In this document: piece after piece, positions 1 to 64,000 of the stretch
How positions within the stretch are numbered: position 1 is the stretch's first letter
Layout of the letters: each line of letters begins with the position of its first letter
Origin: an uncultured Alphaproteobacteria bacterium
GTDB taxonomy: Bacteria > Pseudomonadota > Alphaproteobacteria > MPNO01 > DASWLB01
Direction of reading: 5' to 3'
Assembly: GCA_963775315.1 (NCBI GenBank)
Contig: CAVZIN010000007.1
Location: 393,193 to 457,192, forward strand
Length of the DNA stretch: 64,000 bases
The notes under the pieces: generated by a model
Database searches by the model: none
What the model was told of the DNA's origin: nothing
Seen by the model: only the letters and a program-made list of their open reading frames with translations
Position numbers and translations under genes: made by a program

Positions 1-256
1 GAACTCGGCGCGCGCCGTTTCGACGAGCGCCGCGAACCAGCCTGCGCCCATGCGCGCCGCCTCTCCCGGCGCGGAGTGGAGCGCCACCGCGCACCCGGCC
101 GCGCGCGCGGCCTGGAGAGTCGCCCGCGCCTCGTCGAGCGAGCGCACCACCACGGCCTGCGCACGGCGGCGTGCGGGAACGATCGGCGGCGGGGCCGCGT
201 TTCGGTGGGGAAGCCGCTCCCGCGCAGGGGGCGTGCGGTTGTTGTCCGGCGAAGCC

Positions 257-2230
257 ATGGATCGCATTCTGCGCACGATAGTGGGGATCGTCAGCGCCCT
301 TTTAGCCTGCATATTGGGGCTGGGTGTCGCTCTTGTCGTGGTCCTCGTGCTGATCGACTGGAACGTTTTCACGCCGCTGATCGCCCAGCAGGCCTCGACG
401 GCCAGCGGGCGCCAGGTCTCGATCGGCCATGTCGCGATGCACCTTTCCACGACGCCGGAGATCCGGGTGCAGGACCTCGCGATCGGCAACCCGCCCTGGG
501 CGAAGCACAAGGACATGATGCGCATCAAGGATGCGGACATCGTCTTTCACCTCTGGCCGCTGCTCTATGGTCGGCTGGAGATCGACCGTATGCGGCTCGC
601 CGGCAGCGAATTCCACCTGGAGAAGAAGGGCGGCAAGGACAATTGGCACTTCGGCGCGACCAACGTCACCACCGGCGCGGTCAAGGCGGTCAGCCCGAAG
701 CGGCGCACGCAGTTCCCGGTGATCCACCGCCTCGCCATCGAAGGCAGCGACATCACCTTCGATTCCGACACGCTGAAGCAGCCCGTGGCCGCGCATTTCG
801 ACACCGTGGCGGCCGGCGCGCCCGGCATGAGCCAGCCGATCGTCGTCGACATGAAGGGGCGCTACAACCGGAAGCCGTTCGAGGGCAAGTTCGACTTCGG
901 ATCGTACGACGCGCTGCGCACCTCGGGAAAGCCGTTCCCGGCGAAGGGCGAGCTGCATATCGGCGGTCTCGATACGGCGCTCAACGGCACGGTGACCGAG
1001 CCGCTGCAGTTCAAGGGCTGGCAAGGGCAGGTGTCGCTCTCCGGCGGCAACCTGGATGAGTTGCATCAGATCCTCGACCTGCCGGTCCCGACCTCGCCGC
1101 CCTTCAAGCTGACCGGCAAGGTGTCGAAGGAGGACAAGACCTGGCACCTGAAGGATTTCCGCGGCCGGCTGGGCTCGACCGACCTCGAGGGCGACATCTC
1201 GGTCGACACCGGGCAGAAGCCGCCGCATCTCGTCGCCAATATCGCCTCGCGCGCGGTGGACATGACCGATCTCAAGGGCTTCATCGGCCGCAGCCCCGGC
1301 ACCAAGCCGCCGGCCAAAGGCGGGCCTTCGGCGAACCCGCGCCGCGCCAAGTACCTGATCCCGAACGAGCCGTTCCACCTCGAGAAGCTGCGGGCGATGA
1401 ACGTCGCGCTCGATTTCGACGGGAAGTCGGTGAAGTCGGGTGGGCGCGCGCTTTCCAACCTCAAGGTCAAGCTGGTTCTCGACCACGGCAAGCTGGTCAT
1501 CGACAGCCTGAGCCTCGGCGTGCTCGGTGGAACGGTGATGGGTTCGGCGGCGCTCGACGCCGCGGGGAAAGTGCCCGACGTCGGCGCGCGGGTCCAGCTC
1601 AAGGGGCTGCATCTCGGCACGCTGCTCTCCGTGACCGGCGTGACCGACGCTTCGCGCGGGATCTTCCATGGCTATCTCGCCCTCAAGTCGCGAGGCGACT
1701 CGATGCACCAGCTTGCCGCCCACATGAACGGCTCGGGTTCACTCGTGATGGAGGGCGGCGAGATCAGCGACCTGGTCCTGCAGGCCGTCGCGCTCGATCT
1801 GCAGCAGGCGCTGCGCGACCTCCTGATTACCAAGGGTCGGATGATGCAGATAAGCTGCTTCATGGCGCCGATCCAGATCCACGACGGCGATCTCGTCGCC
1901 AACCCGTGGGTGATGTCGACGCCCGACACGCTGCTCAGCCTCACCGGCCACTTGAACCTTGGCACCGAGAAGGTGCAGTTGCGCCTCCTGGGCCAGCCCA
2001 AGGACTACAGCTTCTTCAATGCCCTGACGGCGGTGAACGTGACCGGAGACCTCACCCACCGCACCGCCTCGGTGAACAAGCTGGGGGTCGCGATCAAGCT
2101 GGTGGAGAAGACCCTGCTCGCGCCGCTGATGCCGCTGATCTCGCCGAGCATCCAGCAGTCCGCCCAAACCGCGTCGCCCTGCCACAAGCTCCTTACCCAG
2201 AAGACGCGTCCTCCGCCGGAGGGGCGGTAG
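257..2230 (+). CDS. AsmA family outer-membrane assembly protein
   Basis: Frame of ORF 50..2230. ATG at 257 (MDRILRTIVGIV...) gives an N-terminal TM anchor followed by a long periplasmic domain with the AsmA-like N-terminal pattern (...GNPPW...DRMRLAGSEFHLEKKGGKDNWHF). The 69 codons upstream are Arg/Ala-rich filler. Confidence 0.75.
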   Translation: MDRILRTIVGIVSALLACILGLGVALVVVLVLIDWNVFTPLIAQQASTASGRQVSIGHVAMHLSTTPEIRVQDLAIGNPPWAKHKDMMRIKDADIVFHLWPLLYGRLEIDRMRLAGSEFHLEKKGGKDNWHFGATNVTTGAVKAVSPKRRTQFPVIHRLAIEGSDITFDSDTLKQPVAAHFDTVAAGAPGMSQPIVVDMKGRYNRKPFEGKFDFGSYDALRTSGKPFPAKGELHIGGLDTALNGTVTEPLQFKGWQGQVSLSGGNLDELHQILDLPVPTSPPFKLTGKVSKEDKTWHLKDFRGRLGSTDLEGDISVDTGQKPPHLVANIASRAVDMTDLKGFIGRSPGTKPPAKGGPSANPRRAKYLIPNEPFHLEKLRAMNVALDFDGKSVKSGGRALSNLKVKLVLDHGKLVIDSLSLGVLGGTVMGSAALDAAGKVPDVGARVQLKGLHLGTLLSVTGVTDASRGIFHGYLALKSRGDSMHQLAAHMNGSGSLVMEGGEISDLVLQAVALDLQQALRDLLITKGRMMQISCFMAPIQIHDGDLVANPWVMSTPDTLLSLTGHLNLGTEKVQLRLLGQPKDYSFFNALTAVNVTGDLTHRTASVNKLGVAIKLVEKTLLAPLMPLISPSIQQSAQTASPCHKLLTQKTRPPPEGR

Positions 2231-2238
2231 CCTCCGGC

Positions 2239-3384
2239 TCAGCGGTCGCCGCCGATTTCTACCATTTGGCTGGGCGCCGGACGGGCCGCGGCTTTTTTCG
2301 GCGAGCGGCCGTTCAGGAACTCGCCAAGCGCGGCGAGCGGACCGCAATGGTTGCAGACGCTCTTGAGCACGATCAGGATCGGCACCGCCATCAGCCCCCC
2401 TGCGATGCCCCAGAACCAACTCCAGAACACCACCCAGACGAAGATGACCGGCGGGTTGAGCTCCAGCCGGCGGCCGAGCAGGGACGGGGTGATGAACTGG
2501 TTCTCGATGCCGTTGGCGGCGAGATAGATCGCTGGCGCCATCGCCGCGCCCCACAACGTGTCGAAATGGGTGAGCGCCACCAGGAACACGATGGCGAGTC
2601 CGACCGCGAGGCCGAAATAGGGGATGAAGTTCAGCATCGCCACCATCACCCCCCACAGCACCGGATTGGGCATGCCGATGAAGTACAGCCCCGTCGCCAC
2701 CGTCGCGCCGAGCCCGAAATTGATCAGCGTAATGCTGAACAGGTAGTTCGAGACGTCGCGCAGGATCTCGCGGCTCATCGCCATCGCCTCGCGCTTCTGC
2801 TGGAGGCGGGGCAGGATGCCGACGAGCTTCTCGCGGAACAAATCGCCCGAGGCGAGCAGGAAGAAGGTCAGCACCACGCATACGAGAAGCCCGACGCCGG
2901 TGCGCTGGGCGCGGTCGAGCACGCCGGCGAGCAGCCCCTTTTCCTTCACCGAGACGACGAGGGGCGGGTTCGGCCCGCCGCCCGAAAGCTCGGTCGCCTT
3001 CTCGACGTTCTTCGCCGCCTTCTGCACCTGTTGGACCTGGCGCTGCACCGGCAGCAGCTTGTCGCGCAGCTCGTAGTAAGCGCTCGGTCCCTGCTGCACC
3101 CAGGTCGCCGCCGGTTCGACGAGACGAACGAAGGCGAGCGAGATCACGGTCACCACGGCGGCGACGACAATCAGCGCGGCGATCGGCGCCGGCAGATGGA
3201 GGCGGCGCAGTGTTGCGGCCGCCGGCGCCAGCACCAGGGACAGCAAGCATCCGGCGACGACCGGCACGAAGAATTCGGATGCGAAATAAAGGGCGGCGAA
3301 GCACGCCAGCACGAACAGCCCGATGATCGCCACCGTGCGCGCCCGGCTCCCGTCGTCGTGCCGCCCCTCGACCAGACTTGCCAC
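2239..3384 (-). CDS. AI-2E family transporter (PerM/UPF0118-like permease)
   Basis: ORF 2239..3552 minus. Polytopic membrane protein with the AI-2E core (..[36 protein letters not shown]..). The 5' part of the ORF is Arg/Pro-rich and overlaps csoR, so the start is placed at the in-frame GTG (VASLVEG) near 3384. Start is uncertain. Confidence 0.7.
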
Positions 3385-3472
3385 CGAAGGCCTCCCTCCA
3401 CCTGGGCGTGGCGCAGGCCGGTGGGCAAGCCATGCGCGCCGGGATAACGCGCCGCGAGGAAACGCGGTTCCG

Positions 3473-3763
3473 CTACCCTCTGCGCTCGCGCCCGGTGGCG
3501 CCGTCGAGGACCGCCAGAAGCTCGGCAATCTTCGCACGCTGGTCGCGGGCATTGCCGCTCGCGATCGCGCCGTCGATGCAGTGCGCGACGTGCTCCTTCA
3601 GGATGCCGTCGGCAACCCGTTGCAGCGCGGCGCGCGCTGCCTTGATCTGCATCAGGATGTCGATGCAGTAGCGCTCGTCCTCGACCATCTGGGCGATGCC
3701 GCGCACTTGGCCCTCGATGCGGCGGAGCCGGGGCAGGGCGGCCTTGTGGGTGGCGTGACGCAT
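3473..3763 (-). CDS. csoR: CsoR/RcnR family metal-sensing transcriptional repressor
   Basis: ORF 3473..3814 minus. From the internal ATG: [47 protein letters not shown]...HCI (DUF156 fold with conserved Cys/His metal ligands). Transcribed divergently from copA. Confidence 0.85.
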
Positions 3764-3771
3764 GATTGCAA

Positions 3772-3790
3772 TATACCCCCCAGGGGTATA
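3772..3790. promoter_or_regulatory. Putative CsoR operator (GC-tract palindrome TATACCCC-N-GGGGTATA) in the csoR/copA divergent promoter region
   Basis: Perfect inverted repeat TATACCCCC/CAGGGGTATA, 8 bp after the csoR start codon and 13 bp before the copA ATG. It resembles known CsoR operators (AT-flanked C/G-tract palindromes). TATAAATAC follows immediately. Confidence 0.6.
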
Positions 3791-3802
3791 AATACAACAT
3801 TC

Positions 3803-6154
<2,352 letters not shown>

Positions 6155-6167
6155 GAACGGGGTCGGA

Positions 6168-7208
6168 TTGGCGACGCGTCGGAAGACCAGGCGGAAGGGC
6201 ACAGGGAAGGGCAAGGCCGAACGGCGAAGCCAGCGAGCGCCGCTGATCGCCTCGGGCGCCCTCGCCGTTGCCGCGATCGGGGCGCTCGCCCTCGCGCTGG
6301 GCATGCGGCCCGAGGGCCAGGCGCCGAAGCCGCGGCCGGTGGCCGCCCGCCACGTCGAAACCGCCCGCCTCGCGCCTTCCCCGCATGTCGTGCCGCATCC
6401 GGCGGCTCCTCCGACCCCGCCGCATCCGGCCGCGCGGGCCCCGGCCGCCGCGCCGCCGCCGTCCCACGCCGCCGAGCCCGCCTGGCTCGCCTACGCCGTT
6501 CCGGCGCCGGCGTCAGAGGGACGGCCGATGATCGCCGTCGTGATCGACGACATGGGGATGAACCGCGCCATGTCGGCCCGCGCGGTGAAGCTGCCCGCGG
6601 ACGTGACGCTCTCCTACCTGCCCTATGCTGACGAGGTGGCGCGCCAGGCCGCGGAGGCGCGCGCCCGCGGCCACGAGCTCATCGTCCACGTGCCGATGGC
6701 GCCCGAGGGCGCGGCCGATCCCGGACCGCACGCGCTGTACCCGACCCTGCCGCCGGACGAGATCGAACGCCGTCTCGACTGGGCGCTCGCCCGCTTCTCG
6801 GGCTATGTCGGGATCAACAATCACGAGGGCAGCCGCTTCACCGCCGATCTGCGTGGCATGGACATCGTGCTCTCGACCCTGAAGCGTCGCGGGCTGCTGT
6901 TCCTCGATTCACGTACCACGGCGCGCACCGTCGCGCCCGGCCTCGCCCGGCGGCTCGACCTGCCATTCGCCCAGCGCACCGTGTTCCTCGACGACGTGGC
7001 GACTCCCGAGGCGGTGCGCCGCCAGCTCGCAGTCCTCGAGGGGGTGGCGCGGCGCGATGGCGCCGCGATCGCCATCGGTCACCCGAAGGCGGCGACGCTC
7101 GATGCACTCGGACCGTGGCTGGAAACGCTGGCGGGGCGCGGCTTCGTGCTGGTGCCGCTTACCGCCATCGTCGCGCGCAACTACGCCGCGACGCATGCGC
7201 GCGGCTGA
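6168..7208 (+). CDS. Divergent polysaccharide deacetylase family protein (YibQ-like), membrane-anchored with Pro-rich linker
   Basis: ORF 6168..7208 (TTG/alternative start). Basic N-terminus, one TM helix, Pro/Ala-rich linker, then the conserved YibQ core (MIAVVIDDMGMN...LSYLPY...GHELIVHVPMAPEG). 13 bp downstream of copA. Confidence 0.7.
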   Translation: MATRRKTRRKGTGKGKAERRSQRAPLIASGALAVAAIGALALALGMRPEGQAPKPRPVAARHVETARLAPSPHVVPHPAAPPTPPHPAARAPAAAPPPSHAAEPAWLAYAVPAPASEGRPMIAVVIDDMGMNRAMSARAVKLPADVTLSYLPYADEVARQAAEARARGHELIVHVPMAPEGAADPGPHALYPTLPPDEIERRLDWALARFSGYVGINNHEGSRFTADLRGMDIVLSTLKRRGLLFLDSRTTARTVAPGLARRLDLPFAQRTVFLDDVATPEAVRRQLAVLEGVARRDGAAIAIGHPKAATLDALGPWLETLAGRGFVLVPLTAIVARNYAATHARG

Positions 7209-7220
7209 CGCGGCAACGGA

Positions 7221-7661
7221 TTAAGGCTCGGCGGCGGTCGGCTGAACCAGAACCTTCACGGTGATGGTGCCGGCCTTGGCGAAGCGCAGCACGAGGTCGA
7301 ACGTCCCGCCGCGCGCGACCGGGTGGGTGAGGCCCGAGATGGCGATGCGCGGGCCCCAGGAGGCGAGGCTCACCGGCTTGCCCGGGGGCAGCGCGAGCGT
7401 CGCGATCGGCATCCCGTCCTTGCCCTTCACCGCGACCGAGGTCGCGATCGGGCTCGACACCTCGAGCAGTGCATCGGGTGCGCCGCCGGTATTGAACAGC
7501 GGGCCGTAGACCGCGGTCGCGCCGTCCCTCGAGGGCGGCGCCCAAACATGTCCGATCTCGATGGCGCCCAGCTTGTAGCCGTGCGCCGAGGCTGCGGCGG
7601 GTACGACGGCCATCGCGCATGCGAGGAATATCGCCCGCACACGGGCGCTGCGGAGGCTCAT
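7221..7661 (-). CDS. Periplasmic copper chaperone PCu(A)C (DUF461)
   Basis: ORF 7221..7661 minus. Signal peptide plus the HGYKLGAIEIGHVWAPP... motif typical of PCuAC. Its start overlaps the cox11 stop by 4 nt. Confidence 0.8.
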   Translation of the reverse strand: MSLRSARVRAIFLACAMAVVPAAASAHGYKLGAIEIGHVWAPPSRDGATAVYGPLFNTGGAPDALLEVSSPIATSVAVKGKDGMPIATLALPPGKPVSLASWGPRIAISGLTHPVARGGTFDLVLRFAKAGTITVKVLVQPTAAEP

Positions 7662-8305
7662 TTGCGCCGCGCGTCGTTCTCGAACGCGGCGACCGGGTCG
7701 CGGGCGATCTCAGCCTGCTCCGACTTCGAACCGGTGGCGAGGTCGCGCGCCGCGCTCACCTCGGCGGGGCTCAGATCCTTCTGCTCGAAGAAGGTGTAGG
7801 ACAGGGTGATCTGGCTCACGTCGTCGACCCCGTGGTCCTTCAGCGCCTGCTCGTCCACATAAAACACCAGCGGCATCTTGGCGCTCTCGCCCGGTGCCAG
7901 CCGCTCGTTGGTGAAGCAGAAGCACTGGACCTTGAAGAAGTAGGGGGCAATCTTGTATGGCGTGACGTTATAGGTGGCCCGGGCGACAATCGTATGATCG
8001 GAAAGGTTCTTGGCGACGTAATAGGCCTTGGTCGGCTTGCCGATTTCGGCCGTCACCTGGCGCTGCCCGGGCTCGAACGACCAGTCGAGGCCCGGCGCCA
8101 CGTTCGCATCGAACATCACCGTGACGCGGCGCGTGCCGGGCTCGGCAGCCTGCGCGGCCGGGCCGACGCCCCGCTTCACCGTGCCGCCATAGCCGGTCGC
8201 GCCGCAGAACAGGCGGTAGAGGGTCGGGGCGTAGCTGACCCCGACGCCCGAGATCCCGAGAAGGGCGAAGGCCCCGACAACGGAGAACACATTCCGGCGC
8301 TTCAT
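7658..8305 (-). CDS. ctaG: Cytochrome c oxidase assembly protein CtaG/Cox11 (CuB insertion)
   Basis: ORF 7658..8305 minus. N-terminal TM anchor and the conserved Cox11 core including the CFCF motif (FKVQCFCFTNERLAPGESAKMPLVFYVD). Confidence 0.9.
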   Translation of the reverse strand: MKRRNVFSVVGAFALLGISGVGVSYAPTLYRLFCGATGYGGTVKRGVGPAAQAAEPGTRRVTVMFDANVAPGLDWSFEPGQRQVTAEIGKPTKAYYVAKNLSDHTIVARATYNVTPYKIAPYFFKVQCFCFTNERLAPGESAKMPLVFYVDEQALKDHGVDDVSQITLSYTFFEQKDLSPAEVSAARDLATGSKSEQAEIARDPVAAFENDARRK

Positions 8306-8483
8306 GGGCGGAGAATCCGCCCTTTTTCAGGACGCCGCAACGCGGATTTCGCGCGGCGTAAAGTCGCGCAAAGGGCGATTCGGGTCGCCTGCGTCCTAGC
8401 CGCCGGCGCCGCTCTCCTGGGCGTCCGCGCCGTCCCTCGCCCAGTCCGTCGGCCCGTCCGCTGTCCTGCCCGTCGCGCAGACG

Positions 8484-9800
8484 GTGATGGTGACGACGCC
8501 GCAGGAGCTTCAGGCGGCCATCCGGAAGGCCGAGCCGGGTGAGCGCATCGCGCTGGCCCCGGGCACCTACGAGTTGGGCCGCACCAATATCGTCCGCTCG
8601 GGGACGCCGGACCGGCCGATCATGCTCACCGTCGCGATTCCGGGCTCGGCGCACATCCACAGCCATGCGGTGGAGCTGTTCAACCTGCGCGCGCACGACT
8701 GGGTGTTCGACGGGTTGGACATCGAAGGCGGCAAAGGGACCGACCACGCCTTCCATATCGTCGCGGACGCCGACCGCACGGTGATCCGCAACAGCCGGTT
8801 TCGCAACTTCAACGCCGCCATCAAGGCCAACCAGGAAGGCGGCATGCTGCCCGACCGGGTGGTCGTCGAAAGCAACGTGTTCTACAACGATACGATCCGC
8901 AGCGACGCCGTGCCCGTGACGCCGATGGACATCGTCGGCGGCGACCGTTGGCGGATCCGCGAGAATTTCGTCGCCGATTTCGCCTCGACCGACCGCATCA
9001 CCTACGGGCTGTTCCTGAAGGGCGGCAGCACGAACGGGATCGTCGAGCGCAACCTGGTGGTCTGCGAATGGAAGACGCATGGCGGGATTCGCGTCGGGAT
9101 GTCGTTCGGCGGCGGCGGCACGACGGAAGGCGCGATCTACCGCACCAAGGAGGGCGACGAGGAAGGCGGCGGGATCATGCGCAACAACATCATCGCCAAC
9201 TGCCCCAACGCCGAGGGGATCTATCTGAACAAGGCCGCAAACTCGAAGATCGTCAACAATACGATCTACAACGCCTACGGCATCCAGGCGCGCTTCCCGG
9301 TGTCCTCGCCGAGCGAGATCCGCAACAACATCATTTCGGGCGCGATCACGACGCGGTCCGGCGCAATCGTCGTCGCGGAGAACAACATCGCCACCGGCCA
9401 TGGACTTGGCGACTACATCCCGCCTGCGATCCGAACGCTGACACTCCGCATCTCCGACTACAATTCCAAGTTCCCGCGACTGGTCAGCCGAGCGAACGTG
9501 ATGTGGGCGCAGCGCCAGATCCAAGGGATGGGCGACTGGCTGGGCCGCGGGCCGCTCGGGCGCGGACTTTCCGACTTCCGCACCTGGTTCGTCGCGCCCG
9601 CCTTGCTCGATTTCGATCCGGTTTCCCTCAGCGGCATCGCCGGGCGCGGCATCGCGCTGCCCGAGGTGACCGACGATTTCTGCGGCCAGAAGCGATCCGG
9701 CCCGACCGTCGACCTGGGCGCCATCGAGTATTCCGCCGGACGCTGTAACGCCACGAACTGGGCCGAGCCCCGGCTCCGCGCTTTTCCCGAGACGAGGTGA
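8484..9800 (+). CDS. Right-handed parallel beta-helix repeat protein (pectate-lyase fold, possible polysaccharide lyase/epimerase)
   Basis: ORF 8484..9800. Repeated NxxIxN / asparagine-ladder beta-helix turns (RNNIIANCPNAEGIYLNKAANSKIVNNTIYNAYGIQ...IRNNIISGAIT). No obvious N-terminal signal peptide from this start. Confidence 0.65.
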   Translation: MMVTTPQELQAAIRKAEPGERIALAPGTYELGRTNIVRSGTPDRPIMLTVAIPGSAHIHSHAVELFNLRAHDWVFDGLDIEGGKGTDHAFHIVADADRTVIRNSRFRNFNAAIKANQEGGMLPDRVVVESNVFYNDTIRSDAVPVTPMDIVGGDRWRIRENFVADFASTDRITYGLFLKGGSTNGIVERNLVVCEWKTHGGIRVGMSFGGGGTTEGAIYRTKEGDEEGGGIMRNNIIANCPNAEGIYLNKAANSKIVNNTIYNAYGIQARFPVSSPSEIRNNIISGAITTRSGAIVVAENNIATGHGLGDYIPPAIRTLTLRISDYNSKFPRLVSRANVMWAQRQIQGMGDWLGRGPLGRGLSDFRTWFVAPALLDFDPVSLSGIAGRGIALPEVTDDFCGQKRSGPTVDLGAIEYSAGRCNATNWAEPRLRAFPETR

Positions 9801-9801
9801 C

Positions 9802-10953
9802 ATGACCGAACCCCGCACCCGCCCGCCGTTCCGCGCCGACCATGTCGGCAGCTTGCTCCGTCCCGGCCGCCTCAAGGCGGCACGCGAGCGGATCCTCGGC
9901 CCGCAGACGCCGGACTCGAGCCTCGCGCCGCACAACTCGGCCGAGCTCGCCCGCGTCGAGAACGAATGCGTTGCCGAGGTCGTCGCGATGCAGGAGCGGG
10001 TCGGGCTCCGCGCCGTTACCGATGGCGAGTTCCGCCGCCGGAGCTGGTGGTTGGAGCTGATCCTGAACTGGGAGGGGTTCGCGGCCACCCGCCAGGGTCA
10101 GTCCGACTTCGCCTGGCGCGACGACAAGGGCAACCGCCAGGCGTTCTCGGCGCTGTGGGTGACGGGCCCCATCCGCTGGCGTCCCTCGGCCATCGTGCGC
10201 GCGTTCGAATATCTCCATTCGGTGGCGCATGCGGTTCCCAAGGTGACGCTGCCCGCGCCCGACGTCGTCCATTGCTTCATGGGCGGCGACCGCGCGATCC
10301 GCGAGGGGCACTACAAGGATCCGGAGGCGTTCTGGGCCGACCTGGTCGCCGCTTACCGGAAGGAGCTCGACGCGCTGGTCGCGGCTGGCTGCCGCTACAT
10401 CCAGCTCGACGACACCTCGATCGCCTTCTTGTGCGATCCATCGCTGCGCGAGGTGTTCCGGGGCTGGGGCTCGGAGCCCGAGCAGGTGCTTTCGGAATAT
10501 GCGCGCCGGATCAACGAGACGGTGGCGGCCCTGCCCGACGACGTGACCGTGACGTTCCACCAGTGCCGCGGCAACCGCGAGGGTATGTGGGCGGCCGAAG
10601 GCGGGTACGATCCGGTCGCCGACGTGCTGTTCAACCAGATAAACGTCGCCGGCTATTTCCTCGAGTACGACACGGCGCGGGCCGGCACGTTCGCGCCGCT
10701 CCGCTACGTGCCAGAGGGCAAGGTCGTCGCGCTCGGGCTGATGTCGTCGAAGAACCCGGTGCTGGAACCGGCCGACGCGCTCGTCCGACGCATCGAGGAG
10801 GCGGCGAAGTTCGTGCCCATCGAGCGCCTCGCCGTCGCGCCGCAATGCGGGTTCGCGAGCTCGTTCGGCGGCAACCCAATGACCGAGGCCCAGGAGGAGG
10901 CGAAACTCGCCCGGCTTGTCGAGGTCGCGCGAAAGGTCTGGCCCGACGCCTGA
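9802..10953 (+). CDS. Cobalamin-independent methionine synthase II family protein (MetE C-terminal-domain-like, zinc methyltransferase)
   Basis: ORF 9802..10953. N-terminus ...DHVGSLLRP...VVAMQERVGLRAVTDGEFRR, zinc-ligand motifs FHQCRGN and APQCGF. Begins 2 nt after the stop of the beta-helix gene. Confidence 0.8.
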   Translation: MTEPRTRPPFRADHVGSLLRPGRLKAARERILGPQTPDSSLAPHNSAELARVENECVAEVVAMQERVGLRAVTDGEFRRRSWWLELILNWEGFAATRQGQSDFAWRDDKGNRQAFSALWVTGPIRWRPSAIVRAFEYLHSVAHAVPKVTLPAPDVVHCFMGGDRAIREGHYKDPEAFWADLVAAYRKELDALVAAGCRYIQLDDTSIAFLCDPSLREVFRGWGSEPEQVLSEYARRINETVAALPDDVTVTFHQCRGNREGMWAAEGGYDPVADVLFNQINVAGYFLEYDTARAGTFAPLRYVPEGKVVALGLMSSKNPVLEPADALVRRIEEAAKFVPIERLAVAPQCGFASSFGGNPMTEAQEEAKLARLVEVARKVWPDA

Positions 10954-10965
10954 GCGCCGGCGCCG

Positions 10966-11160
10966 CTATTCCGCCGCGGCGCGCTTCGGGTCGTACCCCG
11001 CGTAGTCCTTGTCGCCGAGCGCCTGGATCGCCGGCAGCACCTCGGCCGCGAAGCGGCGGATGTTGCGCTCGGTGCGCTCGGCGTCCAGCGAGCCGAACTG
11101 CAAGAGCGTGATGAACGAGCCGAAGCCGAGCTCGCGATGCGCCTCGGTGATGCGCTGAGC
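10966..11160 (-). pseudogene. Remnant of the 3' end of a luciferase-like (LLM class) flavin-dependent oxidoreductase gene
   Basis: The last ~65 codons of ORF 10966..12279 (minus) read like an LLM C-terminus (..RITEAHRELGFGSFITLLQFGSLDAERTERNIRRFAAEVLPAIQALGDKDY..). Upstream, that frame runs through the dctP-like gene in a different frame as Arg/Gly-rich filler, so only a C-terminal fragment survives. Confidence 0.4.
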
Positions 11161-11201
11161 AGATAAGCCAACTACTCGAATAGCTTGTCGAGTTCCGGCC
11201 G

Positions 11202-12206
11202 CTACTTGTCGCCCGCCTTCTTCAACTCGGACCTGAAGGCGGCGAGGACTGCGGCGCCGTTCGGCGTGGTCTTGATCCACTCCTGCACCACCGGCTCCGC
11301 GGCGGCTTCCCACCGCGCCTCCTCCTTCGGGTCCAGCGAGGTCATGTGGTGGCCCGGAAGCTTCGCCACGTAGTTCTGCTGGAAGGTCGCGGTCTTGGCC
11401 AGCGCCTCGCCCATCCGGCGCGAGAAGGCGAGCCCCGAATATTTGTCGATCGCGGCCTTGGCCTTGGCCGGCAGGCGCTCGTAGCTCGTCTCGCTCATCA
11501 AGGTGAAGCCGCCGGGCGTGCCGAATGACACGTCGAGATGGTAGCTCGTCACCTCCTCCAGCTTGAACTGGACGAAGCCGGTCCAGCCCATCTGCACCCC
11601 GTCCACCGTGCCGCGCTGCAGCGCCTCGTAGTTCTCGGTGGTGGTCAGCGTGATCGGCGTCCCGCCCAGCCGCTCCATCAGCCGCGCGTTGGTGATGCCC
11701 TGGACGCCGATCTTGAGCCCGTGCAGATCCTCCATCTTGTGGATCGGTACGCGCGTCTGCAGGCCCGAGCCGGGATAGAGGTAGAGCGCGACCGGGTGAA
11801 CCTTGGAATATTCCTGCGCCAGCGTCCCGTCGGCGTAGAGGTTCCAGAGCGCCACCGAGCCCGGCACGATATCGTGCACCAGGAAGGGCAGGTCGACCAC
11901 GCTGGTGCCCTTGAACACGCCGCCATAGCTCGCCGGCGTCGAGTAGCCGATGTCGATGACGTTGTTCAGCAGCCGGTCGTAGGTGTTGCGGATGTTGGCG
12001 ATGGTGCCGCCGGTAAAGATGGTGATCTTCAGCGTGCCGTCCGAGGCGTTCTCCACATCCTTGGCCCACGGTGCGAGACCGCCGGTCAGGTTGGTCGAGG
12101 TGGGCGGGCCGGGGAAAGAGAACTTGAGGGTGGTGGGCTCGGCCGCGCGCGCCGCAAGCGGCAGGGCAAGCGCCACCGCCAGCGCGGCGAGCCATCGCTT
12201 GGACAT
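11202..12206 (-). CDS. TRAP transporter substrate-binding protein (DctP family), orphan
   Basis: ORF 11202..12263 minus. Start placed at MSKRWLAALAVALALPLAARA (signal peptide). DctP-family fold motifs. No adjacent dctQM. Confidence 0.85.
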   Translation of the reverse strand: MSKRWLAALAVALALPLAARAAEPTTLKFSFPGPPTSTNLTGGLAPWAKDVENASDGTLKITIFTGGTIANIRNTYDRLLNNVIDIGYSTPASYGGVFKGTSVVDLPFLVHDIVPGSVALWNLYADGTLAQEYSKVHPVALYLYPGSGLQTRVPIHKMEDLHGLKIGVQGITNARLMERLGGTPITLTTTENYEALQRGTVDGVQMGWTGFVQFKLEEVTSYHLDVSFGTPGGFTLMSETSYERLPAKAKAAIDKYSGLAFSRRMGEALAKTATFQQNYVAKLPGHHMTSLDPKEEARWEAAAEPVVQEWIKTTPNGAAVLAAFRSELKKAGDK

Positions 12207-12368
12207 CGTGTCCGTCCCCTTGTATGGGCGCTGCGCGCCGGTTGGGACGAACTGTGGCTTCATCCCAAAATCGAGTCAAGGAGAGGGCGCGCGCCCCTTT
12301 GGCGTGGGTGCCGGGCAGGGCGCAACGATCGGTCGCAATAATTCGGGCAAGGGCCTATATACATCGCC

Positions 12369-13001
12369 ATGATCCGTTGGTTGGCCGTCCTTTCGGTAGT
12401 GATCCTGTCCGCGTCCGGCGCGGCGGCATCCGCGCAACAGCCGCAGGGGTCGCTCGGCTCCGGCCGGCTCAGCGCCCAGACCAGCGGCGCGCCCCTGCCG
12501 GCCGGCACGGCCATACAGGTGCTGCCCGGCCGTGGCGACGACGCGTTCGGGGACGAGCCGCTGCTCCAGGCTGCGCGCGCCGCGCTGGTGAGCGGGCTCC
12601 GCGAGCGCGGGTTCCGCATCGACAAGGCAGCCGAGATGCGGCTCACCCTCGCCGTGTCGAACGTCGGCTACAACTCCTATCGCGCCCCTTCGCAGCAATC
12701 GGCGGGCGCCAGCCCGGTGGGCCCGCGGCCGCATCCGATGGTGACGGACCAGTTCCGCGTCCCGTTCGAGGTCGAGGCCACCGGACGTCCCCCCAGTCTC
12801 GCCGCCACGTTGACGCTCTACTATACCGGCGGCGCGGTTCTGTGGACCGCCACGGTCAGCGCGACCGGCCGCTTCCCCGATCCCGACCGGACGCTGGCGA
12901 CGCTGGTTCGCGCGGCGCTCACCGCCCTCGGCACCTCGGCCGAGCGTTCGTTCGAGGTCGGCTGCACGAGCAAGACGCCGGACCGGCTCTGCGTCGACTG
13001 A
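12369..13001 (+). CDS. Hypothetical secreted protein
   Basis: ORF 12369..13001. N-terminal signal peptide (MIRWLAVLSVVILSASGAAASA). Moderate, non-repetitive composition. I recognise no family. Confidence 0.45.
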   Translation: MIRWLAVLSVVILSASGAAASAQQPQGSLGSGRLSAQTSGAPLPAGTAIQVLPGRGDDAFGDEPLLQAARAALVSGLRERGFRIDKAAEMRLTLAVSNVGYNSYRAPSQQSAGASPVGPRPHPMVTDQFRVPFEVEATGRPPSLAATLTLYYTGGAVLWTATVSATGRFPDPDRTLATLVRAALTALGTSAERSFEVGCTSKTPDRLCVD

Positions 13002-13025
13002 GCCGATCCGGGCGGCGGGCGGGCG

Positions 13026-14345
13026 CTATCCGGCGTTCATCAGGGCGGGCAGCCAGGTTACGGCGCCCGGAAGCACCATCAGGAACACCAGGACCGCGAT
13101 CTCCATCAGCGTGAACGGCAGGACCGCGCGATAGATGTGGTGCATGCGCGTGTCCGGCGGCGCGATCCCCTTCATGACGAACAGGATCATCCCGAAGGGC
13201 GGGGTCGTCTGGCTGACTTCGAGGCACAGCAGCATCAGCACGCCAAACCATATCGGGTCGAAATGGGCGAGCGAAACGAGGGGCAGGAAGAAGGGCAGGG
13301 TGATGAGCATGATGCTCACTGGGTCCATCAGGCAGCCGAGGAACAGCGTGACGCCCATCATCAGGAACAGCAGCTCGAACGGCGTCGGGTTGAGGTCGCG
13401 CACCGTCTGCAGGAGCCCGTTGGTCGCGCCCGAGAACGACAGGATCTGCGAGAAGGTGAGAGAGGCGCCGACGATGAAGAAGATCGGAACGGCGACGCTG
13501 CCGGTCTGCTTCAGGGCGCGCTTCAGCGCCGCCCAGGTGAGCTCGCGATAGGCGGCGCAGACCGCGACCGAGCCGAGCGCGCCGATCGCTGCCGATTCGG
13601 TCGGCGTCGCCCAGCCGAAGACGATCGAACCGATCACCAGCAGGAACAGCGAGAACAGCGGCACGACCCGGGTGAGGAACGGCTTCACCCGCTCGCGGAG
13701 CGGCGGGATCTCGAGTTCGTAGCGCGGTGCGATACCGGGGGACAGCGTGCAGCGGATCACGATGAACACGGTATAGACCAGCGCGATCAGGAGGCCGGGC
13801 ACCGCCCCGCCGATCAGGATGCCGCCGATCGAGATTCCGGAGAGGCTGCCCAGCAGCACCGCCATTCCCGAGGGCGGGATCAGCATCGCGATGCCGCCAG
13901 CCCCCATGATCGGACCCATCGCGAGGTCGCGGTGATAGCCGCGCCGGCGCATCTCGGGCATGATCGTCGACCCAAGGAGCGCCGTGTTCGCCATCGACGA
14001 GCCCGAGAGGGTGGCGAACACCGTGCCGCCCACGACCGCCACGAGGGCGAGCCGCCCCGGGACGTTCGCGATCAGCTTCTCCACCGCGTCGATGGCGCGG
14101 ATCGCGACGCCGGTCTGGAACAGGATCTCGCCCATCAGCACGAACATGATGACGGGCGCGAGCGAGTAGGTCGCCAGCGCCTCGACCATATTCTGGGCGA
14201 CCTGGGCGATCCCCGCGGCCCCGCCGAAGAAGATGACCGCGCCCACCAGGTTCGCGCCCAGGAAGGCGAGCGCGACCGGCACCGACAGGAACATCAGCGC
14301 CAGCGCGCCGCCGACCAGCAGCGCCATGGCCCAGTACCATTCCAT
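13026..14345 (-). CDS. dctM: TRAP transporter large permease subunit
   Basis: ORF 13026..14345 minus. 439 aa polytopic protein with the DctM pattern (MEWYWAMALLVGGALALMFLSVPVALAFLGANLVGAVIFFGG...). Confidence 0.9.
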   Translation of the reverse strand: MEWYWAMALLVGGALALMFLSVPVALAFLGANLVGAVIFFGGAAGIAQVAQNMVEALATYSLAPVIMFVLMGEILFQTGVAIRAIDAVEKLIANVPGRLALVAVVGGTVFATLSGSSMANTALLGSTIMPEMRRRGYHRDLAMGPIMGAGGIAMLIPPSGMAVLLGSLSGISIGGILIGGAVPGLLIALVYTVFIVIRCTLSPGIAPRYELEIPPLRERVKPFLTRVVPLFSLFLLVIGSIVFGWATPTESAAIGALGSVAVCAAYRELTWAALKRALKQTGSVAVPIFFIVGASLTFSQILSFSGATNGLLQTVRDLNPTPFELLFLMMGVTLFLGCLMDPVSIMLITLPFFLPLVSLAHFDPIWFGVLMLLCLEVSQTTPPFGMILFVMKGIAPPDTRMHHIYRAVLPFTLMEIAVLVFLMVLPGAVTWLPALMNAG

Positions 14346-14366
14346 GGCGATTCCCGTTCCTGGCGC

Positions 14367-14891
14367 TCAGATGCCGTCGTCGCGCGACGTGGCGCCGGCG
14401 CGCTGCACCTCGCCCGCCTGCCAGGTCGCGGCGAGCCGGCGTGCGAGCTCAATGGTGACGAACAGGAAGCCGATGGGAATGGCCGCAATTGGCAGCCATT
14501 CGGGCAAGGTGAACGATTTGTAGAGCTGCGTTCCCGAGCGCCAGACGTCATAGGTCGCCCCGGCCGCGAACCACAGGAAGATCGCCGACACCGCCGTCGC
14601 CAGCGTCTGGGCGAGGATGGTCACCCGCCACGCCCAGCGCGGCGGCAGCAGGTCAGTCGCGATGTCCACCGTGACGTGGCGGCCGAGCCTGGTGACGTGT
14701 CCGACGCCCGCCATGGCGAGGATCAGGATCGCGTACTCGATCACCTCGTTCATGCCGTAGATGCCGGCGGTGCCGGCATCGCGCAGCGCCACGTCCGCGC
14801 CGATCGCGACCGCGACCGCGCCGACGATCACACCCGGCAACAGGCCGAGCAGATCGATCAGCCGGTCGTAAGCCGCGATCAGCGCGCGCAT
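14367..14891 (-). CDS. dctQ: TRAP transporter small permease subunit
   Basis: ORF 14367..14891 minus. 174 aa, 4-TM DctQ-like. Lies between dctP and dctM. Confidence 0.85.
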   Translation of the reverse strand: MRALIAAYDRLIDLLGLLPGVIVGAVAVAIGADVALRDAGTAGIYGMNEVIEYAILILAMAGVGHVTRLGRHVTVDIATDLLPPRWAWRVTILAQTLATAVSAIFLWFAAGATYDVWRSGTQLYKSFTLPEWLPIAAIPIGFLFVTIELARRLAATWQAGEVQRAGATSRDDGI

Positions 14892-14919
14892 GTTAACCGT
14901 CCGTCCGGCCGCCGCTATA

Positions 14920-15891
14920 CTAGTTCGACAGCAGCTTCTCGAGCTTCGGCCCGTTCACCGGATCGCGCTTGTTGACCTCGGCCCAGAGCGAATCGTGCGC
15001 GAGCTTGTGGAAGGTCTTGGCGTCGGCCGGCGAGAGGTCGATGGTCTTCACGCCTTCCTTGTCGAGCTCCGCGCCCATCGCCTCGTCCTCGGCGAGCACC
15101 TTGGGCCCGCGCACCGACCACAGCCACTCCATGTTCTTGTCGAGAAGCCCCTTCTGAGCCGCGTCGAGCGAGTTCCAGGTCTTCAAGTTCATGAAGTAGG
15201 CGAGCGAGGCGTCGTAGAAACCGGGCTCGATGCGGTACTTGGTGACCGGGATCCAGCCCGACAGCTTGATCTGGTTGTTGACGTTGCCGTAGCCCTTGAC
15301 GATGCCGCGCTGCATCGCGTCGAACGTGTCGGTCAGCGGCAGCATCACCGGCTGGGCCCCCAGCGCGTCGAACAGCGGCTTGTAGGTGCCGGACGAGCGG
15401 AGCCGCAGCCCCTTGAAGTCGGCGAGCGTCTTGACGGGCACGTTGGTGAACACGCGATAGTGGATGCCGGCGCCGTCCTGGCCCAGGAAGTGGATGTTCG
15501 ACTTGTTGAGCTGGCTCTCGAGCAGCGCATAGGCGCCGTTCTTCACCTGCTCGTGGATCGGCACCTCGGCGGCGGCGAGCCCGGTGACAATCGGCGCCAA
15601 GCGCTGGACGTAAGAGGCCGGCACGACGGCGATGTCGACGATGCCGTTCTTCACGGCATTGGCCATCTGCGGCGTCGGGATCGCGGCCGGTCCGAGGATG
15701 GGAAGCTGGATCTGCAGCACGCCCTTGCCCTCGTCGTTCACCTTGGCGACGAAATCCTTGAGGGCGAGGTAGATCACCGAATCGACGGTGTTGAAGGCGA
15801 GCAGCTTGACGGTCCGCTCGGCCGCCGAGGCGGGACCGGCCAGCGCCATTGCCGCCGCGCCGCAGAGCAGCGGAAGCCATTTCTTCATCAT
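14920..15891 (-). CDS. dctP: TRAP transporter substrate-binding protein
   Basis: ORF 14920..16059 minus. Start placed at MMKKWLPLLCGAAAMALAGPASA (signal peptide). DctP family. First gene of the dctPQM operon. Confidence 0.85.
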   Translation of the reverse strand: MMKKWLPLLCGAAAMALAGPASAAERTVKLLAFNTVDSVIYLALKDFVAKVNDEGKGVLQIQLPILGPAAIPTPQMANAVKNGIVDIAVVPASYVQRLAPIVTGLAAAEVPIHEQVKNGAYALLESQLNKSNIHFLGQDGAGIHYRVFTNVPVKTLADFKGLRLRSSGTYKPLFDALGAQPVMLPLTDTFDAMQRGIVKGYGNVNNQIKLSGWIPVTKYRIEPGFYDASLAYFMNLKTWNSLDAAQKGLLDKNMEWLWSVRGPKVLAEDEAMGAELDKEGVKTIDLSPADAKTFHKLAHDSLWAEVNKRDPVNGPKLEKLLSN

Positions 15892-15919
15892 ATCCTCCCT
15901 GATCGCCGCGTCCGCGAAC

Positions 15920-15939
15920 GCGGCACGCAATTGCGCCGC
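15920..15939. promoter_or_regulatory. Palindrome GCGGCACGCAATTGCGCCGC upstream of dctP (candidate operator)
   Basis: Near-perfect 20-bp inverted repeat with a perfect core CGCAATTGCG. It sits about 30 bp upstream of the dctP start, in the dctP/MFS divergent intergenic region. Confidence 0.3.
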
Positions 15940-16113
15940 AGGATGATGTGCGTCGAGCGGACCTGTCAATTGCCGCGCGCGTCCTCTGCCATCGCGCGCC
16001 GCGCCGAAACGCGCTATAGCGGGCGGCCGCCGCGCAAGGGACCGATCCGCCATGCCCATCCGATCCGGCTTCGTTGCCCGCGCCCTCGCCGCGCGGGACG
16101 GGCGCTAGCGCCG

Positions 16114-17355
16114 GTGCCGCAGCCCGGCCAGCCGCGCGCGCCCGGGCGGCTGTTCGCCGTCGCGCTGGCGTCGATCACCGTAATCGGCCCGCTCGCGGTA
16201 CATCTGTTCCTGCCGGCGATGCCGGCGGTGAAGCGGGATTTCGCGGTCTCCGAGTTGGTGGCGCAGCTCACCCTCAGCGTGCCGCTGTTCGGCATGGCGT
16301 TCCTCACTCTCGCTTACGGCTCGCTCTCGGACCGCTACGGAAGGCGCCCGACGCTGCTGTGGGGGATGGGGCTGTTCCTTGCCGGCACGGTTGCGTCGCT
16401 GATCGCGCAGAGCATCTGGCTGTTCATTGCCGGGCGGCTGTTGCAGGCGGCCGGGGCGGCGGCGGGGACGGCGCTGTCGCGCGCCATTGCCCGCGACGCC
16501 TATGGCGAGGACAGGCTGGTCAAGGCGATCGCCTACCTGACGATGGCCTACACGATCGGGCCGATGGTGGCGCCGCCGCTCGGCGGCGCGCTGGTCGATC
16601 ATTTCGGCTGGCGCGCCCTCTTCCTGCTGGCCCTGGGGGCGGGCGTGCTTGTCACGGTGCTCGCTTGGTTCGTGATCTACGAGACGCACCGCCCGAAGCG
16701 CGCGGTCGGCGAGGCGCTGTCGGTCGCGGCGAGCTACGTTCGGCTCTTCTCCAGCGCGCGCTTCACCGGCTTCGTCTGCCAGTCCGGCTTCTCGTCCGGC
16801 GCCTTCTTCGCGATCGCCGTGTCGGCGACCTACCTGATGCGCGACACGCTGCACCGGTCCGCGACCGAGTACGGGCTGTTCTTCCTCGGCATGCCGCTCG
16901 CCTTTACCTGCGGCACGTTCCTGGCCGGCCGGCTGTCGGGCCGGGCGGGAATCGAGAATATGGTGCTGACCGGCTCGCTGGTCTCGATCGTCGCCGTGTT
17001 CGTCCAGGCGGCGCTGGTGGTCGGGGGGCGGCTCGACCCCTACGTGATTTTCGTGCCGGGAATGGTGGTGACCTTCTCGCAGGGGATCGCGCTGCCCAAC
17101 GCGCAGGCCGGCGCGATCCGCGTCGTGCCGCACCTCGCCGGGACGGCCGCAGGGATCGGCTCGTTCATGTCGCTGTTCTTCGCGGCCGTCCTGACCGAGC
17201 TGGTGGGCGTGTTCGCGGACGGCACGCCCTACCCGATGGTGGCGCTCGCCTCGGCCTCGGCGACGCTGATGCTGATCGCGGGCGCGACGCCGTTCGTGCT
17301 CGCAAGGCGCGGCTGGGCGCGGCTCACGCCTTCCAGTCCACCTTCGCCCCGATGA
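16114..17355 (+). CDS. MFS transporter (Bcr/CflA drug-efflux-like)
   Basis: C-terminal 2/3 of the frame of ORF 14890..17355. 12-TM MFS with motifs LFAVALASITVIGPLAVHLFLPAMP and GSLSDRYGRRPTLL. Probable GTG start near 16114. The upstream 400 codons of the ORF are filler antisense to dctP. Confidence 0.75.
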   Translation: MPQPGQPRAPGRLFAVALASITVIGPLAVHLFLPAMPAVKRDFAVSELVAQLTLSVPLFGMAFLTLAYGSLSDRYGRRPTLLWGMGLFLAGTVASLIAQSIWLFIAGRLLQAAGAAAGTALSRAIARDAYGEDRLVKAIAYLTMAYTIGPMVAPPLGGALVDHFGWRALFLLALGAGVLVTVLAWFVIYETHRPKRAVGEALSVAASYVRLFSSARFTGFVCQSGFSSGAFFAIAVSATYLMRDTLHRSATEYGLFFLGMPLAFTCGTFLAGRLSGRAGIENMVLTGSLVSIVAVFVQAALVVGGRLDPYVIFVPGMVVTFSQGIALPNAQAGAIRVVPHLAGTAAGIGSFMSLFFAAVLTELVGVFADGTPYPMVALASASATLMLIAGATPFVLARRGWARLTPSSPPSPR

Positions 17356-17860
17356 GGATGAAGGCGATGGTGCAAGGCGCGTCGCCGCGGTTCGCCCAGG
17401 CATGGTTGCACGCGCCCTGGACCACCACGTCGCCGGCCTTGAGGTGCACCTCGTCCTCGTCCACCAGCATGTCGATCTCGCCAGAGAGGATGAGAGCGTA
17501 GTCGATCGAATGCGTCCGGTGCATGCCGGGGTGCTTGCCCTTGCCGAGCCGTCCGACCTCGACGCCGGTCGAACCGCGATGCGCGTCGGCGTCCGCCTCG
17601 CTGCGCGGCGGGTAGCTCTTCTCCGGCGGGATTTCCAGGATGCGGAAGATCGAGCCGGCGAGCGGCGGGTTGGTGCCCGTGATTTTCGCGGTGGGATCCG
17701 CCGTGCCCGGCAGATCGGCCGCCTCCTCCATGAACCAGATCTGCTGCGAGCGCGCGCCGGTGCGCGGGCGCACCTGCTCCTCCGGCACGTCGTCCCGCAG
17801 GATCACCGCCTTCCCGGCCGCGTCGTGACCGGTCACGACGCGGCGCACGTTGAGGGTCAT
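17324..17860 (-). CDS. Cupin domain protein (paralog A)
   Basis: ORF 17324..17860 minus. Conserved cupin C-terminus (..HPGMHRTHSIDYALILSGEIDMLVDE..VHLKAGDVVVQGACNHAWANRGD.PCTIAFILIGAK). Tandem paralog of the next gene. Confidence 0.7.
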   Translation of the reverse strand: MTLNVRRVVTGHDAAGKAVILRDDVPEEQVRPRTGARSQQIWFMEEAADLPGTADPTAKITGTNPPLAGSIFRILEIPPEKSYPPRSEADADAHRGSTGVEVGRLGKGKHPGMHRTHSIDYALILSGEIDMLVDEDEVHLKAGDVVVQGACNHAWANRGDAPCTIAFILIGAKVDWKA

Positions 17861-17911
17861 GTCATGCTCCGATCTCGCGGCCCCGGGCCGCTCCCTTCAT
17901 CTAGACCCGGC

Positions 17912-18451
17912 TCAGTAGCCCTGACCCGCCCACGGCACCTTGGCGCCGATCAGGATGAAGGCGATCGTGCAGGGCTTGTCGCCGCGGTTCGCCCAGGCGT
18001 GGTTGCAGGCGCCCTGGACGACGACGTCGCCCTTCTTCAGATGCACCTCCTTGTTGTCGTCGACCAGCATGTCGATCTCGCCGTCGAGGACGAGCGCGTA
18101 GTCGATCGATTCGGTGCGGTGCATGCCGGGGTGGCGCGCCTCGGGCCCGCCGAGCGACACGCCCATCGATTTGCGATGTTCGGCCGCGTTGGCGACGTGC
18201 GGGGCGGTCTTGTCCGGGGGGAACTCGATGATGCGGAAGATCGAGCCGTCCAAGGGCGGCGGCACCTTGGCGATCTTCTTCGCCGTGTCCTCGGTGGTCA
18301 TCACCGCCGGGGTCGTGTCGGTCATCCAGACATTGACGGTCTGGCTGCCGCCCGGGGCCCGCTGGATCACCGGCGGATGGTCGTCGATCGCGATGATCGC
18401 CTTGCCGTTCTTGTCGTCGGCCGAAACGACCCGTCGGACGGAGAGTGCCAT
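17912..18451 (-). CDS. Cupin domain protein (paralog B)
   Basis: ORF 17912..18451 minus. About 55-60% identical to paralog A over the full length. The C-terminal cupin barrel is nearly identical. Confidence 0.7.
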   Translation of the reverse strand: MALSVRRVVSADDKNGKAIIAIDDHPPVIQRAPGGSQTVNVWMTDTTPAVMTTEDTAKKIAKVPPPLDGSIFRIIEFPPDKTAPHVANAAEHRKSMGVSLGGPEARHPGMHRTESIDYALVLDGEIDMLVDDNKEVHLKKGDVVVQGACNHAWANRGDKPCTIAFILIGAKVPWAGQGY

Positions 18452-18611
18452 GTTCGTTCCCTTCCCTAGCCTCGCTGCGCCCCTGGCGCGCTGGCCGGAG
18501 TGAACCGGAACCGCGCGCCCGGGTCAATCGGGATGGGAAGGGTAGACTGCACGGGCCGGGGACGAGTGCGATGGACCGGCGTGGCAGGGTCCGGTATGGT
18601 CGGCGCGACAC

Positions 18612-20316
18612 ATGGACGGCTCGGCCACGCTGGGGGAACGCGCTGTGGTGAAGCTCGGCTCGATGGGCACTGCGGACGAGCGCAACCGCATTTGCCGCAT
18701 CGCCCTCGGTACGGCGCTTTGGGGCGCGCTGGCAGCATCCGTCCTGGCCGTGCCGCTCACCGGCTACCTGCTCGGAACGTTCCATTATACCCATGATTGG
18801 GGCGCCGCTCATGGGGCCGTGGTGGCCCGGAACTTCTGGCATTTCGGCATCGCGCAGCTCGGCGGGTTGCCGTATCACAACAATCCGCCCTTCACGAACC
18901 CGCCGGACGTTTATCTGAATTGGCCGCCGCTCGGAACGATCCTACTTGCGCTGGCCTATATCGATCGGCGGCCCCACGGTCCTAACGACGCATATGTACG
19001 GCGCAGCCATTCACCTGGCGATCGCCGGGCTCGTGTTCTGGATCGTGGACCGGGCGCGGGACCGCGTCTCGGCGGCGGTCGCGACCATCGTCTACCTCAA
19101 CGCCCCGCTAGTGGCGCGCTACGGCCATCTCGATCTCGGCCATTCGGCCCTGCTGTTTTGCATGCTGGCGCTTTGGTGCGTAGCGCGCGCAGCGGATGAG
19201 ACAGCCAGCCCGCAGGCCAAATTCCGGCTGAATGCGATCGGGGCCGTCTCGTTCGCGCTGGCCGAGCTTTGCACCTGGGAACCGGTCCTCGCGGTGCCGG
19301 GAATTGCGGCTTACGCCCTCCTGGCCCGCGACCGGCGCCTGTTCCGGTCGGCGATACTATTGGGAATTGCGGGAACGGTCGCCGTGGCGGCTGTCTTTGC
19401 TCTCTACGCCAGCCAGTCGCACGATTTCCTTGCTCGCATCTTGCTGCGAATCGTATATCGCGCCGGGTTCGGCAATCCGTACGGCGGCGACACGTCGCTG
19501 ATGGCGTCGCCCTATCTGATCTACGAGCTGGATACGGTCCAGCAGGGATGGTCAATACCCGTCTACATCTTCGACGTGTTCATTCTGCGGCTTTCCGTGC
19601 TCGGCCCCGTCGCAGTCTTCGGCTTGATCCTTGCCCTGTTTGCGCGGGCCTGGCTTTGGCGCGGCACCGGCCGCGTGATCCCCATCGTCTGTGTTGGGCT
19701 TGGGAGCATCTACGTGCTCTGGGCGATCGTCATGCGCAGCCAGATGGAAGGGCACGAATTCGAGGCCCGATTTATCACGCCTCTGGCTGCGCTTTGCGTT
19801 GGGCAACTCGTCTGGCGGCTCAGGACGATGACGTGGCCCTCCATAGCGGATTTGCGCCGAGGCGGTGGCGTCCTCGCCGTCGCCGTGTGCGTCGCGATTC
19901 CCGCTGTCGCGATGGTGTCGCGATCCTGGGATACGATCGATTTGATCCGGTACAACCGCGAGGGGCCGGTACGCGACATCGAGTTTCCGAAGGCGATCGC
20001 AAAAATTACGCCGCCCGACGCTATCGTGACTTATCCCGACGTCACTTACGTCCCGGTTTACTATATGAATCGGCACATCGTTCGCGGCATCGCCGACGAT
20101 AAGACCCTTGCTAAATATCGGAGCGCGATCGAGGCGCTTTGCCGCGACTGCCCGATCTACGTGGCGGTACCGAAGGGCGACATCGACAAGTTTTCCGGCC
20201 TCGATGTCGAAAGGAATGGAAAACCGGTCCCTCCCTGGGGGTGGATCGTGCCGTTGCGCACCTTCCCTCCGAAGGGTGTCGCCGCTCCCGCGCCGGCGAT
20301 TGGCAAGCCGGGCTAG
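18612..20316 (+). pseudogene. GT-C fold membrane glycosyltransferase (PMT_2/ArnT/YkcB-like), apparently disrupted by a frameshift near 18955-18965
   Basis: ORF 18612..19199 (frame 0) contains the hallmark loop-1 region ..FHYTHDWGAAHG..NWPPLGTILLALAY, then becomes Arg/Pro-rich filler. ORF 18946..20316 (frame +1) continues sensibly straight after (SIGGPTVLTTHMYGAAIHLAIAGLVFWIVDRA... with many TM helices and a C-terminal periplasmic domain). The two halves abut within a few codons. Confidence 0.55.
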
Positions 20317-20385
20317 CCGCGTGGCGCGGCTGGCGGGAGGAAGGGAACGTATGGCGCGGCGTCTTGTCGGGCGCGTGTGCGTCGC

Positions 20386-21648
20386 ATGACGATCCGGCTA
20401 CTCGTTACCACCACGACCTTTCCGTCGTTCGTGCCGGGGCACGTGACGCCGCCCTTCGTTTATGAGCTGTCGCGCCATCTGGCGCAACATCCCGATTTCG
20501 AGCTGATCGTGTCCACGCCGCACATCCGCGGTGCGGCGAGTTGCGAGGCTCGCGACGGGATGCGAATTCGTCGCTTCCGCTACGGCTTCGCCGCACTGTG
20601 TGACGGGGCAATCCTGCCCAACATCCGCAATAATCGTTGGCTCCTCGCCGAAGTCCCGTTCCTCCTCGCGTTCGCCTTCTTCGACTTGGTTCGCACGATC
20701 CGTCGCGAGCGTATCGATGTGGTTCATGCCCATTGGATCATCCCGCAGGGGTTGATCGCGGTCGCGGCCAAGATATTGCTGCGCGGCCGGCCGCTTCGTA
20801 TCATCTGCACGAGCCATGGCGCCGATGTCTACGGCCTTCGCTCGCTCGCACCGCTGAAGCGCTGGATCCTGGCGCATTGCGACCGCGCGACCGTGGTGTC
20901 GACACAGATGAAGGCAGAGCTGGAGCGTATCGGCGTGTGCATGCCGGGCCCGATCGAGGTCATCTCAATGGGCGTCGACAGCGACCGCTTTGCCCCCGGG
21001 CGCGCTGACGCCGCGCTGCGCCGGCGGTTCGGCATCGACGGCCCGTTCATCCTGTTCGTGGGTCGGCTGGCCGAAAAGAAGGGCGTGCGCTACTTGCTCG
21101 AGGCGATGCCGCCGGTCATCGGCGCGTTCCCGGCGGCCCGGCTGCTGGTTGTGGGCGACGGACCCGAGAAGGCGGCGCTGATGCGCAAGTCGCAGGAACT
21201 TGGCCTCTCCGACCGGGTCGTTTTCGCTGGCGCGGTGCCCAACGACGAGCTTCCGGCCTATTACGCCAGCGCCGACGTATTCGTCGGGCCCAGCATCGTG
21301 GCGCGCGACGGCGACCGCGAGGGCATGCCTGTCGCCTTTGTCGAGGCGATGTCGGCGAGCTGCGTCGTCGTTTCGACGGACCTTCCGGGGATCGAGGACC
21401 TGATCGCCGATGGCGTGTCGGGGTTCGTGGTGCGTCAGGCGGATGCCGGCGAGATCGCCGACCGGCTGCTGCAGGTGCTCGCCGCGCCCGAGCGGCTCGA
21501 CGCAATGAAGCGGCGGGCCCGCGAGGTGGTGGTCGCCCAGTTCGACTGGCGGGTCATCGCCGCCCGCTTCGCCGACGTGCTACGCGCCGCCTATTATTCG
21601 GGCGCGCCCGGCTTTCGGCCTACGAAGCAAAATGCGCCTGAGAACTGA
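20386..21648 (+). CDS. Glycosyltransferase family 4 (GT-B)
   Basis: ORF 20377..21648. GT4 signatures (..ILFVGRLAEKKGVRYLLEAM...VVGDGPEKAAL...EGMPVAFVEAMSASCVVVSTDLPGIEDLI..). Confidence 0.85.
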   Translation: MTIRLLVTTTTFPSFVPGHVTPPFVYELSRHLAQHPDFELIVSTPHIRGAASCEARDGMRIRRFRYGFAALCDGAILPNIRNNRWLLAEVPFLLAFAFFDLVRTIRRERIDVVHAHWIIPQGLIAVAAKILLRGRPLRIICTSHGADVYGLRSLAPLKRWILAHCDRATVVSTQMKAELERIGVCMPGPIEVISMGVDSDRFAPGRADAALRRRFGIDGPFILFVGRLAEKKGVRYLLEAMPPVIGAFPAARLLVVGDGPEKAALMRKSQELGLSDRVVFAGAVPNDELPAYYASADVFVGPSIVARDGDREGMPVAFVEAMSASCVVVSTDLPGIEDLIADGVSGFVVRQADAGEIADRLLQVLAAPERLDAMKRRAREVVVAQFDWRVIAARFADVLRAAYYSGAPGFRPTKQNAPEN

Positions 21649-22331
21649 AGCTTTACGAGATTGATATCACCCGCGTCCAAGCGAGCCATACGCCCGACGA
21701 TTTCGAGCGCCAGATAGAGCGCCGAGCGGCTGCGTAAGGGCTCTATGAACCGAGATCGGTTGCTAAGTTGGCGAATGATTGTGAAGGCGGCATCGTAACA
21801 ATGGTGGAGAGTTTCGGGAACTAAACCAGTCGCTTCCATTAAATATACCATTCCAAATGGCGTAAAATTGAACACGCTGAAAGAATGATAAGGCTCAAGA
21901 TAGGCGACCGAGCCGACAAAGTAACCGCCCGGCTTAAGGACGCGCACTACATCGCGCATCAGTGGGTGCGGCTCGCGAACATGCTCGAAAACCTGATGGC
22001 TATAGACGATGTCAAAATAATTCGCCTCATAGGGAAGGTTAATCCCATCGAAGCTGGTCATACCCGGCAAAGTCGCGGACCTTCCCTGCACTTCCGGGGA
22101 GTCTACGATGTCAACTCCCCGCCAAACGACGGTGGGATCTAAAGCGCGGAAGAATGCCGACGAGTTCCCTTCGCCACAGCCTAGATCAAGTACCGCGAGC
22201 CCTTCTCCGTAGCGCGAGTAGACTTCCGAGACAAGAGATTGAGCAAAGACGATCTGTGTGCTTGTCTCGTGCACGAGTTGACGAAGCCGATGGTAGCCCG
22301 GAACGCGCGTAATGGCCGATTTGAGTGACAT
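21594..22331 (-). CDS. Class I SAM-dependent methyltransferase
   Basis: ORF 21594..22424 minus. ATG at 22331 preceded by GGAGG. SAM-binding motif VLDLGCGEGNSS and ...VLKPGGYFVGS. GC about 50%, well below the window average. Confidence 0.75.
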   Translation of the reverse strand: MSLKSAITRVPGYHRLRQLVHETSTQIVFAQSLVSEVYSRYGEGLAVLDLGCGEGNSSAFFRALDPTVVWRGVDIVDSPEVQGRSATLPGMTSFDGINLPYEANYFDIVYSHQVFEHVREPHPLMRDVVRVLKPGGYFVGSVAYLEPYHSFSVFNFTPFGMVYLMEATGLVPETLHHCYDAAFTIIRQLSNRSRFIEPLRSRSALYLALEIVGRMARLDAGDINLVKLQFSGAFCFVGRKPGAPE

Positions 22332-22389
22332 CCAATTTTTTCCTCCGTGGCCGGATCGAGCGGCGCCGGTTGAGGCACTCGGTAGCAAG

Positions 22390-23199
22390 CTATACATCGT
22401 CCGTTCGAACATGTGCCACAGCAATATAGCCTTCTCCGAGATCTGATCTATAGAATACCCTTTGAAAAAGACAAAATGCCCCTAATATTAGGGCTGAAAA
22501 GCGGTTCGCGTAGACTGCAAAATGCTTGGCCTCGCTTAGCCGGTCAACGCCACTCACTGAAGTGCGGCCTTTTCTATCGTCTCGATCTAATTTTCTTTTC
22601 GAAAGCTTTGTACGAGAAATTGCCTCACGTATTGGGCGAAGTAAAGTCTGGAGAGGAAATCCGTAAGACCGTAGCTCAAGAAGCTCAAGGTGTGCCCCGG
22701 AAACGAGGGACTGAATATCTGCTTTGTCATAACGTCGAACATGCCCGGCCCATTCGTCGGACAAGCCCCAATGATTCCGATGAGCTGGCACCGTTAGGAT
22801 CACTACTCCTCCCGGCTTAAGGCAACGTAGCCAACTCCGCAGAGTTTCGCCGTCTGCTTCGATATGTTCCAGTACTTCTGACGAAAAAATAATATCGTAA
22901 GCGCCCCAGTCCTTTTCGGAAACGTCAGGAGCAATTTTGAATGCGCGTTCATCTCCGGCGTGGAAATGATAGGCAACAGATAACGCAGGAGCGGAGACGT
23001 CGACCCCTTTCCCTACGAACCCAAGACGTTCAAGGTCGAGTAAAAAAGCACCTGATCCGCAGCCGAATTCCAAGACTTTTCCGGGCGGAAACGATGCAAA
23101 CACGTCGATTAATGCTGACCGTCGGAGAATATGAGCAATAGTCGGCACCCAAGGCAGGGAGGTGTCATAAACGCCTAAGATATTCTGGTATCTTATCAT
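22390..23199 (-). CDS. Class I SAM-dependent methyltransferase
   Basis: ORF 22390..23199 minus. VLEFGCGSGAFLLDL...IIFSSEVLEHI...LKPGGVVILTVP (Methyltransf_11/23-like). GC about 48%. Confidence 0.8.
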   Translation of the reverse strand: MIRYQNILGVYDTSLPWVPTIAHILRRSALIDVFASFPPGKVLEFGCGSGAFLLDLERLGFVGKGVDVSAPALSVAYHFHAGDERAFKIAPDVSEKDWGAYDIIFSSEVLEHIEADGETLRSWLRCLKPGGVVILTVPAHRNHWGLSDEWAGHVRRYDKADIQSLVSGAHLELLELRSYGFPLQTLLRPIREAISRTKLSKRKLDRDDRKGRTSVSGVDRLSEAKHFAVYANRFSALILGAFCLFQRVFYRSDLGEGYIAVAHVRTDDV

Positions 23200-23204
23200 C
23201 TTCG

Positions 23205-24164
23205 TTATTTTGAAGTCGATGCGGCAGGTTCTGTTCTATGCAACATCAAGGCGAGCGACATCGGCAGCAAAACGAACATTGCAGTGACGCGCAATAAGGT
23301 AGTCGCTAGGAAGGCTGTCCCGGCCGCTACTCCCACCAAAGGCGCAAGGCCCGCGGCAACTCCTTCGCGGATTCCGAGACCGGCAGGCACAATGGACACT
23401 GCGCTGCCCAATACTCCCGATATGACAAGTGCCGATGCTTGACCGAAAGTGACCTCGCTATTGAAGCATGAGAGGCACAGGTAGGTAATGAAGGCATCCC
23501 CCAAAACCAAAGTAGCGCGGGTTAATATGAGAGAAAGAATCGTATAATATTTTGTGGAAATCTTTCGAATGATTGGAAGAAATAGTGCAAATATTAGGAT
23601 TCCGGCTGCGCAACATGCACCTCCGATCTCTTGGGAACCTAATCGATAAATCCAGTATCCCGCGTAGATGAAGGCGATCGAAAGCCACAACAAGCCAATT
23701 AATAGAGTTACGGTGGTGCCGTGACGGTACGTTGAGCCCGCTGACTTCAAGGCTGCAATACGGACCATCGTACCCCCGGGAAGAGGAAGCATGTTGGCCG
23801 CACTGCCGACTACTGTCGTTTCCACTGCCGTAAAAAATGGAATCCGCTTACCCAACAGTTTGGCAGATAGGGTGAATTCGATTGCGTTAAATACGACGAT
23901 AAAAGGCACCCCAATTCCAGCAACTAAAGCTAGAGGTCGGGGATCGATTCTGGCCAGGAGGTCGGGTTGGGAGCGCACTGAAAAATAGAGTCCGGCCGCC
24001 AACCCAAAGGTGGCAAGTCCCAGAACGGTGTTGCGTAGTTTTCGGTTGTGGAGGAGGCCGTCGTTGGCCTTCGTTGCAACAGTGCTGAAGGTCGCCGACA
24101 CGAATGATTTCAACTTCCGTTCTCCACGCGAACGTTTCCCATTCGGGAGTCTAGATGCTGGCAT
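23205..24164 (-). CDS. Flippase-like membrane protein (lysylphosphatidylglycerol-synthase TM-region family, UPF0104-like)
   Basis: ORF 23205..24164 minus. About 8 TM helices, no soluble domain, composition typical of the LPG_synthase_TM 'flippase-like' family that usually partners GT2 polyprenol-phosphate glycosyltransferases. Its 5' end overlaps the stop of the upstream GT2 by about 55 nt, so the start is uncertain. Confidence 0.65.
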   Translation of the reverse strand: MPASRLPNGKRSRGERKLKSFVSATFSTVATKANDGLLHNRKLRNTVLGLATFGLAAGLYFSVRSQPDLLARIDPRPLALVAGIGVPFIVVFNAIEFTLSAKLLGKRIPFFTAVETTVVGSAANMLPLPGGTMVRIAALKSAGSTYRHGTTVTLLIGLLWLSIAFIYAGYWIYRLGSQEIGGACCAAGILIFALFLPIIRKISTKYYTILSLILTRATLVLGDAFITYLCLSCFNSEVTFGQASALVISGVLGSAVSIVPAGLGIREGVAAGLAPLVGVAAGTAFLATTLLRVTAMFVLLPMSLALMLHRTEPAASTSK

Positions 24165-25156
24165 AATTGCGGGGCGGGGCCCTTGTCGCTAGTTGGTTGC
24201 AAATGACCGTCGTTGTCGGAGGCCAATTCCAGCGCCCGCACCTTCTCCAGCGTGATCTCGATGAGCTGCCGGTTGAAGTTCATCAGGTCGGCAACCAGCC
24301 CCACCATCCAGGCGATAAACGCCATCATCACCAGCACGCTGCCCAGCATGAGCGATTGGACGTGGCCCACGCCGGCGCCCTCGATGTAGTAGACGAGGAA
24401 GCGGACGATGGGGACCAGCCCAAGGATCAGCAGGATCGCGCCGATATAGAAGAACACCCGCAGAGGCTGGTACATCGCGTACATGCGCACGATGGTGGTG
24501 AGCTGGCGCTCGATGAAGCGCGGGATGCTCTTGAACAGGCGCGAGTCCCGGGTCTTCGGGTTGGTCTCCACCGGGACGGAGAGGACCGCCATGTGCTTCT
24601 TGCCCGCCTGGATCAGCATCTCGGTCGTGTAGCTGAACGGCGAGACGATATTGAGGCGGATGGCCGCGTCGCGCGATATGGCGCGGAAGCCGCTGACCGC
24701 GTCGGGAATGTCGATGCCGGCGAGCCGCTTGACTACGGCGCTGCCGAGACCCTGCAGCCTCTTTTTGAACGGCGAGAAATGGCCGATGCGCCCCGTCCGC
24801 CGGTCGCCGACGACGATGTCGGCCTGGCCGTCGAGAATCGGGCGGATCAGCCTGGGGATGTCCCAGCCGGCGTACTGGTTGTCGCCGTCGGTATTGACGA
24901 TGATGTCCGCCCCGCGCTTCAGGCATTCGTCGAGCCCGACGCGGAAGGTGCGCGCGAGACCGATATTTCGCTTGTTGCGTACGATGTGGTCGATGCCGAG
25001 CGCCCGGGCGACCTCGACGGTCTTGTCGGTCGAGCCGTCGTCGACGATCAGGATCTCGACCGCCGTAATGCCCTCGATGCTGCGCGGGATGTCCGCGACC
25101 GTTTCGGGGAGCGTGTGCTCCTCGTTGAAGCACGGGATCTGGACGATGAGCTTCAT
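24110..25156 (-). CDS. Glycosyltransferase family 2, GtrB/ArnC-like polyprenol-phosphate sugar transferase with C-terminal TM helices
   Basis: ORF 24110..25240 minus. Start at MKLIVQIPCFNEEHTL. Motifs DDGSTD, NTDGDNQY and DAVSGFRA. Two C-terminal TM helices as in GtrB/ArnC/DPM1-like enzymes. Confidence 0.85.
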   Translation of the reverse strand: MKLIVQIPCFNEEHTLPETVADIPRSIEGITAVEILIVDDGSTDKTVEVARALGIDHIVRNKRNIGLARTFRVGLDECLKRGADIIVNTDGDNQYAGWDIPRLIRPILDGQADIVVGDRRTGRIGHFSPFKKRLQGLGSAVVKRLAGIDIPDAVSGFRAISRDAAIRLNIVSPFSYTTEMLIQAGKKHMAVLSVPVETNPKTRDSRLFKSIPRFIERQLTTIVRMYAMYQPLRVFFYIGAILLILGLVPIVRFLVYYIEGAGVGHVQSLMLGSVLVMMAFIAWMVGLVADLMNFNRQLIEITLEKVRALELASDNDGHLQPTSDKGPAPQLCQHLDSRMGNVRVENGS

Positions 25157-25299
25157 CGGGCTGTCCCGGCAAGGCCGAAGCGGTACGGCACGTCCACTCC
25201 CTGCGCTCGAGCGCAGTCTCGCGCGCGATACATGACGCACTCTCGGGCCGGTGGCAAGGGAAGAAGGCCCCGGATGCGCTCCTCTTAGCGTCAGCCGCC

Positions 25300-25596
25300 T
25301 TAATGCAACATGAAGCTTTGGGCCGCGCGCATCTTGCCGGGGCCGATCAGGCGCTGGCTGGTGAGGCGCACGGAATGCAGCTTGCCGTCGAGGTTCGCCT
25401 CCCAGAAGGCGAGGAACTTCGAGAGCGCCGGATAGCGCGGCGGCAGGTCGTAATCCTGCCAGACGTAGCTCTGCAGCAGCTCCGGATGGTCAGGCATGCG
25501 ATAGACGATCTCGGCCGTGGCCAACCGATAGCCGTCCACGAACATGCGCCGCTCGCGCTCGCGCTCCGCCTCGCTTGTCCTCGCCGACCTGGTCCG
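25300..25596 (-). CDS. usg: Usg family protein
   Basis: C-terminal ~98 codons of ORF 25300..25920 minus (MRTRSARTSEAERERERRMFVDGYRLATAEIVYRMPDHPELLQSYVWQDYDLPPRYPALSKFLAFWEANLDGKLHSVRL..) match the small Usg family. The upstream part of the ORF is filler. Confidence 0.65.
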   Translation of the reverse strand, partial: RTRSARTSEAERERERRMFVDGYRLATAEIVYRMPDHPELLQSYVWQDYDLPPRYPALSKFLAFWEANLDGKLHSVRLTSQRLIGPGKMRAAQSFMLH

Positions 25597-25787
25597 CATG
25601 GCACGCTCCGTCTTGTGAACCCACTCCCACTGACAAACCGTAACATCGGCGCCCGGTTCCGGCAAGCGCGTGGCGCAAATCTGCCAATTATATGAATGGC
25701 TTGGCAGCCAGATCTCCGGGTGAGTAACAGGCCGCGCGCGGCCCTTGACAAGGCCCGCCCGCAGCGCCAGATTTGCGCCGATTGCTG

Positions 25788-25814
25788 TTAGCACTCCCCA
25801 AGCGCGAGTGCTAA
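25788..25814 (+). promoter_or_regulatory. CIRCE element (HrcA operator) TTAGCACTC-N9-GAGTGCTAA upstream of groES
   Basis: Perfect match to the CIRCE consensus 49 bp upstream of the groES ATG. A TTGACA hexamer lies at about 25744. Confidence 0.9.
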
Positions 25815-25862
25815 CAGCGCCCCCGCAAGACCAACCCAACCAAGCTTGCATAGAGGTGAGCG

Positions 25863-26183
25863 ATGAAATTCCGACCCCTGCACGACCGCGTCGTCGTACG
25901 CCGCATCGAGGAGGAGGCACGTACCTCCGGCGGCATCATCATCCCCGACACCGCCAAGGAGAAGCCCCAGCAGGGCGAGATCGTCTCGGTCGGCCCCGGC
26001 AAGCGCAACGAGAAGGGCGAGATCGTCGCCCTCGACGTGAAGGCCGGCGACCGGGTGCTGTTCGGCAAGTGGTCCGGCACCGAGGTCAAGATCGACGGCG
26101 AGGAGCTGTTGATCATGAGCGAGTCCGACATCATGGCCGTGTTCGAGGACGCAGGCGAGAAGTCGCGCCGCCGCGCGGCCTGA
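25863..26183 (+). CDS. groES: Co-chaperonin GroES
   Basis: ORF 25863..26183. [46 protein letters not shown]. Confidence 0.95.
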
Positions 26184-26190
26184 TCGCTGA

Positions 26191-27843
<1,653 letters not shown>

Positions 27844-27871
27844 TCCAGTCCGACGCACGACACCGAACGGG

Positions 27872-27903
27872 AACGGGGCCGCATCGCGGCCCCGTTTTCG
27901 TTC
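27872..27903 (+). terminator. Rho-independent terminator of groESL
   Basis: Perfect hairpin AACGGGGCCGC-atc-GCGGCCCCGTT followed by TTTCGTTCTG, 29 bp after the groEL stop. Confidence 0.8.
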
Positions 27904-27934
27904 TGCGAACTGGGGATTCGGCTAAACTGGCGCG

Positions 27935-29221
27935 ATGGACGCTTCCGGTCACGATCCGGGTTTCGACCGCGCGCTGACCCGGGAGATCCTTGCCAGCGAG
28001 ATCCTGCGCGCCGGGGTGATGACGGCGACGCTGGGCGGCCTTCTCGTGTTCGTGACGGCCGCCTTCGCCATCGGCCACGATGTGTTTCAGCGGTTCGCAG
28101 GGAAGCCCATCTCGGCGCTCCTTCCGGTCTACGTCGTCGGGCCGTTCTTCATCTACGAGTGCGCGTTCCTGATTGGGTTACGGATGTTCGCGGCGCGCGG
28201 CCGGCCGCCGCCGCGTCCGGCGCCCTACGGGAACGCCATCGTCGAGACCAGCCTGCCGTCGGTGATCCTCCTGGTCGCGAGCGGCTATGCCGATCCCACG
28301 GTCATCTTTGGCGGATGGCCGGTGTTTCTCTATTTCGTCTTCATCCTGGCCGCGACCCTCCGCCTCAACTTAGCCTTGCCGATGCTGACCGGCGTCGTCG
28401 CGGGTGCCGAGTACATGGCCGTCGCCGCCTATGTGTTTCCGCTGTCGTTCTCGGCCGACCGGGCGGAGCTGATACCCGTCTTCCACCTCGGCCGGGTGGC
28501 CATCATGCTGATCGCGGGACTGGTCGCCGGTCTTGTGGCCATGCGGCTCCGCGCTAACTTGGTCCGCGTCCTCGAGGAATCGGCGGAACGGGACCGGGTG
28601 ACCGCGCTGTTCGGCCAGCACGTCTCGCCATCGGTGGTCGACCGGCTGCTCGACGCCAATGTCGGAACGGAGGGAGAGGCACGCCAGGTTTGCATCCTGT
28701 TCCTCGACTTCCGCGACTTCACGGCGTTCGCGCGCCAGCGCACGCCCGAGGAGGTGGTCGATTTTCTGAACCGTTCCTTCGCCTTCATGATCGAGGCGGT
28801 CGACCACCATCAGGGGATCATCAATAAGTTCCTCGGCGACGGCTTCATGGCGACCTTCGGCGCGCCGCTCACCGACCCCGACGCCGCGACCCACGCGGTC
28901 GCGACCGCCCGCGAGATCCTGGCCGAAATGGACCGCCGCGCGGCGCCCGGCGGCACCGGGCTCAGGGTCGGCATCGGCATCCATGTCGGCGTCGCGGTGA
29001 CCGGCTCCATCGGCTCGCCGCGCCGCAAGGAGTTCACGGTCATCGGCGACATCGTGAACCTCGCGGCACGCATCGAGCAGCTCAACAAGGAGTTCGGCTC
29101 GCGTCTCCTGGTCTCGCAAGCGGTCGCCGACGCGATCGGGGCCGGGCTCGGCGGTGCCGGACCCTTGCAGGCCGAGGTGAAGGGCTATGCCGACCCGATC
29201 GCGGTCTGGCGGCTCGACTGA
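27935..29221 (+). CDS. Membrane-anchored class III adenylate/guanylate cyclase
   Basis: ORF 27935..29221. N-terminal polytopic domain, C-terminal CYCc domain (..ILFLDFRDFTAF...FLGDGFMATFGAP...GIGIHVGVAVTGSIGS..). Confidence 0.8.
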   Translation: MDASGHDPGFDRALTREILASEILRAGVMTATLGGLLVFVTAAFAIGHDVFQRFAGKPISALLPVYVVGPFFIYECAFLIGLRMFAARGRPPPRPAPYGNAIVETSLPSVILLVASGYADPTVIFGGWPVFLYFVFILAATLRLNLALPMLTGVVAGAEYMAVAAYVFPLSFSADRAELIPVFHLGRVAIMLIAGLVAGLVAMRLRANLVRVLEESAERDRVTALFGQHVSPSVVDRLLDANVGTEGEARQVCILFLDFRDFTAFARQRTPEEVVDFLNRSFAFMIEAVDHHQGIINKFLGDGFMATFGAPLTDPDAATHAVATAREILAEMDRRAAPGGTGLRVGIGIHVGVAVTGSIGSPRRKEFTVIGDIVNLAARIEQLNKEFGSRLLVSQAVADAIGAGLGGAGPLQAEVKGYADPIAVWRLD

Positions 29222-29255
29222 CGGCACGCGCCGCCGAAGTGCGGCAGGCGGGCGC

Positions 29256-29440
29256 TCAAGCTCCGTCCTGGTCGCCCGGCCCGATCTCCTCGACCGGACC
29301 GCCCCAGAGCTGTACCCGCCCGAACCCCGACGTCACGATCAGCGTCTGTCCCAGCGGGCGGGGTCGGGCGCCTCGAAAAGGGGGTCGACGCGCACGGTGC
29401 CGGTGAAGTGGGCCTCCGGCCCCTTGCCGGACGGCCGTGA
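29256..29440 (-). pseudogene. Degraded remnant of a small cupin-domain gene
   Basis: Minus-strand frames give ..[19 protein letters not shown].. and, in another frame, ..[29 protein letters not shown].. followed by a premature stop. Both are classic motifs of ~130-aa cupins, but the segment between them is deleted or frameshifted and the C-terminal His ligands are missing. Confidence 0.4.
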
Positions 29441-30253
29441 ACCGTTTCGCGCGATGTCCATGGTCGTTCCCCTCAAGCGGGGGTGACGGGGATATGGGAT
29501 CGGTTGCGACGCGGCGCCAACGCGCCCGCAGGAACTTCGTCGGCCATGACGGCATCGATCTGCGCCTGCCCACCCATGGCGGGCGTCCGCGTGGGAGTGA
29601 AGTGGTCGATGTCCGCCAGCACGTATAGCGATCGGCTAGCGATCGGCGCCAGACATCGCCGCCAGCCTGAAATCAATCATGGGCGGGCGCCCACGCACTC
29701 CCGCCATCCTATGCCATACCCGGCCCAACTGGCCAAAGAGGGGGCAGGATTGGCATGGGCGAGTTCCCACCGTGACTTGGGATGACTTCGATTTTATCTC
29801 GGTTGACTCTTTGTGCAATTCGATGAAGACTTGGCACCGCCGAATATGATTTCGGTCGGTCCGGAGATACGCTGGCACCCTACCGGATCGGCTGGGCACG
29901 CGTGGCGCCGGCCCTTCGGGGCCGGTCCCGCGGCGCCCCCGCCAGCCCCCTCTCCCGTAGCGCGCGCAAATCCCTTCCGTCGTTCCGGCGCTTCTTCCGC
30001 GCGCCGACAGGCGCCGCTGCCTGACCGGCCGTCATCCGGTGGTCACGCGGCTGCCGCATCCTGCGCGGGGGCGCGCCGGTGCGCTTCTTAGGGGCGTTTT
30101 CGAGCCGTCTGGCGCGCTTAATTGCCTGTCAAAGGGCGGGATTCGGTCCAATCGGGCTCGTTTCTGGCGCCAAATGGTGGCATTTCGGGGCCACCCCCCT
30201 TCCATCCGGGGTGGCACGCGCCCAATTGTGGCGGTATGGTGCGTACGGATGGA

Positions 30254-30290
30254 GCCGGTTCGCGTCGCGCGACCGGCTTTTCGATTTTTG
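30254..30290 (+). terminator. Intrinsic terminator-like hairpin plus T-tract immediately upstream of the FKBP gene
   Basis: GC-rich stem GCCGGTTCGCG/CGCGCGACCGGC followed by TTTTCGATTTTTGG. It ends about 25 bp before the FKBP ATG (RBS GGAGGA at ~30305). No plus-strand CDS lies upstream of it. Confidence 0.55.
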
Positions 30291-30314
30291 GCTGCGAGTT
30301 TGCGGAGGATAGAT

Positions 30315-30743
30315 ATGACACAAGCGAAGATCGGCGACACGGTGCGGGTTCACTATACTGGCACGCTGGAGGACGGGCAGCAGTTCGATTCCTCCTCGGG
30401 CCGCGATCCGCTGGAGTTCGTCATCGGGCGCGGGGCGGTCATCCCCGGCTTCGAGAACGCCGTGATCGGCATGGCGCCCGGGGAATCGCGGAGCGTCACC
30501 ATCCCCTCGCAGGAGGCGTATGGCGACCACCGCCCCGAGGCGGTGCAGGAGATCGACCGCGCGCAGATCCCGCCCGGCCTCGAGGTCGAGCCCGGCATGC
30601 GGCTCGAGGCGTCGGACCGCGAGGGCCAGCCGCTGCTGGTGACGGTCGTCGAGGTGTCCGACAGCGCGGTGACGCTCGACGCCAACCACCCCCTGGCGGG
30701 CGAGGACCTGACCTTCGAGATCGAACTGGTCGAGATCGGCTGA
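30315..30743 (+). CDS. FKBP-type peptidyl-prolyl cis-trans isomerase (SlyD/FkpB-like)
   Basis: Frame of ORF 30039..30743, ATG at 30315 preceded by GGAGGA. MTQAKIGDTVRVHYTGTLEDGQQFDSS...LEFVIGRGAVIPGFENAVIGMAPGESR. Confidence 0.85.
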   Translation: MTQAKIGDTVRVHYTGTLEDGQQFDSSSGRDPLEFVIGRGAVIPGFENAVIGMAPGESRSVTIPSQEAYGDHRPEAVQEIDRAQIPPGLEVEPGMRLEASDREGQPLLVTVVEVSDSAVTLDANHPLAGEDLTFEIELVEIG

Positions 30744-30783
30744 GCCCGTCCCGCCGCGCGGGGCTTCCTGCTATAACCGCGCG

Positions 30784-31785
30784 GTGCAGACCATCGGCAT
30801 CATCGGCGCCGGCGCCTGGGGCACGGCGCTCGGACTCGTTGCGCGGCGCGCGGGGCGCGACGTGACGATCTGGGCGCGCGATCCCGCGGTTGCGCGCGAG
30901 ATCGATGCCGACCATGCCAACTCGGCCTTCCTGCCCGACATCGCCCTCGACCCCGCCCTCCGCGCGACCACCGATCCGGCCGGGGCGGCGCGGGCCGAAG
31001 CGCTTCTCCTCGTCGTGCCGGCGCAGTTCCTGCGCGAGACGCTGACCGGGTTCGCGCCCCACCTCGCGCCGGGCACGCCCTGCGTCATCTGCGCCAAGGG
31101 CATCGAGCGGGCGAGCGGCACGCTGATGAGCGCGCTGTGCGCCGAGATGATTCCCTCGGCGCGGCTCGCCGTGCTGTCGGGGCCCACCTTCGCGCCCGAG
31201 GTGGCGCGGGGCCTGCCCACCGCCGTCACGCTCGCCTGCGACGACGCCGTGCTCGGCGCCGAGCTGGTGGCCGCGCTCGGCAGCTCGACCTTCCGGCCCT
31301 ATCTCGGTGGCGACCCGGTAGGCGCCCAGCTCGGCGGGGCGATCAAGAACGTGATCGCCATCGGCACCGGTATCGTCGAGGGGCGGGGGCTCGGCGAGAA
31401 CGCGCGCGCGGCGCTGATCACCCGCGGGCTCGCCGAGATGACGCGGCTCTGCGTCGCGCTCGGCGGGCGGGCGGAGACGATGATGGGGCTCTCGGGGCTC
31501 GGCGACCTGGTGCTGACCGCGACGGGCGAGGCGTCGCGCAACTACTCGCTCGGCGTGGCGCTGGGGCGCGGCGAGGCACTTTCCGCTATCCTGGCCCGGC
31601 GCCGCTCGGTGGCCGAGGGGGTGGCGACCGCGCCAGCCGTCGTCGCGCTCGCCAGACGGCAGGGGATCGACATGCCGATCTGCCGCGCCGTCGATGCCGT
31701 GCTGCATCGCGGCCAGCCGATCGACGATGCGATCGCCGGGCTGCTCGCCCGGCCGTTCCGGGCCGAGGCGGCGGCGCGCGATTGA
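30784..31785 (+). CDS. gpsA: NAD(P)H-dependent glycerol-3-phosphate dehydrogenase
   Basis: ORF 30784..31785. IGIIGAGAWGTALG...GAIKNVIAIGTGI... Confidence 0.9.
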   Translation: MQTIGIIGAGAWGTALGLVARRAGRDVTIWARDPAVAREIDADHANSAFLPDIALDPALRATTDPAGAARAEALLLVVPAQFLRETLTGFAPHLAPGTPCVICAKGIERASGTLMSALCAEMIPSARLAVLSGPTFAPEVARGLPTAVTLACDDAVLGAELVAALGSSTFRPYLGGDPVGAQLGGAIKNVIAIGTGIVEGRGLGENARAALITRGLAEMTRLCVALGGRAETMMGLSGLGDLVLTATGEASRNYSLGVALGRGEALSAILARRRSVAEGVATAPAVVALARRQGIDMPICRAVDAVLHRGQPIDDAIAGLLARPFRAEAAARD

Positions 31786-31837
31786 GGTTCTGCGTAAACT
31801 TTATAAAATGATCGCAAGGGGCTGAAGGGGAAGGGAA

Positions 31838-32254
31838 ATGGCGTACTGGCTATTCAAATCCGAGCCGGAGGCGTGGTCGTGGGACCAGCAGCTCGCCAAG
31901 AAGGGGCCGGAGCCGTGGAATGGCGTGCGCAACCACCAGGCGGCCAACAACATGAAGGCAATGAAGAAGGGCGACCGGGGATTCTTCTATCATTCCGGCA
32001 AGGAGCGGCGGATCGTCGGCACGGTCGAGGTGGTGCGCGAGGCATATCCCGACCACACCGACCCGACCGGCCGATTCGTGATGGTCGACGTCGCGGCGCG
32101 CGAGGCGCTGAAGACGCCCGTCACGCTGGAGCAGGCGAAGGCAGAAAAATCCTTGTCCGATATGGTGTTGGTGAAGTTCTCTCGCCTGTCGGTTCAGCCG
32201 GTCACCGCCGAGCAGTGGAAGATTCTCTGCCGCATGGGCGGGGTCGCGCCGTGA
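31838..32254 (+). CDS. EVE (PUA-like) domain protein
   Basis: ORF 31838..32254. MAYWLFKSEPEAWSWDQQ...GVRNHQAANNMKAMKKGDRGFFYHSGKERRIVG. Confidence 0.85.
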   Translation: MAYWLFKSEPEAWSWDQQLAKKGPEPWNGVRNHQAANNMKAMKKGDRGFFYHSGKERRIVGTVEVVREAYPDHTDPTGRFVMVDVAAREALKTPVTLEQAKAEKSLSDMVLVKFSRLSVQPVTAEQWKILCRMGGVAP

Positions 32255-32652
32255 ACTTGCCGAAGCCGGTCCTCGCCAACGGGGCGGCGCTGTGCCGGGT
32301 CGACGAGCTCGACGATCCCGGCTGCAAGGAGTTCCGCATCGAGACGGCGCGCGGCGCGCGCTACATGTTCGTCGTGCGCAAAGGCGAGGGCGTGTACGGC
32401 TACATGAACTGGTGCCCGCACTATGGCGCGACGCTCGACTGGAAGCAGGACCATTTCCTCAACTACGAGAAGACCAACATACTCTGCTCGCTGCATGGCG
32501 CGGAGTTCGCCATCGAGGACGGCGTCTGCGTCCTCGGCCCCTGCGAAGGCGACAGTTTGCGCCGGGTAACGCTGCGCGTTTCGAAGGGCGCGATCTTCCT
32601 CGACCTCCAGCCCGACGAGAACCCGCCCGACCCCTACGCGCGGGGCGCCTGA
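32251..32652 (+). CDS. Small Rieske [2Fe-2S] domain protein
   Basis: C-terminal part of the frame of ORF 31873..32652. GTG at 32251 overlaps the EVE stop (GTGA). Rieske ligand boxes CPHYG...CSLHGAEF. Confidence 0.7.
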   Translation: MNLPKPVLANGAALCRVDELDDPGCKEFRIETARGARYMFVVRKGEGVYGYMNWCPHYGATLDWKQDHFLNYEKTNILCSLHGAEFAIEDGVCVLGPCEGDSLRRVTLRVSKGAIFLDLQPDENPPDPYARGA

Positions 32653-32791
32653 ATTCTCCCGCGGCCACGGTTGCGCAGGGTGCATCCCACCCTTCCCGCC
32701 GTTCCGTTGACACCCGCCCGGCGAGGGACTAACACACAGGCGGCGGCGTTCGCCGCGCCATGAAACGACCAGAATTGCGAAGAGGCTGCCG

Positions 32792-33187
32792 ATGTCCACG
32801 GGCGAACGGCCCCTGTCCCCCCACCTGCAGATCTACCGGCCCCAGATCACCACGGTCCTGTCGATCACTCACCGGGCGACGGGGATCGCCCTCACGGCGG
32901 GAACGCTGCTGCTCGCCTGGTGGCTGATTGCGCTGGCCTACGGGCCGAGCGCCTACGACACCGCGATGAGGTTCTGGGGCGCCTGGTACGGGCGCCTGCT
33001 GCTGTTCGGCTGGACCTGGTCGCTATTCTACCATCTCTGCAACGGCATCCGGCATCTCTGCTGGGACGCCGGCGTCGGGTTCGAGCTGCCCACCGTCTAC
33101 CGCTCGGGCTGGATGGTGGTGTGGGCGTCGGTGATCCTCACCTTCGCCGCCTGGATCTGGGGTTACGCCAGCCTGGGAGCGTTCTGA
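32792..33187 (+). CDS. sdhC: Succinate dehydrogenase cytochrome b556 subunit
   Basis: ORF 32792..33187. [31 protein letters not shown]. Confidence 0.9.
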
Positions 33188-33567
33188 TGAGCATGAGGTC
33201 TCCCATCGCGCGCGCGCGCGGGCTCGGCTCGGCCCACGAGGGTGTCAGCCATTGGTGGGCCCAGCGCCTGACCGCGGTCGCGCTGATCGTCCTGATGCTG
33301 TGGTTCGTGGCCCATGTCTGCGCGACGCTCGGCGCGCCCTTCGCGGAGGCGCGGGCGAGCCTCCATTCGCCGGCCAACGCCATCCTGATGATCCTGATGG
33401 TTGCCATCGGGTTCTATCACGGCCATCTCGGCCTCAACGTGATCATCGAGGACTACGTGCACACGCCCTGGCTCAAGTTCGCGTCCCTGCTCGCGGTCAA
33501 GGCGGTCGCGTTCGCGCTCGGCGTGGCGACGGTGTTCGCCATCGCCAAGGTCGCGTTCGCGGCCTGA
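33187..33567 (+). CDS. sdhD: Succinate dehydrogenase hydrophobic membrane anchor subunit
   Basis: Frame of ORF 32920..33567 from the ATG that overlaps the sdhC stop. ..[20 protein letters not shown]... Confidence 0.85.
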
Positions 33568-33587
33568 ACGGAAGCGAGAGAAGAACG

Positions 33588-35390
33588 ATGGCCAGTTCCT
33601 ACGAGATCATCGACCACGCCTACGACGTGGTGGTCGTCGGCGCCGGCGGCGCCGGGCTTCGCGCCACCATGGGCATGGCGGTGAAGGGCCTCAAGACCGC
33701 CTGCATCACCAAGGTCTTCCCCACCCGCAGCCACACGGTCGCGGCCCAGGGCGGCATCTCCGCCGCGCTCGGCAACATGGGCAAGGACGACTGGCGCTGG
33801 CACATGTACGACACGGTCAAGGGCGCCGACTGGCTGGGCGACCAGGACGCCATCGAGTTCATGTGCCGCGGCGCGATGGAGGCGGTGATCGAGCTCGAGC
33901 ATTTCGGCGTGCCGTTCTCGCGCACTGAGGCGGGCAAGATCTACCAGCGCCCGTTCGGCGGCATGACCACCGACTATGGCGAGGGGCCGCCGGCGCACCG
34001 CACCGCCTCGGCCGCCGACCGCACCGGCCACGCCATCCTGCACACGCTCTACCAGCAGTCGCTGAAGAACAAGGCCGAGTTCTTCATCGAGTACTTCACC
34101 CTCGACCTCATCACCGACGACGAGGGCGCGGTGCGGGGCGTGATCGCCTGGAACCTCGACGACGGCACGATCCACCGCTTCAACGCGCGGATGACGGTGC
34201 TGGCGACGGGCGGGTACGGGCGGTGCTACTTCTCCTGCACCGGGGCGCACACCCAGACCGGCGACGGCAACGGCATGGCGCTCCGAGCCGGCATCCCGTG
34301 CGAGGACATGGAGTTCGTGCAGTTCCACCCGACCGGCATCTACGGGGCGGGCTGTCTGATCACCGAGGGCTCGCGCGGCGAAGGCGGCTACCTCACCAAC
34401 TCCGAGGGCGAGCGCTTCATGGAGCGCTACGCCCCGCACGCCAAGGATCTGGCCTCGCGCGACGTCGTCTCCCGCTCGATGACCATCGAGATTCGCGAGG
34501 GCAGGGGCGTCGGCCAGGACAAGGACCACATCCATCTGCATCTGGAGCATCTGGGTGCGGCGGTTCTCAACGAACGTCTGCCCGGCATCAGCGAGACGGC
34601 GCGCATCTTCGCGGGGGTCGACGTGACGAAGGAGCCGATCCCGGTGCTGCCCACCGTCCACTACAACATGGGCGGGGTGCCGACGAACTTCTACGGCGAG
34701 GTGCTGACGTCGCGGAACGGCGACAAGGAATCCGTCATCCCCGGGCTGATGGCGATCGGCGAGGCCGCCTGCGTGTCGGTGCACGGCGCCAACCGGCTCG
34801 GCTCCAACTCGCTGCTCGACCTCGTCGTGTTCGGCAAGGCCGCGGCCGACCGCTGCGCCGAGACGATGAAGCCGGGCGAGGCGATCCCCGAGCCGGCCTC
34901 CGGCGCGGCCGACGCGGCGCTCGCCCGGCTCGACGCGCGCCGCAACGCCAAGGGCAAGGTGCCGACCGCCGAGATGCGGCTCCGAATGCAGCGCATCATG
35001 CAGTCGAACTGCGCCGTGTTCCGCACCGGCGAGGTGCTGGAGGAGGGGCAGAAGCTGATCCGCGAGGTGTGGACCGCCCGCCACGATATCGGCGTTGGCG
35101 ACCGCTCGATGATCTGGAACTCGGACCTCGTCGAGACGCTCGAGTTCGACAACATGATCGCCCAGGCGGTGGTGACCCTCGACTCGGCCGCCAACCGCAC
35201 CGAGAGCCGCGGGGCGCACGCGCGGGAGGACTACCCCGACCGCGACGACGAGAACTGGATGAAGCACACCCGCATCTGGCTCGACACCGACAGCAACGAC
35301 GCCGCGACCCGGTTCGACTACCGCGTGGTTCACCAGAACCCGCTGTCGAACGACGTGGCGCCGATCCCGCCCAAGAAGCGGGTCTATTAG
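33588..35390 (+). CDS. sdhA: Succinate dehydrogenase flavoprotein subunit
   Basis: Frame of ORF 33252..35390 from [26 protein letters not shown]...[11 protein letters not shown]... Confidence 0.95.
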
Positions 35391-35401
35391 GGACCTTCGT
35401 A

Positions 35402-36181
35402 ATGGCCGAATTCACCCTTCCCGCCAACTCGAAGGTCCGCGAGGGCCGCAAGGTGGCCGCGCCCGCCGGCGCGAAGAACACCAAGACCTTCAAGGTCTAT
35501 CGCTACGACCCGGACGCGGGCGAGAACCCGCGCGTCGATTCCTACGATGTCGACATGGACACCTGCGCGCCGATGGTTCTCGACGCGCTGATCAAGATCA
35601 AGAACGAGATGGACTCGACGCTCACCTTCCGCCGGTCCTGCCGGGAAGGCGTGTGCGGCTCGTGCGCCATGAACATCGACGGCACCAATACGCTGGCCTG
35701 CACCAAGCCGATCGAGGAGATCGACGGCGACGCCAAGATCTACCCGCTGCCGCACATGCCGGTGGTGAAGGACCTGGTGCCCGACCTGAAGCACGCCTAT
35801 GCGCAGTATGCGTCGATCGAGCCCTGGCTGAAGGCGGAGAGCCCGGCCCCGGCCGGGTCCGAGCGGCTGCAGTCGATCGAGGAGCGGCGCCAGCTCGACG
35901 GGCTGTGGGAGTGCATCCTGTGCTTCTGCTGCACCACCTCGTGCCCGAGCTACTGGTGGAATCCGGAGCGCTATCTCGGCCCGGCCGTGCTGCTGCAGGC
36001 CTATCGCTGGGTCGCGGACACGCGCGACGAGCACACGGGCGAGCGGCTCGATCAGCTGGAGGACCCGTTCCGTCTCTATCGCTGCCACACCATCATGAAC
36101 TGCACCAAGACGTGCCCGAAGGGCCTCAACCCGGCCAAGGCGATCGCCGAGACCAAGAAGCTGATCGTGAGCCGCCGCTGA
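35402..36181 (+). CDS. sdhB: Succinate dehydrogenase iron-sulfur subunit
   Basis: Frame of ORF 34223..36181 from [11 protein letters not shown]. Cys clusters [39 protein letters not shown]. Confidence 0.95.
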
Positions 36182-36186
36182 CGCTT

Positions 36187-36330
36187 GCCCCTCACCCTGT
36201 CCCTCTCCCTCGGGAGAGGGAACCTTGGCTCGATGTCGCGACGGAATACGGTGCACCGAGTCCGTGGTCGAGCGCATTCACGAACGCCGCACGCCCCCTC
36301 TCCCCGCGGGAGAGGGTTGGGGTGAGGGGA
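36187..36330. repeat. REP-like inverted-pair intergenic repeat (copy 1): two ~35-bp units GCCCCTCACCC-N3-CCCTCTCCC-N4-GGGAGAGGG in opposite orientation flanking a ~75-bp spacer
   Basis: Left unit at 36187..36220, reverse-complement unit at 36294..36330. Each unit has an internal CCCTCTCCC/GGGAGAGGG hairpin. The same architecture recurs at 63212..63358. Confidence 0.65.
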
Positions 36331-36350
36331 CGGCGTACGCCCTCCTCGAC

Positions 36351-37472
36351 ATGACCGGGCGCGGCCCGCTGGCGGCGTACCGCGCACGTGTCCGCGAGGG
36401 CCGGCTGCGCGAGGACCCGGTGCAGGCGCGCGCCGCCGAGCGGCTGCAGGCGCTGCACGACGCACTCGAAGGCTATCTCCCGGCCGAGCCGGAGGCGCGG
36501 CGCGCGCGCCTCGGCCTGTTCCGCCGGGCGACGCCGCCAGTCTCGCCGCCGCGTGGTCTCTATCTGCACGGGCCCGTCGGCGCCGGGAAGTCGATGCTGA
36601 TGCAGCTCTTTTTCGAGAGCGCGCCGACGGAGCGGAAGCGGCGGGTCCACTTCCACGATTTCATGGTGGGCGTGCAGGAGGCGCTGCACCGGCTTCGCCA
36701 GGGCGAGGGCACGCGCGATCCGTTGGTCGTGCATGCGGCCGAGATCGCCGCCGAGACGCATCTTGTCTGCTTCGACGAGTTCCAGGTCGAGAACATCGCC
36801 GACGCGATGATCCTGGCCGCCCTGTTCACGGCCCTGTCCGAGCGCGGGGTGGTGGTGGTCGCCACCTCGAACGTCGCGCCCGGCGACCTCTATGCCGGCG
36901 GGCTGCAACGCGAGAGGTTCCTGCCCTTCGTCCGGCTGGTCGAGGAGCGGTTGGAGGTGATCGAGCTCGACGCCGGCGTCGACTATCGGCGCATTGCCAT
37001 GGCCGGCATGCAGGTGTGGCATGCGCCTGTGGGCTCGGAGGCCAAGGCGGCGCTCGACGCTGCCTTCGCGCGCCTAACGGGCGGCGATCCCGGCCGCGTG
37101 CAGAAGCTGGTGGTCAAGGGGCGCGACGTGATCGTGCCGCGCGCCGCGATGGGGGTCGCGCGCTTCTCGTTCGCGGCGCTCTGCTCGCGCGCGCTGGGGG
37201 CGGAGGACTACATCGCCGTCGCGCGCCGCTTCCACACGCTGGTGCTCGACGACATTCCGCAGCTCGGGCCCGACCGGCGCGACGAGGCGAAGCGGCTGTT
37301 GAACCTGATCGACACGCTTTACGAGCACAAGGTTAAGCTGATCGCCTCGGCCGAGGCGCCGCCGGACGCACTCTACACGGTGGGCGTCGGGGCGTCGGCC
37401 TTCCTGCGCGCCGCCTCGCGTCTTGCCGAAATGCAGAGCGAGGCCTACCTCGCCGCGCGGCACGTGGGATGA
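36351..37472 (+). CDS. zapE: Cell division protein ZapE (AFG1-family ATPase)
   Basis: Frame of ORF 36225..37472, ATG at 36351. Walker [17 protein letters not shown], Walker B LVCFDEF. Confidence 0.85.
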
Positions 37473-37801
37473 GCGCGGTCCGCCGCGGCGCGCTGCTGAC
37501 CGGCCTCCGCTTTCCGGAGGACAAGGAGGTCCTCACCACGCTCGCCGAGGGCGCCGCGTGCCGGGTCGAGCGCATCGTCTCCTCCGGCCAGGCGACGCCG
37601 CCGGGCGAATGGCTTTCGGGCACGAGGCGCGAGCTCGTGGTGGTGATCACGGGCCGCGCCCGCCTCGCCTTCGAAGGCGACGAAATGCCGCTTTCGCTCG
37701 GCGCCGGGGACTGGGTGGACATCCCGGCCGGTGCCCGCCACCGGGTGGACTGGACCGATCCCGATCAGCCGACCGTCTGGCTCGCCGTGCATTTCGGCTA
37801 G
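37469..37801 (+). CDS. Cupin domain protein
   Basis: ORF 37469..37801. 110 aa, ..[14 protein letters not shown].. cupin motif. ATGA overlap with the zapE stop. Confidence 0.65.
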
Positions 37802-38920
<1,119 letters not shown>

Positions 38921-39016
38921 GGCGCCGCCGTCTGCTCGTTATCGCGAGGAGCGGAGCGACGAAGCGATCCAGACTTCTGGATTGCTTCGCTTCGCTCGCA
39001 ATGACGAATTGGAGCG

Positions 39017-40708
39017 CTATCCCCGCGTCCGGGGACTGGACGGGACGACTGGCAGGATCAGCCGCGACGGGCAGTCGCGCGAATGGTGGATCGTGTCGCG
39101 CCCGACCTTGTAGTGCGCGTAGTGGTGGCTGAAGATCGCGTCGGTGATCGGTGAATCGCCGTTCGCGATCTCGAGCCGGATGCGGTGGCCCTTGGCGAAG
39201 CGCCAGGCGCAGGGCATCACCTCGATCTCGAGTTTGTACACATCCCCCGGCGCCAGCGGTTGCGGGTTCGCGTGGGTGTAGAACGGCCGGTGAGGCCTTG
39301 AGCGCGCCTCGTCCTTCTCGCGGTGGGCGGCGCGGAGCCAGCCTTTGGCGACGACGCTGGCGGCGGGCTGGCGGCCGGACTTGCGGACGTCCGCGTTCTG
39401 CAAGTGCTGGTCCGACACCTTGACGATCACGTCGGTGTCGATCTGGTCGGACGAGAGGTAGAGCTCGAGCAGGATCGGCCCGACGACGTCGAGGTCGGCA
39501 TCGAGCGGTGCAGAGGTGAAGGTCAGCACGCGCGCCACCGGGTCGGGCCCGTTCGGGCCGAAGGAGACGACGCCGATCTTCCATTTCGGGTCCGGGTAGT
39601 CGTAGCTCGTCGCGCCACCGTTCGCGCCGGGCGCGGCATCGGTGAGGCTTCCGTCGTTGAGCGAACTGACGCTTCCCGACGTCGTGCCGGCGAGGTAGAG
39701 CGCGGTCGCCTTCGCGCGTTTGAGCGGCCATTCGCGCTCCTCGCGCCATTCCTCCGCCCCGTAATGGTAGAGCCGGACGGGCGCGCGCCGCTCCCACCCG
39801 TTCTTCTCGCCCTTCAAATAGCGGTCGTAGAAGGGCAGGAGGTCGCGCTCGTGGTACGCGATCTGCTCGTACTGGTCGTGCGCCTCGAACACGTCGCGCG
39901 CGCCGGTGACGTCGAGCTTCACCGGCGCCGCGATCTCCTCGTAGGCGAGCACGTTGCCGCGCAAATGGAGCCCCTGCTTGCCCCAGTGGCCGATGGTGAG
40001 GGTCGGCACCTTGATCTCGCCCAGCCGCTCGTAGGGTGAGCGCTCGCGCCACCACGCGTCGTAGGTCTGGTGGCGCGCCATCTCGTGGCCGATGTCGACC
40101 GTCATGTCGGCGCCGCCCTGCAGGTTCGCCGGGCGCTGCAGGTTCGCGGTTCGCAGCGTCTGGTACCAGTTGGGCAGGAACAGGCAGGGGATGCCGCCGT
40201 GATAGACGACGCCGCGATAAAGGTCGACGGCGCCGTCATAGGGCGCGATGCATTTGAGGTGCGGCGGGTTCGCGATGCCCATGAACCACTGCGTCCAGGC
40301 GTAGTAGGACTGGCCGACCCCGCCCACGTTGCCGTTGCACCAGCCCTGCCGGCCGATCCACTCGATGACCTCGTAGAGATCGTCCTGCTCGGCCTTGTCG
40401 AGAAGCCTGTACACCCCTTCGGACCGGCCCGAGCCGCGCGTGTCCGCCCGCACGTAGGCGTAGCCGTGCTGCTCGACGTACCACTTGATCGGCCCGGTCT
40501 CGCGGGTCAGGAACAGCGGGCTGTGCGGCAGGTCGTCGGTCTCGTACTGGTAGGGCGAGGCCGCGAACAGCACCGGGAAGCGCCCCGGCGCGTCCGGCCG
40601 GTAGATTCGGAGCGCGACGCGAACCCCGTCGCGCATGGTGACGTAGACGTTATCGTCGACGCGGATGCGGTAACGCGCCCCGCCGGCGCGCGCGGCGCGC
40701 TTCGCCAT
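39017..40708 (-). CDS. CocE/NonD family hydrolase (S15 X-Pro dipeptidyl-peptidase-like alpha/beta hydrolase)
   Basis: ORF 39017..40708 minus. ..FAASPYQYETDD...VRADTRGSGRSEGVY...GNVGGVGQSYYAWTQW.. (nucleophile elbow GxSYxA) and a C-terminal beta-sandwich domain. Confidence 0.85.
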   Translation of the reverse strand: MAKRAARAGGARYRIRVDDNVYVTMRDGVRVALRIYRPDAPGRFPVLFAASPYQYETDDLPHSPLFLTRETGPIKWYVEQHGYAYVRADTRGSGRSEGVYRLLDKAEQDDLYEVIEWIGRQGWCNGNVGGVGQSYYAWTQWFMGIANPPHLKCIAPYDGAVDLYRGVVYHGGIPCLFLPNWYQTLRTANLQRPANLQGGADMTVDIGHEMARHQTYDAWWRERSPYERLGEIKVPTLTIGHWGKQGLHLRGNVLAYEEIAAPVKLDVTGARDVFEAHDQYEQIAYHERDLLPFYDRYLKGEKNGWERRAPVRLYHYGAEEWREEREWPLKRAKATALYLAGTTSGSVSSLNDGSLTDAAPGANGGATSYDYPDPKWKIGVVSFGPNGPDPVARVLTFTSAPLDADLDVVGPILLELYLSSDQIDTDVIVKVSDQHLQNADVRKSGRQPAASVVAKGWLRAAHREKDEARSRPHRPFYTHANPQPLAPGDVYKLEIEVMPCAWRFAKGHRIRLEIANGDSPITDAIFSHHYAHYKVGRDTIHHSRDCPSRLILPVVPSSPRTRG

Positions 40709-40736
40709 GCTGTCCCCCTTCTCCGGCCGCTGCCGG

Positions 40737-41804
40737 CTATTCCTTGTCCCACTGGCGGTAGGTCTCGATATGACGCGCGCGCAGCGCGTCCATGTAGGCC
40801 GTCAGGACCTTCATTCCCGGCTCGCCGCGCTTCTCCAGGCTCTCGGCCCACTGCTTCGGCACGTTGGGCATCATTTCGGCCCATTTCTTGCGCTCGGCGG
40901 CGGGCAGATCGGTGAAGTGGACGCCCTTCTTCTCCATCATCTTGCGGAAGGCCGCCTCGCGGCCGGTGTCGATCTTCACCGATACCTCGCCATAGTGCGA
41001 GGTGACGTCGCGGACGATCGCCTGCGCGAACGCGGGGAGCTTCGCCCACGCGTCCTTGTTCATGGTGAGCTCGGCCGTGACCGAGGCCGAGAAGTTGACG
41101 AACGTGAAGTAGGGCGCCGGCTCGAAGATCTTGTAGGGGAAGGCGAGGCCGATCGAGGAGATGTAGCCGTCTTCCACCCCGTTCTTGATGTCGGTGTAGG
41201 CGTCGATCATCGCGCCGTTGACGACGACCGCGCCGGTGCCGCGCAGGAACTGTCCCATCGAGCCCGACGCGCCGATCTTGTGGCCCTTGAGGTCCGCGAC
41301 CGCCTTCACCGGAAACCGGGTGAGGATGTCGACCGGCAGCGTGCCGGCCACAGCCAGGCGGACCTGGTTGTATTTGTTCCAGTACGCGTCCATCTCGGGC
41401 ACCTTCTTGCGCAGCTCACCGTCGATCTTCTCGGCCATGAGAGGGTCGGTCACGCCGAACGGCACGACGTGGCTGTACTGCTCGAGCGGCAGCTTCGATT
41501 CCTCGAAGATGACGAGCTGGACGCCGAACTGCGCGATGCCCTCCTGCACGGTCTCCAGCACCTCGGTGGTCTTGGCGAGGCTCTGCGCCCAGGCGGTGTT
41601 CCACTCGATCTTGAAATCCTTGCCCGAGGCGGCGAGCCGCTTGTTGATCTCGGGGATCACGTAGTCGATCACCGCCTTGACCGGCGTCACCTGGGGCGGC
41701 GGTGCGCCGACCGCGGTGATCTTGATCGTTTCCGCCCCGGCGGGCGCGATCACGATAGCAGCCGCGACGAGACCCGCCGCGACGGAACGCTGGCACGCGA
41801 ACAT
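40737..41804 (-). CDS. TRAP transporter substrate-binding protein (DctP family), orphan, tandem paralog 1
   Basis: ORF 40737..41804 minus. Signal peptide. Ends ..RARHIETYRQWDKE. Confidence 0.8.
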   Translation of the reverse strand: MFACQRSVAAGLVAAAIVIAPAGAETIKITAVGAPPPQVTPVKAVIDYVIPEINKRLAASGKDFKIEWNTAWAQSLAKTTEVLETVQEGIAQFGVQLVIFEESKLPLEQYSHVVPFGVTDPLMAEKIDGELRKKVPEMDAYWNKYNQVRLAVAGTLPVDILTRFPVKAVADLKGHKIGASGSMGQFLRGTGAVVVNGAMIDAYTDIKNGVEDGYISSIGLAFPYKIFEPAPYFTFVNFSASVTAELTMNKDAWAKLPAFAQAIVRDVTSHYGEVSVKIDTGREAAFRKMMEKKGVHFTDLPAAERKKWAEMMPNVPKQWAESLEKRGEPGMKVLTAYMDALRARHIETYRQWDKE

Positions 41805-41882
41805 ATTTTCCTCCCGATGATTATCCGCCGGCCGCGAGGGTCGGGCGGGGCCCCGCGCCCGATCGCGCGGGGCCGATGCCGG

Positions 41883-42962
41883 CTACTCCTTGTCCCACTG
41901 GCGGGCGAGCTTGATGTGGCGGGCGCGCAGCTCGTCCATGTAGGTGTCCAGCACCTTGGTGCCGGGCAGGCCGCGCTTGTCGAGACCCTTCGCCCATTCC
42001 AGGGCGATGTTGGGCATGACCATCGCCCACTGCTTGCGCGCAGCGTCCGACAGAGCGCCGAAATGCACGCCGCTCTTCTTCATCAGCTCGACGAAGTGCG
42101 CGTGGCGCTGGACGTCGATCTTGTCCTGTTCGTCGGCCCACTTCAGCGTCTCCTCCTTGAACATCGTCTTCACGAAGTCGGGGAGCTTCTTCCACGTGTC
42201 GGCGTTGATCGAGAGGCCCGAGGTGGCGGCGACGCCGAATCCGACCTTCGTGTAGTACTTGGCCGACTGGTAGGTGCGATAGGGGCCGGCCAGCGTGACC
42301 GAGATCGGATAGCCCTCGTACACGCCATTCTTGATGTTCATGAAGGAATCGAGCATCGACGAGTTGACGACGACGGCGCCCGTGTTGCGCATGTACTGGC
42401 CCATCGCGCCGGACGCGCCGATCTTGCGGCCCTTGAGGTCGGCGACGGACTTCACCGGGAAGGTGGTGAACAGGTCGGAAGACTCGGTCGCGCCGGAGCC
42501 CAGCATGATCTGGTTGTGCTTGGTGTACTGCTCGTTCATCGCGGGCAGCTTCTCGCGCATCGCGGCGTCGATCTCGACCATCTGCTTGGGCGTCGCGTCA
42601 TTGAACGGCGCCATGTAGAAATACTGGTCGAGCGGCAGCTTCGATTCCTCGAAGTTCTTCAGGATCACGCCCATCTGGGCGATGTTCTCCTCGACCGTCT
42701 CGAAAACCTCGGTGAACTTGGCGAGGCTCGACGAGTAGGCCTCGTTCCATTTGATCGTGAACCCCTTTCCCGAAGCGGCAAGGCGCTTGTTGATCTCGGG
42801 GATAAAGAACTCCTTCGTCGCCTTGACGTTCGAGACGGTGGGCGGCGCGCCGGCGACGACGGTGATCTCCATCGTTTCGGCGCTGGCACCGGCGGAAAGC
42901 GCCAGCCCCGCCACGGCGGCGGCGGCGGCGGCGAGCGCGAGCGCGGATGTCATGGGCTTCAT
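41883..42962 (-). CDS. TRAP transporter substrate-binding protein (DctP family), orphan, tandem paralog 2
   Basis: ORF 41883..42962 minus. Signal peptide. About 50% identical to paralog 1 with the same C-terminus ..RARHIKLARQWDKE. RBS GGAGGAGG. Confidence 0.8.
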   Translation of the reverse strand: MKPMTSALALAAAAAAVAGLALSAGASAETMEITVVAGAPPTVSNVKATKEFFIPEINKRLAASGKGFTIKWNEAYSSSLAKFTEVFETVEENIAQMGVILKNFEESKLPLDQYFYMAPFNDATPKQMVEIDAAMREKLPAMNEQYTKHNQIMLGSGATESSDLFTTFPVKSVADLKGRKIGASGAMGQYMRNTGAVVVNSSMLDSFMNIKNGVYEGYPISVTLAGPYRTYQSAKYYTKVGFGVAATSGLSINADTWKKLPDFVKTMFKEETLKWADEQDKIDVQRHAHFVELMKKSGVHFGALSDAARKQWAMVMPNIALEWAKGLDKRGLPGTKVLDTYMDELRARHIKLARQWDKE

Positions 42963-43067
42963 AGGTAACCTCCTCCGTGCGACCCGGGGGACGGGCCGCG
43001 GTTCGTTTTTTTCGACAGCGGAAATCCTAGCATGCCTCGGGCCGCTGGGAACCCCGCCCGCGTCGGC

Positions 43068-44276
43068 CTAGGCGATCTCGGCCGCGCGGCGGACCATGGC
43101 GATCATCGAGGATTCCAGCAGGTAGGCGCGGGCCCGCGCCGGGTCGGCGACGGTCGCGCGCAGCTCGTCGTGACGGGCGCAGCGCACGGCCGGATCGCGC
43201 TCCTCGATCAGCCGCTTGTTGTTGATCGTGATGCGCTGGACGAACTCGATCTGCGGCGGGCGGCGCTGGCGGGTGTAGCGGTCGAGCGCCTCGATCCCCG
43301 CCTTGCCGCGGGTGATCTCCACCAGCTTCTCGCCGAGGCTGATCGCGTCGTGCACCGCTCCGTTCAGTCCCATGCCGCCGAGCGGGTTGTTCACATGGGC
43401 GGCGTCGCCGGCAATGGCCATCCGCCCGCGGTTGTATGTCTTGGCGACCCGCTGATGCACCCGGTAGGTGTTGGCGTGAACCACCTCGTAGGGCTCGGGG
43501 CGCGATACGATGCCCTGCAGCCGGCGCTCGATGGTCGATGCCGCCAGCGTCTCCTCACGCGGCCGGTTGGGATCGGCGGGCATGGCGATGCGCCACAGCG
43601 GCGGAGGCTCGAACCCCGGCACCTGGATCAGGAAGAACCATTCCTCCGGATCGGCGACGTAGCTCGCGTTGGCGAAGCCGTGCGGCCCGAAATCGTAGGG
43701 GGTGGAGACGATGACGAAGGCCTCGTCCCAGGTGAACCCCTCGAACTCGGTGCCGATGGCGGCGCGCACCGGGCTTCGGATGCCCTCGGCGCCGACGGCG
43801 AACGCGCCCTCGACGGTCTCGGTCGCCCCATCGCTCGCGATGTCGACCGCCACCCCCTCGGCGGTTTCGCGCGCGTCCGTCACCTCCGCCGAGAAGCGGA
43901 TATCGAAATGCGGGTAGGTGCGGAGCTTCTCCAGCATCATCGGGGTGAGCTTGTGCTGTTCGAGATGCAGCCGGTAGGGGTAGTCCGTCACATCGGCGAG
44001 CAGCCCGAGGTCCCACTCGGCCAGAACCCCCTCGTCGCGGTCGCGGATCTGCCAGGTGCGCGCCTTGATGCCGCGCGCGATCATCCGGTCGGTGATGCCG
44101 AAGGGCGCCAGCATCTCCAGCGTCGGCGGGTGGTAGGTGCCGGCACGAAGGTCGACCGCGAGGTCGGGCAGCGCCTCCAGCACCGTCACCGGCACGCCGG
44201 CCTCGGCCAGCACCAGGGCGCAGGACAGCCCGGCCGGGCCGGACCCTGCGATCAGTACGCGTTTGGAGTTGTCCAT
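43068..44276 (-). CDS. FAD-dependent aromatic-ring monooxygenase (group A flavoprotein hydroxylase)
   Basis: ORF 43068..44300 minus. Rossmann motif VLIAGSGPAGLSCALVL, DG motif and GD motif (MAIAGDAAHVNNPLGGMGLN). Start at M9 (44276) or M1 (44300). Confidence 0.8.
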   Translation of the reverse strand: MDNSKRVLIAGSGPAGLSCALVLAEAGVPVTVLEALPDLAVDLRAGTYHPPTLEMLAPFGITDRMIARGIKARTWQIRDRDEGVLAEWDLGLLADVTDYPYRLHLEQHKLTPMMLEKLRTYPHFDIRFSAEVTDARETAEGVAVDIASDGATETVEGAFAVGAEGIRSPVRAAIGTEFEGFTWDEAFVIVSTPYDFGPHGFANASYVADPEEWFFLIQVPGFEPPPLWRIAMPADPNRPREETLAASTIERRLQGIVSRPEPYEVVHANTYRVHQRVAKTYNRGRMAIAGDAAHVNNPLGGMGLNGAVHDAISLGEKLVEITRGKAGIEALDRYTRQRRPPQIEFVQRITINNKRLIEERDPAVRCARHDELRATVADPARARAYLLESSMIAMVRRAAEIA

Positions 44277-44280
44277 CGGA

Positions 44281-44778
44281 TCAATCAACTTGTGGGGCAT
44301 GCTTGGGGGAGTAAAGCCGTTCGAGCAGCGAGATCAGCACGCGCCGCTCCTCGGGCGAGAGAACGGCGCCGACGTCCGCCTCGTGGGCGCCGACCATCTC
44401 CTTCAGCCGCGCGAGCAGCTTCGCCCCGGCCGGGGTCAGCTTCAGTGCGTGCGAGCGCCGGTCGCTCGCCGACGGCTCGCGCACCACGAGGCCGCGGGTC
44501 TGCAGCCGGTCGGCGATCTGCACCAGAGTGGAGCGGTCGAAGCGCAGCGCCTCGGCAATGGCCGACTGGCTGATGCCCGGGTTCGCCTCGATCAGCAGCA
44601 GCGCACCGAGTTGCGGCGGCGAAATCTCGGCTGCCCCGATCGCATGGTGGAAATGCTGGAACACGGCGACCTGCGCACAGCGGAGATGGAAGCCGAGGAG
44701 GTCGGGCAGCAGGCCGAGGTCGATGGGCTCGCCGTCGCTCGCCCTCCCGCGCCGCCGGACCGCGCCGAGCCCGCTCAC
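44281..44778 (-). CDS. MarR family transcriptional regulator
   Basis: C-terminal 166 codons of ORF 44281..45258 minus. Winged-helix MarR core (..LGALLLIEANPGISQSAIAEALRFDRSTLVQIADRLQTRGLVVREPSASDRRSHALKLTPAG..). GTG start overlaps the thioesterase stop (GTGA). Confidence 0.75.
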   Translation of the reverse strand: MSGLGAVRRRGRASDGEPIDLGLLPDLLGFHLRCAQVAVFQHFHHAIGAAEISPPQLGALLLIEANPGISQSAIAEALRFDRSTLVQIADRLQTRGLVVREPSASDRRSHALKLTPAGAKLLARLKEMVGAHEADVGAVLSPEERRVLISLLERLYSPKHAPQVD

Positions 44779-45200
44779 GACCTGGCCTCGAACGGCGCCT
44801 TTAGCGCGTCGGGGATCGCGATGCCCTTGAGCCCGCCGGGCGCGGCCGGGTCGCGCGCGACGCAGACCCGGATCTCCTGGCCCTCCAGCGCGATCGTCGC
44901 GCCCTTGTGGACCACGTGGCGGACCACCAGGCTCTTGGTGCGCCACTCGGCAACCGTCGACTCGATCTCGATGGCGGTGTGCCAGGGCAGCGGCGACTTG
45001 AAGCTCGCGCCGACATCGACCAGCGGCAGCCCGACGATGCCGAACCGCGCCTCCAGCTCGTTCATCGCGAAGCCCGCGGCCTCGAACAGGTGGTGGGTGG
45101 CGATGTCGAACCAGCGGAAGCATTGCGGATAGAACATGATGCCGATGGGATCGCAATCGCCCCATTCGACGGTCCGCGTCTCGCGTATCGAGAACGCCAT
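44775..45200 (-). CDS. Hotdog-fold acyl-CoA thioesterase (4-hydroxybenzoyl-CoA thioesterase-like)
   Basis: ORF 44775..45239 minus. Start placed at MAFSIRETRTVEWGDCDPIGIMFYPQCFRWFD... (4HBT family). Confidence 0.7.
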   Translation of the reverse strand: MAFSIRETRTVEWGDCDPIGIMFYPQCFRWFDIATHHLFEAAGFAMNELEARFGIVGLPLVDVGASFKSPLPWHTAIEIESTVAEWRTKSLVVRHVVHKGATIALEGQEIRVCVARDPAAPGGLKGIAIPDALKAPFEARS

Positions 45201-45291
45201 GCGCCATCCTTCCGCAGCCGGGCCAAGGCCGCGCCCCATATACCAGCATGGATCGCAAGTTTCCCGGATTTTCTGGCGGCGCCCGACCGCG

Positions 45292-46248
45292 TCAGACGAC
45301 CGGCGTGGTCTGGAACGCCTCCGGGTCGGTGACGAGATCGACGAAGGCGTCGTGCATGCCGCCCTCGACCGCCCGGGTGAGTTCGGCGAAATTCCAGTCC
45401 TTCCCTTTGGCGACCGCCGTCCTGACCGGGCGCGGCTGGGAGAACAGCATTACCTCGCGGCCGCGCACCGCGAACAGCTGGCCCGAGACATCCTGCGCTC
45501 CGGGCGAGCAGAGCCAGGCGACGAACGTTCCGACCGGACCGGGGGGCACCTTCATCGCCTGCTCCTTGAAGGCCGCCTGGGCGTCGTTCGCAGGGTGGAT
45601 GCGCTCGACCATGCGGGTGCGGCCCATCGGGGCCACGGCGTTGGCGGTGACGCCGGAGCGGGCCATGTCGAGCGCGGCGATCCGCATCAGCCCCATCATG
45701 CCGGCCTTCGAGGCGGCGTAGGATGCCTGGCCGAAATTGCCGAAGAAGGCCGCGGTCGAGACCATGTTGACGATCCGGCCCCAGCCGTAACCACCGCCCT
45801 CGGCCGCGCCGCGCCCGGACCCGGCGTTCTCGCGCAGCACCGGCGCCGCCGCCGCCAGCAAATAGTAGGCCGCCGACAAGTTGTTGCGGATCACCGCGTC
45901 CCAATGGTGCGGATTGCCCTTGAACAGGAACGCGTCGCGCAGGATCGCGGCATTGTTCACCACGATGTCGAGCCCGCCGAACCGCTCCTTCGCGAGGTTG
46001 ACCGCCTCGGTCGCGGCGGCGGGCACGCTCATGTCCGACGTGTAGGCGGCCGCACCCTCGCCGAGCCTGCCGGCGATCTCCTGGGCCAGCGACGGGTCGG
46101 TATCGGTCCCGTCGACCGAGGTCCCGTTGTCGCAGATCACCACTTTCGCGCCGCGGGCGTGCAGCGCCCGGACCACCGCCTCGCCGATGCCGCGGGCGCC
46201 GCCGGTCACGATGGCCACACGGCCATCCAGCCTGTCGTCGTCGGTCAT
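45292..46248 (-). CDS. SDR family oxidoreductase
   Basis: ORF 45292..46386 minus. Start at MTDDDRLDGRVAIVTGGARGIGEA. Motifs NNAAI and YAASKAG. Confidence 0.8.
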   Translation of the reverse strand: MTDDDRLDGRVAIVTGGARGIGEAVVRALHARGAKVVICDNGTSVDGTDTDPSLAQEIAGRLGEGAAAYTSDMSVPAAATEAVNLAKERFGGLDIVVNNAAILRDAFLFKGNPHHWDAVIRNNLSAAYYLLAAAAPVLRENAGSGRGAAEGGGYGWGRIVNMVSTAAFFGNFGQASYAASKAGMMGLMRIAALDMARSGVTANAVAPMGRTRMVERIHPANDAQAAFKEQAMKVPPGPVGTFVAWLCSPGAQDVSGQLFAVRGREVMLFSQPRPVRTAVAKGKDWNFAELTRAVEGGMHDAFVDLVTDPEAFQTTPVV

Positions 46249-46388
46249 CGCTCCCCCGGTCCCCACTCGCCACCGCGGCACAGTGTAGGTGGCCCAGCCG
46301 CGCTTGTCTCGTGGCCCGGTGCCGGGCCGCTTGATCCGCCGGCCGCCGCACCCAACATATGGACCGATTTTCCCATTCGGATACAAGC

Positions 46389-47243
46389 ATGAGCATGCTG
46401 AAGACAGGCATCCTGCTCGCGGCGCTGACGGCGCTGTTCATGGGCGCGGGCTGGCTGCTGGGCGGGCAGGGCGGCATGGTGATCGCGCTGATCATGGCTG
46501 CCGGCATGAACGCTTTCGCCTACTGGAACTCGGACAAGATGGTGCTGCGCATGTACGGCGCGCGCGAGGTCGACGCGCGTTCGGCGCCGACGCTCTACGG
46601 CATCGTCGCCCAGCTTGCCGACAAGGCCGAGCTGCCCATGCCGCGCGTCTACATCGTCGACACCGACCAGCCGAACGCGTTCGCGACGGGGCGCGACCCC
46701 CAGCACGCCGCCGTGTGTGCGACGAGCGGCATCTTGCGCATCCTCGATTCGGACGAGCTCGCGGGTGTGCTCGCGCACGAGCTCGGGCACGTCCGCCACC
46801 GCGACACGCTGATCATGACCGTGACCGCAACCATCGCCGGCGCGATTTCGATGCTCGCGAGCTTCGCCTTCTGGTTCCGCGGCTCGAGCCGGGACAACCC
46901 GCTCGGGCCGTTCGGCGCGATCCTGGTGATGATCCTCGGCCCGATCGCCGCGATGCTGGTGCAGATGGCGATCTCGCGCACCCGCGAGTATGCGGCCGAC
47001 CGCGAGGGCGCGGCGCTCTGCGGCCATCCGCTGTGGCTTGCCGATGCGCTCGGCAAGCTGGAGGCAGGGGCCGCCCAGATCGCCAACGCGCCGGCCGAGC
47101 AACATCCGGCGACCGCGCATCTGTTCATCGTCAACCCGCTACATGGCGGCGGGCTCGCCAGCCTGTTCGCCACCCACCCGCCGATGGAGGACCGCATCCG
47201 CCGGCTGCGCGAGATGGCGGGGGTCGCGGGCCCGTGGGGGTGA
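46389..47243 (+). CDS. htpX: Zinc metalloprotease HtpX (M48)
   Basis: ORF 46359..47243. [10 protein letters not shown] zinc motif and N-terminal TM helices. The start could be 46359 or, more likely, 46389 ([10 protein letters not shown]). Confidence 0.85.
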
Positions 47244-48586
47244 GCGACCGGACGACGGAGGCGGTCGATGCCCGTGCGGTCGCGCTCGACCTGCTGCATG
47301 CCGTGCTGGGGCGGCGCATCGCGCTCGACGAGGCGCTGGCGGCGAATCCGGGCCTCGCCGCGCTCGATCCGCGCGACCGCGCCTTCGCCCGGCTGCTGGC
47401 GGCGACAACTCTCCGCCGGCTCGGCCAGATCGATGCGCTGATCGACGCGCGTATGGAGCGGCCGTTGGCGCCGCGCGCGGCCAGGGTGCGCGATGTCATG
47501 CGCCTTGCGGTTGCGCAGCTCGTGTTCCTCGGCACACCGCCGCACGCCGCCGTCGACCGGGCGGTCGCGGCGCTTGGCGGGCGGAACGCCGTGTTCCGCG
47601 GCCTCGCCAATGCCGTGCTGCGCCGCATCGCGCGCGAAGGCGGAGCGGAGGCGGCGGCGCAGGACGCGACCCGGCTGAATACGCCCGACTGGCTGTGGGA
47701 CTCGTGGCAGGCTGCCCATGGCGACGCGGCGGCACGCGCCATCGCCACCGCCCATCTCGACGAAGCGCCGCTCGACCTCACCGTCAAGTCCGATCCCGCC
47801 ACCTGGGCGGCGCGGCTCGATGCCCTGATCCTGCCGACCGGGACGCTGCGCCGCGCGGCCGGCGGGGCGGTGCCCTCGCTCCCCGGCTATGGCGAGGGGG
47901 CGTGGTGGGTGCAGGATGCGGCCGCGGCCCTGCCGGCGAAGCTGCTGCTCGCGGCGCTCGGCGGCGGGCAGGGAGCACGCATCGCCGATTTCTGCGCGGC
48001 GCCGGGCGGCAAGGCGGCTCAGCTCGCCGCCGCCGGGGCAAGCGTAACGGCGCTCGACATATCGTCCACGCGGCTCGCGCTGGTGCGGGAGAACCTCGCC
48101 CGGCTCGGGCTCGATGCCGACTGCCGGGCACAAGATGCCCGGCGCTTCGTACCCGACACGCCGCTGGACGGCGTGCTGCTCGACGCCCCCTGCTCGGGCA
48201 CCGGCACGATCCGCCGCCACCCCGATATCGCGCGTCTAAAATCTCCGGACGAAGTCACGCGGCTCGCACCGCTGCAGGCCCAGCTCATCGACGCGGCGAT
48301 CGCCGCGCTGCGCCCGGGCGGGGTGCTGGTCTATGCCGTCTGCTCGCTGCAGCCGGAGGAGGGGCCGGCCCAGGTCGCAGCGGCGCTCGCCCGCACGCCG
48401 GGCCTTGCCCGCCTGCCGATCCGGCCCGAGGAGCTCGGCACCGATGCAGCGGCGCTCGCGCCCCTGCTCACGCCCGTGGGCGATCTCCAGACTCTCCCCT
48501 GCCACCTCGCCGACCTCGGCGGGCTCGACGGGTTCTACGCCGCGCGGCTCGCAAGGGGCCAGCTTGCCCGAGTCCGGGGAAGCTGA
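47240..48586 (+). CDS. rsmB: 16S rRNA (cytosine-C5)-methyltransferase RsmB/Sun family
   Basis: C-terminal part of the frame of ORF 46289..48586. GTG at 47240 overlaps the htpX stop (GTGA). NusB-like N-terminus, then [12 protein letters not shown]...[15 protein letters not shown]...[12 protein letters not shown]. Confidence 0.8.
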
Positions 48587-48598
48587 TACGAACGCAGC

Positions 48599-49261
48599 GT
48601 GCAGCAGAAGGTCCGCATCGCCCCCTCGATCCTCTCGGCCGACTTCGCGCGGCTGGGCGAGGAGGTGCGTGCGGCGGCCTCGGCGGGCGCCGACTACATC
48701 CATATCGACGTGATGGACGGGCATTTCGTGCCCAACATGACGCTCGGCCCGGTGGTGGTGAAGGCGCTGCGGCCGCATTGCGACCTGACCTTCGACGTCC
48801 ATTTGATGATCGCCCCGGCCGACCCGTACATCGCGGCCTTCGCCGAGGCCGGCGCCGACATCATCACCGTCCATCCCGAGGCGGGACCGCACCTCCACCG
48901 CACCGTCCAGCTCATCCATTCGCTGGGCAAGAAGGCGGGAGTCGCGCTCAACCCGGCGACGCCGGTGGAGCACGTGACGCACCTTCTCGGCGACGTCGAC
49001 CTGATCCTCGCCATGACGGTCAACCCCGGCTTCGGTGGGCAGGCTTTCATCGAGCCGATGCTGGAGAAGGTCGCCCATCTCCGCCACATGATCGACGCGA
49101 CCGGCCGTGCCATCGACCTCGAGGTCGACGGCGGCATCAACGACCGCACCGCCCCGCCCGTCACGAAGGCCGGTGCCGACGTGCTGGTGGCCGGCTCCTA
49201 CGTGTTCGATGGCGGACCGAACACCTACCCCGCCAAGATAAGCAGCCTGCGCGGCCCATGA
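48599..49261 (+). CDS. rpe: Ribulose-phosphate 3-epimerase
   Basis: ORF 48599..49261. ..[17 protein letters not shown]...[12 protein letters not shown]... Confidence 0.95.
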
Positions 49262-50913
49262 CCCTAGCCCGGCCGCGCGAACGGCTGGGCCGCGTCCTCA
49301 ACCGGATGACGCGACGCCGCCTCGCCGCCGCCACCCTCCGCCCCCTGTTCGCGACCCCGCCCTACCGGCTGACGCTGGGCGGCAAGGCCGAGCCGCCCGG
49401 GCGCTCGCCCACCGAGCCTTGGCCGGGCGATGCCCAGACGGGCGCGGCGCTCGCCGCCGGCCGGTTCGGCTTCGGGACCGAGCAGGAGGAATCGCGGGCG
49501 AATGCGCCGCCTTGGCGCGCGGCCGGCCGGTCCGAAGCCTGGCGTGCCGCGCTCAACGGGTTCGACTGGCTGCGCGATGTGCGCGCGGCCGGGGGCGAGG
49601 CGGCACGCACCGCCGCCCGTGCGGCGGTCTCCGACTGGATCGAGAAGGAGGCGGCGGTCGCGGGCCTCGCTTGGCGCGCGGAGGTGCTGGCCGAACGCAT
49701 CGCGGCCTGGCTGGTGCACGGCGAGTTTCTGGCCGCCGGCGCGGACGAGGCATTCCGGCGCAGGTTCCACGCCTCGCTGGCCGCTCAGGCACGCCACCTC
49801 GCCCGGATCCAGCGCTACGCCCCCGAGGGGCATGCGCGCTTCCTGGTGTTGAAGGCGCTGGTCTATGCCGATCTCGCCTGGCCGCGGTCGCGCCGGCTGA
49901 TCCGCCACCTCGAGGTGCTGGAGCGCGAGATCGCTCGCCAGGTGCTGGGCGACGGCGGACATATCGAGCGCAACCCCGAGCGGCAGCTCGAGGTGCTGCG
50001 CCATCTGGTCGATATCCGAGCGAACTTGCGCGACGCCAACGCGGAGATGCCGCAAGCGCTGCAGAGCGCGATTGACCGAATGGCGCCGATGCTGCGCTTC
50101 TTCCGCCACGGCGACGGCGGGCTTGCCTTGTTCAACGGCGCCACCGAGTCGCGCGACTGGCTGATCGACATGGTGCTGACCCATGCCGATGCGCGCGGCA
50201 AGCCGCTGGCCTCGGCGCCGCATTCCGGGTTCGAACGGCTCTCGGCGCACCGGACGCTGCTGATCATGGACACCGGCGCCCCGCCGCCGCCCGGGTTCGA
50301 TGCCGACGCCCACGCCGGCACGCTGAGCTTCGAGATGAGCGTCGGCAAAGAGCGGCTGGTGGTCAATTGCGGCGCCTACGCAGGGCCAGACCCGCGCTGG
50401 CGCCGGGCGAGCCGCACCTCCGCCGCCCACTCGACCCTGGTGGTCGAGGACGTGAATTCCGCCGAGTTGCTGGAGGGCGGGCTCGGCCCGGGGCCGCGCA
50501 AGGTGACGGTCGAGCGGCGCGAGCAGGACGGAGACATCTGGGTCGATGCCGCGCATGACGGCTATGTCAGCGGGTTCGGGCTCACTCACCAGCGCCGGCT
50601 CTACCTGTCCGCTACGGGCGACGACGTGCGGGGCGAGGAGACGCTGACCGGGCGGGGCAACCGCAAGCTTGCGGTGCGCTTCCATTTGCACCCGCAGGTC
50701 AAGGCATCGCTGACCGGGCGCGGCTCGGCCGTTCTGCTGCGCCTCGCGAGCGGGGCGGGCTGGCAGTTCCGCGCCTCGGGAGGCGTCACCAGCGTGCAGG
50801 AGAGCGTCTATTTCGGCGCGGCCGGCGAGGTGCGCCGGACCGAGCAGATCGTGATCGCGGCCGCCACCCACGACGCCGCGCAGATCCGCTGGGCCATCAG
50901 CCGGGTGGGCTGA
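49258..50913 (+). CDS. Heparinase II/III-like family protein
   Basis: C-terminal 551 codons of the frame of ORF 46990..50913. ATG at 49258 overlaps the rpe stop (ATGA). Alpha/alpha-toroid N-terminal plus beta-sandwich C-terminal pattern typical of the heparinase II/III-like proteins found downstream of rpe. Confidence 0.65.
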
Positions 50914-50929
50914 GCCGGCGCAGGCGCGA

Positions 50930-52435
50930 TCAGTCTGCGGCCCGGCGAAAGACGAGATCGCCGGCCTTCAGCCGGTAGGTCGGGCCGTCCGCGAGCGGGG
51001 TGGCGAGAGAGACCGCCTGCGTCGCGCCGTCGAATGCGAAATGCATGACCAGCCCGGCGCGGAGCGGCCATTCCGTCTCCGGCACCACCCAATCGTCGCC
51101 GGTGGCGTGCACCAGCGTGAATCGGACGGCGTGAAGGGCGCCGGCAAGTCCGCCGTCCTCGGGATCGGCGGTGATCATCATCCGCCCGTAGGCGGGGTTG
51201 TCGTAAGCGCCGGCATAGGCGGCGAGCGGGCGGGGGGGCGGCGTCCGGCGGGCACTCGCTTCGGCATCGGCCCTGGCCTTCTCGGCGACCGCCGCCGCGC
51301 GCGCGGCGAGCCAGGTGCGGCGGCGCTCGACGAGCCGCGCGACCCACGGCTGGGGCGCAAGCCCGAGCAGCGAGTCGATAACCGCGTAGGCGACCACGCG
51401 CGGCACCGGATTCATGCCCGACATGTCGCTCAGCACCACGACGCCCTTGTTGTCGTCGGGCAGGACGGCAAGGATCGCGGCATAGCCGTCGATCACCCCT
51501 GGATGTCGCACCAGGGGATGGCCGCGATAGCGCGCGATTTCAAGCCCCAGCCCGTAGCTCGGCGTCGCGACGGATGGATCGCTGCCACGCGGGCCGATTG
51601 CGATCTGCGGCGTTTCCATCTCCGCGATGGCGGCGCGAGAGACGATGCGCGTGCCGGCGGCCTCGCCGCGATTGACGAGCATGCGGAGGTAAACGCCCAT
51701 GTCGGCGATGTCGGAATACACCCCAGCGGCGGGCCCGATCGGGTCGACGTCGGCGAGCGGCGTCGCCACTCGCCCATCGTCGCCCATGAAGGTGGGGCTT
51801 GCCCGGTCGCCGTCGACGGCGAACGCGGCCGTCGAGACGCGGGTGCGGTGCATGCCCAGCGGTTCGAGGATTCGGTCGCGCACCAGCGCCGCCCAGCTCC
51901 CGCCCGCGATGCGCCCCGCCACCCGGCCCGCGGCCGCGACCATCAGGTTGTTGTAGGCGTAGACCGAGCGCAGCGGCGCCGCCGGCTTGAGGAAGCGGAG
52001 CCGCGCCATAAGTTGGGTGCCGTCGTAGGCGTGCAGCGACCACAGCGCGTCGTGGCGCGGGATGCCGGTGCGGTGTGTCACCAGATCGCGTGCCGTCACC
52101 GTCTCGGTCAGCCGGTCGGTGTAGAGGCGGAAGTCGGGCATATAGCGCCGCACCGGCGCGTCCCAGTCGAGGCGGCCGGCGTCGGCGAGCTGCGACAGAG
52201 CGATGACGGTGAACGATTTGCTGACCGAGCCGAGGGCGAACTCAGTGCGCGGCGTGACCGGGGCTCCGGTCGCAGGATCGCGCACGCCGAACGTGTGCAA
52301 TTCGGCCGGCCGGTCGCCCTCGACCACTGCGACGGCGAGACCCGGCACCTGCCACGCCGTCATCGCCGCGCGGATTGTGTCGGCCGGGAACGGCGCCGCA
52401 CGGGCGGGTAGCGCGAGCGCCAGCAGCGAGATCAT
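50930..52435 (-). CDS. Serine hydrolase, beta-lactamase/transpeptidase-like (class C-related)
   Basis: ORF 50930..52528 minus. Signal peptide (MISLLALALPARA), SxxK motif SVSKSF, YAYNN (YxN). The true start may be 52528. Confidence 0.75.
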   Translation of the reverse strand: MISLLALALPARAAPFPADTIRAAMTAWQVPGLAVAVVEGDRPAELHTFGVRDPATGAPVTPRTEFALGSVSKSFTVIALSQLADAGRLDWDAPVRRYMPDFRLYTDRLTETVTARDLVTHRTGIPRHDALWSLHAYDGTQLMARLRFLKPAAPLRSVYAYNNLMVAAAGRVAGRIAGGSWAALVRDRILEPLGMHRTRVSTAAFAVDGDRASPTFMGDDGRVATPLADVDPIGPAAGVYSDIADMGVYLRMLVNRGEAAGTRIVSRAAIAEMETPQIAIGPRGSDPSVATPSYGLGLEIARYRGHPLVRHPGVIDGYAAILAVLPDDNKGVVVLSDMSGMNPVPRVVAYAVIDSLLGLAPQPWVARLVERRRTWLAARAAAVAEKARADAEASARRTPPPRPLAAYAGAYDNPAYGRMMITADPEDGGLAGALHAVRFTLVHATGDDWVVPETEWPLRAGLVMHFAFDGATQAVSLATPLADGPTYRLKAGDLVFRRAAD

Positions 52436-52545
52436 GGCAAGCGCGCTCAAGAGTCCGGCAACCGCCGCTGGATTGCTTCGTCGCCCCGCTCCAGGCAATG
52501 ACGGATAATGATCAGTGAAGATATGCACTGGGAGATCGCCAAACC

Positions 52546-53355
52546 ATGACGGAACCGACAGCGGAGCAGCAGCGGATCGTACTCGAAATCGATGCGGACG
52601 GGGTGGCGACCATGCGCCTCAACCGGCCCGAGGTGCTGAACGCGTTCGATGACGGAATGCGCGAGGCGCTGGTCGCAACCGTCGCGGAGATCGAGCGCGA
52701 CGACCGCGTGCGCGCGCTGGTGATCACGGGAACGGGACGCGGGTTCTGCGCCGGCGGCGACATACGCGGGATGGAGAGCCGGCTGGGCGCGCCGACGGGT
52801 GACGTGGCGCTCGCCGGATGGCGGCGCCAGCAGCGCACGCACCGCGCTCTCACGGCGCTGCACACGCTGGGCAAGCCGACCATCGCCGCGGTCAACGGTC
52901 CGGCCGCCGGGCTCGGCTGCGACCTCGCCCTCTGCTGCGACTTCGTCGTGGCGTCCGAAGCGGCGCGCTTCGCGATGAGCTATGTGCTGCGCGGGCTGAT
53001 CCCTGACGGGGGCGGGTGCTACTTCCTGCCGCGGCGGGTCGGGCTCGCGCGGGCGAAGGAGCTGATCTTCTCCGGGCGCCGCGTCGCCCCGGCGGAGGCG
53101 CTGGCGATCGGGATGGTGGACCGGGTGGTCGCGCCCGACGCCCTTGCCGGCGAGGCGCAGGGTTGGGCGAAGGACCTCTCGCGGGGCTCCGCGGCGGCAC
53201 TGGCCCTCGCCAAGACGATGCTCAACCAGACGTTCGAAATGACGGTCGACCAGGCGTTCGACATGGGCAGCCAGGCCCAGGCGATCTGCTACACCACCCG
53301 CGAGCACCGCGAGTTGGTCGAGGCGTTCCTCGCCGCCCAACGGTCCAAGAAGTAG
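52546..53355 (+). CDS. Enoyl-CoA hydratase/isomerase family protein
   Basis: ORF 52546..53355. ..GRGFCAGGDI...AAVNGPAAGLGCDLALCCDF... Confidence 0.85.
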   Translation: MTEPTAEQQRIVLEIDADGVATMRLNRPEVLNAFDDGMREALVATVAEIERDDRVRALVITGTGRGFCAGGDIRGMESRLGAPTGDVALAGWRRQQRTHRALTALHTLGKPTIAAVNGPAAGLGCDLALCCDFVVASEAARFAMSYVLRGLIPDGGGCYFLPRRVGLARAKELIFSGRRVAPAEALAIGMVDRVVAPDALAGEAQGWAKDLSRGSAAALALAKTMLNQTFEMTVDQAFDMGSQAQAICYTTREHRELVEAFLAAQRSKK

Positions 53356-53366
53356 AAGGATTCCAC

Positions 53367-53392
53367 GGAACAGGGCCCGGCGCGGGCGCGTT
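53367..53392 (+). promoter_or_regulatory. EcfG-type (general stress response sigma factor) promoter GGAAC-N17-CGTT
   Basis: GGAAC at 53367..53371, a 17-nt spacer, then CGTT at 53389..53392. About 35 bp upstream of the small hydrophilic gene at 53428. Confidence 0.5.
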
Positions 53393-53427
53393 GACTCCCC
53401 GACAGCGTATTTAGTGAGGAGGGAGTC

Positions 53428-53622
53428 ATGGAGAAGCCGAACAAGAACGAAGGCGAGGGCAACCGCACCGCCGATCGCGAATATCGAAAGGACACTGAGG
53501 AGTTCATCGAGTCCGGCAAGGTCTCCGGCGCGGCGGACAAGGCGCGTAGGGCCGTGGAGGGCAAGGAGAAGGACGAGCTCGAGAAGGCCGAGGACAAGGG
53601 CAAGGAGAAGGCGCGGCATTAG
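53428..53622 (+). CDS. Small hydrophilic Lys/Glu-rich protein (putative general-stress protein)
   Basis: ORF 53428..53622. 64 aa, preceded by GGAGGGAG. MEKPNKNEGEGNRTADREYRKDTEEFIESGKVSGAADKARRAVEGKEKDELEKAEDKGKEKARH. Codon usage is unlike the surrounding GC-frame artefacts. Confidence 0.55.
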   Translation: MEKPNKNEGEGNRTADREYRKDTEEFIESGKVSGAADKARRAVEGKEKDELEKAEDKGKEKARH

Positions 53623-53715
53623 CCGCGCTCGACCCTCGCGGCGAAGGAGAGCGTTTCCCGCCGGCCCGCCGGAATGCTAGGCTCGTCCGCAAGGTCGACC
53701 GGCGGGAGGACGCCC

Positions 53716-54786
53716 ATGTTCCTGCGCAATTTCTGGTATGCGGCCGCGTGGCCGGGCGAAATCGGCGATGCGCCGCTCGCCCGCACCATTTGCGGCGAGC
53801 CCATCGCTCTGTTTCGGACGGCGGACGGCGCCTTTGCGGCGCTCGAGGACCGGTGCTGTCACCGGAACCTGCCGCTGTCGATGGGCCACGTCGAGGGCGA
53901 ACGGCTGCGCTGCGGCTATCACGGGCTGGTGTTCGACCGGTCCGGCCAGGTTGTCGAGATTCCCGGCCAGTCGCACATCCCGCCCGGCGCGCAGGTGAGG
54001 CACTACCCGCTGGTCGAGAAGTGGAAGCTTCTCTGGATATGGATGGGCGATCCGGCGCGTGCCGACGAGAGCGAGATCCCCGACTGGTTCTATCTCGACC
54101 ATCCCGAGTGGGTGGCGGCGCACGGCAACGAGGAGAAGCCGCTTCACGTCCGCTGCAACTGGGAACTCAACAACGACAATCTGCTCGACCTGTCGCACGT
54201 CATCTACGTCCATTCAGAGACTTTGGGTGGTGCCAATCTCGACCGGTTCCCGATCCGCACCGACCGAGGCGAACGGTCGGTGAGCATGCGGCGTTTCGTG
54301 ACCGACGTGCCGCCGATGCCGCTGTTTGCGCGCTACCTCGGGGTCAGCGGCAACATGGACCGCTGGCAGGAATCCTACATCACGGCCCCGGCGCATTGCA
54401 TCGTCGACGCGGGCTTCGCGCCGCACGGCCAGTTCCGGGCTGACGCGCCGCGCGAGGGCCACGCGCTCGGCTTCCGCCCGCTGATCACCGCGACGCCCGA
54501 GACCGAGGGCACGTTCCTCATGTTTTACGCCCAGTGCCGCAACTTCGCCCTCGATAACGAGGAACTGACCAGAAAGATGGTCGGCGACTTCCGCGGCGTC
54601 TTCCTCGAGGACGTGGCGGTGATGGAGGCGCAGCAGCGGGTCAACGAGGCAAACCCGGACGCGCCCCGGATCGACATCAACGCCGACGCGCCGCACCTCG
54701 CCATGCGCCAGGTGATCCGCCGACTGATGGCGGCCGAGCAGGCCGGGGCCGCCACCGCGGGTGCCCGCGCCAGCGCGGCGGAGTAG
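53716..54786 (+). CDS. Rieske non-heme iron aromatic ring-hydroxylating oxygenase alpha subunit (VanA/phthalate-family, class IA)
   Basis: Frame of ORF 53674..54786, start at MFLRNFWY. Rieske box [13 protein letters not shown]16-CGYHG. Mononuclear iron region [12 protein letters not shown]. Confidence 0.85.
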
Positions 54787-54835
54787 GGGGCCGGACCTCC
54801 CCGGCCGCCGGCCGCAGGCGTCCGCCCACCAGCGT

Positions 54836-54863
54836 TGGACATTGGCGGCGGATTCGCTATAAA
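54836..54863 (+). promoter_or_regulatory. Candidate sigma70-type promoter of the nuo operon (TGGACA-N16-TATAAA)
   Basis: The only AT-rich hexamer pair in the 210-bp nuoA upstream region. About 130 nt upstream of the nuoA ATG. Confidence 0.35.
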
Positions 54864-54995
54864 TCGGTCGCCGTCAGGGCGACGGGCGGGGCTTGCCTCG
54901 CCTGCCGGGGGACACAAGGTAGACCAGAGGGGACCCGCCGCGACGGTTTCGCGGCACCGCCGGGCTCGACGGGCCCGGCGAGAGGACCAGTACTT

Positions 54996-55361
54996 ATGGA
55001 AAGCATGCTCCGCGAGTACCTGCCGATCCTGATCTTCCTCGCCATCGCGGCGGGGGTGGGGATCGCGGCGGTGGCGGCGTCCTACATTCTGGCGCGGCAG
55101 CGGCCCGACAGCGCCAAGGAATCCGCCTATGAGTGCGGGTTCGAGGCGTTCGGCGACGCGCGCGGCCAGTTCGACGTGCGATTCTACCTGGTGTCGATCC
55201 TGTTCATCATTTTCGACCTGGAGGTCGCGTTTCTGTTCCCCTGGGCAGTGGCGCTCGGCAAGATCGGCATGCTCGGATTCTGGTCGATGGTCGCTTTCCT
55301 GGGCGTTCTCACCGTCGGGTTTATCTATGAATGGCGGAAAGGGGCCCTGGAATGGGAGTGA
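54996..55361 (+). CDS. nuoA: NADH-quinone oxidoreductase subunit A
   Basis: ORF 54996..55361. Confidence 0.95.
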
Positions 55362-55891
55362 TCTCCAGGGGCGCGCCCGTGCCGCCCGGCCCCGCCCAGG
55401 ACGCGCTGCTGCGCCAGGCGACGGACCATCTGGCCGAGAAAGGTTTCCTGGTCTCGACCGCCGACAGGCTGATCTCCTGGGCGCAGTCGGGCTCGCTCTG
55501 GCCGATGACGTTCGGCCTCGCCTGCTGCGCGGTCGAGATGATGCACTCGGCGGCGAGCCGCTACGACCTCGACCGGTTCGGGGTGGTGTTCCGCCCCTCG
55601 CCGCGCCAGTCGGACGTGATGATCGTGGCCGGCACGCTCTGCAACAAGATGGCGCCGGCGCTCCGCAAGGTCTACGACCAGATGGCCGAGCCGCGCTGGG
55701 TGATCTCGATGGGAAGCTGCGCCAACGGCGGCGGCTACTATCACTATTCCTACTCGGTGGTGCGCGGCTGCGACCGCGTGGTGCCGGTCGACGTCTACGT
55801 GCCCGGCTGCCCGCCCACGGCCGAGGCTTTGCTCTACGGTATCCTGCAGCTCCAGAAGAAGATCCGGCGGACCAGCACCATCGCCCGCTGA
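55352..55891 (+). CDS. nuoB: NADH-quinone oxidoreductase subunit B
   Basis: ORF 55331..55891, start at MGVISRG. CCAVEMM...[14 protein letters not shown]...CPP. Confidence 0.95.
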
Positions 55892-55926
55892 GCCCGAAAG
55901 CCGCGCGCCCGAATTGGACCTCGCCC

Positions 55927-56559
55927 TTGGCTGAACCGACGCGAACGACCGACACCCAGGCCCTCGAGGAGCTGGCGGAGTTTCTGCGCACCGCCCTCGG
56001 CGAGGACGTGGTGGCGAGCGCCCGCATCGCTCTCGGCGAGCTGATGGTCGAGGTGCCGGCGCTGCAGATCGTGCCGGTGCTCACCTTCCTTCGCGACAAT
56101 TCGAACTGTCTTTTCAAGACGCTGGTCGACATCACCGGTGTCGACTATCCCGACCGCGATAAGCGGTTCGAGGTGGTCTACAACCTGCTGAGCCTCCGGC
56201 TGAACCAGCAAATCCGCGTGAAGTGCGCGACCGACGAGGCAACCCCGGTGCCGTCGGCGACCGGCGTCTACAACGCCGCCAACTGGTACGAGCGCGAGAC
56301 CTGGGACCTGTTCGGGGTGATGTTCTCCGACCATCCGGACCTCCGGCGCATCCTCACCGACTATGGGTTCGACGGCCATCCGCTGCGCAAGGACTTCCCG
56401 CTGACGGGGTTCGTCGAGGTGCGCTATGACGAGGCCGAGAAGCGCGTGGTCTACGAGCCGGTGCGGCTCGCGCAGGAATTCCGCCGGTTCGATTTCATGA
56501 GCCCCTGGGAGGGGGCGCACTACGTGCTGCCGGGCGACGAGAAGGCGACGAAGCCCTGA
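55927..56559 (+). CDS. nuoC: NADH-quinone oxidoreductase subunit C
   Basis: C-terminal part of the frame of ORF 55129..56559. Probable TTG/alternative start near 55927. ..[42 protein letters not shown].. Confidence 0.85.
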
Positions 56560-57737
56560 TGCCCGAGACGAAGATCAAGAACCTGACGATGAATTTCGGG
56601 CCGCAGCACCCGGCGGCGCACGGCGTGCTGCGCCTCGTGCTCGAGATGGACGGCGAGGTGATCGAGCGGGCCGATCCGCATATCGGCCTCCTTCATCGCG
56701 GCACCGAAAAGCTGATCGAATACAAGACCTACGTCCAGGCGGTGCCCTATTTCGACCGGCTCGACTACGTCTCGCCGATGTGCCAGGAGCACGCCTTCGC
56801 GCTGGCGACCGAGAAGCTGCTCGGCATCGAGGTGCCGGAGCGCGCGCAGTATATCCGCGTGCTGTTCGCCGAAATTACCCGGCTGCTGAACCATCTTCTC
56901 AACCTCACCACCTTCGCTCTCGACGTCGGCGCGATGACGCCGCTCCTCTGGGGGTTCGAGGAGCGCGAGAAGCTGATGGAGTTCTACGAGCGCGTGTCGG
57001 GCGCGCGGCTCCACTCGGCCTATTTCCGCCCGGGCGGGGTGCATCTCGACATGCCGGCGGGCCTCGCGGAAGACATTGCGGCGTTCTCCGCCGCCTTCCC
57101 CAAGTTCATCGACGACCTCGAGGCGCTGCTCACCGAGAACCGCATCTTCAAGCAGCGCACGGTGAATATCGGCATCGTGTCGGCCGAGGACGCGCTCGAC
57201 TGGTCGTTCTCGGGCCCGATGCTGCGCGCCTCGGGCGTCGCCTGGGATTTGCGCAAGGCGCAGCCCTACGACGTCTACGACCGGATGGATTTCGACATCC
57301 CAGTCGGCAAGAACGGCGATTGCTACGACCGCTACCTCATCCGGGTCGAGGAGATGCGCCAGAGCCTCCGCATCGTCGACCAATGCCTGCGCGACATGCC
57401 GGAAGGCCCGATCAAGACGCAGGATTTCAAGATCTCGCCCCCCAAGCGCGCCGAGATGAAGCGCTCGATGGAGGCGCTGATCCACCACTTCAAGCTCTAC
57501 ACCGAGGGCTACCACGTGCCGGAGGGCGAGACCTACACGGCCGTCGAGGCGCCGAAGGGCGAGTTCGGCGTCTATCTCGTCGCCGACGGCACCAACAAGC
57601 CCTATCGCTGCAAGATCCGCGCGCCGGGCTTCGCCTTCATGCAGGGCACCGACTTCATGTCGAAAGGCCACATGCTGGCCGACGTGGTGGCGATCATCGG
57701 CTCGATGGACATCGTGTTCGGCGAGGTGGACCGATGA
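56559..57737 (+). CDS. nuoD: NADH-quinone oxidoreductase subunit D
   Basis: ORF 56559..57737. Confidence 0.95.
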
Positions 57738-58324
57738 GCGGGCCCGAGAACTTCGAGTTCACCACCGAGAATCTCGCGCGCGCCAAGGCGATCGTCGCGA
57801 AATATCCCGAGGGGCGTCAGGCCTCGGCGGTCATGCCGCTGCTCGACCTCGCCCAGCGCCAAGCGGGCGGATGGCTCCCGCGCGCGGCGATGGACTATGT
57901 CGGCGACTATCTCGGCATGCCGCATATCCGGGTGTACGAGGTCGCGTCGTTCTACGAGATGTACAACCTCGCCCCGGTCGGCGAGCACTTCATCCGCATC
58001 TGCATCACCATGCCCTGCATGCTGCGCGGCTCGCACGAGACCATGCATGTCTGCGAGGACAAGCTCGGAATCGCCGAGGGCGAGACGACGGCGGACGGCA
58101 AGTTCACCCTGCACGGGGTCCAGTGCCTCGGCGCCTGCGTCAACGCGCCCGTGGTGTGGATCGGCGACGACTACTACGAGGACGTCGGCGCCGAGCAGAT
58201 GAAGAAGATCATCGACGCGCTGAAGAAGGGTGAGGCCGTGAAGCCCGGGTCGCAGATCGGGCGCCACGGCTCGATGTCGGCGGCCGGGCGGACGACGCTG
58301 CTCGGTTCCGAGGAGAAGGCGTGA
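57734..58324 (+). CDS. nuoE: NADH-quinone oxidoreductase subunit E
   Basis: Frame of ORF 56780..58324. ATG at 57734 overlaps the nuoD stop. Cys motifs CITMPC...CLGACVNAP. Confidence 0.9.
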
Positions 58325-58328
58325 GGCG

Positions 58329-59615
<1,287 letters not shown>

Positions 59616-59623
59616 GGCGCGCC

Positions 59624-61687
59624 ATGGCCAAGCTCACCATCGACGGGATCGAGATCGAGGTGCCCAACGGGGTCACCGTGCTCCAGGCCTGCGAGCTCGC
59701 CGGCAAGGAGATTCCGCGCTTCTGCTATCACGAACGGCTGTCGGTCGCCGGCAATTGTCGCATGTGCCTCGTGGAGATGGAGCGATCGCCGAAGCCGATC
59801 GCATCCTGCGCCCAGCCGGTCTCGGACGGGATGGTGATCAAGACCAATACGCCCATGGTGATGAAGGCGCGTCAGGGGGTGATGGAGTTCCTGCTGATCA
59901 ACCACCCGCTCGACTGCCCGATCTGCGACCAAGGCGGCGAGTGCGACCTGCAGGACCAGGCGATGGCCTACGGCTTCGACCGGTCGCGCTTCGCCGAGAA
60001 CAAGCGCGCCGTCGCCGACAAGGATTTCGGCCCGCTGATCGAGACTTCGATGACGCGCTGCATCCAGTGCACGCGCTGCGTCCGCTTCATGGCAGAGATC
60101 GCGGGCGTCGAGACGCTGGGCGCAACCGGTCGCGGCGAGGCGATGGAGATCACGACCTTCATCGGTGCCGGCATCGATTCCGAGGTTTCGGGAAACATCA
60201 TCGACCTCTGCCCGGTCGGCGCGCTGACCTCGAAGCCCTACGAGTACGTCGCCCGGCCGTGGGAAATGACGCGCACCGAATCCGTGGACGTGCTCGATGC
60301 GGTCGGGTCGAGCATCCGGGTCGATGCGCGCGGCCGCCAGGTGCTGCGCGTCCTCCCGGTGCTGAACGAGGACGTGAACGAGGAGTGGATCTCCGACAAG
60401 ACCCGCTTCTCCTATGACGGACTCAAGCGCCAGCGGCTCGACACGCCCTATGTGCGGCGGGACGGGAAGCTGCAGCCCGCGTCGTGGGGCGAGGCGTTCG
60501 AGGTGATTGCCACCAAGGCCAAGGAGGTGGGCGGGGAGCGTATTGCCGCGCTCGCGGGAAATCTCGCCTGCTGCGAGTCGATGGCCGCGCTCGCCGATTT
60601 GATGGACGGGCTCGGCGCGCCGCACCTCGACTGCCGACAGGACGGTGCGAAGCTCGATCCCAAGGCGCGCGCGTCGTACCTGTTCAACACCACCATCGCC
60701 GGAATCGAACAAGCGGACGCCTGCCTGATCGTCGGCTCCGACCCGCGCCACGAGGCGCCGATTGTCAATCTTCGGCTTCGCAAGCGGGCGATCCAGGGCG
60801 GGTTCCCGGTGGGCGTGATCGGGCCCCGCATCGACCTCACCTACCGCACGCAGCCTCTCGGCGCGGGGCCGGAGACACTGGCCCAGATTGCCGACGGCAC
60901 GCACGAATTCTGCCAGGTGCTGGAAAAGGCCGAGCGCCCGATGCTGATCCTCGGGATGGGCGCGCTGGCGCGGCCCGACGGGGCGCGGGTGCTGGGCGCG
61001 GCCCGTCGCGTCGCCGAGCGGTTCGGGTTGGTGAAGCCCGACTGGAACGGGTTCAACGTACTGCACACGGCGGCCGCGCGCGTCGGCGGGCTGGAGCTCG
61101 GCTTCGTGCCACGCGCGAAAGGGCGCGACACCGCGGGCATCATCGAAGGCGCGCAGTCGGGCGCGATCGGGCTCGTCTACCTGCTTGGCGCCGACGAGAT
61201 CGACATGGCGAAGCTCGGGAAGGCGTTCGTCGTCTACCAGGGCCATCACGGCGATGCTGGGGCACACCGCGCCGACGTGATTCTGCCGGGCGCCGCCTAT
61301 ACCGAAAAAGACGCGACCTACGTCAACACCGAGGGTCGGGTACAGCGCGGCTTCCGCGCCGTCTTTCCGCCGGGCGAGGCGCGCGAGGACTGGGCGATCC
61401 TGCGGGCGCTCTCGGCCGTGCTCGGCACGCCCTTGCCCTATGACGACCTTGAGGCGGTGCGGAAGCGGATGGCGGACATCAAGCTCACCTTCGCCGCTGT
61501 CGGCACCGTCGCCGGCGCCACCTGGGGCGCGTTCGGCGAGGAGGGGCCGATGGACGGTCAGCCATTCGCCCTGCCGATTGCGAATTTCTACATGACCGAT
61601 CCGATCACGCGCGTGTCGGAGACGATGGCCAAATGCACCGCCGCGTTCGGCAGGCTGGCGGGGGCGAGGACCGGCACGCATGGCTAG
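59624..61687 (+). CDS. nuoG: NADH-quinone oxidoreductase subunit G
   Basis: Frame of ORF 58523..61687 from [13 protein letters not shown]. Confidence 0.93.
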
Positions 61688-62690
61688 CGCCTGGAACACC
61701 TACGTCTGGCCGACGGCGATCATCCTCGCCGAGATCATCGCGATCGTGCTGGTCGTGATGGCCGCGGTCGCCTACCTGACCTATGCCGAGCGCAAGGTCA
61801 TCGCCGCCATGCAGCTCCGCAAGGGGCCCAACGTGGTGGGGCCGTTCGGGCTGTTCCAGCCGATCGCGGACGGGGTGAAGCTCCTGTTCAAGGAGACGGT
61901 GATCCCGTCCGGCGCCAACCGGGTGGTGTTCATCGTCGCGCCGATGGTGACGTTCGGCCTCGCGCTGCTCGCCTGGGCGGTGATCCCGTTCGGGCCGGGC
62001 ATCGTGCTCGCCAACATCAATGTCGGCATCCTCTATTTGTTCGCGATCTCCTCGCTCGGCGTCTACGGCATCGTGATGGCGGGCTGGGCGTCGAACTCGC
62101 GCTACGCCTTTCTCGGCGCGCTGCGCTCGGCGGCGCAGATGGTGTCGTACGAGGTGTCGATCGGCTTCGTGATGATCACGGTGCTGCTCTGCGTCGGGTC
62201 GCTCAACCTGTCGGAGATCGTGCTGGCGCAGCGGACCGTGTGGTTCTGCGTCCCGCTGTTCCCGATGTTCGTGGTGTTCTTCATCTCCGCGCTCGCCGAG
62301 ACGAACCGCGCGCCGTTCGACCTGCCCGAGGCCGAGGCCGAGCTTGTGGCCGGCTACAATGTCGAGTACTCGTCCATGACTTTCGGCCTGTTCATGCTGG
62401 GCGAGTACGCGAACATGATCGTGATGAGCGCGTCGACCTCGATCCTGTTCCTGGGCGGCTGGCTGCCGCCCTTCGGCGTCGTCCCGTTCACCTGGATTCC
62501 GGGCCCCGTGTGGTTCGCCGCCAAAGTGGCGGCAGTGCTGTTCGTGTTCCTTTGGGTGCGCGCGACCTTCCCGCGCTACCGCTACGACCAGCTCATGCGG
62601 CTCGGCTGGAAGGTGTTCCTGCCGGTCTCGCTGTTCTGGCTGGTGGCGACGGCGGGCGTGCTTGAAGCCACGGGGTGGCTGCCGAAATGA
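61680..62690 (+). CDS. nuoH: NADH-quinone oxidoreductase subunit H
   Basis: ORF 61680..62690. Confidence 0.95.
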
Positions 62691-63172
62691 TGCTCGACCG
62701 CACCGCGCGCTCCTTGTTCCTGGCCGAGCTCGTCTCGGGCATGTGGCTCACGTTGAAGTACTTCTTCAAGCCCAAGGTCACGCTCAACTACCCCTACGAG
62801 AAGGGGCCGATCTCGCCCCGCTTCCGCGGCGAGCACGCGCTGCGCCGCTACCCCTCGGGCGAGGAGCGCTGCATCGCCTGCAAGCTTTGCGAGGCGATCT
62901 GCCCGGCGCTCGCCATCACCATCGAGGCCGAGCCGCGGGCCGACGGCTCGCGCCGCACCACGCGCTACGACATCGACATGGTGAAATGCATCTATTGCGG
63001 CCTCTGCGAGGAGGCGTGCCCGGTCGACGCTATCGTCGAGGGGCCGAACTTCGAGTTCGCGACCTACACGCGCGAGGAACTGCTCTACAACAAGGAAAAG
63101 CTGCTGGCGAACGGCGACCGGTGGGAGCCCGAGATCGCCCAGCGGCTCGAGGCCGACGCGCCGTATCGGTGA
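62687..63172 (+). CDS. nuoI: NADH-quinone oxidoreductase subunit I
   Basis: ORF 62675..63172, start at MMLDRT. Two CxxCxxCxxxCP ferredoxin motifs. Confidence 0.93.
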
Positions 63173-63211
63173 TCGGACGGATGGGGGCAAGAATAATGAT
63201 CGAAGGGGCCG

Positions 63212-63358
63212 TGCCCCTCACCCTGTCCCTCTCCCGAAGGGAGAGGGGACATTGCGACCGCCGGCTAGCGAGCCTTTCCGGCTTGCGGCGTATGGGCGGG
63301 TGCAGGGGTGCGGCGTCACGTTTCCCTCTCCGCCGGGTAGAGGGGCATGGTGAGGGGC
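63212..63358. repeat. REP-like inverted-pair intergenic repeat (copy 2) between nuoI and nuoJ
   Basis: Unit GCCCCTCACCCTGTCCCTCTCCCGAAGGGAGAGGGGAC at 63212..63250 and a reverse-complement unit at about 63324..63358. Same family and architecture as 36187..36330. The central spacer is unrelated. Confidence 0.65.
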
Positions 63359-63368
63359 CTGCGTCGCC

Positions 63369-63977
63369 ATGATTGTCGCAGGGATCGCCTTCTACATCTT
63401 CGCTGCGGTGTGCGTGGCCTCGGGCGCGATGGTGATCTCGTCGCGGAATCCGGTGCATTCCGTGCTGTTCCTGATCCTCGCCTTCTTCAACGCGGCCGGC
63501 CTCTTCCTCCTGATGGGGGCGGAGTTCCTCGCCTTCGTCATGGTGATCGTCTATGTGGGCGCGGTCGCCGTGCTCTTCCTGTTCGTGGTGATGATGCTCG
63601 ATATCAATTTCGTCGAGCTGCGCCAAGGCTTCCTCAACTACCTGCCGATCGGCGCGCTGATCGGGATAGTGTTGCTTGCCGAGCTCGCCCTCGTATTCGG
63701 CGCATGGGCCGTGGCGCCCGGCGCCTCGGCCCATTTCGCCGCCCCGCTCGCCGCCGGCATGACGAACACCGAGGCTCTCGGGCGGCTCCTCTACACCCGC
63801 TACATCTACCTGTTCCAGGCGGCAGGGATGGTGCTGCTGGTCGCGATGATCGGCGCCATCGTGCTGACGCTGCGCCATCGCGGTGGGGTGCGGCGCCAGA
63901 AGATCGCCGACCAGCTCCGCCGCCGGCCGGCGGAAACGATCGAGGTGCGCAAGGTCCAGCCGGGGAGCGGCATCTGA
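63369..63977 (+). CDS. nuoJ: NADH-quinone oxidoreductase subunit J
   Basis: ORF 63369..63977. Confidence 0.93.
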   Translation: MIVAGIAFYIFAAVCVASGAMVISSRNPVHSVLFLILAFFNAAGLFLLMGAEFLAFVMVIVYVGAVAVLFLFVVMMLDINFVELRQGFLNYLPIGALIGIVLLAELALVFGAWAVAPGASAHFAAPLAAGMTNTEALGRLLYTRYIYLFQAAGMVLLVAMIGAIVLTLRHRGGVRRQKIADQLRRRPAETIEVRKVQPGSGI

Positions 63978-64000
63978 TGTTCCATATCGGCCTCGCCCAT
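63977..64000 (+). CDS. nuoK: NADH-quinone oxidoreductase subunit K (first 8 codons, truncated by window end)
   Basis: ATGTTCCATATCGGCCTCGCCCAT (MFHIGLAH) begins with an ATGA overlap on the nuoJ stop. Position in the operon supports the call. Confidence 0.6.

Follow-up and report, generated by a model that had tools for sequence, protein, structure and literature searches.

Gene content and composition of the locus

The window analyzed here, a 64-kb stretch of DNA from an uncultured soil alphaproteobacterium, contains an island of glycosylation genes adjoined by genes for cupins, MFS and TRAP transporters, Usg, and GroESL (Table 1). HMM searches agreed with the preliminary description in assigning a GT2, a flippase-like LPG_synthase_TM protein, a GT-C, a GT4, and two SAM methyltransferases, with the GT-C scoring below the cutoff on PMT_2. 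The GT4 gene lies 60 nt downstream of the GT-C gene in the same orientation. The genes form two convergent transcription units, GT-C/GT4 and GT2/flippase/methyltransferase, rather than one operon, an arrangement that counts against the explanation favored below. For the GT2, a start at 25156 is more likely than one at 25240, and the recorded form is 348 aa. No wzx/wzy, wzm/wzt, or waaL genes were found in the island or among the ORFs scanned in 2.2-29 kb, which likewise weighs against that explanation.

Table 1. Features of the locus and its flanks in window coordinates
Feature	Position	Strand	Match or remark
Second cupin gene, left flank	17324-17860	-	
Cupin gene, conserved left flank	17912..18451	-	Cupin_2
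Variable segment of the locus	18538..25297	.	blastn against relative L005
ArnT-fold GT-C gene, interrupted	18612..20316	+	567 aa once repaired
GT4 (GT-B fold), cytoplasmic glycosyltransferase	20377..21648	+	Glycos_transf_1, 135 bits; Glyco_transf_4, 73 bits
MT1, class-I SAM methyltransferase	21594..22424	-	Methyltransf_11, 57.8 bits; start codon uncertain
Low-GC core	21650..24200	.	~50% GC; windowed GC and z-scores
MT2, class-I SAM methyltransferase	22390..23199	-	Methyltransf_23, 70.7 bits
Stand-alone MprF-flippase-domain protein (UPF0104/PplT/"flippase-like")	23205..24164	-	LPG_synthase_TM
Polyprenyl-phosphate glycosyltransferase-type GT2	24110..25156	-	Glycos_transf_2, 82 bits
usg, conserved right flank	25300..25575	-	Usg, 122.8 bits
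groES, right flank beyond usg	25863-26183	+	
groEL, right flank beyond groES	26209-27843	+	

The fall in GC to ~50% at 21.65-24.16 kb that had been described was confirmed by windowed GC and tetranucleotide z-scores. In 500-nt windows, GC dropped from 0.66-0.71 to 0.49-0.55 across ~21.6-24.2 kb, and the 2-kb bin 22001-24000 had a value of 0.512, compared with 0.64-0.73 in other bins. Against all 2.5-kb windows, the interval 21251-23750 gave robust z values of -6.4 for GC and -5.0 for tetranucleotide-usage correlation and was the sole strong compositional outlier within the 64-kb window. The low-GC core (surroundings, ~68%) has a sharp left edge at ~21650 and a gradual right edge at 24100-24500, within the 3' end of the GT2 gene. 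GC3 was 0.44-0.58 for the flippase-like gene and both methyltransferase genes (MT1, 0.58; MT2, 0.44; both within the core), 0.67-0.78 for GT-C, 0.83-0.87 for GT4 and GT2, and ~0.87-0.96 for host genes. This core, comprising the flippase and the two methyltransferases, is the allele-specific part of the cassette and the part most recently replaced.

A conserved slot with variable content

Comparison with a relative, L005, by blastn revealed flanks of 85-88% identity, with homology stopping at 18537 and restarting at 25298; no nucleotide similarity was detected across the segment between. In all five related genomes examined, whose GroEL proteins are 95-96% identical to that of the window, a GT2 and GT-C locus fills the same slot, bounded by usg-groESL on one side and by the cupin genes on the other. 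Usg is 80-85% identical in these relatives, and the cupin nearest the island is 91-93% identical in L005, L007, and L084 and nucleotide-conserved in L006. The content of the slot differs among the five, each with its own GC dip. In L084, it consists of GT2-MT-PMT_2, and L007 holds GT2 and PMT_2 fragments. L085/L006 contains two convergent operons like those of the window: in one, a GT4 N-terminal remnant and DUF354 come after PMT_2, and the facing one consists of GT2-AsnB-MT-MT-GT4-LPG_synthase_TM. Even L005 and L007, with flanks 97-99% identical to each other, differ in the slot. Given such differing, low-GC content in a conserved usg/cupin slot, the site behaves as a hypervariable cassette site. 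Window positions 20180-24227 match L001, an independent metagenome contig of 4 kb, at 98.6-99.5% identity, and the sample that yielded this ~99% identical island also holds two other alleles.

These data bear on whether the region is a strain-specific genomic island of the classical, horizontally inserted kind. The atypical composition would be in keeping with insertion, as would the nearest homologues of the flippase, which are at most 48% identical and in distant taxa, and the IS elements that bracket a Ruegeria copy of the cassette. However, occupancy of the slot in every relative contradicts strain specificity, GC3 of the GT2 and GT4 genes is near the host level, and the GT2 gene and GT4 N terminus are common to L085 at 63-66% amino acid identity (63% for the GT2; 66% for GT4 residues 4-80 against the remnant ORF). 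The reported absence of integrase, transposase, and tRNA was borne out by domain scans of neighboring ORFs and by a tRNA search of the window, and no repeats, direct repeats included, were found flanking the island. The strain-specific insertion is thus largely refuted and would be very surprising. Conservation of the locus as a core feature of relatives, the other outcome considered at the outset, applies to the site and not to its content.

The GT-C gene and its frameshift

A 1-nt insertion at ~18960 (TAT[A]TCG) disrupts the GT-C gene, leaving two ORFs that do not share a frame (18612-19199 and 18946-20316), of which 18612-18959 and 18961-20316 are the in-frame parts. Full-length homologues are single ORFs of ~530 aa, with N termini that align to the first ORF. 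The repaired protein scored 24.6 bits on PMT_2 (Pfam cutoff, 26.1), a model matched by 54 of the 66 members of the GT-C family, and the family profile matched ArnT (5EZM) with E = 2e-6. An AF2 model (pLDDT 91, pTM 0.91) had ArnT as its best Foldseek match (E = 4e-8, TM ~0.6), followed by oligosaccharyltransferases (AglB, STT3, and PglB; TMq ~0.5). All invariant columns of a 66-sequence family alignment, which includes the window's own protein, are kept (N90, Y101, P105, W222, and H488).

As assembled, therefore, the module is not "complete," as had been proposed, since one extra base breaks the GT-C frame. With the gene out of frame by a single base, either the system has just been inactivated, leaving a recent pseudogene, or the long-read assembly is in error. 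A genuine frameshift, which would make the allele a decaying, recently inactivated remnant without periplasmic transfer, is a serious prospect of somewhat under even probability. It would fit the single extra base, its position in a sequence that is no homopolymer (TATATCG), the 440-aa truncated form recorded as the gene on the deposited contig, and the fragmented appearance of other alleles in relatives. By contrast, both halves are still open, the conserved residues are retained, the remaining island genes are all intact, and sister assemblies from this project abound in core genes broken by indels (L007 has a split GroEL, and 10 gap openings occur in 3.9 kb of L001). Because of these broken genes, assembly error is about equally likely.

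The nearest relatives of this GT-C occur mostly in MT-GT-C-UbiA(DPPRS-like)-HAD cassettes, and just 7 of 81 such loci have a GT2 nearby; in the window, neither a UbiA nor a HAD partner was found. This GT-C may therefore usually draw on a polyprenyl-phospho-pentofuranose as its donor and not on the product of a GT2, which makes the link from GT2 to GT-C in the window a putative one.

The GT2 and the flippase-like protein

The GT2 carries DXD motifs (IVDDG and TDGDNQ) and two C-terminal hydrophobic helices, as read from the sequence, and is related to DPMS, ArnC, and GtrB. Its best NCBIfam matches (AglJ, PpgS, PgfS, Dol-P-hexose transferase, and ArnC) all fell under their cutoffs, with AglJ the highest at 104 bits (cutoff, 325). 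The best PDB matches were Pyrococcus Dol-P-Man synthase (9.5e-17), ArnC (~1e-9), and GtrB (2e-5), and its solved relatives are all polyprenyl-phosphate enzymes.

The flippase-like protein scored 53.7 bits on LPG_synthase_TM (Pfam cutoff, 33.4). Foldseek searches of PDB with its AF2 model (pLDDT 88) gave significant matches only to MprF structures (TMq 0.54-0.63, E = 3e-5 to 6e-4). Supported cargoes of UPF0104 proteins are phospholipids or glycolipids only (10.1101/2022.03.11.483950; PMC12713373; PMC10128005), and polyprenyl-linked sugars are not among them, which weighs against the flippase role proposed here.

Coupling of the genes in other species was counted at 74 independent flippase-anchored loci, in which the genes are closely packed on a single strand. 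A GT2 of the window's type is present in 59 of the 74, in most cases 50-68% identical to that of the window, and a GT4 in 43. A 555-aa GT-C with an NWDEF motif, linked to the window's GT-C family by hhalign (probability 97.5%), occurs in 29, and a GT-C accompanies the flippase in at least 38; a methyltransferase is found in 25 and a pyruvyl transferase in ~27. The core pair of GT2 and UPF0104 flippase is thus not unusual, recurring usually with a GT-C, GT4, and methyl- or pyruvyl-transferase, and its recurrence makes the proposed three-component logic reasonable. Nor is the combination rare in Alphaproteobacteria, where the preliminary description had regarded it as no standard annotated system: it occurs in Rhodobacterales, Sphingomonadales, Kiloniellales, Hyphomicrobiales, and others. 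Parasphingorhabdus marina, Ruegeria halocynthiae, and Roseibium salinum are among its cultured carriers.

The GT4, the methyltransferases, and alternative pathways

No NCBIfam equivalog attained its cutoff with the GT4, which weakly matched the GlcNAc-PG synthase GpgS (74.7 bits; model cutoff, 480). PDB and NCBIfam matches of MT1 were generic, and the only full-length relative found for MT2 (33% identical) lies beside a flippase homologue in Kordiimonas L018.

One alternative is a membrane glycolipid module of the GpgSDF (Pseudomonas aeruginosa GlcN-PG) or HexSDF (Clostridioides difficile HNHDRG) type, in which the GT4 or GT2 would glycosylate a phospholipid or diacylglycerol on the cytoplasmic side, the methyltransferases would modify the head group, and the MprF-type flippase would carry the glycolipid to the outer leaflet, with the GT-C unrelated or defunct. 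In those systems, a stand-alone UPF0104/MprF-like protein, GpgF or HexF, is likewise encoded beside a cytoplasmic glycolipid glycosyltransferase (GpgS being a GT4) and is the proposed flippase of the resulting glycolipid (PMC12713373; PMC10128005). The weak GT4 match to GpgS, the frameshifted GT-C, and weak matches of the methyltransferases to phospholipid and phosphoethanolamine N-methyltransferases point the same way. Nevertheless, GpgSDF and HexSDF include a deacetylase, which the window lacks, and have neither a polyprenyl-phosphate GT2 nor a GT-C. The GT4 score is also far too low for a GpgS orthologue, the steadiest partner of the flippase elsewhere is the GT2 and not the GT4, a GT-C often accompanies it, and the solved GT2 relatives indicate polyprenyl phosphate. 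Such a module is accordingly regarded as quite improbable.

An archaeal-style oligosaccharide pathway was also considered. Here, an AglJ-like GT2 would start a short glycan on polyprenyl monophosphate, the GT4 would extend it, the methyltransferases (pyruvyl transferases in other alleles) would cap it, and the MprF-type flippase would flip the finished lipid-linked oligosaccharide for en bloc transfer by the GT-C to a protein or glycan acceptor. In Haloferax, a methylated glycan is built on dolichol monophosphate with AglJ, AglG, AglI, AglE, and AglP. Consistent with such a pathway are AglJ as the top GT2 match, the resemblance of the GT-C model to AglB, STT3, and PglB, and recurrent self-contained cassettes with GT2, GT-C, GT4, methyl- or pyruvyl-transferase, and flippase on one strand and with no initiating phosphoglycosyltransferase or Wzx/Wzy among the recurrent families. 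The AglJ score is, however, well below cutoff, the best structural match of the GT-C is ArnT, a single-sugar transferase, many loci are without GT4 and methyltransferases, and the window's GT4 is in the operon opposite that of the GT2. This pathway is considered unlikely.

The combination itself has an archaeal equivalent, described in 2015, and so is less unusual than first thought: a neighborhood of AglD-like GT2, UPF0104 (arCOG00899), and PMT/STT3-like arCOG00563 (Makarova, Galperin, and Koonin; PMC5898192), with GT-A/UPF0104 fusions (AglD) also known (PMC5898192; 10.1101/2022.03.11.483950). The same three protein classes occur together in both, with UPF0104 the predicted flippase. The window's locus differs in being bacterial, in its stand-alone flippase, not fused to the GT2, and in the addition of GT4 and methyl-/pyruvyl-transferases; both systems are predictions.

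A probable hypervariable locus for envelope-glycan modification

Taken together, the data favor, with reasonable though far from complete confidence, a reading of the region as the local allele of a hypervariable locus for envelope-glycan modification, one that would perform three-component periplasmic glycosylation with an MprF-type flippase. In this lineage of uncultured, Rhodospirillales-like alphaproteobacteria, the locus sits at a fixed position, with the cupin genes on one side and usg-groESL on the other. The GT2, as its fold family suggests, would work at the cytoplasmic face, charging polyprenyl (undecaprenyl) phosphate with a sugar taken from a nucleotide sugar. Fold and tight genomic coupling to this GT2 family suggest that the lipid-linked sugar then crosses to the periplasmic face by way of the stand-alone MprF-flippase-domain protein, after which the ArnT-fold GT-C would pass it to a periplasmic acceptor, probably LPS, O-antigen, or another envelope glycan. 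On the cytoplasmic side, the GT4 and the two methyltransferases may extend and O-methylate the lipid-linked sugar or else act on the acceptor glycan.

As with O-antigen and LPS cassettes, allele exchange would probably involve no mobile element and rely on homologous recombination within the conserved flanks and at the GT2 and GT4 ends, which are semi-conserved. Like the Xanthomonas etfA-metB LPS locus, the slot combines a fixed site with interchangeable genes, GC under the genome average, and mosaic ends; the hypervariable low-GC LPS cassettes of Xanthomonas list flippase-like-domain, UbiA, FAD-oxidoreductase, methyltransferase, and GtrA genes. Unlike LPS and O-antigen cassettes, the island lacks wzm/wzt, wzx/wzy, and an initiating transferase, and its length of only 6.8 kb suggests a modification module and not a complete O-antigen cluster.

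With the three-component systems compared (GtrA/GtrB/GtrC; ArnC/ArnEF/ArnT; CsbB/GtcA/YfhO; and the Citrobacter pentofuranose system, GT136), the locus shares a predicted membrane-anchored GT2, a candidate lipid flippase, an ArnT-fold GT-C, and clustered genes at a strain-variable site. It differs in its GT-C family, not captured above threshold by Pfam, in its integral GT4 and two methyltransferases, and in its flippase candidate, an 8-TM MprF-flippase-domain protein in place of the GtrA-type, SMR-type, or MATE proteins of the characterized systems (PMC11127046; PMC13390465). An MprF-type flippase within the otherwise familiar scheme of lipid carrier, flippase, and periplasmic transferase is what would set this locus apart.

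Composition and gene content of the variable segment

The GC content, calculated in 500-nt windows, falls from 0.66–0.71 to 0.49–0.55 at ∼21.6–24.2 kb, and the 2-kb bin 22001–24000 has a value of 0.512, in comparison with 0.635–0.731 for all remaining bins. Among all 2.5-kb windows, that at 21251–23750 lies 6.4 robust S.D. below the median in GC and 5.0 S.D. below the median in the correlation of its tetranucleotide usage with that of the whole window. The compositional anomaly is real and unique within the window, and the GC drop reported in the preliminary description across 21.65–24.16 kb was reproduced by sliding-window GC and tetranucleotide statistics alike. The low-GC patch begins abruptly at ∼21650, the point of convergence of GT4 and MT1, and ends more gradually, its GC rising over 24100–24500 within the 3′-terminal part of GT2. 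Third-position GC (GC3) of host genes is about 0.87–0.96. Values near that range were obtained for GT2 (0.87) and GT4 (0.83), followed by 0.67–0.78 for the GT-C gene and 0.44–0.58 for MT1, MT2, and the flippase-like gene. Elsewhere, GC is unusually high (0.72–0.74) at window 46000–52000, and gaps in the high-GC3 ORF map, with no clean ORF assigned, are present at 47243–48599 and 49261–50930.

Two convergent gene units occupy window 18538–25297, and the four genes on the minus strand overlap or are separated by gaps of a few bases.

Genes of the variable segment in window coordinates
Gene	Position	Strand	Context
GT-C	18612–20316	+	followed by GT4 after 60 nt
GT4	20377–21648	+	60 nt past GT-C
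MT1	22424–21594	−	
MT2	23199–22390	−	
LPG_synthase_TM protein (flippase-like)	24164–23205	−	
GT2	25156–24110	−	downstream of usg

The true left neighbors of the segment are two minus-strand cupin genes and an MFS gene. ORFs at 17402–18469 (+) and 17901–18878 (−) were rejected as shadow ORFs on the basis of GC3 and Pfam searches. The 821-aa ORF at 14890–17355 (+) was likewise judged a fused artefact, in which a genuine Bcr/CflA-type MFS gene (16074–17355) is in frame with the antisense of DctP (14920–16059, minus strand), the first half being a shadow.

A resident variable locus between cupin and usg genes

The host is an uncultured Rhodospirillales-like alphaproteobacterium of a soil lineage, and the nearest named GroEL sequences are those of Stella/Allostella and Rhodospirillaceae SYSU D60014 (85–88% identity). 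Relatives were found by means of the cupin adjacent to the segment, homologues of which with ≥90% identity lie on four further long contigs. The flanks of the site, cupin genes on the left and usg-groESL on the right, are conserved at the protein level (GroEL, 95–96%; cupin, 91–93%; Usg, 80–85%), and their nucleotide identity of 85–88% ends exactly at 18537 and 25298. Across the five genomes, identity of the proteins encoded between these points ranges from undetectable to 63%.

In the window, GT-C and then GT4 face GT2-flippase-MT2-MT1. The same site holds GT2-MT-PMT_2 in contig L084, a GT2 fragment, a 306-aa ORF, and a PMT_2 fragment in L007, and the remnant of a GT2 N terminus with unannotated ORFs in L005. 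Contigs L006 and L085 share the two-operon architecture of the window, with PMT_2, an N-terminal GT4 remnant that shares 66% identity with GT4 of the window, and DUF354 on one side and GT2 (63% identical)-AsnB-MT-MT-GT4-LPG_synthase_TM on the facing side. The flanks of L005 and L007 are 97–99% identical and their slot contents differ, and a GC dip (0.43–0.59) is present at the site in each relative. Given conserved flanks around content that differs from genome to genome, the locus behaves as a resident hypervariable cassette site rather than as the product of a one-off insertion. The window's own allele also occurs on a 4-kb metagenome contig (L001; 98.6–99.5% identity), which comes from a sample that contains the L006 and L007 alleles as well.

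As far as the window is concerned, these findings mainly clarify its nature: what had been described as a horizontally acquired island is, by synteny, one allele of this locus. A classical horizontally inserted island is essentially excluded, since the corresponding sites in relatives are occupied by variants on the same theme. The absence of an integrase, transposase, or tRNA noted earlier was confirmed: the 64-kb window contains no tRNA, repeats flanking the segment do not rise above chance, and the flanking ORFs encode cupins, transporters, Usg, and GroESL, with no integrase or transposase. Promoter and terminator scans gave nothing above chance. A megablast comparison of 18–26 kb with plasmids matched groES only and thus identified no plasmid or island source. 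Together with the semi-conserved GT2 and GT4 ends, the lack of tRNA, repeats, and integrase fits allele replacement by homologous recombination of the kind at O-antigen and LPS loci.

In L085, the closest relative, an 80-aa ORF (574–816; window 20386–20616) is 66% identical to GT4 residues 4–80, and the gene after it, DUF354, is unrelated. This remnant is a recombination scar with a mosaic junction inside GT4.

The GT-C gene and its interrupted frame

The GT-C gene reads as two ORFs in different frames. The N termini of GT-C homologues, including the invariant Asn-90, Tyr-101, and Pro-105, align to ORF1, and the alignment of ORF2 begins at about residue 100 of proteins that are typically 510–560 aa in length. 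At the junction, the family reads ...WPPLYPILLSAVF-SIFG... and the window ...WPPLGTILLALAY-SIGG.... Given that the family N termini align to ORF1 and the residues continue as -SI.G, the frame is broken by one extra base, a 1-nt insertion in TAT[A]TCG at ∼18960. Programmed frameshifting and phase variation were rejected, since the site (TATATCGATCG) has 2- and 4-nt repeats only, and neither a slippery sequence nor a repeat capable of producing a 1-nt shift is present.

The window's transferase gene is thus either broken or mis-assembled. That the frameshift is genuine, the allele decaying and its GT-C truly dead, has roughly even odds and would be compatible with the main explanation. The insertion site is not a homopolymer, which speaks for a genuine mutation; against this, both ORFs are otherwise intact, as expected for an assembly error, sister assemblies from the same project contain many indel-broken core genes (GroEL is split in L007, for example), and 10 gap openings separate L001 from the window in 3.9 kb. 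Split or truncated core genes in these assemblies, namely GroEL in two pieces and fragments of cupin, DctM, and AsnB, lie at L007:4018–5615, L084:10001–10255 and 14768–15544, and L085:5872–7592, and the L001-window differences are mainly indels. Such damage is a sign of indel noise from long reads across the project, which bears on the GT-C frameshift.

The repaired protein (567 aa) was modeled with a pLDDT of 91.1 and a pTM of 0.91, and the model clearly predicts a GT-C fold. Its top structural match in Foldseek is ArnT (E = 4e-8, TM ∼0.6), followed by AglB, STT3, PglB, ALG12, AftA, and DPY19; ArnT is also matched by the family profile at the sequence level (E = 2e-6). The gathering threshold of PMT_2 (PF13231; GT39/GT83-like), 26.1 bits, was missed by both the repaired protein (24.6 bits) and ORF2 alone (19.8 bits), and 54 of 66 family members match PMT_2 at E < 0.01 (best, 9.8e-13). 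The subthreshold score and these family matches identify the protein as a distant, superfamily-level relative rather than a curated member. A word-indexed search returned only the deposited 440-aa truncated product, as if the protein were an orphan, and was overruled by an exhaustive HMMER scan, which yielded 196 cluster representatives, the best 40% identical.

GT2, the flippase-like protein, and the methyltransferases

GT2 scores 82 bits against Glycos_transf_2 (Pfam), and its PDB relatives are the Pyrococcus Dol-P-Man synthase DPMS (9.5e-17), ArnC (∼1e-9), and GtrB (2e-5). A search of NCBIfam profiles gave no equivalog; the top models, AglJ, PpgS, PgfS, a haloarchaeal Dol-P-hexose transferase, and ArnC, are all polyprenyl-phosphate glycosyltransferases. 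The best of these, the AglJ equivalog TIGR04182, scored 104.3 bits against a cutoff of 325. DXD motifs and a pair of hydrophobic helices at the C terminus were read from the translation; with its GT-A domain, DXD, and C-terminal membrane anchor, GT2 is predicted to be of the polyprenyl-phosphate-charging type.

The flippase-like protein, the sole polytopic non-GT protein of the segment, consists of 319 aa and a membrane domain only. It belongs to LPG_synthase_TM (PF03706)/UPF0104/PplT (53.7 bits; cutoff, 33.4), and the narrower NCBIfam model TIGR00374 was not reached (25 versus 43.2). Its closest homologues are at most 48% identical. A model built from an alignment of 26 homologues (pLDDT 88) has the fold of the MprF flippase domain, significant Foldseek matches in the PDB being limited to the flippase domains of MprF structures (TMq 0.54–0.63). 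A bifunctional MprF was ruled out, as the C-terminal aminoacyl-PG synthase domain (DUF2156) is absent and bifunc_MprF scores 16 bits against 600.

To our knowledge, movement of a polyprenyl-linked sugar has not been demonstrated for any UPF0104 protein. The predicted flippase role follows from homology to the MprF flippase domain together with natural GT-A/UPF0104 fusions such as AglD (PMC5898192; preprint 10.1101/2022.03.11.483950) and an archaeal neighborhood of GT2, UPF0104, and PMT/STT3-like genes (PMC5898192).

MT1 and MT2 are generic class-I SAM enzymes that gave generic Rossmann-fold matches only against the PDB and NCBIfam. Orthology of methyltransferases across loci was rejected, the BLAST clusters reflecting class-I fold similarity at 22–37% identity. 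In two Microthrixaceae loci (L080:12073–14406 and L081:477–2816), 777–779-aa proteins near flippase and GT2 homologues contain a region 31–32% identical to MT2 and may be methyltransferase fusions in actinobacterial versions of the cassette.

The fold or family assignments made earlier for a GT2, a flippase-like protein, and a GT-C, listed with a GT4 and two SAM methyltransferases, are thus borne out. As to the complete three-component module also proposed, the predicted polyprenyl-type GT2 and the GT-C fold stand, whereas the GT-C frame is interrupted as assembled and none of the segment's ORFs encodes a dedicated small flippase of the GtrA, SMR (ArnE/F), or MATE/Wzx type.

Related cassettes in other species

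With the flippase family as anchor and one genome per species, 75 loci were collected from Rhodobacterales, Sphingomonadales, Kiloniellales, Hyphomicrobiales, Parvularculales, several Gammaproteobacteria, Acidimicrobiia, and Sumerlaeota. ORFs within 10 kb were clustered for 74 of these. A GT2 of the window type is present in 59 of the 74, mostly at 50–68% identity, so that GT2 and flippase are strongly coupled across phyla. Other partners are GT4 (43/74), a ∼570-aa polytopic protein (29/74), methyltransferases (25/74), UDP-GlcNAc 2-epimerase (16/74), two pyruvyl-transferase families (14/74 and 13/74), and a second PMT_2-like protein (9/74). The ∼570-aa family carries an invariant N-W-D-E motif past the first helix, weakly matches GPI mannosyltransferase I, and aligns with the window's GT-C family in hhalign (probability 97.5%, E = 5e-12).

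The cassette genes are co-directional and tightly packed, in the order GT2-GT-C-GT4-(pyruvyl-T)-flippase-MT in Parasphingorhabdus and GT-C-GT2-MT-GT4-MT-flippase in a Kiloniellales MAG. In a Ruegeria sp. (L002:3310–12053), a GT2/GT-C/GT4/pyruvyl-transferase/MT/flippase cassette lies between IS240-type and IS110-type transposase genes, which suggests that in some lineages it may move as a composite element. In Roseibium salinum (L003:684–10897), genes for Tad/Flp-pilus assembly (T2SSE, two T2SSF) immediately precede the cassette; in this single case, pilin is a possible acceptor of glycosylation.

Relatives of the window's GT2 mostly adjoin a GT-C family other than the window's. Anchoring on the latter gave 80 loci from soil and peat metagenomes, with a GT2 nearby in only 7. 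The main form, MT-GT-C-UbiA-HAD (e.g. L097:1825–6444; UbiA 27/81, MT 21/81, HAD 19/81), recalls pentofuranose three-component systems (PMC11127046). The best models of its UbiA proteins are decaprenyl-phosphate phosphoribosyltransferases (DPPRS), below cutoff, and from gene content it looks like a system of that type in which a flippase gene is not obvious. A second form, in 14 loci, is FAD-oxidoreductase (PRK07208)-GT-C-acyltransferase (Acyl_transf_3). A search of the window for a UbiA or HAD partner of GT-C gave none.

Discussion

In the proposed mechanism, GT2 would load a sugar onto polyprenyl phosphate, the UPF0104 protein would flip the polyprenyl-linked sugar, and the GT-C enzyme would move it to a periplasmic acceptor, while GT4 and the methyltransferases may extend or cap the lipid-linked sugar or the acceptor. 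From their co-location, GT-C may use the donor made by GT2; relatives of this GT-C lie mostly beside UbiA/DPPRS-like genes. The O-antigen-like population behavior favors LPS or another surface glycan as acceptor; the segment itself is devoid of LPS genes.

A glycolipid module like GpgSDF/HexSDF (PMC12713373; PMC10128005) would also bring together glycosyltransferase and flippase-like genes and is argued against on several grounds. The dominant partners of the flippase are polyprenyl-type GT2 and GT-C, the segment has no deacetylase ORF, GT4 scores 74.7 bits against GlcN_PG_synth (GpgS-type; cutoff, 480), and GT4 and the flippase lie in convergent units rather than one operon. An Agl-style pathway, in which a short capped oligosaccharide is built on polyprenyl monophosphate, flipped by the MprF-type protein, and transferred en bloc by GT-C, fits both the self-contained nature of the cassettes and the alternation of methyl- and pyruvyl-transferases, but is unlikely, the AglJ score of GT2 falling far below the equivalog cutoff.

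GT2, flippase, and GT-C make up an already well known scheme. Use of an MprF-type flippase within it was predicted in 2015 for archaea (PMC5898192) and is implicit in the COG label "AglD2/YbhN flippase" (PMC12713373; PMC5898192). The proposed allele replacement at the slot has an explicit parallel in the Xanthomonas etfA-metB LPS cassette, among whose listed genes are flippase-like, UbiA, FAD-oxidoreductase, methyltransferase, and GtrA genes. Conserved flanks and non-homologous low-GC content are shared with O-antigen/LPS-like cassette loci in general, but the polymer assembly and export genes of those loci are lacking: wzx/wzy, wzm/wzt, and an initiating transferase were absent from the ORFs of the segment and those scanned at 2.2–29 kb. 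What is new is a compact, widely distributed bacterial cassette that combines UPF0104, a polyprenyl-phosphate-type GT2, two uncurated GT-C families, GT4, and capping enzymes, together with an example of it at a hypervariable, O-antigen-like site of an uncultured lineage from soil. The two GT-C families defined here are not captured by Pfam above threshold.

Among bacterial membrane proteins whose cargo has yet to be assigned by experiment, the stand-alone UPF0104/PplT proteins rank with the most widespread. Their tight and repeated coupling here to polyprenyl-phosphate-type GT2 and GT-C leads to the hypothesis that some of them flip polyprenyl-linked sugars, and cultured carriers of the cassette include Parasphingorhabdus marina, Ruegeria halocynthiae, R. 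salinum, and Vibrio albus. That the GT2/MprF-type flippase/GT-C/GT4/methyl- or pyruvyl-transferase cassette, present in the window and in no fewer than 59 further species, constitutes a self-contained bacterial pathway for such a short capped oligosaccharide, with a phospholipid-flippase homologue to flip it and a new-family GT-C to transfer it en bloc, is a speculative proposal to which we assign a low probability. If true, the pathway would correspond in bacteria to the dolichol-monophosphate N-glycosylation of euryarchaea and would provide the first assigned cargo outside glycerolipids for a stand-alone bacterial UPF0104 protein.

Follow-up and report, generated by a model that had tools for sequence, protein, structure and literature searches.

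Among the described GT-C glycosyltransferases, the closest counterpart of the protein discussed here is ArnT, the undecaprenyl-phosphate-L-Ara4N:lipid A transferase (PDB 5EZM/5F15, CAZy GT83), in which an N-terminal polytopic part is followed by a C-terminal soluble domain. The conserved features of the GT-C clan include an Asp just after the first transmembrane helix (TM1; D55/E56 in ArnT). In addition, E84/K85-PPL of ArnT has a role in lipid-phosphate and metal binding, and K85, the loop-1 residue before PPL, contacts the lipid phosphate (PMC7801869). In three-component Gtr systems, a GT-C enzyme is accompanied by the flippase GtrA and the GT2 glycosyltransferase GtrB. D-arabinofuranosyl systems use a UbiA-type phosphoribosyltransferase (e.g., the mycobacterial DPA pathway and the TfpW cluster of P. 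aeruginosa), and we take them to resemble the operon in which close relatives of the gene described below reside. To our knowledge, no split GT-C enzyme has been described.

The gene lies in a 64-kb stretch of DNA that was analysed as a whole and is referred to as the window. Its coding capacity is divided between two same-strand ORFs that are open in different frames (Table 1). The sensible portion of ORF A ends with ...NWPPLGTILLALAY and is followed by Arg/Pro-rich nonsense up to the stop; at this place the translation reads ...PDVYLNWPPLGTILLALAY and then IDRRPHGPNDAYVRRSHSPGDRRARVLDRGPGAGPRL..., rich in Arg, Pro and Gly. Frame +1 offers the continuation SIGGPTVLTTHMYGAAIHL..., which runs to the end of ORF B, and the translation of ORF B is LRWPISIGGPTVLTTHMYGAAIHLAIAGLVFWIV.... 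The third-position GC content is high in frame 0 to ~18940 and thereafter in frame +1, and it drops to 0.48-0.55 for frame 0 in the tail of ORF A, which shows no homology to any family member. The switch from frame 0 to frame +1 described in an earlier note on this DNA is thus seen both in the ORFs and in the base composition. The N-terminal sensible part encodes predicted TM1, periplasmic loop 1 with the family-invariant PD(V/A)YLNWPPL, and TM2, and starts at either ATG 18612 or ATG 18663, the choice between the two being uncertain. The C-terminal sensible part comprises TM3 onward and a C-terminal alpha/beta domain, and carries the invariant (S/T)(M/Y)VPVYY..RH and C..C motifs.

Table 1. Coordinates of the two reading frames, the frameshift site and neighboring features in the window.
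Feature	Position	Strand	Remarks
ORF A	18612..19199	+	Frame 0; sensible start, stop at 19199
ORF B	18919 (open after TGA) to 20316	+	Frame +1
TGA stop in frame +1	18916-18918	+	Upstream bound on the shift position
N-terminal sensible part	18612..18959	+	Frame 0, ~116-117 codons; 40-49% identity to relatives
Frameshift site	18949..18964	+	One extra nucleotide, frame 0 to +1; family-HMM deletion scan, gap-free alignments
Out-of-frame tail of ORF A	18963..19199	+	~78 codons, Arg/Pro/Gly-rich, ends at frame-0 stop
C-terminal sensible part	18960..20316	+	Frame +1, ~450 codons
Variable glycan-gene island	18538..25297		Flanked by the conserved cupin genes and usg-groES-groEL; different gene content in each related assembly
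GT4-family glycosyltransferase (Glycos_transf_1/Glyco_transf_4)	20377..21648	+	Intact; directly downstream of the GT-C gene
Two SAM-methyltransferase genes	21594-22424 and 22390-23199	-	Intact; low-GC stretch
LPG_synthase_TM ("flippase-like") polytopic membrane protein	23205..24164	-	Intact
GT2 glycosyltransferase	24110..25240	-	C-terminus with two hydrophobic segments; architecture resembles GtrB/ArnC, judged by reading
Cupin remnant (multi-lesion pseudogene)	29271-29461		Internal deletion and truncation; 10 kb from the GT-C gene

The start of ORF A and ORF B are one gene, which is split by a single extra base. A protein search with the joined protein yielded five full-length relatives of 517-541 aa (E 1e-97 to 1e-48, 30-40% identity). 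Six further loci, in Rhizobiaceae and Hoeflea MAGs, came from a scan of GTDB species-representative genomes, and 24 more from a metagenome scan. The repaired protein shows no gap at the junction in an alignment of 12 sequences and, subsequently, of 30 sequences (29 full-length relatives and the window). Each junction-covering relative that was checked for an intact gene has a single uninterrupted ORF (~500-570 aa), except L026, a very divergent 2-kb metagenome contig (29% identity) that contains stops. Furthermore, an exhaustive profile search returned at least 164 clusters at 50% identity (E <= 1e-30), nearly all of which are 500-570 aa long and align continuously between profile positions of about 15 and 530. 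Neither the protein search nor the scans of GTDB species representatives and metagenomes nor the exhaustive HMM search gave a relative above 44-50% identity.

The joined protein also has the residues expected of the family. Of the 72 positions at which the other 11 close relatives all agree, 58 are unchanged in it and the remaining 14 carry conservative substitutions only; the intact but divergent member P0006, with differences at 12 of 70, is comparable in this respect. The motifs PD.Y.(N/H)WPPL, (S/T)WEP, RxxxRxG, VPVYY..RH and C..C are all found in the full-length, gap-free alignment. The joining of the two halves is far beyond chance. Given the single-ORF relatives, the gap-free junction and the family score of the repaired protein (see below), the proposal of the earlier note that an indel splits one transferase gene holds. 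The gene as assembled cannot make the enzyme: the product of ORF A as written would consist of TM1, periplasmic loop 1 and TM2 with 78 nonsense residues appended, and the product of ORF B as written would be devoid of TM1, loop 1 and TM2 and would come from a reading frame with no visible ribosome-binding site. The correct annotation is one frameshifted GT-C gene with 567 codons after repair, and not a 440-aa product translated from an internal Met.

Several lines of evidence place the repaired protein among the ArnT-like enzymes. ORF B alone matches Pfam PMT_2 (PF13231) weakly (19.8 bits, profile positions 26-154), while the repaired protein reaches 24.6 bits (E 3.3e-5) over positions 3-154 of 160, an alignment that crosses the junction but stays below the gathering cut-off of 26.1 bits. 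Eleven of 12 family members match PMT_2 (best E 1.7e-9). As its relatives match and the window protein falls under the cut-off, the latter is best described as a distant relative of PMT_2 and not as a scored member. NCBIfam models gave no match and a profile search of PDB sequences gave noise only. An AlphaFold model of the repaired protein, built from an alignment of six sequences (pTM 0.75, mean pLDDT 69), begins with helices at residues 21-56, 62-78 and 106-119. In a Foldseek search of the PDB with this model, ArnT (5f15/5ezm) ranked top (E 3e-7, TM 0.57-0.59 over the full length); the first 31 matches were all GT-C enzymes, and ArnT was followed by STT3, PglB, AglB, ALG12/9/3, AftA, DPY19 and Pmt4. 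The GT-C/PMT_2-like identity suggested by the earlier note is thus supported by structure as well as by the PMT_2 alignment across the junction and the PMT_2 matches of the family. Taken together, 18612-20316 is predicted to be the gene for a 567-residue ArnT-like GT-C membrane glycosyltransferase of a small, un-named, PMT_2-related family.

To locate the lesion, a family HMM was built from 29 relatives with the window sequence excluded, and all single-base deletions between 18919 and 19000 were scored. The best repair is the deletion of one base at 18955-18958, which gives 447.5 bits. Scores remain within 3-4 bits of this peak across a plateau that defines the frameshift site in Table 1, and all of it falls within 18930-18975, the interval proposed earlier. 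Deletions in the CCCC run at 18972-18975 score ~434 bits, ~13 bits below the peak, and repairs by insertion of two bases score 6 bits below those by deletion of one base. The extra base lies within GGCC-TATAT, and the sequence of the site, GGCCTATATCGATCGG, contains no homopolymer, so that the absence of homopolymers noted before is correct right at the site, with the nearby CCCC run giving the poorer repair. The repaired protein has 567 aa with the junction between ...LALAY and SIGGPT.... A repair to 568 aa with an extra Ile was rejected because the Pfam match was lost and a gap was needed in the alignment; deletion of one base cured both. Residue 117/118, where the frame breaks, is at the cytoplasmic end of predicted TM2 (helix 106-119) and 12-13 residues past NWPPL. 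Hence, the earlier statement that the break comes exactly after the loop motif is only approximately right.

The split gene is part of an island of glycan-related genes, and the other five genes of the island are intact. Its GC content is 49-57% over 21.5-24.5 kb vs 68% in the whole window. The GT2 glycosyltransferase is a candidate maker of a lipid-phosphate-sugar donor, i.e., it would load a sugar onto polyprenyl phosphate in the cytoplasm. The flippase-like protein would then move the polyprenyl-phosphate-sugar across the membrane, and the GT-C enzyme would be the periplasmic transferase of the island that uses the flipped donor, the usual order of events in such systems. In this layout, the window offers a GT2 enzyme, a flippase-like protein and a GT-C enzyme where the three-component systems have GtrB, GtrA and a GT-C enzyme. 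In contrast, intact close relatives of the GT-C gene are at the end of a UbiA-GtrA-methyltransferase-GT-C operon (L001 and L003-L011, with UbiA also in L019-L022), an arrangement that may resemble UbiA-type D-arabinofuranosyl systems, whereas neither UbiA nor GtrA is found anywhere within the 64-kb window. No DprE1/DprE2-like genes were seen adjoining the relatives examined. Judged by analogy, both the layout of the relatives and that of the window would fit a donor that is synthesized in the cytoplasm, moved across the membrane and consumed on the periplasmic side.

Four related metagenome contigs (L032-L035; ENA/NCBI), which were reached via the neighboring cupin protein, allow comparison with close counterparts of the window. 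They are syntenic with it at 80-93% nucleotide identity on both flanks, which carry cupin-MFS-DctPQM and usg-groES-groEL, respectively. The cupin-usg interval differs in each of them, and we therefore regard the window gene as part of a strain-variable glycan island. PMT_2-type genes are present in the interval in at least L033, L034 and L035; a direct comparison of the L033 gene with the window gene revealed no sequence similarity. Even L032 and L034, whose flanks are 97-99% identical, have different islands. The sibling contigs carry Flye-style names (contig_NNNNN) and apparently stem from one metagenome series. Conserved genes in them are disrupted by numerous single-base insertions that are uncompensated and lie outside homopolymers: groEL of L034 has nine extra bases, further insertions are found in cupin, DctM and MFS genes of the siblings, and ~31 indels of one or two bases separate L034 from L032 over 17 kb. 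These insertions are a lesion of the same type and sign as that of the window, and they illustrate clearly how a gene can be made to look like a pseudogene by single-base insertions in a long-read metagenome assembly.

Several explanations of the frame break were weighed. Two unrelated neighboring ORFs, with a true gene that begins at an internal Met, might be considered since the protein collection has only a 440-aa product (P0001, 100% identical, on a 2,061,376-bp contig), in which ORF B is called from the internal ATG 18994, and since several family representatives begin at profile positions ~115-118. However, the upstream 117 codons are related to the N-termini of the family at the identity given in Table 1, including the most conserved motif, and the alignments to PMT_2 and to the family HMM both cross the junction. 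Moreover, both short homologs that were checked proved to be artefacts: P0079 is truncated at the edge of a 1.4-kb contig, and P0146 has a mis-called start, with an in-frame ORF that begins 357 nt upstream and encodes a complete N-terminus. A family that truly starts downstream, the scenario that the earlier note had named as fatal to its reading, is rejected on these grounds, and the probability of two separate genes is practically negligible. A genuine and functional frameshift, be it programmed +1 recoding, a phase-variable on/off switch or an enzyme made of two polypeptides (TM1-loop-TM2 and the rest), deserves mention because the glycan-modifying gene sits in a variable island. Glycan-modifying genes in such islands are classic targets of phase variation. 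In addition, a 12-nt imperfect inverted repeat (18922-18933/18962-18973) brackets the site. Its 5' arm lies upstream of the site, though, and therefore the repeat cannot be a downstream stimulator; as the extra base is also outside both arms, we treat the repeat as a chance occurrence, and a quasi-palindromic mutational hotspot is rejected because the arms exclude the extra base. The site offers neither a slippery codon pair nor a frame-0 stop close by nor a rare-codon pause, and it has no homopolymer or A/T run for transcriptional slippage and no simple-sequence tract beyond TATAT. The lack of a slippery site makes recoding unlikely, and together with the lack of a repeat tract it led us to reject programmed frameshifting and phase variation. 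Furthermore, no Shine-Dalgarno-like sequence precedes TTG 18946 or ATG 18994, and a shift or split at this place is absent from all intact relatives examined, the apparent short homologs being the contig end and the mis-called start described above. A functional frameshift is thus highly improbable. Still less probable, in our view, is a genuine extra base in a locus that remains in use, either as a reversible surface-glycan switch or as a naturally split GT-C enzyme with a separate TM1-EL1-TM2, and we would grant anything exotic a very small chance at best.

The lesion is ordinary either way, a consensus error or a very recent inactivating mutation. Long-read assembly artefacts and ordinary frameshift pseudogenes look alike here, since in both cases a single-base indel gives two adjacent ORFs on the same strand. 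Both halves are open (117 and ~450 codons) and conserved residues are kept, so that the lesion must have arisen very recently if it exists at all. There is about an even chance that long-read metagenome assembly introduced the extra base as a consensus error, in which case the gene of the organism would be intact. The error-prone sibling assemblies show dozens of lesions of the same type, and the window presumably comes from the same kind of assembly. There is no other decay in the gene, with invariant residues retained in both halves. In addition, the island differs even between strains that are 99% identical, and strain-specific read depth and consensus quality would be expected to be lowest there. 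On the other hand, comparison with the siblings over ~17 kb of coding sequence reveals no uncompensated indel in the window, and a crude scan of the reading frames by GC3 across the full 64 kb showed no other frame switch without a stop, which argues that the contig is not generally error-ridden. A consensus error is further disfavored by genuine decay nearby, accessory-island genes being commonly inactivated, and by the absence from the window of the usual partners of the family (UbiA, GtrA and methyltransferase), which could mean relaxed selection. We assign a probability slightly short of even to a genuine, very recent +1 insertion, which would make the GT-C gene a young pseudogene that is possibly tolerated since the partners of its donor pathway are missing. 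The frame break is present in the sequence, no other one is found in the rest of the 64 kb, and its site is not a homopolymer, which speaks against the commonest error mode of long reads. Likewise, a true pseudogene with multiple lesions, the cupin remnant, is located nearby (Table 1), the gene belongs to a strain-variable island that is exchanged horizontally and includes a low-GC segment, and close family members are always behind UbiA-GtrA-methyltransferase genes while the window is without UbiA or GtrA. However, a young pseudogene has to be reconciled with the absence of a second lesion in 1.7 kb and the invariant residues kept on both sides, so that a genuine event would have to be very recent, and with a single-base insertion outside any repeat. 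Natural bacterial indels favor deletions and repeat tracts. It is also disfavored by the five intact genes in the rest of the island and by the sibling assemblies, in which exactly this type of lesion is an evident error. On balance, an artefact is at least as likely as a real mutation, and biological conclusions from the frame break should await its confirmation by reads. If it is real, the strain would only just have been deprived of the final, periplasmic step of one glycan-modification pathway in a hypervariable surface-glycan island, which would be common and unsurprising.

The family itself differs from ArnT in several respects. The window protein resembles ArnT in size and in the succession of an N-terminal polytopic part and a C-terminal soluble domain, and both share the ..PPL that closes the first periplasmic loop, at the place of E84/K85-PPL in ArnT. 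Yet the overall identity is only ~14%, the family has NW instead of EK before PPL, and the Asp that follows TM1 (D55 in ArnT) is not conserved. At this position, some members have D, the Hoeflea clade has N, the window has H and distant members have A, T or G. In the motif WxSA(H/D), D alternates with H. D99 in PD(V/A)Y is invariant in the 12 closest members, whereas some of the distant ones lack it. The loop had been termed catalytic in the earlier note. The ..WPPL motif is conserved in the family but the canonical Asp after TM1 is not, and the loop is therefore only putatively catalytic. The change from Asp to His in the window was considered as a sign of decay and rejected, because the position varies among intact members of the family. 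In comparison with bacterial GT-C proteins of the PMT_2/YkcB type, the window family forms a group of its own, and the recognition of these at least 164 clusters at 50% identity as an un-named ArnT-like GT-C family, usually encoded behind UbiA-GtrA-methyltransferase genes, is a modestly useful by-product of the analysis.

The close relatives of the window's transferase, an ArnT-like GT-C protein whose gene is split by one extra base in the assembled sequence, are always preceded by genes of the UbiA prenyltransferase, GtrA and Methyltransf_23 families. These four genes, UbiA-GtrA-Methyltransf_23-GT-C, form a conserved operon. The GT-C family to which it belongs is un-named, has no model in NCBIfam and comprises 164 or more clusters when grouped at 50% identity. 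Where these close relatives carry Y(D/N)YxH(A/G)W, the window protein reads FHYTHDW (window 18783-18800, residues 58-63 of the conceptually repaired protein), and its acidic residue lies four positions later than theirs; across the wider family, this position is not constant. The frameshift site is flanked by a 12-nt inverted repeat of 92% complementarity (window 18922-18933 and 18962-18973), in which the arm at the WPPL codons pairs with the arm at the SIGGP codons. Given DNA of 68% GC, we judged this repeat to be due to chance.

Two further family members appear short or broken. The family representative P0146 (411 aa) has a mis-called start: the in-frame ORF of its locus begins at 2644 and includes the complete N-terminal part. 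Just upstream is an IS (rve) transposase. The matched span of a distant member on a small metagenome contig (L026) contains six stops when read in one frame, and may represent either another broken copy or several HSPs in different frames.

In the sibling metagenome contigs (L032-L035), which are syntenic with the window around the glycan-gene island, conserved genes are split by many single-base insertions in non-homopolymer context. The groEL gene of L034 is in two pieces and carries nine extra bases, cupin, DctM and MFS genes are likewise hit, and L034 differs from L032 by approximately 31 small indels over 17 kb. These insertions look like long-read consensus error.

Coordinates of the features discussed
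Feature	Location	Strand	Remarks
Glycan-gene island	window 18538-25297		between conserved cupin genes and usg-groES-groEL
Sibling counterparts of the island	L032 5719-9921; L033 1-9923		equivalents in L034, L035
Tandem cupin paralogs	window 17324-17860 and 17912-18451	-	divergent, upstream of transferase gene
Cupin gene remnant	window 29271-29461	-	intact counterpart of 129 aa in L032, L034
UbiA-GtrA-Methyltransf_23-GT-C operon	L001 7604-11554; L004 7596-11596		also L003, L005-L011
Full-length in-frame ORF of P0146	L036 2644-4236		full N-terminus encoded, start at 2644
Distant family member	L026 649-1993		2.2-kb metagenome contig; 29% identity
Insertion-bearing regions	L034 4018-5986; L035 10001-10255 and 14768-15544; L032 11065-12561

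The stretch from the cupin genes to usg-groES-groEL is a hypervariable glycan-gene island. The GT2, GT-C, methyltransferase and flippase-like genes that it contains differ contig by contig among the window and its four siblings, and its content is unlike between L032 and L034 despite flanks that are 97-99% identical. PMT_2-type genes occur within the island in L033, L034 and L035; of these, the L033 gene was compared directly with the window transferase gene and is not similar to it in sequence. Moreover, GC content falls to 49-57% at window 21500-24500, compared with 68% window-wide, over two methyltransferase genes and an LPG_synthase_TM-type gene, suggesting that this sub-segment of the island was acquired more recently.

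The two tandem cupin paralogs upstream of the transferase gene share approximately 78-80% nucleotide identity and are kept in all sibling contigs. A separate cupin remnant is a genuine multi-lesion pseudogene: what survives is residues 1-36 and 55-84, each in its own frame, without the C-terminus. It adjoins a gene of 431 aa (window 27926-29221) that L032 does not carry.

Follow-up and report, generated by a model that had tools for sequence, protein, structure and literature searches.

A conserved two-hairpin element and a terminator-like hairpin upstream of FKBP-gpsA: a candidate small RNA gene in a narrow clade of uncultured Alphaproteobacteria

Genomic Setting of the Locus

The window is the whole 64-kb stretch of DNA that was analyzed, and it comes from a high-GC uncultured alphaproteobacterium. 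Its central part carries groEL, a nucleotidyl cyclase gene, the remains of a cupin gene, a long gap, and the genes FKBP and gpsA. The features of this part are listed below in order of position.

26209-27843, groEL
27935-29221, plus strand, class III nucleotidyl cyclase (Pfam PF00211)
29271-29360 and 29354-29461, minus strand, fragments of a decayed cupin gene
29680-29693, plus strand, box A, TGGGCGGGCGCCCA (TGGG-N6-CCCA), palindromic and operator-like, with invariant half-sites and a variable centre in six genomes
29756-29769, plus strand, box B, TGGGCGAGTTCCCA (TGGG-N6-CCCA), 76 bp after box A
29776-29782, plus strand, CTTGGGA, invariant, after box B
29790-29831, plus strand, promoter-like block: AT-rich GATTTTATCT (29790-29799), TTGACT (29803-29808), 17 nt, AAGACT (29826-29831)
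29842-29853, plus strand, conserved A/U-rich single-stranded lead-in GAAYATSATTTC
29854-29893, plus strand, P1 hairpin: 11-bp stem (29854-29864 with 29883-29893) and 18-nt loop AGAUACGCUGGCACCCUA (29865-29882)
29894-29938, plus strand, P2 hairpin: 18 bp with A.C and C.C mismatches, a bulged G, and a YUCG tetraloop (29915-29918)
29939-30207, plus strand, variable C-rich stretch after P2, unalignable between genomes
30081-30104, plus strand, weak extra terminator-like site, GCGCUUCUUAGGGGCG + UUUUCGAG, within extra spacer specific to the window
30211-30240, plus strand, FKBP promoter-like pair: GTGGCA (30211-30216), 18-nt spacer, TATGGT (30235-30240)
30252-30289, plus strand, conserved terminator-like hairpin GAGCCGGUUCGCG-UCG-CGCGACCGGCUU, then the U-run UUUUCGAUUUUU
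30304-30309, plus strand, Shine-Dalgarno sequence GGAGGA, followed by the FKBP start codon at 30315
30315-30743, FKBP
30784-31785, gpsA, after FKBP
3' of gpsA, EVE, Rieske, and succinate dehydrogenase genes

Relatives of the window were found through FKBP and gpsA protein searches followed by contig look-ups. The comparison set consists of six genomes, namely the window and L001, L002, L003, L085, and L086, which represent six species of one narrow clade. All genomes compared are uncultured MAGs or metagenome contigs. L001 is the same genome as L082, and L002 belongs to the same species as L081. The FKBP proteins of the five clade relatives are 89-96% identical to that of the window, and their gpsA proteins are 77-83% identical. 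Beyond the clade, the FKBP identity of the next-nearest relatives is only 63-70%, and FKBP is absent upstream of gpsA in relatives with a gpsA identity of 70% or less.

The conserved P1/P2 element has groEL directly upstream in four of the six genomes (L085, L086, L001, and L003). The cyclase, a membrane-anchored adenylate/guanylate cyclase, stands between groEL and the conserved element in the window genome only. An intact cupin gene occurs only in L002/L081, where the orthologue lies at 2986-3375 of L081. The cupin pseudogene of the window (29271-29461, minus strand) retains residues 1-36 and 55-84 of this 129-amino-acid orthologue in two different frames, and its middle and C-terminus are lost. 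In L081, which is a long-read MAG, groEL is split into two calls (1176-2773) and FKBP is shortened to 102 amino acids (4001-4309); both are probably assembly frameshifts.

Noncoding Status of the Gap

The initial annotation, which was made from the DNA of the window alone, held that about 730 bp before FKBP contain no credible open reading frame, and this is borne out. The sequence features it quoted are all present where it placed them. GC3 periodicity is absent from about 29250 to 30310, and the flanking genes reach 0.9-1.0. The open reading frames of the gap region have no Pfam matches, and none within the gap is conserved in the relatives. A small open reading frame starting from the ATG at 29847 was considered and rejected, as this start codon is lost in L002 and L003, the substitutions lack 3-periodicity, and there is no Pfam match. 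The noncoding stretch actually extends from 29462 to 30314, and position 29462 borders the decayed minus-strand cupin gene. A repeat or mobile element was rejected as well, given that a second copy is absent from the window. No tRNA or tmRNA was found in the region. Intergenic DNA is mostly unalignable across the six genomes, and four blocks stand out from it.

The P1/P2 Element

The most conserved feature of the gap is the 85-nt two-hairpin element at 29854-29938, which was overlooked in the initial annotation. Across the 91-nt stretch that covers it (29850-29940), identity is 92-97% in every pair of the six genomes, compared with 82-90% for the FKBP coding DNA of the same genomes and 54-79% for its four-fold degenerate sites. 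The element is thus more constrained than the neighbouring gene. Conservation drops abruptly after P2.

Ten columns of the element vary, with seven among the 22 of the P1 stem, one among the 18 of the P1 loop, one among the 36 paired columns of P2, and one in the tetraloop of P2. Of the seven in the P1 stem, six contain transitions only and retain pairing through G-U (G-U/G-C/A-U). In the remaining one, L002 has changed G to U, and one pair is broken. When the P1 stem is read on the plus strand, 98.5% of its cells are paired, against 80.3% on the minus strand; for P1 and P2 together, the values are 99.4% and 88.5%. The wobble pattern of P1 suggests an RNA made from the plus strand. In P2, 17 of the 18 pairs are invariant in the six genomes, and this near-invariance suggests a constraint on the sequence as well as on the structure, such as protein recognition or alternative pairings. 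The six sequences show no strict double-sided compensatory changes, the column-shuffle control is not significant with these six, and thermodynamic z-scores do not separate the strands (-2.2 vs. -2.3). The structural evidence for the element is therefore suggestive, not statistical.

A covariance model of the element (R1) was built from four sequences, and it recovers the later-retrieved L085 and L086 with 98 and 111 bits. None of 76 other FKBP loci scores above 16 bits. The element occurs once in the window, two exact-pattern scans of the metagenome collection returned no matches, and a blastn search of plasmids found none. In all six genomes it lies upstream of FKBP in the same orientation, and its upstream neighbours differ (groEL, cupin, and cyclase). 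Rfam 15 was scanned at permissive thresholds with 2.2 kb and with 131 nt of the region. No family was found at its gathering threshold, as the best matches reached 10-16 bits against thresholds of 35-104 bits. The Rfam scan, which the initial annotation had recommended, thus produced matches at noise level only. In the relatives, P1/P2 and the terminator-like hairpin are kept, and the hairpin at 30190-30215 is not.

The words CGCUGGC...GGCUGGGCA prompted a comparison with HDV-like self-cleaving ribozymes, which have a nested double pseudoknot with the 5' strand of P2 between P1 and P3. Such a ribozyme was rejected, because P1 is a continuous 11-bp hairpin whose 18-nt loop leaves no room for the P2 and P3 strands of such a ribozyme, which makes the topology impossible. 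HDV-type Rfam models gave no match at E<=10.

The P1 loop was also compared with possible pairing partners. Its duplex energies with 73 start regions of the window, a set that does not include FKBP, have a mean of -15.0 +/- 3.0 kcal/mol, and the value for the gpsA start (-14.6 kcal/mol) is unexceptional. Pairing of the loop with spacer sites or with the 3' conserved block yields energies within the background of GC-rich sequence. A literature string search with the loop sequence retrieved only unrelated primer or plasmid sequences. A 17-mer of the loop is found exactly in four viral contigs (L090-L093, IMG/VR), always inside open reading frames that encode ..DTLAPY.. and always without the flanking stems; these matches were rejected as homologues and attributed to chance.

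Upstream Boxes and Promoter-Like Block

Both TGGG-N6-CCCA boxes are kept in all six genomes, and they are 75-77 bp apart where this was measured (the window, L085, and L086). Together with one further copy, at 24409, the window has three instances of the motif, compared with an expectation of 0.9. Downstream of the boxes, TTGACT and the invariant AAGACT keep a fixed 17-nt distance in the six genomes, and the spacer between them varies in sequence. This block may represent a promoter, as judged from the spacing. A consensus sigma-70 promoter scan called no promoter anywhere in the region. In the four genomes with groEL directly upstream, the upstream block serves no minus-strand gene. A sigma-54 reading of TGGCAC was rejected, since a -12 element is missing and the relatives do not keep the copy found in the promoter block.

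The initial annotation had proposed promoter-like hexamers, TTGACT...GAATAT, within a low-GC patch. The patch is real (GC 0.49-0.58 over 29750-29899) and both hexamers are present, but TTGACT (29803-29808) and GAATAT (29842-29847) are 33 nt apart and so cannot belong to one sigma-70 promoter.

Terminator-Like Hairpin and FKBP Promoter-Like Pair

A plus-strand terminator had been noticed earlier at 30254-30290, before the FKBP ribosome-binding site. A terminator-like hairpin with a U-run is indeed present, at 30252-30289, and it is conserved in the six genomes of the clade and in L083, a contig of 592 bp with an FKBP of 70% identity. The hairpin (30252-30279) has a folding energy of -19 kcal/mol in the window and of -16.8 to -23.3 kcal/mol across the six genomes. 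In this hairpin (GAGCCGG...CCGGCU) the lower stem is invariant, and the upper stem changes yet remains paired. The tail TTTTCGATTTTT occupies 30278-30289 and ends 25 nt before the ATG at 30315. The U-run comprises 3-5 U in five of the six clade genomes and in L083, and L003 has only UCUUCC with the stem kept. The two hallmarks of an intrinsic terminator, a stable GC-rich stem-loop and a U-run immediately 3' of it, are thus both present, the second weakly in L003. Judged from the genomes compared, the conservation of hairpin and U-run is well beyond chance.

A custom scan of the 64 kb for a hairpin followed by TTTT found four sites on the plus strand (17048, 27895, 30097, and 30278) and none on the minus strand; most genes of the window presumably end transcription by other means. 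The site at 27895 is the groEL terminator. In full-length folds from the predicted upstream start, the terminator helix has a probability of at least 0.97 in five of the six genomes and of 0.16 in L086, and the six folds contain no conserved antiterminator or competing structure. A group II intron domain V reading of the hairpin was rejected, as the wrong strand carries the bulge, the loop varies, and Rfam gave no match.

Just upstream of the hairpin, GTGRNN (within GGGGTGR) and TAWGKT are separated by exactly 18 variable nucleotides in all six genomes. A fixed 18-nt distance with a diverging spacer sequence is characteristic of promoters, not of RNA helices. TAWGKT lies 9-11 nt before the terminator-like hairpin across the six genomes and 11 nt before it in the window. 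GTGGCA-18-TATGGT agrees with the consensus at 8 of 12 positions, which is below the promoter-scan threshold. It is a putative FKBP promoter, with a predicted start at about 30245-30248. A sigma-32 reading of the 3' block (CCCTTCCA...GCCCAATT) was rejected, because it is not retained in L085 or L086.

Spacer between P2 and the Terminator-Like Hairpin

The spacer from P2 to the terminator-like hairpin measures 313 nt in the window and 101-162 nt in the relatives. Its first 80 nt have a C/G ratio of 1.1-1.95. The spacer of the window is about 150-210 nt longer than those of the relatives, and the extra terminator-like site at 30081-30104 is included in this difference. A counterpart of that weak site, GGCGTTTTC, was found in L001 only.

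The hairpin at 30190-30215, to which an anti-Shine-Dalgarno-like loop had been ascribed in the initial annotation, is present in the window. It is not conserved and, as a structure, is no more than expected by chance. In the relatives, its 5' arm has changed with no compensating substitutions, so that it forms no pairing in L085 and 3-7 bp in the other genomes. The 3' arm is also the site of the conserved GGGGTGR/-35-like box.

A Candidate Small RNA Gene and the Alternatives

The conservation of the element, its pairing on the plus strand, the missing coding potential, and the conserved hairpin with a U-run are direct observations. The element is noncoding and intergenic, and it has a conserved secondary structure on one strand, as is expected of a small RNA. 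Our best explanation, tentatively held at a probability of about 0.45, is that the feature is a lineage-specific small noncoding RNA gene between groESL and FKBP-gpsA, whose transcript would be stopped before FKBP, with FKBP having a promoter of its own. Transcription would start at about 29838 from the AT-rich upstream element and TTGACT-17-AAGACT. The promoter would probably be controlled by a putative dimeric DNA-binding protein at the two TGGG-N6-CCCA boxes. The functional core would be about 100 nt long and consist of a short A/U-rich 5' tail, P1, and P2. P1 would present its 18-nt loop, through which the RNA may act in trans, and P2 would form an irregular hairpin with a UUCG cap. After P2, the transcript would enter the poorly conserved C-rich spacer. 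Its 3' end may arise in this spacer, by Rho or by processing back to P2, or at the intrinsic terminator at 30252-30289. If the transcript ends in the C-rich spacer, P2 may serve as a protective 3' hairpin. The FKBP-gpsA operon would be driven by GTGGCA-18-TATGGT. With this promoter placed just upstream of the hairpin, we propose that the same hairpin both keeps the upstream transcript from running into FKBP and serves as the stem-loop at the 5' end of the FKBP mRNA.

Several observations do not fit a small RNA easily. P2 has no U-run, so that a short form requires Rho or processing. It is unusual for a promoter to stand immediately before a terminator hairpin. The generic sigma-70 scan calls neither of the putative promoters, and the constant adjacency to FKBP in one orientation also fits a role in cis. 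The last point leads to an alternative that we consider unlikely, in which the region belongs to the FKBP-gpsA mRNA as a long, structured 5' leader. Transcription would then run from about 29838 into FKBP, and P1/P2 would bind a ligand or protein and set the passage through the spacer (Rho) and the terminator. The position of the element upstream of FKBP, unchanged in six of six genomes despite differing upstream neighbours, agrees with such a leader. So does the riboswitch-like layout, in which a variable middle separates the conserved 5' domain from a conserved terminator directly before the ribosome-binding site; the P1 loop and the bulge and mismatches of P2 resemble a binding pocket, and by inspection the 3' strand of P1 (AUCGGCU) can pair with the 5' arm of the terminator (AGCCGGU). 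However, no known aptamer was matched, and the folds, in which no conserved antiterminator appears and the terminator helix predominates in five of six genomes, speak against a switch. The element is a single copy at a single locus, as far as the window, the 76 other FKBP loci, the metagenome pattern scans, and the plasmid search reach. The small RNA is favoured over a read-through leader because the spacer tolerates large differences in length, an extra terminator-like site is present, conservation drops after P2, and promoter-like boxes with fixed spacing stand between the aptamer-like domain and the terminator. A dependence of FKBP on read-through is hard to reconcile with an unalignable spacer of 101-313 nt that in the window carries another terminator-like site. 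A more specific form of the leader is distinctly improbable in our estimation, namely that P1/P2 is the sensor (ligand- or protein-binding) of a new class of cis-regulatory RNA, with the loop and P2 as the binding site, and would control the chaperone-linked FKBP-gpsA over a long distance through Rho-dependent and/or distal intrinsic termination.

The initial annotation had likewise left the choice between an independent small RNA ending at the terminator and a regulated leader. The noncoding region, a conserved structured element, and the conserved terminator-like hairpin stand, and its supporting promoter and hairpin details were wrong or incomplete. Its riboswitch or attenuator option gained little support, given the lack of an Rfam match and of a conserved antiterminator, the unalignable spacer, and the intervening promoter-like pair.

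The two remaining alternatives concern the nature of the hairpins. It is doubtful that the hairpin and U-run at 30252-30289 are merely a feature of the FKBP mRNA 5'-UTR, such as a stabilising stem-loop or a translation control element, with the P1/P2 transcript ending independently soon after P2. Consistent with this are the -10-like box, which precedes the hairpin by 9-11 nt in every genome, the degraded U-run of L003 beside an intact stem, the retention of the hairpin in the more distant L083, and the end of upstream RNA conservation at P2. Against it, 3-5 U follow the stem directly in five of the six clade genomes and in L083, and there is no terminator signal right after P2. It is also compatible with the best explanation and does not exclude a small RNA. 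Least probable of all is conservation mainly at the DNA level, in which proteins would bind the P1/P2 palindromes and the TGGG-N6-CCCA boxes as parts of a complex regulatory region for FKBP-gpsA or the whole chaperone locus and there would be no functional RNA. P2 is a near-perfect palindrome with invariant arms, and a plain RNA stem at such divergence would be expected to covary somewhat; the upstream boxes are shaped like dimeric operator sites. However, the variation in P1 keeps pairing on one strand only, through G-U wobbles, which is a signature at the RNA level. The contiguous 85-nt conserved block far exceeds typical operators, and 270-380 nt separate the element from the FKBP promoter-like boxes downstream of it.

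Comparison with Known Systems

Trans-acting small RNAs are encoded in intergenic regions of Alphaproteobacteria, and examples include AbcR1/2, GsrN, and the CcsR/alpha-r14 family. Like these, the element is intergenic, noncoding, about 100 nt long, and composed of two hairpins with a conserved exposed loop, and it may have a regulated promoter of its own; a hairpin with a U-run follows downstream. Unlike these, it has no Rfam match, its loop is not of the C/U-rich anti-Shine-Dalgarno type, P2 lacks a U-run, and it is known from one narrow uncultured clade only. Riboswitch and attenuator leaders share with the locus a conserved structured 5' domain and, downstream of it, a terminator that closely precedes the ribosome-binding site of the following gene. 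The locus differs from them in the unalignable gap of 101-313 nt between domain and terminator, in having no conserved alternative pairing, and in the promoter-like element in between. Moreover, the P1/P2 domain is not a known aptamer and was not found upstream of other genes in the sequences searched.

The terminator-like hairpin resembles canonical Rho-independent terminators, such as the groEL terminator (about 27860-27906), in its GC-rich 10-12-bp stem followed by TTTTCG, and the tail is identical to that of groEL. It departs from them in that it does not follow the end of a coding gene, its U-run is broken up (4 U, CGA, 5 U) and in one relative weak, and a predicted transcription start precedes the hairpin by about 5-8 nt. 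The 5' UTR of ompA is an example of a 5'-terminal stem-loop that stabilises an mRNA. As in ompA, the putative 5' end of the FKBP mRNA would be only a few nucleotides away from a stable hairpin. In contrast to ompA-type stem-loops, the FKBP start is a predicted one, and the hairpin is trailed by a U-run typical of terminators.

The locus most likely contains a new, narrowly distributed candidate small RNA (or leader) and a conserved terminator-like hairpin, an ordinary kind of feature that has no bearing on any long-standing open question. If this is true, a new RNA family, with one hairpin unusually constrained in its sequence, is added to a poorly known lineage of uncultured soil Alphaproteobacteria, and TGGG-N6-CCCA becomes a candidate regulator-binding motif beside groESL-FKBP, the main chaperone locus. 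One hairpin would also have two roles, ending an upstream noncoding transcript and capping the mRNA of the next gene. The practical value lies in annotation and in a starting alignment and covariance model for wider searches.

FKBP leaders of another kind were seen in Geminicoccaceae (L004-L007 and L026), about 130 nt upstream of FKBP. Homology to the element was rejected, as the sole word in common is GGGGTGAC. The Geminicoccaceae leaders have in common a GGGGTGACAT box and a unit of about 21 nt, CGGCGTG-N5-GCGTYGTYC, which is present once or twice in tandem, and the gene upstream of them is divergently oriented.
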